DNA of 40,000 nt from Paucisalibacillus globulus. GTDB lineage: Bacteria > Bacillota > Bacilli > Bacillales > Amphibacillaceae. The stretch covers positions 31,547 through 71,546 of the forward strand of contig NZ_LT855384.1 of assembly GCF_900184735.1 (NCBI RefSeq), in the 5' to 3' direction. The translations under genes and the position numbers were made by a program. Under the pieces are notes generated by a model, which was not told the origin of the DNA, ran no database searches, and was given only the letters and a program-made list of their open reading frames with translations. This document shows, piece after piece, positions 1-40,000 of the stretch. How positions within the stretch are numbered: the stretch's first letter is position 1; the number at the start of each line of letters is the position of its first letter.

Positions 1-86
1 AGAAAAAAGGTCGTTTAGATCATTATATCAATCTCTGGGAAGAACAGTTTAAAGATGTCGAAACAGGAAGTGGGTGGTTTAGATGA
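1..86 (+). CDS. 3' end of an upstream phage ORF (partial)
   Basis: Frame 3 is open from the window edge to TGA at 84-86. ATGA overlap with the next gene start at 83. Confidence 0.4.
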   Translation, partial: KKGRLDHYINLWEEQFKDVETGSGWFR

Positions 87-742
87 AACGTATTAATGGG
101 GAATGGTTGTCCGAGGAAGAGTGTTTTCAGAAACACGGGAAACTAGTGTTTGTTGGTCTAAGAAAATTACTTCCTATTGCAAGGAAAATAGGAGTGGATC
201 CAGAGGATTTAATCAGTGAAGGAAAAATCGGTTTAATCCAAGCATATCGGAAATTTGATGATTCTCTAGGGTTTAAGTTTTCGACTTATGCTGCACGGGC
301 GGTTTACGGTAATGCAATGCGGTTCATTCAGGATAAATCTAAAACAATTAAATTCTCTAGAAAATATTGGGAAGTCGCAAACCGGATAAGAAGAGAGGAC
401 TTAATTGAGTTGCCTAAGATGGAAATTGCTGAGAGATTAGGTGTTTCAGAGAAATTAGTAGAGGGTGCACTGGCTAGCGTGACAAGTGTTCACTCTTTGA
501 ATAAGAACTCTTTTGAAGATAATGATGTTGCGACATTAGAAGAATTTATTGGGACTCAAGCTGATTTTACAGGCGTGATTGTTCATCAATTTATCTCCGG
601 TTTAAAGCCAAGAGAACGTGAGATTATTGAGCTTCGTTTATTAGGAAAAGGTCAAGTAGAGATAAGTCAAGAGGTCGGTGTTACGCAAACGCATGTAAGC
701 AGGATATTAAAAGGGATTGGAAAACAATACTTAGCAATGTAA
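83..742 (+). CDS. Phage-encoded sigma-70 family sigma factor, group 3, SigF/SigG-like
   Basis: Region 2 motif GKIGLIQAYRKFD...FKFSTYAARAVYGNAMRFIQD followed by KFSRKYWEVANRI (compare SigF VKVSRSL). Region 4 HTH EISQEVGVTQTHVSRILKG. Confidence 0.9.
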   Translation: MKRINGEWLSEEECFQKHGKLVFVGLRKLLPIARKIGVDPEDLISEGKIGLIQAYRKFDDSLGFKFSTYAARAVYGNAMRFIQDKSKTIKFSRKYWEVANRIRREDLIELPKMEIAERLGVSEKLVEGALASVTSVHSLNKNSFEDNDVATLEEFIGTQADFTGVIVHQFISGLKPREREIIELRLLGKGQVEISQEVGVTQTHVSRILKGIGKQYLAM

Positions 743-755
743 GGGAGGCTAAACA

Positions 756-857
756 GTGGAAGTTATATACGCAAATCCGTGGTGGACAACGCTTTGGATA
801 ATCATCATTTTTGGTTGTATTGCATCCATATTTTCAGGCGGTAATAAGGAAGAGTAG
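756..857 (+). CDS. Small hydrophobic ORF (33 aa, one TM helix)
   Basis: GTG start 6 nt after SD gggagg. VEVIYANPWWTTLWIIIIFGCIASIFSGGNKEE. Too short for the ORF track. Confidence 0.3.
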   Translation: MEVIYANPWWTTLWIIIIFGCIASIFSGGNKEE

Positions 858-893
858 AGACAAAATGTGAGGTAAATAAAATTCGAAAGGTTG

Positions 894-1289
894 ATGTTTA
901 TGAAGAAAAAATTAGTGTTGATTATTGTGAGTTTCATGGCTGTTATTTTAGTGGCTTGTACAGAAGCAGATACCGTAAACCACAACATAGATAAGGCGGC
1001 TGACTCCTTTGAAGTTCAAAGACGTATCGTATTTGTAAACGGGATTACCGATAAATATTTGCTAACTATCGAGGGGTTATGTTCCTTAGATACTACGGAT
1101 GAGAAGAAACTACGCGTGACTTGTAAAGTTGATGACGAACAATATAAAAGGCATTACTTAGGGTTAAGCGATAACGTTAGTTATTTTGTTGAACAAACAG
1201 ATGCAGCCTATGCAGATCCTTTTCATTACAAAGTTCTATTTCGACCTGAATCTATTATTCCAGATATAGATCTTCAGACAAGCAAATAA
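894..1289 (+). CDS. Putative lipoprotein
   Basis: Signal peptide with lipobox MKKKLVLIIVSFMAVILVA-C. The start could be 891, 894 or 900. Confidence 0.75.
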   Translation: MFMKKKLVLIIVSFMAVILVACTEADTVNHNIDKAADSFEVQRRIVFVNGITDKYLLTIEGLCSLDTTDEKKLRVTCKVDDEQYKRHYLGLSDNVSYFVEQTDAAYADPFHYKVLFRPESIIPDIDLQTSK

Positions 1290-1325
1290 TTTCAACAGTG
1301 AAAAATTAATAAGGAGGATAAAAAA

Positions 1326-1568
1326 ATGAAAAACACATTAGGGGATTTAAACAACCATTTATTTGCTCAGCTAGAACGATTAAATGATGAGGATATAAAA
1401 GGCGAAGATCTGAAGGAAGAAATTGAACGTTCGAAAGCAGTCACGGGAATTGCAAAGAACATTATTGATACCGGAAAATTGGTTCTTGATGGGCAGAAGT
1501 TCATGGATAGTGACAATCGTATGAATGCAGACGCAAAGCTTCCTAAGATGCTCGAGGGTGGGAAATAG
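1326..1568 (+). CDS. Hypothetical phage protein (80 aa, acidic)
   Basis: SD aaggagga upstream of ATG. Stop overlaps the GTG start of the next gene by 1 nt. Confidence 0.6.
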   Translation: MKNTLGDLNNHLFAQLERLNDEDIKGEDLKEEIERSKAVTGIAKNIIDTGKLVLDGQKFMDSDNRMNADAKLPKMLEGGK

Positions 1569-2512
1569 TGTCTCAGAGATACAAATACTCAGATGAAGAA
1601 ATTGAGTATGTTCGTAAAATTGCCCCTGGTAAATACAACGACGAAATTGCAGCTTTATTCAATGAAAAATTCGGTACTCAAGTAACAGAAAGCCAAATGA
1701 AAAGTTTAAAGTCGAATCACAAAATTAAAAGTAATGTTCCTAAGTATAAGCCGGATGAAAATTCGGGACTGTTTACTAAAGAACAAAAGGACTTTATTAA
1801 AGCAAACGTAAAGGGTCTGCATAATTACGAACTTGCGGAACTGGTAAATAATATGTTTGGTCTGTCTATTACTGCGCAGCAAATGAACACTTACAAATCG
1901 AACCATAACCTATCCAGCGGTTTAGATGGGCGATTCGAAAAAGGAAGTTCCCCTTGGAACAAAGGGAAGAAGGGACTGCAGATAGGTGGTAAGGAAACGC
2001 AATTCAAAAAAGGGCAACAACCTAAAAACTATAGACCTGTTGGCAGTGAACGTATTGACAGTAAAGACGGCTACATCCTAATAAAAGTTCAAGACCATGG
2101 AACCTATCAAGAAAGATGGCGACATAAGCATGTTGTCGTATGGGAAAAGCATCACGGAAAGAAAGTACCAAAAAACCACGTGATCATGTTTGCAGATAGC
2201 AATAAGCAAAACCTAGATTTGGGCAATCTGATTTTAATTTCTCGAAGCGAACTTGCCCGGATGAATCAGCAGGGATTATTTTCAATGGATCCTGAAGTTA
2301 CGAAAGCAGGTCTTAATTTAGTAAGACTAGGTAATAAAATTATGGACTACGAGTATTTTAGGACGAATCCAGAAGAATTTGAAAGGTACTTAAGGATTGC
2401 TAAAACTAATGGTCTAACGGAACAAGGTTTTATGGCGAGATTAAAACGGGGTTGGAGCTTGGAAGAGGCCTTGTATAAACCGAAGCACTATCGAATGAAA
2501 AGAAGTGAATAA
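1568..2512 (+). CDS. HNH homing-type endonuclease with two tandem N-terminal HTH-like repeats
   Basis: HNH core HKHVVVWEKHHGKKVPKNHVIMFADSNKQNLDLGNLILI. Residues ~7-55 and ~68-117 are repeats (x(E/Q)Q(M)KSxKSNH(K/N)). Confidence 0.85.
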   Translation: MSQRYKYSDEEIEYVRKIAPGKYNDEIAALFNEKFGTQVTESQMKSLKSNHKIKSNVPKYKPDENSGLFTKEQKDFIKANVKGLHNYELAELVNNMFGLSITAQQMNTYKSNHNLSSGLDGRFEKGSSPWNKGKKGLQIGGKETQFKKGQQPKNYRPVGSERIDSKDGYILIKVQDHGTYQERWRHKHVVVWEKHHGKKVPKNHVIMFADSNKQNLDLGNLILISRSELARMNQQGLFSMDPEVTKAGLNLVRLGNKIMDYEYFRTNPEEFERYLRIAKTNGLTEQGFMARLKRGWSLEEALYKPKHYRMKRSE

Positions 2513-2523
2513 GGAGTGTTTAA

Positions 2524-2688
2524 ATGCTTATTTCAAAGAGAAAGTTACAGGATGCTGAAAGATTTGCAGTTAAACTGAACAGTTCAGTAAATAATGTGGT
2601 TTCAAAGGAAGCCGTGCAACAGCATATCAATTATTTAATCAACCATGTCAAAGTACTTGAAGTGATGAGACGAGATAAGAGTAGATAG
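2524..2688 (+). CDS. Small hypothetical ORF (54 aa)
   Basis: ATG 8 nt after SD aaggag. It fills the gap between the HNH and MazG genes. Below the ORF-track size cutoff. Confidence 0.35.
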   Translation: MLISKRKLQDAERFAVKLNSSVNNVVSKEAVQQHINYLINHVKVLEVMRRDKSR

Positions 2689-2699
2689 GAGGGTTTACT

Positions 2700-3026
2700 T
2701 TGGAATTAAACGATTATCAGGAGCTGTCAGCAAGAACCGCAACAAGACATGATTTGGAACTATTGAATTTCGGTTTGGGGATTTCTGGTGAAGCAGGAGA
2801 AGTTGCAGATTTAATTAAGAAATTTTATTTCCATGGACACGATATAGAAATGGATAAGATTAAAAAAGAATTGGGAGATGTACTTTGGTATTTATCCCAG
2901 ATTGCTAGATTGGCAGGATTAACTCTTGAAGAAGTCGCTCAGGGAAACATTGACAAACTTAAAAGGCGATATCCAGAAGGGTTCTCTGTGGAAGCTAGCA
3001 TAAAGCGAGTTGATGAAGATGCTTGA
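2700..3026 (+). CDS. MazG-like nucleotide pyrophosphohydrolase
   Basis: GLGISGEAGEVADLIKK ... KKELGDVLWYLSQIA ... NIDKLKRRY, typical of small all-alpha MazG proteins. TTG start after SD ggaggg. Confidence 0.85.
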   Translation: MELNDYQELSARTATRHDLELLNFGLGISGEAGEVADLIKKFYFHGHDIEMDKIKKELGDVLWYLSQIARLAGLTLEEVAQGNIDKLKRRYPEGFSVEASIKRVDEDA

Positions 3027-3417
3027 GATTGTACAAGGTTCTTTAGACCACTCTAAAGAAGTTATGAAAAAGACTTTATCCATTACTAAACAGAATTTGT
3101 CCAATCTTAAGAAGGTCGTTAAGCCCAAGGATCGGACTAAAATGCATAAACAACAAATTAAGGAAATGGAAGCATTGGTGCACTTCTTCAGGGTATCACG
3201 AATGCAGCCTGTCTACATTGATAGTATATGCATCAATTATATGTTATATGTCCAACTTATGAAAAAACTTAAAAACTATCAAGTTGAAGAATTCATAGCG
3301 GATAACAAGCTAGTTATCTCTTACTCTAATAAATCTACAAAAGGCAGATTTGAACTTTATGACATCTCAGATAAGTTACAAGGATTAAACTTCTTTCCGA
3401 AGGCTGTCATACGATGA
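3013..3417 (+). CDS. Hypothetical phage protein
   Basis: Open frame overlapping the MazG stop. Start is ambiguous (3010/3013/3019). No motif recognised. Confidence 0.5.
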   Translation: MKMLEIVQGSLDHSKEVMKKTLSITKQNLSNLKKVVKPKDRTKMHKQQIKEMEALVHFFRVSRMQPVYIDSICINYMLYVQLMKKLKNYQVEEFIADNKLVISYSNKSTKGRFELYDISDKLQGLNFFPKAVIR

Positions 3418-3539
3418 GAAAGCCTAAATGGACACTGTTGTTTCGTGTTGAAGGTGAACACCAGGTGTACCTCTATGAACCTCTTAGAAAGTACGAGTTA
3501 AATGCTAGAAAGCGGCAAGGTTGGAAGGTTATTGCATAG
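3414..3539 (+). CDS. Small hypothetical ORF (41 aa)
   Basis: ATGA overlap with the preceding stop. MRKPKWTLLFRVEGEHQVYLYEPLRKYELNARKRQGWKVIA. It fills an otherwise empty gap. Confidence 0.3.
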   Translation: MRKPKWTLLFRVEGEHQVYLYEPLRKYELNARKRQGWKVIA

Positions 3540-3554
3540 AAAGTAGGTGAGTGT

Positions 3555-4484
3555 ATGTCAAATAAAGCTTTAATGGAGCTAGGGGCTCTTCCAGGAATGA
3601 TGGCTGTTAAAATGCAAGTGGAACAAATTATACAGCTGAAGAAAATTGCTAAGTTACGGGCGCAACAAGGGCTTAAGAATCAGAATCAATCTAACCATTT
3701 AATTTTTACAGGAAGCCCCGGTACCGGTAAAACAACTGCAGCTAGATTAATAGGTGAAGCATTCTCATCCTTAGGCATTTTAAAATCAGAGGACTATAAT
3801 AATCCTTTTATCGAAATCCACCATGCAGACATTACATCTTCATTGGTGGGTGAAGCAGAGAGAAATATAAAGGATAAGTTTGAAGAAGCAAGAGGCGGGG
3901 TTTTATTCATTGATGAGGCTTACGCATTTATAGGCGGTGAAAAGTCTCATAAATCCGGAGAAAAGGTAATTGCCACTATTGTGCAGCTTATGGAAGATTT
4001 ACGAGAAGAAGTGATGGTTATTATTGCAGGGTACGCAAATGAGATTGATGAATTTTTAGACTCGAATCCTGGACTTCGTTCACGCTTTTCGAATACGGTG
4101 CATTTTCCGGATTACTCAGTACCGGACATGCTTCAGATTGCACAGAAAATGTTAACAGATCAAGATTACCAAGCAGACAATGAATACTTAGGAGCCTTGG
4201 CTAATCGGTTATGGTTTGAAAAAGATAAAAAGGGTTTCGGGAATGCGCGTACGGTTCGTAACATATTGGAAGAATCGATTCGGATGCATTCCGTGCGAAT
4301 TGCACAGATGGAGTATCCAAGTCGGGAGGATTTAATGCTTCTTACAAAAGTTGATCTAGAATCAAACAGGCATCACATGTTATCAGAAAAAGAAATCTTA
4401 CAAAAGGCCATGAAGCAGATGCAAACTAGATTACTAGAGTTTGAGCTTCAGGATATTATTTCACGAAAAAGTACAGTTGAGTAG
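3555..4484 (+). CDS. AAA+ ATPase, SpoVK/CbbX family
   Basis: Walker A GSPGTGKTT, Walker B LFIDEAY, IIAGY...FLDSNPGLRSRF...FPDYS. Collinear by eye with B. subtilis SpoVK. Confidence 0.9.
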   Translation: MSNKALMELGALPGMMAVKMQVEQIIQLKKIAKLRAQQGLKNQNQSNHLIFTGSPGTGKTTAARLIGEAFSSLGILKSEDYNNPFIEIHHADITSSLVGEAERNIKDKFEEARGGVLFIDEAYAFIGGEKSHKSGEKVIATIVQLMEDLREEVMVIIAGYANEIDEFLDSNPGLRSRFSNTVHFPDYSVPDMLQIAQKMLTDQDYQADNEYLGALANRLWFEKDKKGFGNARTVRNILEESIRMHSVRIAQMEYPSREDLMLLTKVDLESNRHHMLSEKEILQKAMKQMQTRLLEFELQDIISRKSTVE

Positions 4485-4492
4485 GTGAGAAC

Positions 4493-6916
4493 ATGGCATT
4501 ACAATATGACAGACAAATAACAATATCCGCTGGGAATAGTCGTAAGGCTACCCAGTGGCCTGCTCAGGTCTTATATTGGTCCGACATGGTAGAAAAGCTG
4601 AAGACTGCAGTAAGAGGTAAGGAAACACTGGAAGAGTATCTGAAGCTACCAAAACGTGACCAAGATGAATTAAAAGACGTTGGTGGATTTGTTGGTGGGG
4701 AGCTTATCAATAACCGCCGGAAAGCTTCCAACGTAAAGAATAGGGATATTATCACACTTGATTTAGACAATATACCTGCAGGTGGAACAGAGGATATCCT
4801 TAGACGTTTAGAAGGCTTAGGGTGTGCCTATGCAACGTACAGTACGCGTAAGCATGAGCCTAATAAACCACGTTTAAGAGTCCTGGTTCCCTTAAGCAGA
4901 ACAGCTACTGCAGATGAATATGAACCGTTAGCGCGGAAACTAGCTTCTATTATCGGGATGAGTTTTGCAGATCCTACGACTTTTGAAGCTTCAAGACTTA
5001 TGTATTGGCCAAGTTGTTCATCCAACAGTCAATATGTATTCCATTACGGCGATAAGCCTTTTCTTGATACAGACGCGCTCCTTGCTACCTATGGGGACTG
5101 GCGCAACATCCTGGAGTGGCCTCAAGTACCTGGTGCAGGTGAGTCTCATGTAAGACTTGCAGCAAAGCAAGGTAACCCTTTGGAAAAAAGAGGGGTTATA
5201 GGAGCGTTCTGTAGACAATATGATATTCATTCTGCTATTGAAACGTTCTTACCTGGCGTATATTTGCCTACAGATGATGGAAGTGGTAGATATACCTTTG
5301 TGGATGGCTCAACAGTTGGTGGTGCTGTTATCTATGAGGATGGGTTATTTCTTTATTCCCACCATGCTACGGATCCTTGCAGCGGGAAACTAGTCAATGC
5401 GTTTGACCTGGTAAGGCTGCATAAGTATGGAGACTTGGACGATGATGCAAAGCCGGAAACTCCGGTGAATAAATTACCTTCTTTCGTACAAATGGCTTCT
5501 TTTGCATTAAATGATGTTGGCGTTGCGAACATCTTAAATCAAGAGCGCTATGAACAAGCAATAGAGGATTTTGGGGCTCCCAACGATACTCCAGCAACGA
5601 AAGAGGACTACAACTGGATCCAACAGTTAAAAGTTAGCCCTTCTACTGGACAACCTCAGAAGACCATTGAAAATGCTGCCATTGCGCTAGACGGGGATCC
5701 TAATTTAAAGGGCAAGATTAAAATGGATGCCTTTGCCGATACGATTATAGGTGTAGCTCCTTTTCCATGGGCTCCAAGGGAAAAAGAAGAAGGAGAATTC
5801 CGTTGGACTGATACGGATGATTCCGGGCTCCGGAGTTACTTAGAGAAGATACTTGGCTTTCGTGTACGTGACATTATAAATGATGCGTTGGTACTTGTTG
5901 CTGCAAAGAATCGTTTCAACCCCGTTGCAGACTATTTGAATAGTTTACAGTGGGATGGGGTGAAGCGGTTGGATACTTTATTTATCGAGTATTTAGGGGC
6001 TGCAGATACGCCTTATACTCGAGCTGTAACTCGTAAGTCTTTTGTTGCTGCCGTATCCCGTGCCATGCATCCCGGTATTAAATATGACACCATGCCCGTT
6101 TTAACTGGTTCTCAAGGACTTGGGAAAACAACTCTTATTCAAAAGATGGGAAAAGCGTGGTTTACCAATAGTATTGAGTCGTTTGAAGGGAAAGAAGCAG
6201 CGGAATTGTTGCAAGGTGTTTGGATCGTAGAAATAGGGGAAATGAGTGCTTATAGTAAGTCGGATGTAAACACGATTAAAGGGTTCTTAAGTCGTACAGA
6301 GGACCAGTATAGAGCTGCTTATGCACGTAAAACAGAGAAACACCCTAGACGTTGTGTATTCTTTGGTACCAGTAACCGAAATGACTATTTAAAGGATCCT
6401 ACGGGAGGTAGACGTTTTCTTCCAATTGATGTAGGTATCCAGCAACCGGTTAAAAGTGTTTTCGAACATTTAGATATGGAAGTGGAACAATTGTGGGCGG
6501 AGGCCGTGATGTATTGGCGACTAGGCGAGTCCCTATTTCTAACTGGAGAGCTTGCAGAAGAGGCGAAAAGGCAACAGGAAGGACATTCTGAACAAGATCC
6601 TTGGGAAAGTGTTATACGTGAATTTGTAGAACGTAAGGTGCCTGTAGATTGGAGTAAAAAGGATATTTCTACTAGGAAACTCTATTGGACAAGTGACTTT
6701 GGAACACCTGATACAGAGCTTGTAGAAAGAGACCGGATATGTGCTGCAGAAATCTGGGTGGAGTGTTTCAATGAAAAAGTTAACCGGATGAAGCGGTCGG
6801 AAACGATGAGAATTAATGACGTGTTAAACAACATAGAAGGTTGGGAAAAGAAACCGAGTCCTTTTCGATTTGGTCCTTATGGGTTGGTGAAAGGTGGATA
6901 TTTAAGGGTAAACTAG
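4493..6916 (+). CDS. Replicative primase-helicase: N-terminal AEP primase-polymerase fused to a VirE/D5-type SF3 helicase
   Basis: AEP-like ITLDLDN (DxD) and LYSHH (sxH) motifs in the N-terminal half. P-loop GSQGLGKTT and WIVEIGEM in the C-terminal half. Confidence 0.85.
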   Translation: MALQYDRQITISAGNSRKATQWPAQVLYWSDMVEKLKTAVRGKETLEEYLKLPKRDQDELKDVGGFVGGELINNRRKASNVKNRDIITLDLDNIPAGGTEDILRRLEGLGCAYATYSTRKHEPNKPRLRVLVPLSRTATADEYEPLARKLASIIGMSFADPTTFEASRLMYWPSCSSNSQYVFHYGDKPFLDTDALLATYGDWRNILEWPQVPGAGESHVRLAAKQGNPLEKRGVIGAFCRQYDIHSAIETFLPGVYLPTDDGSGRYTFVDGSTVGGAVIYEDGLFLYSHHATDPCSGKLVNAFDLVRLHKYGDLDDDAKPETPVNKLPSFVQMASFALNDVGVANILNQERYEQAIEDFGAPNDTPATKEDYNWIQQLKVSPSTGQPQKTIENAAIALDGDPNLKGKIKMDAFADTIIGVAPFPWAPREKEEGEFRWTDTDDSGLRSYLEKILGFRVRDIINDALVLVAAKNRFNPVADYLNSLQWDGVKRLDTLFIEYLGAADTPYTRAVTRKSFVAAVSRAMHPGIKYDTMPVLTGSQGLGKTTLIQKMGKAWFTNSIESFEGKEAAELLQGVWIVEIGEMSAYSKSDVNTIKGFLSRTEDQYRAAYARKTEKHPRRCVFFGTSNRNDYLKDPTGGRRFLPIDVGIQQPVKSVFEHLDMEVEQLWAEAVMYWRLGESLFLTGELAEEAKRQQEGHSEQDPWESVIREFVERKVPVDWSKKDISTRKLYWTSDFGTPDTELVERDRICAAEIWVECFNEKVNRMKRSETMRINDVLNNIEGWEKKPSPFRFGPYGLVKGGYLRVN

Positions 6917-6925
6917 AACGAATGT

Positions 6926-7200
6926 TTGTATACTTTGACTGTATACTTTCTACCTGTTTTGTATACGTTGAAAATTTTGGAAATGTATACCTTGTATACT
7001 TTAAAAAATAACAAAGTATACGGGAAAGTATACAGGCAAAACCTTTAATATATCTATATTTATTACTATTTGTATACTTTGTATACCTTAAATATATAAA
7101 AATAAATAAATAGGTAATATAGGTATTTTAGGCTTATATACGTTATACCTAAATAGCCTAATTTTATACCTATACGTGTACGTGAGAGAAAAAGTATACA
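6926..7200. repeat. Iteron array: 10 perfect GTATAC cores plus degenerate copies in an AT-rich spacer; putative phage origin of replication
   Basis: GTATAC starts at 6928, 6941, 6961, 6985, 6994, 7016, 7028, 7072, 7081 and 7194. Extended consensus is (T)TGTATAC(T/C)TT. Degenerate TTATACC/ATATACG copies lie at 7136-7182. The array is directly downstream of the primase-helicase gene. Confidence 0.6.
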
Positions 7201-7222
7201 CCTTGAAAGCGAGGTTTGCGTT

Positions 7223-7510
7223 TTGAGAGAGAAAGAAATAGAGGAGTATCTCCGTAAAGAAGTTAAAAAAGCCGGAGGCAAAGCATATAAATTTGAGTCA
7301 CCAGGAAACGATGGTGTACCGGATCGCATAGTTGTGTTTCCAGGAAACAGAATTTATTTCATCGAGTTGAAAGCACCAGGTAAAAAACCTAGACCGTTAC
7401 AGGTAAAACAGATGCGAGATTTACGAAATTTTGGATGTAAAGCAGATGTGATTGATAGCAAGGAAAAGGTTGATAACTTTATAGAGTTGGTGAAACAGCG
7501 TGAAATTTAA
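7223..7510 (+). CDS. VRR-NUC domain nuclease
   Basis: GVPDRIVVF...IYFIELKAPGKKPRPLQ (D...ExK core). Typical pairing with the downstream SNF2 helicase. Confidence 0.8.
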   Translation: MREKEIEEYLRKEVKKAGGKAYKFESPGNDGVPDRIVVFPGNRIYFIELKAPGKKPRPLQVKQMRDLRNFGCKADVIDSKEKVDNFIELVKQREI

Positions 7511-8876
7511 ACCGCATAGCTACCAACGATACAACATCAATCGAATACTAGGAAGCCCTAATATCGGTCTTTGGTTGGATATGGGACTTGGGAAAACTGT
7601 TATCACGTTAACAGCCATCAACGATTTAAAATACAACCGGTTCGCGGTGAATAAAGTCTTGGTTATCGCACCGAAAAAAGTAGCACAGGGCACCTGGACA
7701 AACGAAGCTAAGAAGTGGGACCACTTAAAGTTATTACGATTTTCCATTGTGTTAGGATCCCAGGCCAAGAGAATTAAGGCCTTAAACACACCTGCAGATG
7801 TGTACATTATCAACCGGGATAACGTGGTATGGCTAGTAGACTATTACAGGAATAGTTGGCCCTTTGACATGGTTGTCCTGGACGAGTCTAGTAGCTTCAA
7901 GAATCACAACTCGAAGCGGTTTAAAGCATTGAAACAGATTAAGCCACACATCAAACGACAGGTACAGCTAACCGGCACCCCTTCCCCGAATGGCTTACTG
8001 GATATCTGGTCCCAGATTTATTTATTAGACGGTGGCCAGCGATTAGGTAAGACCATCGGAGGATTCCGGGAACGATATTTTGAACCGGATCAACGTAATC
8101 GGGACAGAGTTTTCACCTATGCACCGAAAGACGGGGCAGACAACCGAATACACCAACTTATCGGGGATATAGTGGTGAGTATGAAGGCAGAGGATTACAT
8201 CGAGCTTCCACCGGTTACATACAACACGGTACCGGTAGTCCTGGACGATAAGGCGAAAAAAGCATATGAGAAGTTGGAGAAGGAAATGCTTCTTGAAGTA
8301 GACGAAGCGGAAATAACGGCAGCATCAGCTGCAGTACTTGGAAATAAGCTTTTACAGCTTTGTAACGGGGCCGTCTATGACGAGGATAGAAATGCAATCG
8401 AGATTCATAACAACAAGATGGAATCCTTCTTGGAGCTAATCGAAGCATTAAACGGATCCCCGGCATTAGTCTTTTATAACTTCCAACATGATAAGAGTCG
8501 GATTCAACAAGCCCTGGCCAAAACGAATTTACGAGTACGAGAGTTGAAGACGGCTGAGGATGAAGCGGATTGGAACAACAAAGAGATAGATGTACTTCTT
8601 GCACATCCAGCTTCAGCCGGCTACGGATTGAATTTACAAGAGGGTGGAAACCATGTTATCTGGTTTGGTCTGAACTGGAATCTAGAACTCTACCAACAGG
8701 CTAATGCGAGATTAGCAAGACAGGGGCAAAAGGAAAAAGTATTCATCCACCGGTTAACCGTTTTAGGAGGGATGGATGAAAACGTAGAGGCAGCACTTGA
8801 AAATAAAGCTGCAACACAGGAAAGTCTTTTATCAGCATTGAAGGCAAGAATCGAAAAGGTAAAAGAGGGGGCTTAG
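7500..8876 (+). CDS. SNF2/DEAD-like family helicase
   Basis: Motif I LDMGLGKT, motif II VLDESSSFKN, motif III LTGTPSPN, C-terminal AGYGLNLQ and QANARLARQGQ. Confidence 0.9.
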   Translation: MKFKPHSYQRYNINRILGSPNIGLWLDMGLGKTVITLTAINDLKYNRFAVNKVLVIAPKKVAQGTWTNEAKKWDHLKLLRFSIVLGSQAKRIKALNTPADVYIINRDNVVWLVDYYRNSWPFDMVVLDESSSFKNHNSKRFKALKQIKPHIKRQVQLTGTPSPNGLLDIWSQIYLLDGGQRLGKTIGGFRERYFEPDQRNRDRVFTYAPKDGADNRIHQLIGDIVVSMKAEDYIELPPVTYNTVPVVLDDKAKKAYEKLEKEMLLEVDEAEITAASAAVLGNKLLQLCNGAVYDEDRNAIEIHNNKMESFLELIEALNGSPALVFYNFQHDKSRIQQALAKTNLRVRELKTAEDEADWNNKEIDVLLAHPASAGYGLNLQEGGNHVIWFGLNWNLELYQQANARLARQGQKEKVFIHRLTVLGGMDENVEAALENKAATQESLLSALKARIEKVKEGA

Positions 8877-8878
8877 CA

Positions 8879-9403
8879 ATGAAGTTGACCGATAAACAGT
8901 TAAAATTAATCACCGATATTGCTTCACAAAATGCCATTAAAGCGTACAGAGAGGACCAAGTAAAACGAGAAAAGGAAAAGCATGATACACGCTTACGTAA
9001 CATCAAATTGCTGTTGAAACATTACAGATCGTTAGTACTTCATTGTGAAAAGCTTGAAGAGGACTTAGTAAAGTTTGAAGATACATCTATCCAAGACCTG
9101 GACATTAAAGAAATAAACCTTGAAAGCATTGAGTCTATCAAGCAAAGTAAAACCAAAAGCTTGGCTATGGTGTATTTCGTTAGAGGGAAGATGGAAGCTT
9201 ATAAGAGGTCTTGTGATGAAGAGGAAATGAAGTATTTTCGAGTGCTAGAGATGCGATACATTACGTCTAAAAAGTATACCATTCAAGATATAGCGGATGA
9301 AGAAAATGTGGACGTGAGAACGGTCCACCGGTATTTAAATAGGGCCTTGGAAGAATTACCAGTAATATTCTTTGGAGTAGATGCTATTCAGTTTGAAAAG
9401 TAG
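8879..9403 (+). CDS. Putative phage (late) transcriptional regulator with C-terminal sigma region-4-like HTH
   Basis: C-terminal YTIQDIADEENVDVRTVHRYLNRALEEL. It is the last gene before the packaging module. The family assignment is not verifiable here. Confidence 0.5.
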   Translation: MKLTDKQLKLITDIASQNAIKAYREDQVKREKEKHDTRLRNIKLLLKHYRSLVLHCEKLEEDLVKFEDTSIQDLDIKEINLESIESIKQSKTKSLAMVYFVRGKMEAYKRSCDEEEMKYFRVLEMRYITSKKYTIQDIADEENVDVRTVHRYLNRALEELPVIFFGVDAIQFEK

Positions 9404-9483
9404 CCTGTCCGAAATCTGTCTTGATTGTGTCATTATAAAAGTGATATGATGATAGTGTGAAATAAATGTAGATATATAGAAAA

Positions 9484-9517
9484 GGCACCTAGTACTGCGA
9501 ATACTAAGTGCCTTTTT
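9484..9517. terminator. Bidirectional rho-independent terminator
   Basis: ggcacctagta-ctgcga-tactaagtgcc hairpin (one mismatch), flanked by an A-run and a T-run. It lies between convergent genes. Confidence 0.6.
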
Positions 9518-9520
9518 ACA

Positions 9521-9673
9521 TTAGAAAGTTGGTATCTTAGGTTCTAGACTGCTAATCCAAGACACAAAGTTACTAAAAAATAAAGTTACTGTATCTGGAA
9601 TGATAGACGGATTAATGAAATGAACAAATAAAACTAGAACTAATCCAATTAAAATATAAAATTGCTTCTTCAT
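9521..9673 (-). CDS. Small membrane peptide (50 aa), transcribed opposite to the phage genes
   Basis: Strong SD aaaggagg 6 nt before ATG on the minus strand. MKKQFYILIGLVLVLFVHFINPSIIPDTVTLFFSNFVSWISSLEPKIPTF. Ends at the bidirectional terminator. Confidence 0.5.
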   Translation of the reverse strand: MKKQFYILIGLVLVLFVHFINPSIIPDTVTLFFSNFVSWISSLEPKIPTF

Positions 9674-9792
9674 TTGCAACCTCCTTTTATAGTACATTCG
9701 ACATGGAACTTGTAAAATCCTGTTAATTTAGCAGGAATTTAATAAGTCTTAATCGAAGTACTATATTAAACAAATGTAGAGGGGGATTTTGA

Positions 9793-10209
9793 ATGCTGGA
9801 AATAACTGAAACTGAATTGACTGAGGTGATTGCCTTGGCAGAAGCGTTGAGGAAAAGTAGCGAGAATTATAGTAAAAGCCCTAAGAAGTCTTATAAAGAG
9901 AGATTCCTTGATGAAGATTTAATGAGCCCGGAATTTAAAGATCTAACAGATAAAGAAAATACGTTATCAGATTATCTTAGAGGACTTAGTATAGGAGCAC
10001 TTCAAGATTTACTCGCAATCATGTATCTAGGTAGAGATAAAGATTATAACAAACGAGATTCGGCAAGAACAATCATGAAAAAGCAAAGAGCTTATTTTGA
10101 TAACCAAATAGGGCCGAATCAAATAGCCATAATTACTACACTTATGGAAAAGCGACCTTTAGACGATTATTTAAAAGTTGGAGTCGAAATACTTCGAATA
10201 CATGTGTGA
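9793..10209 (+). CDS. Hypothetical protein, DUF3775-like by recollection
   Basis: SD agaggggg. The central LQDLLAIMYLGRDKDY...DYLKVGVEIL resembles the DUF3775 pattern as I recall it. It has its own terminator downstream. Confidence 0.65.
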   Translation: MLEITETELTEVIALAEALRKSSENYSKSPKKSYKERFLDEDLMSPEFKDLTDKENTLSDYLRGLSIGALQDLLAIMYLGRDKDYNKRDSARTIMKKQRAYFDNQIGPNQIAIITTLMEKRPLDDYLKVGVEILRIHV

Positions 10210-10273
10210 GCATCAACAAAGGATACTTTCTTGTTTTAGGAAGTCTGCAATTTATATGGTAACTAGATTATTA

Positions 10274-10299
10274 AGACATCCTAACGGGTGTCTTTTTTT
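10274..10299 (+). terminator. Rho-independent terminator
   Basis: agacatcc-taac-gggtgtct hairpin (one G-U pair) followed by T7. Confidence 0.65.
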
Positions 10300-10335
10300 A
10301 ATTTCATGAAAAGTGGGAGGAGAGGTGCAATGTAG

Positions 10336-10929
10336 ATGGCTAAAAACAAAGGTGAAAGACGAGGGAAATACTATACTCACGTAGAACCAAGGTTGATTGA
10401 AATTGAGGGCTGGGCAAGAGATGGTCTAATTGATGAACAGATAGCTAAAAATTTAGGAGTAGCATACTCCACATTTAGGAAGTATCGGGATGAACATTCG
10501 GCACTTTCGGCAGCCTTAAAAAAGGGTAAAGAAGTTGTTGATAGGCAGGTCGAGAACGCCATGTTAAAAACGGCTATGGGCTATGCCTATGATGAAACTA
10601 CTTATGTATCCGTAGAAATGAGCCAAGAAGAATATGATCTAATCGTTGATGTGGAGTTACAGAAGTTTGATAAAGAGAACCCCAATGCAACAGAAGATGA
10701 ACGCGATCTCTTTATTATGCAAATACCGAAGACAAAGCAAGTCATAGAAAAGGTCGTAACTAAGATGGTGAAGCCCGATACTACAGCTCAAATATTCTGG
10801 TTGAAGAACCGTAGACCTGATAAATGGCGAGATAAACAAGATATCGAAGCAAAGGTAAATCATACTCATAACCCGTACCAAGAATTAACTGTTGAAGAGC
10901 TAAAACGGTTGGCTGAAGCCGGAGAATAG
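10336..10929 (+). CDS. Terminase small subunit
   Basis: N-terminal HTH IAKNLGVAYSTFRKYRD and C-terminal IFWLKNRRPDKWRDK. Lies upstream of terL. Confidence 0.8.
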   Translation: MAKNKGERRGKYYTHVEPRLIEIEGWARDGLIDEQIAKNLGVAYSTFRKYRDEHSALSAALKKGKEVVDRQVENAMLKTAMGYAYDETTYVSVEMSQEEYDLIVDVELQKFDKENPNATEDERDLFIMQIPKTKQVIEKVVTKMVKPDTTAQIFWLKNRRPDKWRDKQDIEAKVNHTHNPYQELTVEELKRLAEAGE

Positions 10930-11144
10930 TATGCATTATTATGAATACAGTATTCATTTTCGGTTGACATAATACTTCTTAGTGGAAGTTGTGTTAAATT
11001 ACAAACGTTGATTTAACGGCATTTGTGAAGGTGCTAAAAATTATGGATTATGCACTATTTTATACATTGTTGATATATCAACGTTTTAAGTGCTTCTCAA
11101 TTATAAAAATTGGAGAAAAAATGCATAAAAAATAAGGTGGTAAG

Positions 11145-12536
11145 ATGACGGATCTTAGTTTGATTCGAAAGGGTGCAAGGATAGAACTGGCCAAGCGCGA
11201 GTTCTTTTATTTTTGTAATTTATTGGCCCCTGACTTTTATAAGAAAAATAGACAATACCTGATTGATATGTGTAACGAAATGCAAGAGTTCTATGAGTCT
11301 GATGATGAAGTAGCCGTTATAAACGTCCCTCCCAGGCATGGTAAGTCTCGTACAGCTTCCATGTTTGCACAATGGGTATTTGGACTAAATCAAAACGAAA
11401 AGATAATGACTGGATCATATAACGAAACTCTGTCAACTACCTTTTCCAAAGCTGTACGAAACGGCATATCTGAAACAAAAGCTGATAAAGATAAAGTGGT
11501 TTATAGTGACATCTTTCCCGATACTCAGATTAAACGAGGCGATGGGGCTATGAACTTGTGGAGTTTGGAGGGTGGATACAACAACTACTTAGCTACTTCA
11601 CCAACTGGTACAGCAACTGGTTTCGGTGCTTCATTTTTGATTATTGATGACTTAATCAAAAACGCAGAGGAAGCATTCAATGAAAATACTTTAGATAAGC
11701 ATTGGGAATGGTTTACGAATACTATGCTTTCGCGACTTGAAGAAGGTGGCAAGATTCTTATTATTATGACTCGATGGGCCTCAAAAGATTTAGCTGGTCG
11801 AGCATTAGACCATTTTGCAGAGGAAGGTAAAAAGGTCCGTCATATTAACTTAAAAGCATTGCAAGATGATGGAACGATGCTTTGTGATGAAGTATTAAGT
11901 CGCAAATCATACGAAAGTAAAATTCGAGCTATGAGTCCAGAAATTGCAGCTGCTAACTATCAACAAGAGCCTATCGATATGAAAGGTCGCTTATACAGTA
12001 GTTTCAAAACGTATGAAGGTGAATTACCGCAATTCAAAGAGATTAAGAACTATACGGATACTGCTGATACTGGAGCTGACTATCATTGTTCAATTAACTA
12101 TGGTGTTACTTTCGATAATGAAGCCTATGTATTGGATGTTCTTTACACGAAAGCACCAATGGAAGAGACAGAACCGGAACATGCCAAAATGCTATTCGAA
12201 AGAAAAGTAAATTGGGCAGATATTGAATCAAATAATGGTGGTCGTGGTTATGCACGTTCGGTTGAACGAATTTTAAAAGAGAAATTCAAATCTAATAAAA
12301 CTCGAATTGAACCATTCCACCAATCTAAAAACAAGCAAGCTAGAATTCTATCAAATGCTACCTGGGTGATGGATCATATTTATTTTCCAAGCGATTGGCG
12401 TTTTAGGTGGCCTGAATATTATAAGGCTATGACAGAGTATCAACGTGAAGGTAAAAACAAACATGATGATGCTCCGGATGCAACTACTGGTATTGCAGAA
12501 AAGATAGGTCAAGGAAGTCTATTTAGTTTCGACTAG
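11145..12536 (+). CDS. Terminase large subunit
   Basis: ATPase motifs VPPRHGKS and FLIIDD. C-terminal nuclease region ending HDDAPDATTG. Confidence 0.9.
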   Translation: MTDLSLIRKGARIELAKREFFYFCNLLAPDFYKKNRQYLIDMCNEMQEFYESDDEVAVINVPPRHGKSRTASMFAQWVFGLNQNEKIMTGSYNETLSTTFSKAVRNGISETKADKDKVVYSDIFPDTQIKRGDGAMNLWSLEGGYNNYLATSPTGTATGFGASFLIIDDLIKNAEEAFNENTLDKHWEWFTNTMLSRLEEGGKILIIMTRWASKDLAGRALDHFAEEGKKVRHINLKALQDDGTMLCDEVLSRKSYESKIRAMSPEIAAANYQQEPIDMKGRLYSSFKTYEGELPQFKEIKNYTDTADTGADYHCSINYGVTFDNEAYVLDVLYTKAPMEETEPEHAKMLFERKVNWADIESNNGGRGYARSVERILKEKFKSNKTRIEPFHQSKNKQARILSNATWVMDHIYFPSDWRFRWPEYYKAMTEYQREGKNKHDDAPDATTGIAEKIGQGSLFSFD

Positions 12537-12551
12537 AAAGAAGGTGAAAAC

Positions 12552-14054
12552 GTGACAGGATATTTCCCATTCCAAGGCGTTAAAACGGAAAATGACCGTA
12601 TAAACGAACTAATTATTAATGGTGCCAAAACTGCGCTCAGTGATGTAAAAGTTCTTGAACGAGAAATTAACAAATTTAAGAAATCTGATAAATTAAAGTG
12701 GATGAAGCTGGGTATTGATTACTATGAAGGCAATCAGGATATTACAAATCGTGAAAGAAAAGTAATAGGTAGAGGCGGGCGTTTAGAAACGGTTGATAAT
12801 CTACCAAACAACAAAGTCCTAGATAACCAGTATGAAAAACTTGTAGATCAAAAAGTAAACTATCAGTTGGGTAAGCCCTTAACTATTGAAACTGAAAGTG
12901 AAACTTACTCAAAGCTTTTAAAACAGATATTCAATAAACGTTTCCATCGTAAGTTGCGTAATATTGGAGAAGACGCTTTAAATGGCGGTATTAGCTATTT
13001 GCATCCATACTACAACGAAAGCCGCGAATTAGCTTTTAAACATTTTAAAGGTTATGAGATTCTGGTGTTCTGGAAAGATGCCGATAAAACAGAAATAGAA
13101 GCTTTCGTTCACATGTATCATGTAAATGAATATGAGGGCGATAAGGAAGTAGCAAAAGAATACGCTGACCTATATAGCAAAGATGGGGTTACAAGTTATG
13201 TTTGGCATAATGGTAGTTTGATTGAGAATGTGGAGAAAGAACCTTCAACATATCTAACTCTTACTGATGAAGATGGACAAGAAAAGGGAATGAATTGGGA
13301 ACGTATTCCTTTAATTCCTTTCCGATTTAACAGCAAAGAAAAGCCGTTAATCAAACGTGTCAAGTCACTCCAAGACGGAATTAACACCATGCTAAGTGAT
13401 TTTCAAAATAACATGGAGGAAGATTCTCGATCCACGATTCTAGTTCTTCATAATTATGACGGGCAAGATTTAGGGGAGTTCAGACGTAACCTTTCAGTAT
13501 ACGGTGCCGTTAAGGTTCGTAGTGCTGATGGAGCTAAAGGTGGCGTTGATACCCTAGAGATAGAAGTTAATAAAGATAACTATGAATCTATCATAAAGCT
13601 ATTTAAGAAAGCACTCGTTGAAAACGGTCGTGGTTATGATGCTAAAGATGAGCGCATGAGTAATAATCCTAACCAAATGAATATTCAAAGCATGTACTCC
13701 GATATCGAGTTAGATGCAAATGGAATAGAAACAGAGTTCCAAGCTTCTTTTGAAGAGTTGTTATGGTTTATCAATGTTCATCTATCAAATACCGGTAAAG
13801 CCGATTTTGAAAGCGAGGAAGTTAAGTTTATCTTTAACCGAGATACACTTGTTAACGAAGCTGAGGTTATTAAGAGCTTAAGTGAATCTACGGATCTATC
13901 AATTGAGACACGAATTTCTCAACATCCATACGTGGACGATGTTCAAAGGGAGTTAGACAGAATTAAGAAAGAACGCCAGGAGCGAATGGATGAGTATGAT
14001 AATTATGATGAGACTTTCCGAAAAAAGCAGAGTGATTTAAATGGCCAAGAGTAG
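12552..14054 (+). CDS. Portal protein (SPP1 gp6-like)
   Basis: 500 aa directly after terL and before a gp7-like head morphogenesis gene. GTG start after SD gaaggtg. Confidence 0.88.
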   Translation: MTGYFPFQGVKTENDRINELIINGAKTALSDVKVLEREINKFKKSDKLKWMKLGIDYYEGNQDITNRERKVIGRGGRLETVDNLPNNKVLDNQYEKLVDQKVNYQLGKPLTIETESETYSKLLKQIFNKRFHRKLRNIGEDALNGGISYLHPYYNESRELAFKHFKGYEILVFWKDADKTEIEAFVHMYHVNEYEGDKEVAKEYADLYSKDGVTSYVWHNGSLIENVEKEPSTYLTLTDEDGQEKGMNWERIPLIPFRFNSKEKPLIKRVKSLQDGINTMLSDFQNNMEEDSRSTILVLHNYDGQDLGEFRRNLSVYGAVKVRSADGAKGGVDTLEIEVNKDNYESIIKLFKKALVENGRGYDAKDERMSNNPNQMNIQSMYSDIELDANGIETEFQASFEELLWFINVHLSNTGKADFESEEVKFIFNRDTLVNEAEVIKSLSESTDLSIETRISQHPYVDDVQRELDRIKKERQERMDEYDNYDETFRKKQSDLNGQE

Positions 14055-15072
14055 AGAGTATTGGCGGAAACGTTTTGAACTGTTAGAAGATGCGCAAAAC
14101 CATAAAGCTATGGAGTACTCAACAGATCTTGCAGATGCCTATATTGAATCCTTCAAAAAAATTGAAAAGGATATCGCTACCTGGTATCAACGATTTGCTA
14201 CAAACAATGAGATTACACTTCAAGAGGCTAAACGAATGCTAAAGCTAGATGAGTTAGAAGAGTTTCACTGGACCGTTGAGGAGTACATCAAATATGGGAA
14301 AGAGAATGCTATTAATCAGGCATGGATGAAACAACTTGAAAATGCTTCAGCTCGTGTTCACATTAGCCGTTTAGAAAGTTTACAGTTGCAATTAAGGCAC
14401 CATATTGAAGAACTTTATTCCGCCCAAATAAAAGATTTTGAAAATCTAATGAAAAATATATATGAGGACCAGTATTATCAAACGGCCTTTGAAATTCAGA
14501 AAGCCTTTGAAGTTGGTTTTACGTTGCATGCCTTGGATGATGATGTTCTTGCTAAGGTAATCAGTAACCCATGGACATCTGATAATATGACATTCAGTGC
14601 TCGTATTTGGAGAGATAGAAATCTATTGATTGATACGTTGCACACTGAATTAACACAAGCATTTGCTCTTGGAGAAGGTCCACAAAGAGTCATTTCAGTT
14701 ATTCAACAAAAAATGAATACTTCACGTTCTAACGCTGCAAGGTTGGTACAGACTGAGCAAGCGTTTTTTAGTTCGTCAGCTCAAAAAGAAACATTCAAGG
14801 AATTGGATGTTGAAAAGTATGAGGTTGTTGCAACTTTAGATAGTAAGACTAGTGAAATCTGTCAATCTATGGATGGAAAAGTTTTTAAAATGAGTGACTA
14901 TGAGCCGGGTGTTACGGCTAATCCTTTTCATCCAAGGTGTAGAACAACAACAGCGCCTTACTTTCAAGATGATAACTACGGTGAAAGAATTGCTAGAGGA
15001 AAAGACGGAAAAGTTTATTACATTCCTTCGAATATTACTTTCAAAGAGTGGAAGGAGCAATATGTTGCTTAG
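14041..15072 (+). CDS. Minor head / head morphogenesis protein (SPP1 gp7 / Mu F-like)
   Basis: C-terminal PGVTANPFHPRCRTTTAPYF signature. Lies after the portal gene. Confidence 0.85.
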   Translation: MAKSREYWRKRFELLEDAQNHKAMEYSTDLADAYIESFKKIEKDIATWYQRFATNNEITLQEAKRMLKLDELEEFHWTVEEYIKYGKENAINQAWMKQLENASARVHISRLESLQLQLRHHIEELYSAQIKDFENLMKNIYEDQYYQTAFEIQKAFEVGFTLHALDDDVLAKVISNPWTSDNMTFSARIWRDRNLLIDTLHTELTQAFALGEGPQRVISVIQQKMNTSRSNAARLVQTEQAFFSSSAQKETFKELDVEKYEVVATLDSKTSEICQSMDGKVFKMSDYEPGVTANPFHPRCRTTTAPYFQDDNYGERIARGKDGKVYYIPSNITFKEWKEQYVA

Positions 15073-15140
15073 TGAGGTGGTCCAATATCTCCTGGCTACC
15101 ACTCCTGGTAGCCGATGTGAATTGTAAAGGTGGTGAGAAT

Positions 15141-15392
15141 ATGGGTTTAACTAAAAAGAACTTAGTGGAACAATTTGACAAAGCTAGAGTAGAGAATGCT
15201 CATTTTGTGTTTGTTGGAATTGAAGCTGAGGGAGTTCAAGAAACAATCTGCATCCCTAGCCGTTCGTTTGACGAAAAACAAGCGTTTTACGAGCGTAGCT
15301 ATACAGATAATTTAGTTCATGTAATGAATAAAAATGTATTTATTCGTGGTTTATCTCGTGGTGGTTCTGAACAACTGGATATAATCGGCTAA
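15141..15392 (+). CDS. Hypothetical protein (83 aa)
   Basis: Internal ATG of track ORF 15048-15392, preceded by SD aaaggtggtgag. The N-terminal extension in the track looks non-coding. Confidence 0.55.
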   Translation: MGLTKKNLVEQFDKARVENAHFVFVGIEAEGVQETICIPSRSFDEKQAFYERSYTDNLVHVMNKNVFIRGLSRGGSEQLDIIG

Positions 15393-15396
15393 CACT

Positions 15397-15426
15397 GCAC
15401 CTAGCAGACAAGCGTTAGGTGCTTTT
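15397..15426 (+). terminator. Rho-independent terminator
   Basis: gcaccta-(12 nt)-taggtgc hairpin followed by TTTT. Confidence 0.5.
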
Positions 15427-15516
15427 AATATTACCCTTTTAAAAGTTTGGGGTATATCAAACGAATCTCCTAACAGGGAGCGACCTGTATAAATATGCTA
15501 TTGGAGGATTGGAAAA

Positions 15517-16125
15517 ATGGAATGGTTAAAAGAATTATTAAAAAATGCAGGGGTCGAAGAATCAAAGATAGACGGTTTTGTTACTGGTTTTAACAAAGAG
15601 GTTCCAAAACACTTTATTCCAAAAGAGACATACAACACGCTTGCAGAAACGAAAAAGCAGCTAGATGCAGACCTTAAAGCAAGAGATGAGCAACTTGAGG
15701 AATTGAAAAAAGTCGATGCAGCGGGATTGGAAGCAAAGATTGTGGAGTTACAAAAATCTAACGAAACTGCTAAGACGGAATTTGAAGCTAAGTTAAAAGA
15801 AACCCAGTTAACTAGCGCTTTGAAGTTAGCTCTTACAGGTAAGGTGCATGACGTCGATTTAGTAGCTGGCCTTATCGATAAAGAGAAAATCGAATTGAAT
15901 GAAGACGGTACGGTAAAAAGCGGACTTGAAGAGCAAGAGAAAAGCTTGCGAGAATCAAAGACCTTTTTATTTGTTCCGGAAAAGAAGGACCCAGGTTTCA
16001 AAGGGTTTATTCCTAGTGGGGGTACAGGAGGGGGCGATCCTAACGTAGACATTGGTTCAAACTTCGCTAAGATTGCTAACGAAAAATCGCAAGCACCAAA
16101 AAACGAAAATGGCCCATGGGCTTAA
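15517..16125 (+). CDS. Scaffolding protein (GP20-like)
   Basis: K/E-rich coiled coil. N-terminus MEWLKELLKNAGVEESKIDGFV...FIPKETYN. Lies before the capsid genes. Confidence 0.8.
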   Translation: MEWLKELLKNAGVEESKIDGFVTGFNKEVPKHFIPKETYNTLAETKKQLDADLKARDEQLEELKKVDAAGLEAKIVELQKSNETAKTEFEAKLKETQLTSALKLALTGKVHDVDLVAGLIDKEKIELNEDGTVKSGLEEQEKSLRESKTFLFVPEKKDPGFKGFIPSGGTGGGDPNVDIGSNFAKIANEKSQAPKNENGPWA

Positions 16126-16150
16126 TTATTAGTTTAGGAGGAAAAAGAAT

Positions 16151-16465
16151 ATGCCATATGTAAAACAAGTGGAAACAGCAGAACGTATTAATTTTCTAGC
16201 ATCTTCAAAGTTCCAATCATTTACGTATCAAGTAAGTGATGCAGGAGTAGTCGCAGATGCAAATGGAAAGAAAATTGTTAAAGCAGGTACAATCCTTCCA
16301 GCAAACGATGCTACAGCTGAAGGTATTCTTTTAACAGATGTGGATGTAACAAACGGACCACAACCAGGAGCTTTACTGGTAGAAGGTTACGTTATTGAAT
16401 CTCGTCTTCCTGTTGTACCTGATGCTTTAGCAAAACCAGAATTAACAAAAATTACATTTCGATAA
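16151..16465 (+). CDS. Putative head decoration protein (lambda gpD-like position)
   Basis: 104 aa immediately upstream of a 341-aa E-family major capsid gene, mirroring the lambda D/E arrangement. Strong SD. Confidence 0.55.
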   Translation: MPYVKQVETAERINFLASSKFQSFTYQVSDAGVVADANGKKIVKAGTILPANDATAEGILLTDVDVTNGPQPGALLVEGYVIESRLPVVPDALAKPELTKITFR

Positions 16466-16499
16466 AAATAAACTTTTTAATTACTAGGAGGTTAACATA

Positions 16500-17525
16500 A
16501 TGCCAGATGTATTAGAACTTTTTGATTCCAAAACAGTATTAAATTATTTAAAAGAACGTCAATTCGCACCACTTTTAGGTGAAACTCTTTTCCCTGAAGT
16601 GAAGCATGGAACACTTGAATTTGAACACTTAGTAGGGGCAAGTTCCCTTCCTGTTGTAGCATCTGTACATGCATTTGATACAGAGGCTGAAATTGGATCT
16701 CGCGAAGCTGCAAAACAAGCATTAGAGGCGGCATATATTAAACGTAAAATGCAAATCACTGAAAGAGACTTAATTGCATTGCAATTCCCTCGTACACCAC
16801 AAGAACAACAATATCTAATGCAAAATGTATTTGGTGACATCGACAGTTTAGTTCGAGGCGTTAAGGCTCGTATTGAGCTAATGCGTATGGAAGCTTTATC
16901 AACTGGTAAAGTCACTCTAAATGAAAATGGCTTGAATATGTCTGTTGATTACCATGTGCCGGCAGAACATCAAGAATCGTTAGCAGGTACTGCACTATGG
17001 ACTGATGAGGCGAATGCTGATATTATCGGCGACTTAGAGCGTTGGGCAGATTCATTAGACGAAAAGCCAACACGTGCTTTAACATCTAATAAAATTCTTA
17101 GCTTAATGCTTCGAAATGATAAAATCATTGGTTACTTGTTTGGTAAGGGCTCTGGCCGTATTGCAACTCGTCAGGATCTAAATGCATTCTTGTTACAACA
17201 TGATTTACCTCAAATTGCTGTTTATGATGCGAAATATCGTAAACAACTTGCTAATGGCAAGTACACAACTGAAAGATACTTTGGAGAGAACAAATTTGTT
17301 ATGTTCGGCTCTGGAACTCTTGGAGAAACTCTATACGGTCCAACTCCAGAAGAATCTCGTATGCTTCGTGAAGGTAACGAAGAGGTTCATAACGTAGACA
17401 AAGTTATTGCAATGGTTTACGAAGAAGGATTGGATCCAGTATCAACTTGGACTAAAGCTGCAGCAACTGCGATACCATCATTCCCAGAAGCTAATAACGT
17501 ATTCCAAGCGCAGCCAATTGCTTAA
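16500..17525 (+). CDS. Major capsid protein (lambda gpE-like family)
   Basis: 341 aa. N-terminus LELFDSKTVLNYLKERQFAPLLGETLFPE is typical of the E-family. Strong SD aggagg. Confidence 0.9.
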   Translation: MPDVLELFDSKTVLNYLKERQFAPLLGETLFPEVKHGTLEFEHLVGASSLPVVASVHAFDTEAEIGSREAAKQALEAAYIKRKMQITERDLIALQFPRTPQEQQYLMQNVFGDIDSLVRGVKARIELMRMEALSTGKVTLNENGLNMSVDYHVPAEHQESLAGTALWTDEANADIIGDLERWADSLDEKPTRALTSNKILSLMLRNDKIIGYLFGKGSGRIATRQDLNAFLLQHDLPQIAVYDAKYRKQLANGKYTTERYFGENKFVMFGSGTLGETLYGPTPEESRMLREGNEEVHNVDKVIAMVYEEGLDPVSTWTKAAATAIPSFPEANNVFQAQPIA

Positions 17526-17540
17526 GGAGGATGATGCGAA

Positions 17541-17879
17541 ATGGCTAAATTACTAGTTAAAATTCAAAATTCTGTATTTCCAGTACGTGTAAATGGAGAT
17601 CGTTACCAAAATGGTGACGAGCTTGAAATTGATGAAGTTCAGTTCACTAAGGGCACCATGGCAATCCTTGATAAGATTGAGGATAAAATTCCTAATCCAG
17701 ATGGAGATAATAACCCAAATGGCAATCCTGATGGTAACGGTGGGAAAGATGAATTCGAAGGTAAAACAGTAGAAGAATTAAAAGCTTATGCTGATGAACA
17801 CAACATTGATATCGGAAATGCTACAAGTGAAAAAGGTATCATCAAGAAAATCAAGGAAGCTACTGAAAAAGCTGAATAG
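17541..17879 (+). CDS. Hypothetical head-associated protein with a PNG/D low-complexity linker and a C-terminal HeH/Rho-N-like motif
   Basis: PNPDGDNNPNGNPDGNGGKD followed by KTVEELKAYADEHNIDIGNATSEKGIIKKIKE. Confidence 0.6.
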   Translation: MAKLLVKIQNSVFPVRVNGDRYQNGDELEIDEVQFTKGTMAILDKIEDKIPNPDGDNNPNGNPDGNGGKDEFEGKTVEELKAYADEHNIDIGNATSEKGIIKKIKEATEKAE

Positions 17880-17890
17880 GGCGTGATACT

Positions 17891-18286
17891 ATGCTCGAAG
17901 AAGTAAAAGCACGTTTAGGCTCACTAGGGGTTAAAATCCCTAGTGAGCCTCCTGGTGCTGACGATATGTTGTTAAACTTCTCCATCGACAAGGTAACGAA
18001 TCATATTAAAAGCCAAACAAACTTAAGTTATATCCCTTCTGAACTGAAAGAAGTTGCTATCGATATGGTTGCAGGTGAATTCCTTTATATGAAAAAGGGA
18101 ATGGGTCAGTTAAACATTGAAACAATTGATTTTTCTCCAGTTGCTAAACAAGTGCAAGATGGGGATACAAACGTTTCATTTGCAGTTGATATTAAAACAA
18201 CTCCTGAAGCTAAGTTTGATGCTTTGGTTAATTACCTACGTCACAACGAAGTCGATTTTATTCGTTACAGGGTGCTAACATGGTAA
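17891..18286 (+). CDS. Head-tail connector (gp6-like)
   Basis: Size and position after the capsid gene. No computed homology. Confidence 0.6.
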   Translation: MLEEVKARLGSLGVKIPSEPPGADDMLLNFSIDKVTNHIKSQTNLSYIPSELKEVAIDMVAGEFLYMKKGMGQLNIETIDFSPVAKQVQDGDTNVSFAVDIKTTPEAKFDALVNYLRHNEVDFIRYRVLTW

Positions 18287-18642
18287 ACGCTCGTAGAAAA
18301 GCCATTCAAATGTTGTATCGTGGCACTTGTACAGTAAAAACGTGGGAAAGTGTAATGGATCCAGTAACAAAGATTACAACTCCACGGGAAGTAACTAAAT
18401 ATCTAGATCAACCTTGTAAACTTTCATACCAAAAACAAACAACAGCATCTAGTACAGGAGGTCCAGCGGTAATATCTCAGACTATCAAACTATCACTTGT
18501 TCCTGAACTAGAGATACCTGCTGGAAGTAAAATTATAGTCACTCAAGATGGTAAAACAACGGAGTTTGCTCGAAGTGGTGAGCCAGAAGTACGCATGGAC
18601 CATCAACACCTTACGTTGGAACTGTTTAAGGGTTATGCGTAA
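18280..18642 (+). CDS. Head-tail adaptor / head closure protein
   Basis: Position in the connector block. Overlapping start and stop with both neighbours. Confidence 0.55.
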   Translation: MVNARRKAIQMLYRGTCTVKTWESVMDPVTKITTPREVTKYLDQPCKLSYQKQTTASSTGGPAVISQTIKLSLVPELEIPAGSKIIVTQDGKTTEFARSGEPEVRMDHQHLTLELFKGYA

Positions 18643-19145
18643 TGGCTAGGTGGGGTAGAGTCGATTATAAGCAGCTGCAGAAGTTGCAGAAACGTATGCA
18701 GAAACTGGAAAAAGTACAATATCAACAGTTCTGTGAAGCAATGGCAAAAGAATTGGCTGCTAGATTGCTAGCAAAAGTTATCAAGCGTACACCTGTGGGC
18801 GATTACGATGACGGTACTGTTGGAGGTACTCTTCGAAGAGGATGGACTTCAAAGAGCCATCGTGAGGCAGAACTTGCTTCTACATTTGGCGGTGGATCCG
18901 GTGCTAAAAAGTTTGCTGACTCCATGACTGTTAAAAAGGTTGGCAATATTTACGAAATCGAGGTTATTAACCCAGTTGAATATGCTGCATATGTTGAGTT
19001 TGGGCACCGTACTCGTAATCATCAAGGGTGGGTTCCAGGTCGATTCATGATGACAATATCTGCTGATGAATTAGAACGACAAGCACCAAAAATCATTGAA
19101 AGAAAGCTTATTAAACTATTGGGAGATGCGTTTAATGGAGATTAA
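18642..19145 (+). CDS. HK97 gp10-family tail/neck protein (XkdI-like)
   Basis: IEVINPVEYAAYVEFGHRT motif typical of HK97 gp10 family proteins. Confidence 0.8.
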   Translation: MARWGRVDYKQLQKLQKRMQKLEKVQYQQFCEAMAKELAARLLAKVIKRTPVGDYDDGTVGGTLRRGWTSKSHREAELASTFGGGSGAKKFADSMTVKKVGNIYEIEVINPVEYAAYVEFGHRTRNHQGWVPGRFMMTISADELERQAPKIIERKLIKLLGDAFNGD

Positions 19146-19557
19146 AGACATTATTACAGCTATCTCCATTAAGCTAAATCAAGTCTTTGGAGATAGTTAC
19201 ACAAATTATACGGATGATGTAGAGCAGGGCTTTCAGGCACCTGCTTTTTTAATTCTCTTTTTAAATTTAGAGAATATACGACAAATCGGTAATCGATGGA
19301 GAGTGACAACACTCTTTAATGTGCAATATTTTCCATCTGGTGGGGTACTAGACGCTGCTAGCCATGCATTGAGGGTACAACAAGCTCTAAAGGAAATAAC
19401 GCTCTTAAATGGCTCTATTATGCTTGGAACAGGAGCGAATAGTGAAATCGTCGATGGAAATGCACATAACTTTATTAACTTCAATTTCTACTTACAAGAA
19501 GTTGAAGCAAAAACATTCATGGAATCGTTAGATCAACACTCTATATCGAAAGGGTGA
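19135..19557 (+). CDS. Tail completion/neck protein (XkdJ-like position)
   Basis: The internal ATG at 19135 overlaps the upstream stop. The track start at 19096 would overlap 50 nt. Confidence 0.55.
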   Translation: MEIKDIITAISIKLNQVFGDSYTNYTDDVEQGFQAPAFLILFLNLENIRQIGNRWRVTTLFNVQYFPSGGVLDAASHALRVQQALKEITLLNGSIMLGTGANSEIVDGNAHNFINFNFYLQEVEAKTFMESLDQHSISKG

Positions 19558-19562
19558 AATAA

Positions 19563-19739
19563 GTGGCAAATAAAAAAACTGAAGAAGTTGCTTCTTTTAC
19601 AAAACAACAACTTCTAAAAAGTAAAAAATATGCCCATCGTCAAGATGCGTTAAATGCTTTGTTAAAAGATGATAAAAGCTATTCGTTTGATGAAGTGGAT
19701 AAAATCCTAGATAAATTCTACAAAGGAGGTAGTAAATAA
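19563..19739 (+). CDS. Small hypothetical ORF (58 aa)
   Basis: GTG start. Fills the gap before the sheath gene, and its TAA overlaps the sheath ATG. Confidence 0.4.
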   Translation: MANKKTEEVASFTKQQLLKSKKYAHRQDALNALLKDDKSYSFDEVDKILDKFYKGGSK

Positions 19740-21070
19740 TGCTAGGTGGAGGCACATTCCTTACACAAAACAAAGTACTACCCGGTACGTATCAAAACTT
19801 TATTTCCGCAGCACGAGCATTTGCTAACTTATCCGCGCGTGGTTACGTAGCACTTCCAATGGTTTTAGATTGGGGTCCAGATGAACAGGTGTTTACCGTG
19901 AGTCTAGAGGCATTGCAAAAGAATCTGGAAAACAACTCACGTAAAGTATTCGGTTATGAATATACGCACCCTAAATTAAAGGGGATCCGTGATGTATTCA
20001 AAAGTGCTCACACTGCATTTATTTACAAAATAAATGAGGGCGCAGTTGCTGCATCTAATACGTTTGCTACGGCGAGATACAAAGGTGTTCGTGGTAACGA
20101 TTTAAAAACCGTTATTTCTGCAAATGTAGACGAGCCAGCAAACTTTGATGTAAAAACATTCTTAGGAACTACTTTGGTTGATGAACAACTAAACGTAGTG
20201 GATGCTGCGGGCTTGGTGGATAACGACTATGTTATTTGGAAAGATGAGGCAATTTTAGCTGCAACTGCTGGAACGAACTTCACATTAGGGTCAAATGGTA
20301 CTGCGCCAACTGGAACTCCTCACCAAACAGCTCTCGATGAGTTAGAGGCTTATGGTTTCAATACGCTAGCATGCTTGAGTTCTGAACAGCCTATTAAGGA
20401 TTTGTATATAGCTTACACAAAGCGTATGCGTGATGAAGTAGGAGCTAAGTTCCAACTTGTAGGGCATAAATTAGGTGCTGCGGATCATGAGGGCATCATT
20501 GATGTTCAAAATGATGCAATTGGTGAAAGTGAAGAAGTGTTTGGAGCGGTCTATTGGACCGTTGGCGCTCAAGCAGGAGTAGCTGTAAATGAATCAAATA
20601 CCAATGATTTGTACGATGGTGAATATACGCTTGATTTGTCTGAAACGAAGACAACTTCACAACTGAAAGAATTACTGAAAGCTGGTAAGTATGTTTTCCA
20701 TCGCAATGGCGCAGAAATCTATGTGTTAGAAGATGTGAACACATTTACTTCCTTTACACCGGAAAAAAATGAAGATTTCAGCATGAACCAAGTGATTAGA
20801 GTACTAGACCAAATCGCTATAGATACCGCTCAATTATTCAATACTCGATACTTGGGTAAAGTACCAAATGATGCAGCTGGTCGTATTACGTTCTGGAAAG
20901 ATATTATTAAACATCGTGAGGAAATGCAACGATTAAGAGCAATTGAAGATTACGATAAAGAAGCATTAACGATTGAACAAGGTGATTCAAAAAAATCTGT
21001 TGTTGCTAATGAAGTAGTAAACGTGACTGTAGCAATGTCGCAATTATATATCACAACAGTGGTAGCGTAG
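19739..21070 (+). CDS. Contractile tail sheath protein
   Basis: N-terminus MLGGGTFLTQNKVLPGTYQNF is typical of Firmicute phage sheath proteins. 443 aa, followed by the tube gene. Confidence 0.9.
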   Translation: MLGGGTFLTQNKVLPGTYQNFISAARAFANLSARGYVALPMVLDWGPDEQVFTVSLEALQKNLENNSRKVFGYEYTHPKLKGIRDVFKSAHTAFIYKINEGAVAASNTFATARYKGVRGNDLKTVISANVDEPANFDVKTFLGTTLVDEQLNVVDAAGLVDNDYVIWKDEAILAATAGTNFTLGSNGTAPTGTPHQTALDELEAYGFNTLACLSSEQPIKDLYIAYTKRMRDEVGAKFQLVGHKLGAADHEGIIDVQNDAIGESEEVFGAVYWTVGAQAGVAVNESNTNDLYDGEYTLDLSETKTTSQLKELLKAGKYVFHRNGAEIYVLEDVNTFTSFTPEKNEDFSMNQVIRVLDQIAIDTAQLFNTRYLGKVPNDAAGRITFWKDIIKHREEMQRLRAIEDYDKEALTIEQGDSKKSVVANEVVNVTVAMSQLYITTVVA

Positions 21071-21083
21071 GAGGGGATATTGA

Positions 21084-21554
21084 ATGAATGAAACGATGCA
21101 TGCAAAAGATGCCATAAGTGGTGCACAGGGTGAAGCCTTTGTGACAATTGAGGGTACCCGCTATAATTTTGCTCAGCTTATCAATTTACAAGCCGACATG
21201 GGTAAAACTAAAACTCAAGTGCCAATCTTAGGTAAGGTGGGTAAGGGTAATAAGTCAACAGGTGCTGAATACACAGGAAGCGCTACTTTCCACTTTAATA
21301 CATCAATTTTCCGTGAACTGCTTTATCGTTACAAAGAAACGGGAGAAGATATTTATTTTGATATTCAAACAACAAACGAAGATAAATCTTCTTCTGTTGG
21401 CCGTCAAACTGTAATCTTAAAAGATTGTAATCTAGATGGAGGTATTATCGCCTTACTAGATGCAGACGCGGAATACCTGGAAGATTCATTTGAGTTTACC
21501 TATGAGGACTGGGATTTTCCAGAAAAATTCTCTATTCTTGATGTAATGCAATAA
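21084..21554 (+). CDS. Tail tube protein (XkdM-like)
   Basis: 156 aa after the sheath gene. GAQGEAFVTIEGTRYNFAQL...GSATFHFNTSIFRELL pattern. Confidence 0.85.
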   Translation: MNETMHAKDAISGAQGEAFVTIEGTRYNFAQLINLQADMGKTKTQVPILGKVGKGNKSTGAEYTGSATFHFNTSIFRELLYRYKETGEDIYFDIQTTNEDKSSSVGRQTVILKDCNLDGGIIALLDADAEYLEDSFEFTYEDWDFPEKFSILDVMQ

Positions 21555-21558
21555 GGTA

Positions 21559-21587
21559 AGGGCTCACTTCGGTGGGCTCTTTTTTTA
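21559..21587 (+). terminator. Rho-independent terminator/attenuator after the tube gene
   Basis: agggctcac-ttcg-gtgggctct hairpin (UUCG tetraloop, two G-U pairs) followed by T7. Confidence 0.7.
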
Positions 21588-21612
21588 AAAAATATTGTTA
21601 GGAGAATGATAG

Positions 21613-22041
21613 ATGAGTAACTTACAAGCTTTCTTTGCTCAAAATGTAGAAAAAGCACAAATAGAGGAACACGTGATTTCTAAGCGTTTTAAGGATGAAA
21701 AAGGAAATCCAATACCTTGGAAATTCGGAGCAATTGATGGAGATACAGATGCAGCAATACGTAAATCTTGTACAAAACGTATGCCTGTTCCAGGTAAGAA
21801 GGGTATGTTCATGCCTGAAACAGATTATGATCTATACACTTTAAAGACCGCAGTTGCAACAATTAAATTCCCTGATTTAAACAACGCAGAGCTCCAATCC
21901 TCTTACGGGGTTATGGGAGCAGAATCACTTCTTCAAAAAATGCTTAAGCCTGGTGAGTTAACAGAAGTGAAGAAAATCGCTCAATCAGTAAATGGCTTTG
22001 ACGTAGGTATGGACGAGCTTGTTGAAGAAGCAAAAAACTAA
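21613..22041 (+). CDS. Tail assembly chaperone (XkdN-like), short form
   Basis: Lies between the tube and tape measure genes. N-terminus MSNLQAFFAQNVEK...PWKFGAIDGD. Confidence 0.75.
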   Translation: MSNLQAFFAQNVEKAQIEEHVISKRFKDEKGNPIPWKFGAIDGDTDAAIRKSCTKRMPVPGKKGMFMPETDYDLYTLKTAVATIKFPDLNNAELQSSYGVMGAESLLQKMLKPGELTEVKKIAQSVNGFDVGMDELVEEAKN

Positions 22042-22253
22042 TAGATGACGGTGATAGTGATGCAAACATAGCACACTTTGCGTTACACAAGCTAAAACTA
22101 TTGCCGTCACAATATTTAAATCTTCCTAAACTTGAAAAGGCCTTTATAATAGCTTCGATTCAAGTGAAAATTGATGCGGAAAAGAAATCAGAGCAAAAAG
22201 CTAAACAAAATGCAAAGAGATCTGGAAAAGGTTCTCGTGGTAGAAAAAGGTAG
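21613..22253 (+). CDS. Tail assembly chaperone, -1 frameshift-extended form (gpGT-like)
   Basis: Slippery heptamer A_AAA_AAC at 22032-22038, just before the TAA. The -1 frame then stays open for 73 codons to TAG at 22251-22253. Confidence 0.6.
22032..22038 (+). promoter_or_regulatory. Programmed -1 ribosomal frameshift slippery site
   Basis: A AAA AAC in the zero frame GCA AAA AAC TAA. Canonical X_XXY_YYZ. Confidence 0.6.
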
Positions 22254-22299
22254 AATATAATCTCTCTTTTCTGTATATTTATGGGTGAGGAGGGATTGT

Positions 22300-22647
22300 A
22301 TGGCTAGAAATCAAATAATGGCTGGAGAATTCTTGCACAAACCTATTAAATTGACCATGCGGGGCAAAGTAGTAATTAACAACGGTATAGGCGATGCTAT
22401 TCCACTAGATAAAACCACAGTAAAAGAATATGAACTTATCACAGAAGACCATAGAAAAAGTGCTATAAGCGGTGTATCTAGAGGTTTAGTAGGAGGAGCT
22501 TTACTTGGACCTGTCGGATTATTGGCGGGGCTATCTGCCAAAAATAAAACGACACGAGTATTAGCAATTGAATATGTTAATGGTAAAAAAAGTTTAATAG
22601 ATATTGATGAAAAGATATATAGTATTTTCATCCAAAATATGTTTTAA
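22300..22647 (+). CDS. Hypothetical small protein with a glycine-zipper membrane segment (moron inside the tail module)
   Basis: ATG at 22300 after SD gaggaggg. Central [23 protein letters not shown]. It has its own terminator. Confidence 0.65.
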
Positions 22648-22674
22648 CGCATCTAACGGATGCGTTTTTATTTT
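22646..22674 (+). terminator. Rho-independent terminator
   Basis: aacgcatc-taacg-gatgcgtt perfect 8-bp hairpin followed by TTTTTATTTT. Confidence 0.7.
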
Positions 22675-22696
22675 GCTTAAAAAAGGCGGTGAAAAC

Positions 22697-24661
22697 ATGA
22701 CCACAATTAAAACCGCAATACAGATCAATGATATGATGTCCCAACAGTTCAGAGCTATGAACATGGCGATGACAACAGTTATTGATAGTTTCCAAACTTT
22801 GCAGGATGCAACAGGTAAAGCGATAAATGTTTCTGCGCTAAATGCTGCCCAGCGAGAATTACAACAAGTAGAAGCAAATTTCAATCAAATTGAAGATGAA
22901 ATTAGACAAGCCAATGAGCAACAACAAAAACTAAATAACAGCGTTCGTAATGGAAAGAATGCATCTGATGGCTTACTTTCTAGCGTGAAAACTATTGCAG
23001 CTACTTATTTATCTTTTCAAGGCGCAAAAGGCTTATTTGGTCTTTCCGACCAAGTAACCAATACAACAGCTCGTTTAAACCTAATGAATGACGAACTTCA
23101 GACAACGGCTGAATTGCAACAAATGATTATGGAGTCAGCAATACGTTCCAGGGGTCAATATTTACAAACGGCTGATATAGTGTCCAAATTGGGGCAGAGA
23201 GCAAGTGATGCTTTTGGATCTAATCGAGAAACTATTGCCTTTGCAGAAAACTTAAACAAGCTATTTGTAATTGCAGGAGCATCACAACAGGAAGTCTATT
23301 CTGCTAGTTTACAATTAACACAAGCATTGGGGTCAGGAGTGCTTCGAGGTGAAGAACTAAACGCTGTATTCGAAGCTGCGCCAAATGTTATTCAAACCAT
23401 TGCTGATTATTTAGAAGTTCCCATCGGACAAATAAGGGATATGGCATCTGAAGGGGAAATTACAGCTGACATTGTTAAAAATGCAATGCTTGGTGCCACA
23501 GACGAAATCAATGCAAAGTTCGAGGAAATGCCTTACACGTTTGGCCAAGTATGGAATCTCTTCTTAAATAATATGTATCAGATTTTTGAGCCGTTGATTC
23601 AAGTAATAGGTGCAGGAGCTCAATTTATATACGATAATTGGTCTACTTTAGAGCCTATCTTCTGGGGACTAGTGGCTGCGGTTGGCGCTTATACAATTGC
23701 TTTGGGAATACAAACGGCAGTCACGTGGTTAGCAGTTGCTGCAAACAGAGCTTTAATTGCTGCTATGCTTACCAATCCAATTGGATGGATCGCCTTGGCT
23801 ATTGGATTTTTAGTAGCTTGGATTTACAAGTGGATTGAATCAGTTGGTGGAATACAAATCGCTTGGGCAATAGCAATGAACTACATTCAAACTGGTTGGG
23901 ACGTACTTAAAATTGCTTTTATGGCTGGAGTATTTTATGTATTGAATGAACTCGACAAATTGAAGTTAGGATTCAAAATGGTGAGTACAGCTGTTCAAAA
24001 TTACATGGGTGATATGAAAGCCGGAACGCTCCTCATACTTCAAATGATGGTCAACGGAGCAATTGGAATTATTAACGATTTCATTGCAGTACTCAACAAA
24101 CTTCCAGGAGTATCTATTGATGCAATTGGGACAGTAACTTTTGGTAGTGCTGCCGTTTTAGAAAATGAAGCAATGAAGTCTGCTAGGAATGCGGAATTAG
24201 GTCAATATACTATTGATATAGCTTCAAGTATATCCGAACGTGACGCTTCACTTCAAAAAATGCAAGGAGAGGCTCTAGCGGGATGGGCTAAACGGAGTGC
24301 AGAAATAAAGGACATGCAAGCAGCTGCTCGTTTAGATGAAGGAACTTCCCCGTCACTTGGAACATTTGACTTTGTTGCTCCACAACTAAAGGATTTACAG
24401 GCTAGTGGAGCTGATACGGCTGGTAACACGAAAAAAATTGCTGATAGCGTAAATATGACACAGGAAGACATCAGTTATCTAAAAGACATCGCAGAGCGTG
24501 AAGCAATCAACCGTTATACTACTGCAGAAATCAAAGTAGATATGAAAAACGAGAATCACATTAATAACGATATGGACATTGACGGTGTTATTGACCGCTT
24601 TGGTGAACGTGTGGAAGAAGTAGCTGAGGTATTAGCAGAAGGGGGTTATGAAGATATATAA
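22697..24661 (+). CDS. Tail tape measure protein
   Basis: ATG at 22697 after SD aaggcggtg. Long alpha-helical protein with a central hydrophobic block ([15 protein letters not shown]...[16 protein letters not shown]). The track start at 22604 would read through the upstream terminator. Confidence 0.9.
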
Positions 24662-25301
24662 CTTCTTTATTGATGGACTGCAATTACCAGTAGCGCCATC
24701 ACAGATGTCAACCCAAATAAACAACAGCAATGAAACTATTACTCTCATGAATGAAGGAGAAGTAAATATATTAAAAAAGCCAGGACTAACGGATATTGAA
24801 TTTGAGGTGTTATTACCTAATGTTCGATATCCGTTTGCTGTATATCCAAATGGATTTAAACCTGCAGCACACTATTTAAATAAACTTGAGCAATTAAAGG
24901 TCAATCAAAAGAGTTTTCAATTTATCGTGAATCGAATGATGCCAAATGGAAAGCTGTTATTTGATACAAATATGACTGTTTCCTTAGAGGATTATGAAAT
25001 TGAAGAAGATGCAGAGGAAGGCTTTGATATTCGTGTAACCATAAACCTAAAGCAATTCAAATCATTTGGTACAAAAAAAGTTAAGGTTAAGCCAAATACG
25101 AAAAAGGCAACTGTGAAGAAAACTCGGAGTACTTCTGGAAAGAAAAAATATAGAACCCACAAAGTTGTACGGGGCGATACTCTATGGGCGATTGCTAAAC
25201 GGTACTTGGGAAGTGGGACAAGATATCCAGAAATCGCCAAACTCAATAAAATAAAAAACCCTAATCTTATCTATCCTGGGCAAGTTTTCAAGATTCCATA
25301 G
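24648..25301 (+). CDS. LysM-domain tail protein (XkdP-like)
   Basis: C-terminal LysM domain [21 protein letters not shown]...[10 protein letters not shown]. Confidence 0.85.
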
Positions 25302-25317
25302 GTAGAGGTGATAAAGT

Positions 25318-26280
25318 GTGGCTAAGTCAAAATTATATATCATAACCCGTGGATTTATTTATGAGTGCGCTGTGGAAGAATCAATAGTGTGGGAAACTCA
25401 CCGTAAAGGAAGCCCGGGCAAGCTTACATTTAATGTTATAAAAGACAATGTAATAAGCTTTCACGAGGGCGATGCTGTTCGATTCGAATATGATGGAAAA
25501 AAAGTATTTTATGGCTTTGTTTTTACTAAAAAGCGTAAGGATAAAAGAATTATCAGCGTGACAGCTTATGATCAACTTCGTTATTTTAAAAATAAAGATA
25601 CGTACACGTATGCTAATAAAACTGCCTCTCAACTGCTTAAAATGATTGCTCGGGACTTTAACCTTAAAACCGGTACTGTTGAAGATACAAAACATGTTAT
25701 TAGATCGCGTGTCGAGGACAATCAAGAACTATTTGCGATAATGGACTATCCTTTGTCAGAAACAATCCTGAATACTGGTAATATGTATATACTTTATGAT
25801 GATTACGGGTCGCTCAATCTTCGAAATGTATCGCGTTTAAAAACAGATATTCTAATCGATGAAGATACAGGTGAGACTTTCGAGTATACATCTTCGATTG
25901 ATGATAAGACTTATAACAAAATTAAGTTAATCCGAGAAAACAAAGAAACCGGCAAGCGAGAGATTTTTATTACGCAAGATGGTATTAACATCAACAATTG
26001 GGGTGTTCTTCAGTACACAGACAAACTGGACCAAGGTGTTAACGGGAAGGCTAAGGCAGATGCTCTATTAAAACTGTACAATAGGAAAACCCGTAAGCTT
26101 CACATGAATAAAATATTTGGGGATGTTCGTGTAAGAGGAGGATCATCTGTTGGAGTGCAAATGAATCTAGGTGATTTGAATGTTGCTAACTTTATGATGG
26201 TTGAAACTGTAAAACACACATTCAAAGAATCGGATCATCGGATGGATTTAAAGTTAATTGGAGGTGATTTCATTGCGTGA
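25318..26280 (+). CDS. Baseplate hub / late control D-like protein (XkdQ-like)
   Basis: Size and position. N-terminal WETHRKGSPGKLTFNV...ISVTAYDQLRYFKNKD pattern. Confidence 0.75.
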   Translation: MAKSKLYIITRGFIYECAVEESIVWETHRKGSPGKLTFNVIKDNVISFHEGDAVRFEYDGKKVFYGFVFTKKRKDKRIISVTAYDQLRYFKNKDTYTYANKTASQLLKMIARDFNLKTGTVEDTKHVIRSRVEDNQELFAIMDYPLSETILNTGNMYILYDDYGSLNLRNVSRLKTDILIDEDTGETFEYTSSIDDKTYNKIKLIRENKETGKREIFITQDGININNWGVLQYTDKLDQGVNGKAKADALLKLYNRKTRKLHMNKIFGDVRVRGGSSVGVQMNLGDLNVANFMMVETVKHTFKESDHRMDLKLIGGDFIA

Positions 26281-26590
26281 TATGACGGACATTCTAAATA
26301 ATATTAGAAGAATCGCAGTAAATGCAGTGAATGCCCAAAAACTCGCAGATGTTGCACATGGCCGTGTTATTCAAACAGGTCCTTTAAAGATTCAAATTGA
26401 CCAAAAGTTAATATTGAATGAAGAGCATCTTATTTTAACAAAAGCTGTTACAGATTATGTAACTGAAATGAGTATAGACGGCGGACCTAAACAAACTTAT
26501 ACAGTTTATAACGGTCTTAGACCAGGTGATCTAGTCACTATGATACGTTCTCATGGTGGCCAACAATACATCATCATCGATAAGGAGTGA
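26273..26590 (+). CDS. Baseplate spike-associated small protein (XkdR-like)
   Basis: TTG at 26273 lies 6 nt after SD ggaggtg; 26258 and 26282 are also possible starts. Assigned by position in the Xkd order. Confidence 0.6.
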   Translation: MRDMTDILNNIRRIAVNAVNAQKLADVAHGRVIQTGPLKIQIDQKLILNEEHLILTKAVTDYVTEMSIDGGPKQTYTVYNGLRPGDLVTMIRSHGGQQYIIIDKE

Positions 26591-26594
26591 TGAT

Positions 26595-27002
26595 ATGATT
26601 CCTCAACAATTAGAAAATGATGGTTTAACACTGGATTTTGAGGAAGAAATGGAACCATCCAAAACATTTAAATTAGATTTAGATTTAAATCGCTGTGTAG
26701 GCTTCGTTGATGATTTAGAAGCTGTTAGACAAGCGATTTTTTTAATGACCTCTATTGAACGATATGAGCACATCATTTATAGCTGGGATGTTGGTATAGA
26801 ACTGCAAGATTTATACGGGATGCCTACTGCTTATGTAGCATCTGAAATACCAAGGCGTTTACAAGAGTGCTTATTACAAGATGACAGAATAACAGCAGTA
26901 GACTCTTTTGAGGTTACGGCCGTTAAAAAGAAAGTCCATGTTAAATACGTTGCCCACACCATTTATGGAGATATTGAGATAGAAAGCGAGGTGGACTACT
27001 GA
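26595..27002 (+). CDS. Baseplate wedge small protein (XkdS-like)
   Basis: ATG at 26595 after SD aaggag. The track start at 26553 would overlap the upstream gene. Confidence 0.65.
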   Translation: MIPQQLENDGLTLDFEEEMEPSKTFKLDLDLNRCVGFVDDLEAVRQAIFLMTSIERYEHIIYSWDVGIELQDLYGMPTAYVASEIPRRLQECLLQDDRITAVDSFEVTAVKKKVHVKYVAHTIYGDIEIESEVDY

Positions 27003-28090
27003 TGGTGGAACCAATCGACTTAAATACAACATATGAAGATCTAATGGAGCGGAAACTTGCAGGAGTTGATGACTCACTCGATAAGCGAGAAACAGGTATT
27101 ATCTATACTGCTACTGCTGCCAATAGCGCTGAAACGGCACAAATGCTTATTACGATAAAACATAACAATGATATGGTATTCGCCGATACTGCTCCAAGAG
27201 AAAATCTAATTCGAATAGCTTCAGAAAGAGGTTTAAAACCTTACACTGCATCAAAAGCCAAGCTGAAGGGTGTATTTAATATAGATGTCCCTATTGGCTC
27301 TCGTTTTAGCCTAGATGATTTGAATTATGTTGTTACTGAACGAATTGCTATTGGAGAGTTTATCCTGGAGTGCGAAACGGAAGGTAATATAGGTAACTTA
27401 TACTTAGGTACCTTAATACCAATCGAGTATATTGATGGTTTAACCAGTGCAGAACTAACGGAGGTCCTTATTCCCGGTGAGGATGAGGAAGATACAGAGG
27501 ACTTTCGTAGGCGCTATTTTAATAGTTTTAATTCAGTTGCCTTTGGTGGTAATCGTGCAGATTATAAAGCAAAAGTTGTTGCATTAGAAGGTGTTGGCGG
27601 TGTCCGTGTGTATCGTGCTAAGTACGGAGCAGGTACTGTTGGTTTAACAATCATAAACTCGCAATACGAAAAACCTACTCAAACCCTAATCGATTCTGTT
27701 CAACAAGCAGTAGATCCACTAACTGCTCAGGGTGAGGGAGTTGGAACAGCACCTCTTGATCATATCGTGACTGTTTCAGAGGTTAATGAAACAAATATAG
27801 ATATCACATTAAATATCACCTATCAGAGCGGATGGACTTGGCCTGATATCGAAACTAATGTGTTAAGTACAATTGATAACTATTTTAAAGAGCTATCCGA
27901 ATTATGGGCAGAGGCTCAAACATATGAGGAAGATCATGCAGGGTTAATTGTAAGAATATCTCAGATTGAAACTAGACTTTTAGGTGTTCCTGGTGTCATT
28001 GATATCGCTAACACCCTACTGAATGGTGGGACTTCAAATATTGAACTAGATAAAGAAGCTATTCCGAAACGTGGTGTTGTAGTTGGCTAG
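27002..28090 (+). CDS. Baseplate J-like protein (XkdT-like)
   Basis: 362 aa in the expected position. Typical N-terminal TYEDLMERKL...IIYTATAANSAE pattern. Confidence 0.85.
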   Translation: MVEPIDLNTTYEDLMERKLAGVDDSLDKRETGIIYTATAANSAETAQMLITIKHNNDMVFADTAPRENLIRIASERGLKPYTASKAKLKGVFNIDVPIGSRFSLDDLNYVVTERIAIGEFILECETEGNIGNLYLGTLIPIEYIDGLTSAELTEVLIPGEDEEDTEDFRRRYFNSFNSVAFGGNRADYKAKVVALEGVGGVRVYRAKYGAGTVGLTIINSQYEKPTQTLIDSVQQAVDPLTAQGEGVGTAPLDHIVTVSEVNETNIDITLNITYQSGWTWPDIETNVLSTIDNYFKELSELWAEAQTYEEDHAGLIVRISQIETRLLGVPGVIDIANTLLNGGTSNIELDKEAIPKRGVVVG

Positions 28091-28631
28091 AGACGTTGAT
28101 ATATTAAGCTATTTACCTCCAGTACTTCATCAAGTAAAAGAAGTAGTTGAAATTGCTAACGTGGAGAAAAATCCGCTGGAAGCAACTTGGGAAGCTATTG
28201 AACAGAGTTTAAATAATCGATTTATCCTTACAGCTGATGAAGAAGGACTTGCAAGACAAGAAAAAATGTTGAAAATTAACGTACCGGCAACTGATACGAT
28301 TGAAACTCGTAGATTTAGACTTCTTACTCGTTATCAAGAGCAGGCTCCTTATTCCAATTCTGTGCTTAAGCAGCTACTAGATAGTTTGTTGGGGGAGAAT
28401 GGTTATGTGATGACTCGTGACATAGCTGGTAAAAAACTAAAAGTAAAAATAGAACTTACCGTTAAAGGCCAGTTTGATGCAGTAGTCATAATGCTAGAGC
28501 GTATTACACCGCAGAATATGATTTTAACCGTTGAATTACGCTATAACCAACATAGTTTATTAAGTCAGTTTACTCATGCTCAATTAGCCGCCTTTACACA
28601 TAAGCAATTACGAGAGGATGTGTTAACTTAA
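28083..28631 (+). CDS. Baseplate/tail fibre adaptor (XkdU-like)
   Basis: 182 aa after the baseplate J-like gene. YLPPVL...FILTADEEGLARQEKML pattern. Confidence 0.7.
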   Translation: MARDVDILSYLPPVLHQVKEVVEIANVEKNPLEATWEAIEQSLNNRFILTADEEGLARQEKMLKINVPATDTIETRRFRLLTRYQEQAPYSNSVLKQLLDSLLGENGYVMTRDIAGKKLKVKIELTVKGQFDAVVIMLERITPQNMILTVELRYNQHSLLSQFTHAQLAAFTHKQLREDVLT

Positions 28632-30640
28632 TGCCTAACCAGACAACTAATTACGGTTTAACGAAGCCTATACCGGATGAATTTTATGATGTTGAAGCAC
28701 AAAACGATAACATGGACAAAATTGATCTTGAGTTAAATCGTACTCAAGATGAAATATGGAATAAGGTTGTTGAAGCAGTTACCCTTCAGCGCGGGACGAA
28801 TGTTGTTAATACTGAAAGAGACACGCTGGTTTCTAGTTTGGCATTTGATGGAGATGAAGCTATTAACCTAGTTCCATTGTTTGATAGTGGACTGTGGAAG
28901 TTACATGCTAATGCAGCAGTTAGTACACCGAATAAGATTATACACAATAACACTTCAGGTGCAGATGAGTTTTCTGAAATATGGATTAAGGTAAAACCTA
29001 ATTTTACCTATACTTTTAGATTAAATCACACTGGATTAATAAAAGTTCATTACTACAATTCTAGTAGAGTTATTTTAGAAACAGTTGTGAATTCTAGTGT
29101 TCAGGAAGTAACCTTTACAACTTCTCCTGAAACTGCTGAAATCAAGATTAACCTTCATAATTTAACAATGGGTGAAGCCATCTTTGAAGACATTATGATA
29201 AACGAAGGAACAGTCGCGCAACCATTCGTAGCCAATATTCAACCAATCCGTTTTCCAACCATTCAAGTGAAAGATGAAACAGATAAAGTATTATCTCAGC
29301 TATCTATTCAAGACCACTTCTTTGAAGGTGATAAATTAGAAGTACGTGATAGCGAATTAGTTAAAATTGCCAGTAAAAAAGAAGTCATTTTAGATAGCTC
29401 ACAAACGGTCTCTTGGACAAACAATAAAAGTGGCTATAAGCACATTAAGATAAACAGCGTATTACATGGTGTTATGCTAGGTGAATCTGATGATTTTGCA
29501 AGGGTTGTAAAATATGATGGTAAAATAATCAATATTGTAGACCCTCTTAGTGACAAAGACCAACTAACAACGGATAGAAACAACGGAGACATATGGATTT
29601 CAGTTTCTAACGCTGATTCTGGTTGGGGAGACGGTTACACACCAACAGTAGAAGAAATTAAAGCGTATTTCTTAGGATATAAAATGCGCGACAGTCTAAA
29701 TGCTAACAATCAATATAACGGTACTGGAGAAAAGGGCTGGATAGCCATTTATGATTATGTAAATGGAGTTAGACCTAATATGATAACAACACTTCCAACA
29801 ACATTAGATGCAAGATTTACTCCCTACCGACTTATATACCAATTAGCAAAACCTGAAATACAACAAGTTCAATCATTCGGAGAATTGAAGTTAAATAAAG
29901 GCGTAAATCACCTTGAAGTATTAGAAGGCATGGTGGCTAGGGAAACTATAAAGGTCTACCTATCTAGTGATTTCACATATTACATTACAAATCAAAAAGG
30001 CCGAGATGAACAATTCCATTATCCTGTAAGCAAAATACTACGGATATACAAAAACGGTAATGACGATACGCATAATTGGTTGTTTAATTCATTACTAGCT
30101 TACGGAAATGAAAAAGCTTTTATTACACCTGATAAATACGACCCTAACGCGCATTACACTGTAGATTACCTTTTCATGCCTTATCTATCTAATCCAATAC
30201 AAAGTATAGTCACAACCTATCCAAATAACCTTGGTTCTGTTGTTGATGAATTAATTGCTAAAATAAAAGAACGAAGTCTAGATTTTGATAATCTTTATTT
30301 ACAGAAGGCTAATCGAAAACAAGAAGATTGGATTAAACCGACGCTACTAAATGGGTTTAGTCACATGTATGACGGTCTTAGATTTATGAAAGACGAATTT
30401 GGTTTCGTCCATATTCAGGGAATTGCTACTGGGGGTCCAACAACAGAAGGTGCAGTGATTTTTATCCTTCCAATAGGATATCGTCCAAAAAACTATGCTT
30501 ATATTTCAGGGCTGCAATCTAGTAGCGGGTGGAAACATTTAGGGATTGACATAGGAAGTGCTGGAGAGGTTCGATTACATGACGGAAGAACTAGTACAAA
30601 TTTTATTAAGATAAACGGTATATTCAGGGCGGAGGGGTAA
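28631..30640 (+). CDS. Tail fibre / receptor-binding protein
   Basis: 669 aa. N-terminus MPNQTTNYGLTKPIPDEFYD is typical of fibre N-termini. It is the last large structural gene. Confidence 0.75.
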   Translation: MPNQTTNYGLTKPIPDEFYDVEAQNDNMDKIDLELNRTQDEIWNKVVEAVTLQRGTNVVNTERDTLVSSLAFDGDEAINLVPLFDSGLWKLHANAAVSTPNKIIHNNTSGADEFSEIWIKVKPNFTYTFRLNHTGLIKVHYYNSSRVILETVVNSSVQEVTFTTSPETAEIKINLHNLTMGEAIFEDIMINEGTVAQPFVANIQPIRFPTIQVKDETDKVLSQLSIQDHFFEGDKLEVRDSELVKIASKKEVILDSSQTVSWTNNKSGYKHIKINSVLHGVMLGESDDFARVVKYDGKIINIVDPLSDKDQLTTDRNNGDIWISVSNADSGWGDGYTPTVEEIKAYFLGYKMRDSLNANNQYNGTGEKGWIAIYDYVNGVRPNMITTLPTTLDARFTPYRLIYQLAKPEIQQVQSFGELKLNKGVNHLEVLEGMVARETIKVYLSSDFTYYITNQKGRDEQFHYPVSKILRIYKNGNDDTHNWLFNSLLAYGNEKAFITPDKYDPNAHYTVDYLFMPYLSNPIQSIVTTYPNNLGSVVDELIAKIKERSLDFDNLYLQKANRKQEDWIKPTLLNGFSHMYDGLRFMKDEFGFVHIQGIATGGPTTEGAVIFILPIGYRPKNYAYISGLQSSSGWKHLGIDIGSAGEVRLHDGRTSTNFIKINGIFRAEG

Positions 30641-30644
30641 AACT

Positions 30645-30971
30645 ATGAAAATTGTAGTCTACAAAAAACGTGAAGATGAAACGTTAGATTTTACGGACGG
30701 TATTGTTGTTGATCCTAACGCAATTCCTGAAGGTTACACTGAAGTAAAAGAACAAGGAGCATACAATGAAGATGGAAAACGCCTTACACAAGTAGAACTG
30801 GAAGAAATTCGAAATGCTGAGCCACCTAAATCAGAAGTAGATCTACTCGCAGAACAACTTATTAATGAAAAGTTTAAGAACATGCAGCTGCAAAAAGATA
30901 TAGATATGTTAGGCAGCGAAATGGCTAAAACAAAATTCGATTTGATGAAAATACAGAAAGTTGGTGTATGA
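30645..30971 (+). CDS. Hypothetical tail fibre-associated protein (XkdW-like position)
   Basis: 108 aa directly after the fibre gene. Strong SD. Confidence 0.5.
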   Translation: MKIVVYKKREDETLDFTDGIVVDPNAIPEGYTEVKEQGAYNEDGKRLTQVELEEIRNAEPPKSEVDLLAEQLINEKFKNMQLQKDIDMLGSEMAKTKFDLMKIQKVGV

Positions 30972-31117
30972 AAGTGGAATTTTGGGATCTGGCTTACAAG
31001 CGTAATTGGGTTACAAAGGAAGAACTGAAATTTGCCGTTATTACTGAAGAAAATCCATACGGAGAAATTACTCCTGCAGAATATGAAGTGATTACTGGAG
31101 ATTCATTTATAGCTTAA
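30968..31117 (+). CDS. XkdX-like small protein (49 aa)
   Basis: ATGA overlap with the upstream stop. MKVEFWDLAYKRNWVTKEELKFAVITEENPYGEITPAEYEVITG matches the XkdX-family pattern as recalled. Below the ORF-track cutoff. Confidence 0.6.
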   Translation: MKVEFWDLAYKRNWVTKEELKFAVITEENPYGEITPAEYEVITGDSFIA

Positions 31118-31173
31118 TTTATTCAGCGCTAGTAATAGCGTATTTTTTTATGCCTTAATTAGGGAGGTCAAAA

Positions 31174-31434
31174 ATGACTATACAAGAACTTGCTAGCTTA
31201 ATGGCAGTGATTTCGTTTCTTGGCGGAATCGCTATTTTTTTGTTTAAAAGTATTGTTATTAAACCGTTACAAACCTCGATTGATTTACTCAACGATACTT
31301 TAAAAAGTTTTAAGATTAGGACCGACAAAGAACTTGAATTGCTTGATTCAAAAGTTAATTCTCTAGAGAAAAAAACAACCAGACATGATGAGCAAATAAA
31401 AACACTTTTTTCGAAGGGAGGTGAGCACAAATGA
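31174..31434 (+). CDS. XhlA-like membrane protein (holin-associated)
   Basis: N-terminal TM helix LMAVISFLGGIAIFLF followed by a coiled coil. Lies before the holin gene. Confidence 0.75.
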   Translation: MTIQELASLMAVISFLGGIAIFLFKSIVIKPLQTSIDLLNDTLKSFKIRTDKELELLDSKVNSLEKKTTRHDEQIKTLFSKGGEHK

Positions 31435-31712
31435 AAATCAACTGGAAAGTAAGATTCAAAAACCCAGTATTCTATACACAATTAATTCTATCAATCCTGG
31501 TACCTATTATTGGGTATATGGGAATTAGATTTGAGGATTTAACAACTTGGGTGGTATTAGGTGATGTACTTGTACAAGCCTTATCAAACCCTTACGTAGT
31601 AGCGCTTGTCCTAGTCAGTGTTTGGAATGCACTCAATGATCCAACAACTAAAGGATTAAGTGATAGTATTCAAGCACGAAATTATAAAAAACCGAGAGGA
31701 GATGTTGAGTAA
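31431..31712 (+). CDS. Holin (phi LC3 / XhlB-like)
   Basis: [15 protein letters not shown]..., two TM helices, C-terminal [10 protein letters not shown]. Confidence 0.78.
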
Positions 31713-32539
31713 TGGGAGTAACATTTATTTACCCAACAGTAAAAAGAATAACAAGTCATTTTAGTAAGAGTAGACCGCATCCGATAACTGGTGTGGTCTC
31801 TTTTCATTCTGGAACAGACTTCGCACAACCTGGACGTCAGGAAATTAAAGCAGCTGCAGCTGGAAGGGTTGTAAAGTCTTATGTAAGCACCTCATATGGT
31901 GAATGCATTATCATACGTCATAATATTAAAGGGCAAACTTGGGAAACACTCTATGCACATATGCTTAGTGGCTCTCGTAGAGTACATGTTGGTGATATTG
32001 TTAAGCAGGGAGAAGTTATTGGACTTATGGGAAGTACCGGTGATTCTACAGGCCAACATCTACACTTTGAAATTCATAGGGGTACCTGGAACAGTCAAAG
32101 AAGCAACGCGGTCAACCCTGTTGATTACTTGAACAAGGATCTGTATCCTGTATCTGCTTCCGGTAATGTATATGTCGTAAAAGCTGGGGACACACTTTCA
32201 AAAATTGCTAAGAATCACGGCACAACGGTTGATGTACTTGTTAAACTAAATAAAATTAAGGACAAAAATTTGATTTTTGTTGGCCAAAAAATTAAGTTGC
32301 CAGGTAGCAAAGGTGAAACTCTTTATCTACCAAAAACGGAGTCAAGATGGAGAGTTTATCCAACTAATAAAGCACCAGTTAAAGGTAATGAAAAAGGCTT
32401 CTTGAATCCTAAGAAGTTTGGTGGACTGCAATATCAAGTGCTTGATAAACCTCAAGCTCATGTAGTAACTATTCAGACTCAAGACTTTGGTAAGGTTAAT
32501 ATCTATGTGCATCCTTCCACAGGTGCTACAATTAAATAA
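31712..32539 (+). CDS. Endolysin: M23 peptidase + LysM + C-terminal binding domain
   Basis: FHSGTDFA ... [16 protein letters not shown] (M23 metal site). LysM domain [29 protein letters not shown]...VGQKIKLP. Confidence 0.9.
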
Positions 32540-32640
32540 ACTAAAATAAGCATAGACAACTTATTCTAGTATAGAATTCATGGGGGTCTGGTGGACCACT
32601 TAGAAGGAGTTCGGAAAAGCTCTGGATATAAAATAAGACC

Positions 32641-32678
32641 AAAAAAAATCCCTCTTGTGGAAGCAGGAGGGATTTTTA
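32641..32678. terminator. Strong bidirectional rho-independent terminator closing the lysis operon
   Basis: atccctcttg-tggaag-caggagggat 10-bp stem flanked by A8 and T5. Confidence 0.7.
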
Positions 32679-32698
32679 AAATAAGGACCTAAAAACTA

Positions 32699-32727
32699 TA
32701 TACAAAGTATTTTCTACATGCTATCAT
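32699..32727 (+). promoter_or_regulatory. Putative sigma-A promoter with an extended -10
   Basis: TATACA (-35), 17 nt spacer, TGcTATCAT (extended -10). Confidence 0.45.
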
Positions 32728-32728
32728 A

Positions 32729-32742
32729 GGAACGTACGTTCC
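32729..32742. promoter_or_regulatory. Perfect 14-bp palindrome matching the Bacillus LexA (Cheo) box core GAAC-N4-GTTC
   Basis: GGAACGTACGTTCC, starting 2 nt downstream of the putative -10. Confidence 0.55.
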
Positions 32743-32782
32743 AATTGGAAACGTTTTTACAAAAAAGCAGGAAAATAGTCAT

Positions 32783-32814
32783 CTTTTGTAGAATATGTAA
32801 TTTATCTACAAAAG
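32783..32814 (+). promoter_or_regulatory. 10-bp inverted repeat whose 3' arm runs into the SD of the downstream gene
   Basis: cttttgtaga-(12 nt)-tctacaaaag, immediately followed by ggggataaatATG. Confidence 0.5.
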
Positions 32815-32824
32815 GGGGATAAAT

Positions 32825-33748
32825 ATGGATTTAAATAATATAATTCAAAAACTGCGGGAATTTCAAGAACCAGATGGAAGGTTATCTGTTTTATTTGTAT
32901 CAAAGAATGGCACAAGATATAGTTCGTTCGAACCAAGTGTTTCTAATGATGTACAGAAGGAAGTCATTAAATTATTTATTGAAAATATAGACCATAAAAT
33001 ACAAGCTAACCTTAACTCGGTTACATTCAATCCAAGTGGGCATGAGAATGATGAATATTCAGTATGTGATACAGATTATGTTGGAAATTATTCTGAAGTT
33101 ATCAACTTGTTTGATGAAACAGTTACCGAAGAAATGGATCCGAACAAAGTTAGTTTCTTAGTATTTAAACTAAGAATAAATAATAATGGTGAAGATCCGA
33201 AGTTTATTTATTTCTTTAGAAAAAACCACAAGTTAAAAAGTATTCGCAAAGGTTTCTGGATTAGAAAAGTTGCTGATACATTTAATATACTAGAAGATAA
33301 TAAATTGATAGCAATAGACGGGGGAATCGATGCTATCTCCTTAGATAATCAACTTATATTTTTTAGTCATATTGCGGCTGAACGTATATTCAACCTAAGA
33401 GAGAAGTTTAAAGAAAACGCTCAATTAGTACTAAGAGAAGTACAAGGTGGTACGAAGATCGAAAACTTCGATCAATTTAAGGAGGATTGTTTAGGTGATG
33501 CAAGAATCATTAGAAGACTCACTAAAATACAATCTAATCCAGAAATTATAAGGTTGTTTCACGAGCATTTCGACAACGCACCTGAGGTTGTGGAATTGTT
33601 TGATTTAAATATTAAATTCAATGATGAAAAATCAAAAATTATTTATGACGACAAAGAACAATTAACTGATATAACAATGTTAATGAGAGATGCATATTAT
33701 AGAACAGTCCTGGCAAATAGAAAAGGGATAGATGATTTTAATATCTAA
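32825..33748 (+). CDS. Accessory soluble protein, 307 aa; possibly DUF4868/KwaB-like (unverified)
   Basis: Strong SD and an AT-rich gene. No TM helix or catalytic motif recognised. Size and overall pattern are reminiscent of KwaB-type proteins. Confidence 0.75.
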   Translation: MDLNNIIQKLREFQEPDGRLSVLFVSKNGTRYSSFEPSVSNDVQKEVIKLFIENIDHKIQANLNSVTFNPSGHENDEYSVCDTDYVGNYSEVINLFDETVTEEMDPNKVSFLVFKLRINNNGEDPKFIYFFRKNHKLKSIRKGFWIRKVADTFNILEDNKLIAIDGGIDAISLDNQLIFFSHIAAERIFNLREKFKENAQLVLREVQGGTKIENFDQFKEDCLGDARIIRRLTKIQSNPEIIRLFHEHFDNAPEVVELFDLNIKFNDEKSKIIYDDKEQLTDITMLMRDAYYRTVLANRKGIDDFNI

Positions 33749-33776
33749 TTTAAGGTAAAGGAGGTAAAACTAGAAA

Positions 33777-34307
33777 ATGATAACAAAAACTTACAAGGTG
33801 CTATTATTTGTCTCATCATTTTTACCTCTATATGTAATATTAATTGTGAAATTTTATGACTTTGAACAAAGCATTAAAGAGAATTTATTAGAACACTATG
33901 TAACATTTGGATTCTTTATGGTGTTAATTTTGATTTCACTATTAACATTTTTGTACTTTTGCTTCTGTGAATTGAACTCTGAAGAAACTTTCCACGGATT
34001 GGAGAATAAAAATAGTGAAATTTTAAGTTACTTTATTACCTACGTAGTACCACTTACTACCTTAGAAGAAGGAAATTTAAATTCAATTATAATAAATGCC
34101 TTATTATTTTTAGTTATTGGTATTTTCTATGTTAATAGTAATTTGTTTTATCTAAATGTTTTGTTTACTATATTCGGTTTTAATGTCTATCAAGATAGCG
34201 AAAACAAAATTATAATCTCAAGAAAGAGTGCAGATAAAATAACTAACAACACATATATTAATGTAAAAAAGGTAGGAAAGAAAATTTATATAGTTAATAA
34301 AAAGTAG
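33777..34307 (+). CDS. Accessory polytopic membrane protein, 176 aa (~4 TM helices); possible KwaA-like partner (unverified)
   Basis: SD aaaggaggt. Hydrophobic helices at about residues 7-24, 42-63, 104-119 and 123-135. Lysine-rich C-terminal tail. Confidence 0.78.
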   Translation: MITKTYKVLLFVSSFLPLYVILIVKFYDFEQSIKENLLEHYVTFGFFMVLILISLLTFLYFCFCELNSEETFHGLENKNSEILSYFITYVVPLTTLEEGNLNSIIINALLFLVIGIFYVNSNLFYLNVLFTIFGFNVYQDSENKIIISRKSADKITNNTYINVKKVGKKIYIVNKK

Positions 34308-34325
34308 CCCCATAACTATGGGGCT
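34306..34325. terminator. Hairpin between convergent genes (works best as the minus-strand terminator)
   Basis: agcccca-taacta-tggggct. A T-run follows on the minus strand only. Confidence 0.5.
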
Positions 34326-34672
34326 TACTCATTCCAAGGACGATCTTTAACTTCAAATCTTGCAGCCTTTTTCCCGTGTGAATAATCAGTCATTAACTGC
34401 TTTGTCATTTCCTTCAATTCTTCAGGTTTAAATTCCACCATTTCTTTATTAATTTCATACTTTCCCTTTTTGATACGTTTAATTTCAATATGATGCTTGG
34501 TTAATAATTCAGTTTTAATTTTAAAATAGTCCTGGTGCATTCGTTCGATTATCGAATCAATCATATCTTCGTAAAGATTCCTCAATTGAAATTCACTGAA
34601 CTTCTCTTTATCCTGTTTAAAAACTGCTATAGCCATAGGTATGGCGATGTACTTTTTGATTAGTTCTTCCAT
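34325..34672 (-). CDS. Hypothetical protein (115 aa)
   Basis: K/E-rich helical protein. Weak SD ggaagtg 6 nt before ATG. No motif recognised. Confidence 0.6.
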   Translation of the reverse strand: MEELIKKYIAIPMAIAVFKQDKEKFSEFQLRNLYEDMIDSIIERMHQDYFKIKTELLTKHHIEIKRIKKGKYEINKEMVEFKPEELKEMTKQLMTDYSHGKKAARFEVKDRPWNE

Positions 34673-34823
34673 CCGTTACACTTCCATTTTCAAAATATCG
34701 CTTTAACATAGGATCTTTTCTGTCGAGGTATTCAAACGCATCTTGTTCAGAAGGTGTGGCCCCGGGGTAAACAATTCTTCTTCCATCAAAATATGGCTGA
34801 AATTCTTCTTTTTCTTTTTCCAT
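34617..34823 (-). CDS. Hypothetical protein (68 aa) overlapping the next gene by 56 nt
   Basis: Strong SD aaggagtg before ATG at 34823. The C-terminal ~18 aa lie over the start of the downstream gene in another frame. Confidence 0.5.
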   Translation of the reverse strand: MEKEKEEFQPYFDGRRIVYPGATPSEQDAFEYLDRKDPMLKRYFENGSVTDGRTNQKVHRHTYGYSSF

Positions 34824-34962
34824 TTTAATTCACTCCTTAATTATCTTAGTATAATAATTCGATAATTTGAAGCTGTAACCCTGCATAGAAAAGGAGTTTT
34901 CAACTTATTTTGAAATTAGTGATTTTGTTGGTGTTCTATAGTTGTTTTCAGGAAAAGTTTCC

Positions 34963-35178
34963 TTATAAGAAGGTTTTTCTGTTATTATGTTCCCTCTCAA
35001 CCAAATCATCTAAACTACATCCGATTATATCTGCTATTTCTGCAGCCTTTAAAAGGGTAATTTTTCTACGCCCATGAATGTACCTGGAAATATTATTTTC
35101 ATCTTCCCCTAGAGCTTTTGCTACTTGCCTATTAGTAAAGCCGTTCTCTTTAATGGCTTCCCCGATTCTTAATTTCAT
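34963..35178 (-). CDS. XRE-family HTH transcriptional regulator
   Basis: FTNRQVAKALGEDENNISRYIHGRRKITLLKAAEIADIIGCSLDDLV. ATG at 35178 after SD aaggtga. Divergent from the FtsK-like gene. Confidence 0.85.
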   Translation of the reverse strand: MKLRIGEAIKENGFTNRQVAKALGEDENNISRYIHGRRKITLLKAAEIADIIGCSLDDLVEREHNNRKTFL

Positions 35179-35430
35179 TATGATCACCTTTTTATTATTT
35201 CGATATTTACCTGGTAAAATCCTTTATTCAAAAAAAGTTATACCATTTTGGCATAGTATAAGATGTGGCACCATACAATCTAATATGCAAACCAAAATAC
35301 AACGACTGCAGCAAAGATTGTACTTTTAGAATGGGCGCAAATCTTTAAAATTAAGCTATTCTAGCCGTTTTACCAAGTTGCAATAGCCAAGGGACTATCT
35401 TTACAAGATACCAAGAATGGAGGTGCGTGA

Positions 35431-36684
35431 ATGCTATTCGAGTTATTGTCTACAGCAAGCATGGCAGGAATTGCTGGAACAAGTTTTTATTTTAAAAACA
35501 AAAACGCTGCTAACGATCATGAAAAAATTATTAAGATTGCTGACTATGCAGGTCTTAAAACAAAGGAAGGGAGTATCCGAATTTATCGGAAAACAAAGCA
35601 TAAGAACCACACGGAATACGTTTATAAAGTTCCTCTAGGGTTATCTTTTCAACAGTTTAAGGATGTAGAACAAAAATTTATTGATGGCCTAAATAATAAA
35701 AGTCGACCGGATCTTAATCTAGCAAACTTAAAAAATATTGACTGGAAGGGAGATGTCGTAAAGCAATTAAAAGATATTATTCAGAATCGAGTAAAGCTTG
35801 ATAAAAAGATAGAAATGGAGTTTGATGGGATGCTAAAAATACGAGTCTATGAAAAAGGTTTAGAAAAGCTTTATTTATTTGATGAAAAAATGTTAGGAAA
35901 AGTAAGAGGATGGAAGGTACCAATAGGCTTCACTTATAAAGACTTTATTTTGCATGATTTTGAAGAGAGACCTCACATGATTGTAGCCGGAGCTACTGGC
36001 TTCGGAAAATCTGAATTTGTGAAACTATTAATCTCAGTTTTGGTAAGCAATAAACCAGATCAAGTACGCTTCCATTTAATCGATTTAAAAGGCGGGGCAG
36101 AATTAGGGCCTTTCCGGGACATGAAGCAGGCTATTAATTTTGGTAGAAATGTGAAGGAAGCAAAAGTAGTTCTAGAAGCCATTCAAGAAGATATGAATAA
36201 CAAGCTCGAATACCTATTTGAAAAAGGATTCAAAGATATTAAAAGAGCAGGTCAAAAAGAAAGAGATTTTATTGTGATTGATGAAGCTGCAGATCTGGAT
36301 GACGAATGTAAAGAATTAGTTACGGATATCTCGAGAAGAGGAAGGGCGGCTGGCTACAGACTCATATACACGACCCAGTACCCAACGAACGAGACGCTCC
36401 CGTCTCAAGTACGTGCCAACATTGGAGCTAGAGTATGTTTTCGACTAGAAACAGGTGCTCAGAGCAGAGCTGTATTAGATGAAAACGGAGCGGAAGATAT
36501 TCCAGAGATTGAAGGTAGAGCCATCTTTAGAAGGGTGAGAAATTATATAGTCCAAACTCCATATATGGAAGAAGAAATGATAAATAAAATTATTAAACCT
36601 CACATCATCAAGAAGGAGGGTTTAGGTGCGACCAAAGACACTAGAACGCCAAGAGCAAATCCTTTTGAGTTTAAAGAATCTTGA
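35431..36684 (+). CDS. FtsK/SpoIIIE-family DNA translocase (TraB/coupling-protein-like), with an N-terminal TM helix
   Basis: Walker A VAGATGFGKSE, Walker B FIVIDEAADL, GRAAGYRLIYTTQYP, and an N-terminal hydrophobic segment. Confidence 0.9.
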   Translation: MLFELLSTASMAGIAGTSFYFKNKNAANDHEKIIKIADYAGLKTKEGSIRIYRKTKHKNHTEYVYKVPLGLSFQQFKDVEQKFIDGLNNKSRPDLNLANLKNIDWKGDVVKQLKDIIQNRVKLDKKIEMEFDGMLKIRVYEKGLEKLYLFDEKMLGKVRGWKVPIGFTYKDFILHDFEERPHMIVAGATGFGKSEFVKLLISVLVSNKPDQVRFHLIDLKGGAELGPFRDMKQAINFGRNVKEAKVVLEAIQEDMNNKLEYLFEKGFKDIKRAGQKERDFIVIDEAADLDDECKELVTDISRRGRAAGYRLIYTTQYPTNETLPSQVRANIGARVCFRLETGAQSRAVLDENGAEDIPEIEGRAIFRRVRNYIVQTPYMEEEMINKIIKPHIIKKEGLGATKDTRTPRANPFEFKES

Positions 36685-37219
36685 TTACCTCACTGTTAAG
36701 CAAATTCAAATCTTGCATGGGTTGGGCTTTAGGAATACCTATCGAATTCTAGATCAAATGGAGCCCTATCTAAACCACTTTTATGACGGACAGAAAATCT
36801 ATTACCTTAGCAAAGAAGGTCGCGAAAAAATAAACTGCAGCACTATCCGAACTAAAATTATCACAGCAAAACATTACCTAATGCGCAATGATCTCTATAT
36901 ACAACTCAACCAACCAAAAGACTGGAAGAATGAAGTTAAGCTAATCAGTGGAGAAGGAACAAAGGCAGAAATTGTTGTTATTCCAGATGCCAGGTTCATC
37001 CGCAATGGGAAGTACCACATTATTGAAATAGACAATCAGCAAAAAATGAAAAAGAACAAAGTAAAAATTGATAAGTATAGGAGATTCATAGAAAGAAATT
37101 CATTCAAAGGTATGCCTAAGATCATATGGGTAACAACTACACCATACAGAAGAGACAGTTTACTAGAATTGTGCGAGGGGTTGGATGTTGATGTTTTCTT
37201 GGATACTGATATCAACTAA
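36626..37219 (+). CDS. Replication-relaxation family protein
   Basis: N-terminal winged-helix-like ILLSLKNLDYLTVKQIQILHG and a PDARF...IEIDN pattern. GTG start after SD ggaggg. Typical partner of FtsK-like genes. Confidence 0.75.
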   Translation: MRPKTLERQEQILLSLKNLDYLTVKQIQILHGLGFRNTYRILDQMEPYLNHFYDGQKIYYLSKEGREKINCSTIRTKIITAKHYLMRNDLYIQLNQPKDWKNEVKLISGEGTKAEIVVIPDARFIRNGKYHIIEIDNQQKMKKNKVKIDKYRRFIERNSFKGMPKIIWVTTTPYRRDSLLELCEGLDVDVFLDTDIN

Positions 37220-37328
37220 TGAGCCTAAAGAGCACTTTGATGGAGAATTTATTGTTATTGATTGGAATTACTTCTTTAGTGGGGAATATGAGAAACCGGA
37301 TGAATGCGAATAATTAGGAGGGGTTTAT

Positions 37329-37523
37329 TTGAAACTGACTAACCTGAAAATGACAGATAGCGAAAAGGAATCAATGATTAGGATAACTGCAGAGAAAATT
37401 AAAGACCTAAAGTCTTATGGATCCATGGAAGAATTTGCCCATCTCGCTAACCTGTTGTATGTATATCAAAAGCTAACAGGAAAGAATTATGAGGAGGTAG
37501 AACATGCGGACAAAAACTTATGA
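37329..37523 (+). CDS. Hypothetical protein (64 aa)
   Basis: TTG start 5 nt after SD aggagggg. Confidence 0.5.
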   Translation: MKLTNLKMTDSEKESMIRITAEKIKDLKSYGSMEEFAHLANLLYVYQKLTGKNYEEVEHADKNL

Positions 37524-37866
37524 TTTTAAGGAGTTTATGCGAGGTGAACATGAAGTAGTCAAACCACCTACTTTATCGTTAATGCCTTTAGCAGCTGCTC
37601 CGTTTATTCCTGGAACTGTTTATGCAGCTGATGAATCGGTTAAAGCCAAAATGATGGATGCTTTTAATCCACTAATAGAATTAATACAAGGTCTAGCCTA
37701 CCCAGTAGCCATGGTTGTTGTTTTAGGCGGTGCCATATTCGTTATGATAGGAAACAGTGATAAAGGCTTTAGTATGATGCAGAAGGCCGGAATGGGCTAT
37801 TTACTAGTAATGATTGCTCCAATGGTTCTAGATGTGTTAGTCGATTCAATGGACGGTGTGGTTTAA
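37504..37866 (+). CDS. Secreted/membrane protein with a signal peptide and two TM helices (T4SS pilin-like topology)
   Basis: SD gaggagg. Signal-like LSLMPLAAAPFIPGTVYA-AD, then AYPVAMVVVLGGAIFVMIG and GMGYLLVMIAPMVLDVLV. Confidence 0.65.
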   Translation: MRTKTYDFKEFMRGEHEVVKPPTLSLMPLAAAPFIPGTVYAADESVKAKMMDAFNPLIELIQGLAYPVAMVVVLGGAIFVMIGNSDKGFSMMQKAGMGYLLVMIAPMVLDVLVDSMDGVV

Positions 37867-38084
37867 TGGAAATCAAAGCACCTATGGAATATGTAGGAGA
37901 CTGGATTGGAGTAAAAATGAAAGAGGGGATGACTGATATAGCTCTAGAATATATTTCAGCCATCCCGATACTTGTCGGAGTATCAATAGGAGTATATGCA
38001 CTCTGTAGTATGATTAGTAAAACTTTTGCGAAGCTAGGAGTTGCTGGAGTATTCGGCTATGGTTTTTTAATCGTACTATTTTGA
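37866..38084 (+). CDS. Small membrane protein (72 aa, 2 TM helices)
   Basis: ATG overlaps the upstream stop. ISAIPILVGVSIGVYALCSMI and LGVAGVFGYGFLIVLF. Confidence 0.55.
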   Translation: MEIKAPMEYVGDWIGVKMKEGMTDIALEYISAIPILVGVSIGVYALCSMISKTFAKLGVAGVFGYGFLIVLF

Positions 38085-38132
38085 ATAAAAAGTAAATAAA
38101 AGCGCATCCTATTGAAAAAAGGAGGCACTCTT

Positions 38133-38426
38133 ATGCTACTGATCGGAATCGTCTTAGGAATTTACATTGGTTATAAATTAAACGATTTAATTAGAAAGTT
38201 GAATATCGGAATTGAATTTAAGATACTAGGGTTGAAAGTTACAATCGGAAAACCTAAGAAAGCTCCTGTAGTTGATATTGCAAAGAAAAAGAAAAAAGTT
38301 ACTTCAGTAAAATCAAAATGCGTTACTTGCAATGATGAGGATATGTTTATTGCTGGAACTAATAATTTAATTCCTTGTCCGAAATGTAAAAGGAATAGCG
38401 ATAAATTTAAAAAGAATCTTGTTTAA
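38133..38426 (+). CDS. Membrane-anchored zinc-ribbon protein (97 aa)
   Basis: ATG at 38133 after SD aaggagg. N-terminal TM helix LLIGIVLGIYIGY, a K-rich linker, and C-terminal CVTC...CPKC. Confidence 0.6.
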   Translation: MLLIGIVLGIYIGYKLNDLIRKLNIGIEFKILGLKVTIGKPKKAPVVDIAKKKKKVTSVKSKCVTCNDEDMFIAGTNNLIPCPKCKRNSDKFKKNLV

Positions 38427-38429
38427 TTA

Positions 38430-38460
38430 TATTTAAGTCCTCATTATTGGTTGCTTGTGG
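38430..38460. other. Approximate prophage/host junction (attR region)
   Basis: The comFA-homologous reading frame only begins here (..LLVACGAGKTEMLF). Upstream sequence is phage-like and the frame is closed by TAA at 38408-38410. Confidence 0.45.
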
Positions 38461-39409
38461 TGCTGGGAAAACAGAGATGCTATTCCCAGGAATTGAAGCT
38501 GCTCTAAAGCTTGGGAAACGAATTTGTATTGCTACTCCACGGGCGGATGTGGTCCGGGAACTTAAGCCTCGTATCCAAGCAGCGTTTCAGAAGGTCCCTG
38601 TTCAAGCATTATATGGTGGAAGTGACGATAAAACAGGCTCATCCCAGTTAATTATAGCAACGACCCACCAACTCCTACGATTCTACCAAACATTTGATAT
38701 TGTAATTATCGATGAAATAGATGCCTTTCCCTTCCATAATGATGAGTCCCTGCCTTTTGCAGTAAATAGAGCTAAAAAAGAAAAAAGCACTACCATTTAT
38801 CTAACTGCAACCCCAAGACAAAATCTTCGTCTACGAATAGCCTTGAAGAAACTCCCTCATACATTTGTACCTGTTCGCTATCATGGCAACCCATTACCTG
38901 TTCCCACACTGAAGATCTGTTACGCACTAAAGAAAAGTTTACGACAACAAAAAATTCCCAAAACCCTACTCGAATGGATTACCAATAGAAAGAACAGGCA
39001 GAGGCAGCTACTGATATTCGTACCATCCATTCATTTAGCTAAAGAAGTTCAATTAAATTTACAAAAGAGTCATCGAAACCAATTAGGTGACATTGTTTCG
39101 GTTCATTCCGAGGATGAACAGAGAGTGGAGAAGATAGAACAGTTCAGAAACAAGAAAATTGATGTCTTAGTAACTACCACCATTTTAGAGCGTGGCGTGA
39201 CATTCCCATCTGTTGACGTAGTCGTATTAGATTCGGGGCACGATGTATTTGATGAAGCAGCACTAGTTCAGATTGCTGGCCGAGCAGGAAGGAGTGCAGA
39301 TGACCCAACAGGAGAAGTGATTTTTCTTCATGATGGAAAAACCGATGCAATGGTTCAGGCGGTACATTCCATAAAAACAATGAATAAAAGGGGAGGTTTT
39401 TCATTATGA
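38447..39409 (+). pseudogene. comFA: 3' two-thirds of competence helicase gene comFA, severed at the Walker A motif by the prophage
   Basis: VACGAGKTEMLFPGIEAAL..ICIATPR..DVV.EL.PR..AAF, IIDEIDAFP, TTTILERGVT and VQIAGRAGR are collinear with B. subtilis ComFA from its AVCGAGKTEMLF motif onward. About 140 N-terminal residues are missing. Confidence 0.85.
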
Positions 39410-40000
39410 ATTGTCTTTGGTGTCACGATGAATTGTTGTTGGAGGTGAATTGGAGCAATGTAATATTCCCTACAAAAGCACAGCTAATCTGCGGAACATG
39501 TGAGAAAGAGTTGGTTCCACTATCCGGAAAACGTTGTAAGAGGTGTAGTCGCGAATCACATTTAGATGTTTGTCAGGATTGTTTGTGGTGGGAGAACTAT
39601 CATCACGGGGAGGACATAATGGAATATAATTACTCTGTTTTCCCATATACAACCCATATACAGGACATGATAGCCAAGTGGAAATATCGTGGGGATTATG
39701 AACTTGGACATGTATTTGAGCAATCGTTTAAGCAACACTTTCAGCAGAATTTTAAAAAGTTAAGAGCAGCTGTAGCAATCCCAATTCCTCTTAGTAGTGA
39801 GAGACTTCAAGAAAGATGCTTTAATCAAGCTAGCATGCTTGCCTCTTTTTTACCAATTCAAACCTTGGATATATTAACTCGTGTACACGGAGAAAAGCAG
39901 TCCAAAAAAACACGAATGGAAAGAATCTCCACTAAGAACCCTTTTATTCTTCACCAAACACTAAACAATCCAGTAATTCTTGTCGATGATATATATACAA
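39406..40000 (+). CDS. comFC: Competence protein ComFC (phosphoribosyltransferase-like), 3' end beyond the window
   Basis: ATG overlaps the comFA stop (ATGA). MNCLWCH...CGTC...CKRC...CQDC zinc-finger cysteines. Ends with the PRTase motif VILVDDIYT at the window edge. Absent from the ORF track because the frame has no stop in the window. Confidence 0.85.
   Translation, partial: MNCLWCHDELLLEVNWSNVIFPTKAQLICGTCEKELVPLSGKRCKRCSRESHLDVCQDCLWWENYHHGEDIMEYNYSVFPYTTHIQDMIAKWKYRGDYELGHVFEQSFKQHFQQNFKKLRAAVAIPIPLSSERLQERCFNQASMLASFLPIQTLDILTRVHGEKQSKKTRMERISTKNPFILHQTLNNPVILVDDIYT

Follow-up and report, generated by a model that had tools for sequence, protein, structure and literature searches.

Which system does the two-gene cassette behind the lysis genes of a Paucisalibacillus globulus prophage encode? 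The preliminary description of the locus had left the choice between a Kiwa pair in which a soluble KwaB (DUF4868) protein precedes a KwaA protein of about four transmembrane (TM) helices, and an undescribed membrane-coupled defence module. From the analysis of the window, the whole stretch of 40,000 nt, we assign the pair, with a probability of about 0.9, to the Kiwa defence system, in its Bacillota kwaB-kwaA lineage and as a moron of the prophage.

Both open reading frames of the described pair were found, adjacent and co-directional in an operon arrangement, with 28 nt and no terminator between them. A ribosome-binding site precedes each gene, in agreement with the strong Shine-Dalgarno sequences that had been claimed, although the spacing before kwaA is rather long. 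The slot after the endolysin was also borne out, the cassette being preceded by the holin, the M23/LysM endolysin and a terminator hairpin, and it lies between this lysis cassette and a phage HTH/FtsK-like/replication-initiator module. The GC content of the cassette was 28.1% compared with 37.4% for the whole window and was the minimum among all 771 sliding windows of 1483 bp, as expected from the AT-richness described relative to the phage neighbours.

Table 1 Coordinates of the kwaBA cassette, its control elements and its neighbours in the window
Feature	Position	Strand	Details
Holin	31431-31712		PF04531, 5.8e-28; upstream of the cassette
Peptidase_M23+LysM endolysin	31712-32539		Upstream of the cassette
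Terminator hairpin closing the lysis cassette	32644-32677	+	Fold -21.3 kcal/mol, z -5.89
Best sigma-A-type promoter candidate of kwaBA	32699-32727	+	TATACA, 17 nt, TGcTATCAT (extended -10)
LexA-type (Cheo-box) palindrome	32729-32742		GGAACGTACGTTCC; 2 nt downstream of the -10 hexamer
9-bp inverted repeat in the leader	32784-32813	+	TTTTGTAGA, 12 nt, TCTACAAAA; abuts the Shine-Dalgarno sequence
kwaB ribosome-binding site	32812-32819	+	AAGGGGGA; ATG 5 nt downstream
kwaB (ORF1)	32825-33748	+	307 aa, soluble
kwaA ribosome-binding site	33757-33764	+	AAAGGAGG; ATG 12 nt downstream
kwaA (ORF2)	33777-34307	+	176 aa, about four TM helices, Lys-rich tail
Hairpin between the convergent genes	~34303-34329		T-run on the minus strand only
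ORF convergent with kwaA	34325-34672	-	

Two hairpin terminators had been described as bracketing the pair. For the upstream one this was supported: none of 200 shuffled sequences folded as stably, the element was also detected as inverted repeat I3, and judged by its sequence it is a good terminator on the plus strand, which may act in both directions because an A-run lies on its 5' side and a T-run on its 3' side. The downstream hairpin is real, with folds of -15.3 kcal/mol on the plus strand and -16.4 kcal/mol on the minus strand (z about -4.3), but the terminator scan placed it on the minus strand. Because its T-run is on that strand only, it is by sequence foremost the terminator of the convergent gene and offers no U-tract to kwaA.

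Family and fold of the two proteins

The first protein had been compared with DUF4868 proteins, and the family models confirmed this link. The PADLOC KwaB model PDLC00231 matched it over its full length (residues 1-304, 4e-77), and Pfam PF16162 (DUF4868/KwaB) matched residues 108-296 with an E-value of 2.8e-24 and 86.6 bits, the gathering score being 26.3. A 100%-identical NCBI protein from Paucisalibacillus globulus is named KwaB-like domain-containing. As described, no TM segment was detected, the maximum 19-residue Kyte-Doolittle score being 1.12. The AlphaFold2 model (pLDDT 83) showed strands and helices alternating over residues 1-180 and an all-helical part over residues 182-296, that is, a Rossmann-like alpha/beta N-terminal domain followed by a helical C-terminal domain. 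With this model, Foldseek returned from the PDB, at E <= 0.001, six chains which were all KwaB (among them 9nyu, 9mrx_D and 9mtn), with E-values of 1e-10 to 3e-9 and TM scores of 0.50-0.58 across about 310 columns. The solved E. coli KwaB is 14% identical; phmmer and profile searches against the PDB sequences missed the E. coli KwaB chains and gave only spurious repeat-protein matches, and hhalign of the KwaB profile with canonical KwaB gave a probability of 45% (E 2e-4). The KwaB alignment A3 was too divergent to yield search patterns, which came from the narrower alignment A4; single-protein pattern scans for KwaB in genome and viral contigs gave no match.

The second protein, described with about four hydrophobic helices and a lysine-rich tail, was likewise identified as KwaA. 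The PADLOC KwaA model matched it over its full length (2.5e-44), profile A2 matched the PDB KwaA entries 9o0i/9mrg at about 1e-7 (9e-8), and hhalign with Emticicia KwaA gave a probability of 95.5%. Hydropathy located hydrophobic segments at residues 5-29, 37-68 and 98-130, and in the model, of modest confidence (pLDDT 63), helices span residues 2-26, 41-63, 79-93 and 101-118, accompanied by six short strands, two in the TM2-TM3 loop (67-70, 75-77) and four in the Lys-rich C-terminus (136-140, 145-148, 161-165, 170-173). These four helices and six strands of a small protein agree with the published KwaA, which has four TM helices and a six-stranded barrel (PMC11785009). All seven significant Foldseek chains in the PDB were KwaA (TM score 0.64-0.76). 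The last 37 residues contain 10 K/R, which fits a cytoplasmic C-terminus. Identity to the solved E. coli KwaA is 21-24%, and an identical protein from Paucisalibacillus globulus is present at NCBI under the name 'hypothetical'.

The scores for the NCBIfam equivalogs were below cutoff for both proteins, with 48 bits against 200 for KwaB (NF041623) and 73.6 bits against 100 for KwaA (NF041622), consistent with the NCBI names KwaB-like and hypothetical; by sequence, both are homologous to, yet outside, NCBI's narrow Proteobacteria-type equivalog set. These unmet cutoffs are the sole point related to a membrane-coupled module foreign to Kiwa, a reading that was refuted and keeps practically no probability in view of the full-length PADLOC, Pfam and PHROG matches of the pair, the structural matches exclusively to KwaA and KwaB, and the KwaB-like name already given by NCBI. 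The precomputed Pfam assignments of the homologues are PF16162 and PF28043 (KwaA), and the locus is a standard Kiwa already recognised by the PADLOC models, by these two Pfam families and by the NCBI annotation; apart from its promoter region it is a known system of little discovery value. Because identity is only 14-24% and the hhalign probability for KwaB 45%, details of mechanism and the residues of the KwaA-KwaB interface may differ from those of E. coli.

Gene order among related systems

The order of the two genes had suggested a possible new variant. We surveyed 34 Bacillota kwaB loci, and in all 33 with sequence downstream of kwaB the next gene was kwaA. The Proteobacterial and Bacteroidota loci examined (Salmonella, Emticicia) have kwaA before kwaB, and this order of the type system is not that of the window. 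Gene order is not known to be a formal criterion for Kiwa in PADLOC or DefenseFinder. From the surveyed sequences, kwaB-kwaA is the rule in the Bacillota Kiwa lineage and not an anomaly, and the survey documents it as lineage-wide. Moreover, the Kiwa system of Streptococcus thermophilus 90730 (St90730_688/689), also from Bacillota and listed as kwaB, kwaA, gives 4-5 log protection (PMC11514479); since a system in this order is functional, membership of Kiwa is not defined by gene order, and the idea of a new variant was abandoned. The two systems are alike in order and size (1553 bp in S. thermophilus and 1483 bp here), but the former is located in a chromosomal CRISPR-associated defence island and the latter in a prophage.

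[quoted passage not shown] The E. coli type is often found on prophages, plasmids and islands, and the pair of the window is likewise mobile cargo. Apart from the order, the differences are the length of KwaA (176 aa compared with about 195 aa in E. coli), the Gram-positive host and the LexA-type box at the promoter.

The same architecture in the same slot is found in Staphylococcus phage phi879 (gp51/gp52) and Mammaliicoccus phages phi6223, phi6228 and phi6229, where a DUF4868 protein followed by a TM protein of about 175-185 aa is coded downstream of holin and endolysin. Their KwaB proteins share 24-29% identity with that of the window and are labelled in GenBank as DUF4868 or hypothetical proteins, not as Kiwa. 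The closest kwaBA pairs are from Virgibacillus litoralis, Lentibacillus persicus, Salimicrobium salexigens, Numidum massiliense and Lysinibacillus spp., with identities of 52-70% for KwaB and 57-69% for KwaA and with the lengths and gene order of the window.

Promoter region and proposed action

The best promoter candidate of kwaBA, a consensus match only, had 9 of 12 matches plus the TG of an extended -10. The LexA-type box mentioned in the preliminary description is present behind it: GAACGTACGTTC is located at 32730-32741, 2 nt past TGcTATCAT. The operator of B. subtilis LexA is GAACN4GTTC (PMC4234289). The window contains only one GAAC-N4-GTTC, at the palindrome, whereas 0.45 are expected by chance and 36% of shuffled sequences contain at least one, so the box alone is not significant.

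Support for it came from the comparison of loci. In 4 of the 34 loci the 150 nt preceding kwaB contain a LexA-type box, compared with 0.21 expected (P about 7e-5). Of the six exact boxes in the 371 kb of surveyed loci, three are located no more than 100 nt ahead of kwaB, where each follows a -10 hexamer at a distance of 2 nt; in three loci the position relative to kwaB is -92 to -101. The succession of extended -10 and box is also found in L007, a Lysinibacillus locus, and in L014, and recurs with one mismatch in L011. Since the synonymous sites between box-bearing loci are saturated, the retention of the box at the same position suggests selection. SOS control of kwaBA through a putative LexA operator is plausible, and this recurrent candidate operator at kwaBA promoters is the mildly new point of the locus; the literature searched gave no link between LexA and Kiwa. 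Tentatively, and at somewhat less than even odds, in a subset of Bacillales LexA would keep kwaBA low in the resting lysogen and release it when DNA is damaged, the prophage is induced or single-stranded DNA enters. In that case Kiwa, instead of being a constitutive sentinel, would act as a barrier against superinfection and conjugation under the control of damage or induction, and would be an example of SOS-gated membrane-sensing defence, relevant to the timing of defence cargo by prophages.

It is quite possible, if a little short of an even chance, that the palindrome is no LexA site, having arisen by chance or serving a different (phage) regulator as its operator, and that kwaBA is constitutive as in the E. 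coli systems studied. One match per 40 kb is at chance level, the box is missing from 30 of the 34 homologous operons, including most of the closest homologues, and the flanking bases are G...C here compared with C...G in the B. subtilis optimum. Such a reading has to account for half of the exact boxes being just upstream of kwaB, and for the constancy of their position at saturated synonymous divergence.

Under the assignment to Kiwa, and by homology with the E. coli system and the work on its complex formation, trigger and DNA binding, KwaA would be the membrane sensor and anchor and KwaB the DNA-binding effector. Judged by the sequence, transcription would start at the extended -10 promoter, whose start region the putative operator overlaps, host LexA would hold expression down, and expression would rise in the SOS response, for instance on prophage induction or entry of foreign single-stranded DNA. 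In KwaA tetramers of the cytoplasmic membrane, the TM2-TM3 loop and the Lys-rich C-terminus would make up a cytosolic beta-barrel, on which KwaB dimers dock to give a membrane supercomplex. The DUF4868 domain of KwaB would bind incoming DNA, so that replication and also late transcription stall and the cell is not killed; this would shield the lysogen, and hence the prophage, against other phages and plasmids. The E. coli trigger may not transfer unchanged, because the Gram-positive envelope has no outer membrane.

A system that is Kiwa by descent could alternatively serve mainly in the lytic cycle, LexA derepression at induction giving superinfection exclusion or anti-conjugation instead of constitutive defence of the lysogen. 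The overlap of the operator with the best promoter candidate and the statistical excess of boxes near kwaB point this way. In addition, the E. coli system targets incoming DNA at the membrane and leaves the cell alive (PMC11785009), for which reason it should not affect the phage's own replication inside the cell. We consider this role unlikely, as most kwaBA operons have no box, a second weak promoter or read-through is possible, and the strong terminator in front of the cassette speaks against joint transcription with the late lysis genes.

The leader repeat, which folds at -12.6 kcal/mol (z -3.0), might act as a hairpin of the leader or as an operator, and L001, L005 and L006 share the motif TTTGTCGAAA where the window has this repeat. 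The Rfam search of the window found no known RNA.

Mobile cargo under selection

The accessory, prophage-cargo status given to the pair was upheld by the variety of its slots. Among the surveyed loci, kwaBA follows endolysins in L006 and in phages phi879 and phi6223, precedes terminase genes in L001, L005 and L007, lies beside type I restriction-modification genes in L003 and on the plasmid L011, and also stands amid mixed mobile-element neighbours; the closest homologues sit before the terminase genes of other prophages or beside type I restriction-modification genes with a resolvase. Because it also occurs before terminase genes, near type I restriction-modification and on a plasmid, the cassette is, on these sequence contexts, mobile cargo. 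The same non-lysis slots and non-phage contexts spoke against a conserved core gene set for lysis or virion production, and a holin, lysis-accessory or core-virion role was rejected. The window gives a confirmed case of a temperate Bacillaceae phage with Kiwa in the post-endolysin cargo slot. In a survey of this slot, none of 17 endolysin-relative loci had Kiwa, these relatives being too distant to reveal an empty or swapped slot. Sequenced phages contained no near-identical DNA match to 31400-36700, and the scan of viral contigs found no relatives of the FtsK-like gene. A separate conjugative element downstream was also considered and rejected, since phage families give strong matches to the FtsK-like and Replic_Relax genes.

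For both genes pN was 0.17-0.31 and pS 0.66-0.85; pN being far below pS, the sequences show purifying selection on kwaB and kwaA. Together with the activity of the S. thermophilus pair, this selection lends indirect support to the idea that phage protection and lowered conjugation may need both genes. In view of the selection a decaying or silent passenger is very improbable, the more so as both frames are complete, their alignments with the homologues run from one end to the other, and the ribosome-binding sites and promoter candidate are intact. What speaks for it is the lowest GC content of the window, which suggests recent horizontal acquisition, the lack of a plus-strand U-tract terminator after kwaA, and a relative in phage phiCD119 that appears to carry a truncated kwaA.

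A weak 24-nt inverted repeat with 75% identity flanks the cassette (32694-32717 and 34272-34295) and was judged a chance feature of AT-rich DNA.

Kiwa proteins and the order of their genes

The two genes encode a known anti-phage system, Kiwa, which is recognised by standard tools and already partly annotated. Here a prophage carries it as cargo, in a slot that is typical and with its genes in the order usual for this lineage. The remaining novelty is a candidate LexA operator at kwaBA.

Gene 1 is KwaB. It gave a full-length match to the PADLOC KwaB models (best 4e-77) and matched Pfam PF16162 'Kiwa protein KwaB-like' at 2.8e-24 (86.6 bits, cutoff 26.3), in agreement with the DUF4868 resemblance named in the preliminary description. 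An AlphaFold2 model built from 24 homologues (pLDDT 83) had six matches among solved structures at E <= 0.001, all KwaB chains (9nyu, 9mrx_D, 9mtn), with E ~1e-10, TM 0.50-0.58 and 14% identity; the next match had an E of 0.4. Gene 2 is KwaA. It matched 12 PADLOC KwaA models (best 2.5e-44), and a profile of 23 homologues compared with the PDB retrieved KwaA (9o0i, 9mrg) at ~1e-7. The seven significant PDB matches of its structural model (pLDDT 63) were all KwaA chains, with TM up to 0.76. In this model, four long helices are accompanied by two strands between TM2 and TM3 and four more at the C-terminus, the same layout as in E. coli KwaA with its four TM helices and six-stranded cytosolic barrel (PMC11785009). 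The Kiwa call made from the sequence was therefore right, and the alternative of an undescribed membrane-coupled module is not supported, since both proteins match KwaB or KwaA models and structures.

Proteins 100% identical to both are present at NCBI from Paucisalibacillus globulus, KwaB under the name 'Kiwa anti-phage protein KwaB-like domain-containing protein' and KwaA as 'hypothetical'. Both matched NCBIfam equivalog models with scores under the cutoffs, and hhalign against a canonical Emticicia pair gave probabilities of 95.5% for KwaA and 45% for KwaB; the pair is therefore a diverged lineage of the Kiwa family and not a different system.

The preliminary description had taken the inverted gene order as a possible new variant. 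The comparison covered 34 distinct loci whose KwaB shares 29-70% identity with that of the window (Bacillaceae, Paenibacillaceae, Clostridia, Negativicutes, sequenced temperate phages and a plasmid): kwaA lay directly 3' of kwaB in 33, and in one the contig ended after kwaB. A Salmonella record and an Emticicia plasmid are annotated the other way round, with kwaA ahead of kwaB. In S. thermophilus 90730 the consecutive ORFs are listed as 'kwaB, kwaA' and conferred protection of 4-5 logs against lactococcal phages (PMC11514479). The kwaB-kwaA order is thus the normal, functional arrangement in the Bacillota lineage, and the new variant was not borne out.

E. coli Kiwa forms a membrane supercomplex of KwaA tetramers and KwaB dimers, with both genes needed, which localises where phages attach and reacts when phage or conjugation perturbs the membrane (PMC11785009). 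KwaB, which is inhibited by Gam-type DNA mimics, binds DNA non-specifically via DUF4868, without cleavage, and thereby stalls replication and, in consequence, late transcription; the response is non-abortive and cells survive (PMC11785009). By homology, the window proteins would act in the same way, a mode of action that folds and operon support. Identity to the E. coli proteins is 14-24% and the host has a Gram-positive envelope; the trigger and the interface and DNA-binding residues may differ.

In Clostridium phage phiCD119 (3932-5483), the DUF4868/KwaB gene gp77, annotated in this phage group as 'putative bacteriocin synthesis protein', is followed after a ~300-nt gap by a 99-aa ORF, gp78, which aligns with the C-terminal part of KwaA only (E 2e-17); gp78 may be what truncation or a frameshift has left of kwaA in phiCD119 and its relatives phiCDHM19 and CD1801. 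The E. coli Nissle 1917 plasmid pMUT2 has an annotated kwaA (2507-3154) right behind the replication initiation gene and no kwaB among the six features of its PLSDB gene table, which is perhaps incomplete; the kwaA homologue there may stand alone.

The cassette within the phage genome

Features of the kwaBA region and LexA-type boxes at kwaB (negative positions are relative to kwaB)
Feature	Position	Strand	Remarks
Phage_holin_1 gene, upstream of kwaBA	31431-31712		E 5.8e-28
Peptidase_M23+LysM endolysin gene, upstream of kwaBA	31712-32539
Hairpin with T-run	32644-32677		-21.3 kcal/mol, z -5.9
Best promoter candidate	32699-32727	+	TATACA, 17 nt, TGcTATCAT
Palindrome GGAACGTACGTTCC	32729-32742		2 nt past promoter candidate
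kwaB (gene 1)	32825-33748	+	307 aa
kwaA (gene 2)	33777-34307	+	176 aa
HTH regulator, downstream of kwaBA		-
FtsK/SpoIIIE-like protein, downstream of kwaBA			phrog_1358, 1.6e-90
Replic_Relax 'replication initiation' protein, downstream of kwaBA			phrog_2190, 3e-57
Exact box, window	-95
Exact box, Lysinibacillus L007	-92
Exact box, Bacillus sp. L014	-57
Near-box, Paenibacillus L011	-101	opposite	GAAC-N4-GTTT

Everything previously read from the sequence (ORFs, spacing, Shine-Dalgarno sequences, slot, hairpins, AT-richness and hydropathy) was confirmed. The genes run in the same direction 28 nt apart, with Shine-Dalgarno sequences AAGGGGGA, 5 nt upstream of the kwaB ATG, and AAAGGAGG, 12 nt upstream of the kwaA ATG. 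KwaB has no hydrophobic segment; KwaA has three (5-29, 37-68, 98-130) and 10 K/R within its last 37 residues. The GC content of the cassette, 28.1% against 37.4% for the window, is the lowest among 771 sliding windows of 1483 bp, and both genes are under purifying selection (pN 0.17-0.31 versus saturated pS 0.66-0.85). The strong upstream hairpin terminates the lysis cassette. The hairpin 3' of kwaA (~34303-34329) is real and primarily terminates the convergent ORF 34325-34672, because its T-run lies on the minus strand. On either side of kwaBA, 32694-32717 and 34272-34295 form an imperfect inverted repeat of 24 nt with 75% complementarity, which is probably due to chance in AT-rich DNA.

The downstream genes belong to phage families, which places the cassette inside the phage genome. 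The minus-strand block 34325-35430, convergent with kwaA, encodes a 115-aa ORF (weak phrog_34234 match), a 68-aa ORF and a 74-aa HTH_3 regulator, and is divergent from the FtsK/SpoIIIE-like and Replic_Relax genes (35431-37219); the arrangement resembles a plasmid-like maintenance/regulatory module within the phage. The 120-aa product of 37504-37866 had a borderline TrbC/VirB2 pilin match (27.3 bits, cutoff 27.9) and strong matches to PHROGs of unknown function (phrog_5422, 2e-24), and probably represents a small membrane protein of the phage, not a pilin. The early region of the window encodes a sigma-70-like factor (83-742), a VapE-like primase/helicase (4493-6916, 1.6e-80), an SNF2-family helicase (7500-8876) and a second sigma region-4 protein (8879-9403); the window showed neither an integrase nor a tRNA gene.

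A conserved core gene set for lysis or virion production had been named as the finding that would speak against a defence role. kwaBA lies directly behind the endolysin in comparison locus L006, Staphylococcus phage phi879 (gp51/gp52) and Mammaliicoccus phages. In other prophages (L001, L005, L007) it has early genes on one side and HNH or terminase genes on the other, and it occurs next to type I R-M systems with a resolvase in L003 and on a Paenibacillus plasmid in L011. The two nearest neighbours per side have no family in common across all loci and include resolvases, HNH, terminases, amidases, ResIII, AAA_15/21 and IS66, and Kiwa was absent from 17 viral contigs with a related M23 endolysin. 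These varied settings, unrelated neighbours and endolysin relatives therefore rule out a core role, and agree with the published distribution, in which about half of Kiwa loci are on mobile elements, including ~200 prophages (PMC11785009).

Candidate LexA operator and leader of kwaB

The palindrome in the 285-nt intergenic region upstream of kwaB agrees with the B. subtilis LexA operator consensus, GAAC-N4-GTTC (PMC4234289). By itself the window box is not significant (0.45 expected per window). In the 371 kb surveyed, comprising the window and the loci, three of the six exact boxes fell within 100 nt upstream of kwaB; including the L011 near-box, four of 34 operons had a kwaB-upstream box against 0.21 expected (Poisson P ~7e-5). 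In the three exact-box loci the box lies 2 nt behind a TGn-extended -10 hexamer, within diverged surrounding sequence. SOS control of the window operon is plausible, with a probability even or slightly above even. LexA/SOS control clearly does not extend to Kiwa in general, and no Kiwa-LexA link was found in the literature searched.

The other exact boxes likewise lie directly behind -10-like hexamers: one (L017, 3130-3141) precedes a 144-aa ORF (3309-3743) in a Eubacteriaceae prophage and lies ~1.9 kb ahead of kwaB, one (L009, 7194-7205) adjoins the YolD-like gene of phage phi879, and one, in Gracilibacillus (L015, 4536-4547), precedes kwaB by 465 nt.

The kwaB leader also contains a 9-bp inverted repeat (32784-32813, TTTTGTAGA...TCTACAAAA) which abuts the Shine-Dalgarno sequence. 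The related cassettes L001, L005 and L006 have in this position, ~35-45 nt ahead of kwaB, a common TTTGTCGAAA motif with TAATTA or TATTAA behind it; it has the appearance of a conserved element, of leader or promoter, travelling with the cassette.

Follow-up and report, generated by a model that had tools for sequence, protein, structure and literature searches.

A prophage is inserted at helicase motif I of the competence gene comFA in Paucisalibacillus globulus, and uninterrupted alleles of the gene exist in the same species. The window (the whole 40,000-nucleotide stretch of DNA analysed here) contains the right-hand part of this prophage, followed by the 3' part of comFA and the beginning of comFC (Table 1). 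At the level of sequence, the same insertion site recurs in other genomes and is linked to one recombinase clade. We consider it very probable that a temperate myovirus-type phage integrated into comFA through conservative site-specific recombination by a large serine recombinase, whose gene would lie beyond the window at the distant left end of the prophage. The phenomenon is already published for related bacteria, those of the Bacillus cereus group, and the window case adds a new genus; it opens no new kind of biology, but bears on the debated question of what mobile elements gain by disabling transformation.

Table 1. Features of the P. globulus window at and around the interrupted comFA locus.
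Feature	Position in window	Strand	Basis or remark
Right-hand 38.4 kb of myovirus-type prophage	1..38455	+	PHROGs matches, ORF map
Right-end accessory module	33777..38084	+	Pfam, PHROGs; all phage protein families
Membrane protein and HTH regulator in right-end module	HTH 34963-35187	HTH -	Pfam/PHROGs
FtsK/SpoIIIE-like ATPase	35431-36684	+	Pfam; PHROGs class 'moron'
Replic_Relax protein	36626-37219	+	Pfam/PHROGs
TrbC/VirB2-like small membrane protein	37504-37866	+	Pfam/PHROGs
Last phage ORF, 104 aa, small membrane/zinc-ribbon-like	38112..38426	+	Stop 30 bases before crossover
Phage-derived stretch open in comFA frame, KESCLIIFKSSLLVA	38411..38455	+	Foreign to native gene
attR	38436..38480	+	Homology to uninterrupted attB begins 38456; eight foreign attL junctions break after same dinucleotide
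attR phage (attP-left) arm ...TCCTCATTATTGGTTGCT	38438-38455	+	Sequence
Probable crossover dinucleotide TG	38456-38457	+	Junction comparison
attR host (attB-right) arm TGGTGCTGGGAAAACAGAGATG	38458-38479	+	Sequence
comFA 3' fragment, codons 143-459 and stop	38456..39409	+	Begins within helicase motif I, otherwise undamaged
comFC 5' part, continuing past window edge	39406..40000	+	TIGR00201 ComF family, E 7.6e-23

The interrupted comFA locus

The reading frame that carries the comFA fragment is closed upstream by a TAA at 38408-38410 and stays open from 38411, where it begins KESCLIIFKSSLLVACGAGKTEMLFPGIEAAL, to a TGA at 39407-39409; this stop overlaps the comFC start codon (39406-39408) in the sequence ATGA (39406-39409). 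Pfam recognised DEAD, ResIII and Helicase_C domains in the fragment, and an intact relative found in a database search (P0001) was a ComFA of 459 residues, of which residues 143-459 are 97% identical to the window fragment. The 142 extra N-terminal residues of P0001 include the ComFA_N domain (PF27511). The combination of motif I (AxxGxGKT), DEAD/ResIII and Helicase_C domains and, in P0001, a ComFA_N domain ahead of them identifies the gene as comFA, and several homologues in the hit list were named ComFA by their sources; a PDB sequence search with the fragment returned generic SF2 helicases only, none of them named ComFA. Codons 1-142 of comFA and the promoter are absent from the window.

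P0001 is encoded on nine short assembled contigs, six of which (L001-L006), from the same species as the window, were examined. All six contain an uninterrupted comFA in the order degS-degU-STAS-degV-comFA-comFC-x-flgM-flgN, that is, comFA followed by comFC within a degSU - degV - comF - flgM neighbourhood, an arrangement that we take to match that of B. subtilis. At the DNA level, positions 38456 to 40000 of the window match L001 with 97.7% identity, comFC being collinear between the two, and this homology begins abruptly at 38456 (TGTGGTGCTGGGAAAACAGAG). Aligned across the junction, the uninterrupted allele reads ...CTGATTTGGGCAGTA-TG-TGGTGCTGGGAAAACAGAG and the window reads ...CCTCATTATTGGTTGCT-TG-TGGTGCTGGGAAAACAGAG. 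The TG at the break represents the first bases of the Cys143 codon, inside the A-V-C-G-A-G-K-T of helicase motif I (Walker A). Because conspecific uninterrupted alleles exist, the arrangement is evidently an insertion rather than an old deletion.

A sequence-only reading of the window had placed the split exactly at the Walker A motif and had called for a survey of intact comFA genes in the species; the alleles of L001-L006 supply these genes and locate the break at the Cys143 codon within motif I. The same reading was right about the TAA within phage-type sequence, the overlap of the comFA stop with the comFC start, and the loss of about 140 N-terminal residues together with the promoter. Its proposed collinearity with ComFA down to the stop holds from Cys143 onward, but the 'LLVA' ahead of this residue belongs to the phage arm and merely resembles the native 'LIWAV'.

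The comFA 3' fragment shows no decay: it differs from the intact allele by 15 synonymous and 5 non-synonymous substitutions (pN/pS 0.10). A functional, N-terminally shortened ComFA starting at TTG 38447 or ATG 38477 was considered and rejected, as no convincing ribosome-binding site precedes TTG 38447 and motif I would be broken or absent. In annotations, a single split gene accounts for both the 142-residue and the 320-residue call ('hypothetical protein / DEAD box helicase'). Many NCBI ComFA entries (P0002, P0003, P0005 and others; 363-381 aa) start at an internal Met in their annotation and lack 80-100 residues. The DNA behind such entries still encodes the full N-terminus (for example, L007), and a short ComFA annotation alone therefore does not imply a split gene.

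The missing 5' half, the integrase and the prophage body

No integrase was detected within the window, and the lysogeny module and attL should therefore lie beyond its left edge. Three proteins bear on this missing part, and for each of them the protein database lists a single contig, 184,258 bp in length. P0121 (WP_096269365.1) is an N-terminal comFA fragment of 142 aa that ends ...KKEFLIWAV and matches the N-terminus of P0001 with 96% identity, P0127 is the window's own 320-residue comFA fragment, and P0132 is a large serine recombinase of 450 aa with Resolvase, Recombinase and Zn_ribbon_recom domains. P0121 and P0132 are both labelled P. globulus. From the equal 184,258-bp contig records and the species label, we infer that the three proteins are encoded on the same contig, and P0132 is the likely integrase of the window prophage. 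The sequence-only reading had expected the 5' part of comFA beyond attL, more than 38 kb away; a 5' fragment does exist, in P0121, and ends exactly at the break, whereas its position, like that of attL and the distance to it, is a deduction from these records. P0132 is 86% identical to the recombinase of a comFA prophage in P. globulus DSM 18846 (L008).

The prophage genes are ordered as sigma factor, HNH endonuclease, primase-helicase, helicase, large terminase, portal, major head protein, tail sheath, tape measure and endolysin, followed by the FtsK/Replic_Relax module, with nearly all long ORFs on the + strand and no tRNA in the prophage part of the window. From this gene content, the phage is apparently complete and looks fully lytic-competent. 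A phage-own RNA polymerase sigma factor (83-742; phrog_351, E 4e-48) is situated at the left window edge, with an HNH endonuclease (1568-2512) and an AAA+ ATPase-like ORF (3555-4484) downstream. The right end (33777-38426) has a plasmid- or conjugation-like flavour and includes further small membrane proteins, and the G+C content goes down to about 30% at 33-35 kb. The last phage ORF had neither a family match nor a relative in IMG/VR, and a megablast of the right-hand 8.5 kb of the prophage (window 30000-38455) against a collection of 50,697 phage records gave no DNA match.

Recurrence of the insertion in other genomes

When the N-terminal 142 residues were used to search species-representative genomes, 39 loci were obtained, and comFA was uninterrupted in 38 of them. 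The exception was L008 of P. globulus DSM 18846, which has residues 1-143 only and stops at ...FLIWAV, the same codon as the window break. Next to the fragment, on the opposite strand, come a recombinase of 446 residues (Resolvase, Recombinase and Zn_ribbon_recom domains) and a LexA-like repressor, and after these phage early genes. The L008 prophage has no DNA similarity to that of the window, and its host flank is 74% identical to L001, compared with 97.7% for the window; L008 is therefore a separate event in a different lineage, and the notion of one prophage seen twice was discarded on these grounds.

Five further recombinase homologues were sampled, from B. spizizenii (L090/L091), Virgibacillus salexigens (L092), Brevibacillus laterosporus (L093), Paenibacillus sp. 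(L103) and Anaerobacillus isosaccharinicus (L104), and a sixth locus (L046), with a recombinase 63% identical to that of L008, was reached through its N-terminal comFA fragment. The recombinase is directly beside a ComFA_N fragment at all six loci, and the degV-degU-degS flank is present at five, being missing at the Paenibacillus locus. With L008 and the record of the B. thuringiensis phage BMBtp15, eight other prophages are thus known in which a related recombinase (59-86% identical where measured) adjoins the 5' part of a comFA gene that is interrupted at the codon of the window break. That break, after codon 142 plus TG, coincides with that of BMBtp15, a site of the B. cereus-group type, and with the seven other attL junctions.

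The attachment site

In each of the eight attL junctions, the break follows the Val codon and two further bases, and a shared phage arm of the form AATAGCC-N4-5-ATGAATAC continues from there. The two junction bases are TG in seven of the eight and AC in the Paenibacillus host, whose comFA encodes Thr (ACN) in place of Cys at the break position. Identity between attR and the left part of attB ends at the TG. This junction pattern fits the 2-base crossover core of a serine recombinase, and the dinucleotide appears to follow the host codon; the TG core is the probable one for the window prophage, as judged from junctions across different phages rather than from attP, attL and attR of one phage. 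Thr (ACN) or Ala in place of the Cys before GAGKT was observed at L103 4330-5688 (Paenibacillus sp. IITD108), L019, L028, L032 and L035. The AC of the single prophage seen in a host of this kind suggests that the central dinucleotides of phage and host co-vary and could set the host range.

The left phage arm is available from two junctions, that of the window and the attR of a viral contig (L099; ...GGTATTCAAGACTAGCTACT-TG-CGGGGCTGG), and in both it loosely mirrors the consensus of the right arm. On the bacterial side, the site consists of the codons for W-A-V-C-G-A-G-K-T-E-M; across 39 genomes, from Paucisalibacillus to Halobacillus, these hardly vary outside the wobble positions, with a right arm of GGNGCNGGNAARACNGARATG and a left arm of TGGGCNGTN. 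These are serine integrases for which a well-defined, conserved natural attB can be described. A 16-mer of the phage arm had 41 matches in IMG/VR, all of them unrelated chance matches on inspection, and no free attP was found among them.

Predicted consequences for competence

Under the mechanism that we favour, exchange would occur at the 2-base core, the TG of the Cys143 codon, and would join a quasi-palindromic phage attP to a bacterial attB consisting of motif I coding DNA. The lysogen would then hold codons 1-142 and the comF promoter at attL, one prophage length upstream, and codons 143-459 with comFC in the window. In competent Gram-positive cells, ComFA acts as the motor of DNA import, and DNA uptake is abolished in B. 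subtilis when the nucleotide-binding site of ComFA is mutated (reference 21 of PMC4774983). Because motif I is broken, ComFA of the lysogen is predicted to be non-functional: a protein with an intact ATP-binding motif would no longer be made, and ComFA-driven DNA uptake would presumably be lost. The insertion is also predicted to be reversible, since the same recombinase with a directionality factor could excise the prophage and restore the gene exactly, with a predicted restored junction of GGGCAGTA-TG-TGGTGCTGGG and, after excision, a predicted attB junction of GGGCAGTATGTGGTGCTGGG. The analysis identified no recombination directionality factor.

The insertion probably also cuts comFC off from its promoter, and a polar effect on this gene may be envisaged. 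No terminator-like site was found between the last phage ORF and the comFA fragment (38426-38456), and, as almost all phage genes are co-oriented with comFC, read-through from the prophage might occur. Transcription of comFC could thus be maintained by the prophage, rather than being silenced by polarity.

Comparison with known systems

Prophages in the 5' half of comFA were reported in Bacillus cereus VD214 and B. thuringiensis serovar tolworthi, with integrases about 44% identical to the Listeria comK-phage integrase, and were interpreted by the authors as mobile elements that disable transformation in an 'intragenomic conflict' (Croucher et al. 2016, PLoS Biol, PMC4774983). A 2025 review also lists comFA among prophage targets (PMC12378983). 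The Bacillus phage vB_BtS_BMBtp15 (KX190835.1) interrupts the same gene at the same codon as the window prophage: its record opens with 126 bases of comFA, and its start, ...TTTATTTGGGCTGTA-TG-AATAGCC, encodes ...FFIWAV and then a stop. The record (L047 1-130), described as 'complete genome, circular', was evidently cut from a lysogen with imprecise ends. The BMBtp15 integrase is 59% identical to that of P. globulus DSM 18846, and the two share the layout of the lysogeny module, integrase and then LexA-like repressor. The phage body of the window, which encodes a tail sheath, appears unrelated to that of BMBtp15, whose name presumably marks it as a siphovirus. Unlike the B. cereus-group cases, the host here is Paucisalibacillus, a halotolerant member of the Bacillaceae.

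Our survey adds to these cases that the target is the motif I coding sequence, that the dinucleotide appears to follow the host codon (TG for Cys, AC for Thr), and that the clade stands beside a broken comFA in Bacillus, Virgibacillus, Brevibacillus, Paenibacillus and Anaerobacillus. In the literature searched, we did not find the motif-I position, the host-following dinucleotide or a multi-genus spread with unrelated phage bodies stated. No paper on the BMBtp15 integration site was found under the phage name, and searches for comFA plus serine recombinase, or for Bacillus phage regulatory switch plus serine recombinase, returned none.

The analogy with the comK, spsM and sigK elements, drawn from the window sequence at the outset, is apt at the level of the enzyme, as the integrase belongs to the family of A118/comK-phage large serine recombinases. 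The comFA-associated recombinase is 46% identical to the A118 integrase, and the Listeria monocytogenes phages A118 and phi10403S likewise combine a large serine recombinase, a very short core and a split competence gene that excision would restore; the target in Listeria is the regulator comK, whereas the window prophage interrupts comFA, the motor of uptake. In Listeria, experiments have demonstrated that excision within macrophages is regulated and non-lytic (PMC7397523). The SPbeta/spsM and skin/sigK elements of B. subtilis are serine-recombinase elements that split a gene and rejoin it by precise excision (PMC5499854). This excision is tied to the sporulating mother cell, with a host-timed directionality factor (SprB for SPbeta) and sporulation genes as targets, and no control element of this type was identified at the window locus.

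Other late competence genes are also hit by prophages, with comFA interrupted in Streptococcus equi and S. suis and comYC/comGC in pneumococcus (PMC4774983, PMC12378983), and the comGA prophage SpST71A of Staphylococcus pseudintermedius similarly inactivates a late competence gene. The streptococcal comFA integrases have 34% identity to the Bacillus one, and their site is in the 3' half of comFA (PMC4774983). The streptococcal and staphylococcal cases involve integrases and sites different from those of the window prophage.

Selective explanations for the choice of comFA

The insertion mechanism leaves room for several selective explanations. One possible explanation, which we hold tentatively, is that the knockout of comFA shields the prophage from deletion by recombination with DNA from non-lysogens; the mechanism of insertion would be the same as that set out above, and only the selective reason would differ. 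This strategy was proposed for exactly such insertions (PMC4774983) and repeated in a later review (PMC12378983). It would be consistent with the coexistence of non-lysogenic alleles in the same species and with the association of one recombinase clade with comFA in at least seven genera, on phage bodies that are unrelated where comparable: the window prophage has no DNA similarity to that of L008 or to the phage collection, and it has a tail sheath. Since one clade is carried by unrelated phage bodies, it may be argued that the comFA target is kept by selection and not by chance. However, the same pattern would be expected if the recombinase merely needs a very conserved and dispensable target.

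The latter idea, that motif-I coding DNA is targeted for its conservation, as one of the most conserved stretches of 40-50 bp across Bacillales and hence a route to a wide host range, is a little less probable still and on balance unlikely. Being dispensable, comFA would be an acceptable place for insertion, and any effect on competence would arise as a by-product. Large serine recombinase phages often integrate inside genes, as in Bxb1/groEL1, A118/comK and SPbeta/spsM, and the near-invariance of the attB arms described above would agree with this reading. Many other helicase and ATPase genes have an equally conserved Walker A motif, yet the clade was found beside comFA in eight of the eight cases examined. 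In addition, the unrelated streptococcal integrases target comFA at a second site (PMC4774983), which suggests that the gene itself matters.

Both of these explanations are likelier than a regulatory switch (active lysogeny), in which host cues would trigger precise excision without lysis, comFA and comFC would be expressed only then, and the prophage would afterwards re-integrate or be lost, as for phi10403S in comK, SPbeta in spsM and skin in sigK. We regard such a switch as improbable. It draws on the analogy of the enzyme, which shares its large serine recombinase family with the A118/phi10403S comK integrase (SprA of SPbeta is likewise a serine integrase; PMC5499854), and on the exact restoration of the reading frame that recombination at a 2-base core would allow. 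The undecayed 3' fragment would also be expected, but recent insertion explains this absence of decay equally well. The prophage looks able to complete a lytic cycle, and the LexA-like, SOS-type repressor of its close relative in L008 points to ordinary induction. Moreover, no host-controlled directionality factor or competence-regulated promoter was found; a promoter scan performed no better than shuffled sequences, no control element of a competence or sporulation type could be discerned close to the junction, and the literature searches found no published regulated excision from comFA. The broader proposition that one recombinase clade, carried by unrelated phages in at least seven Bacillales genera and dedicated to the motif-I codons of comFA, forms a reversible uptake switch in some hosts seems just as doubtful.

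Finally, an old deletion or rearrangement that removed the 5' part of comFA and left phage-like DNA merely abutting the remnant would agree with the position of the 5' part outside the window, but it is extremely improbable, given that P0121, recorded on a 184,258-bp contig and matching the intact allele at 96% identity, terminates at the very position of the break, and that eight further prophages of this integrase clade have their junctions at the identical base. Site-specific integration remains our preferred reading, and its predicted effects could be followed in a tractable host: the B. spizizenii of L090/L091 (Logan SRR18100343, GCA_026794875.1) belongs to the naturally transformable B. 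subtilis group, and would provide a convenient experimental system for the loss or switching of competence.
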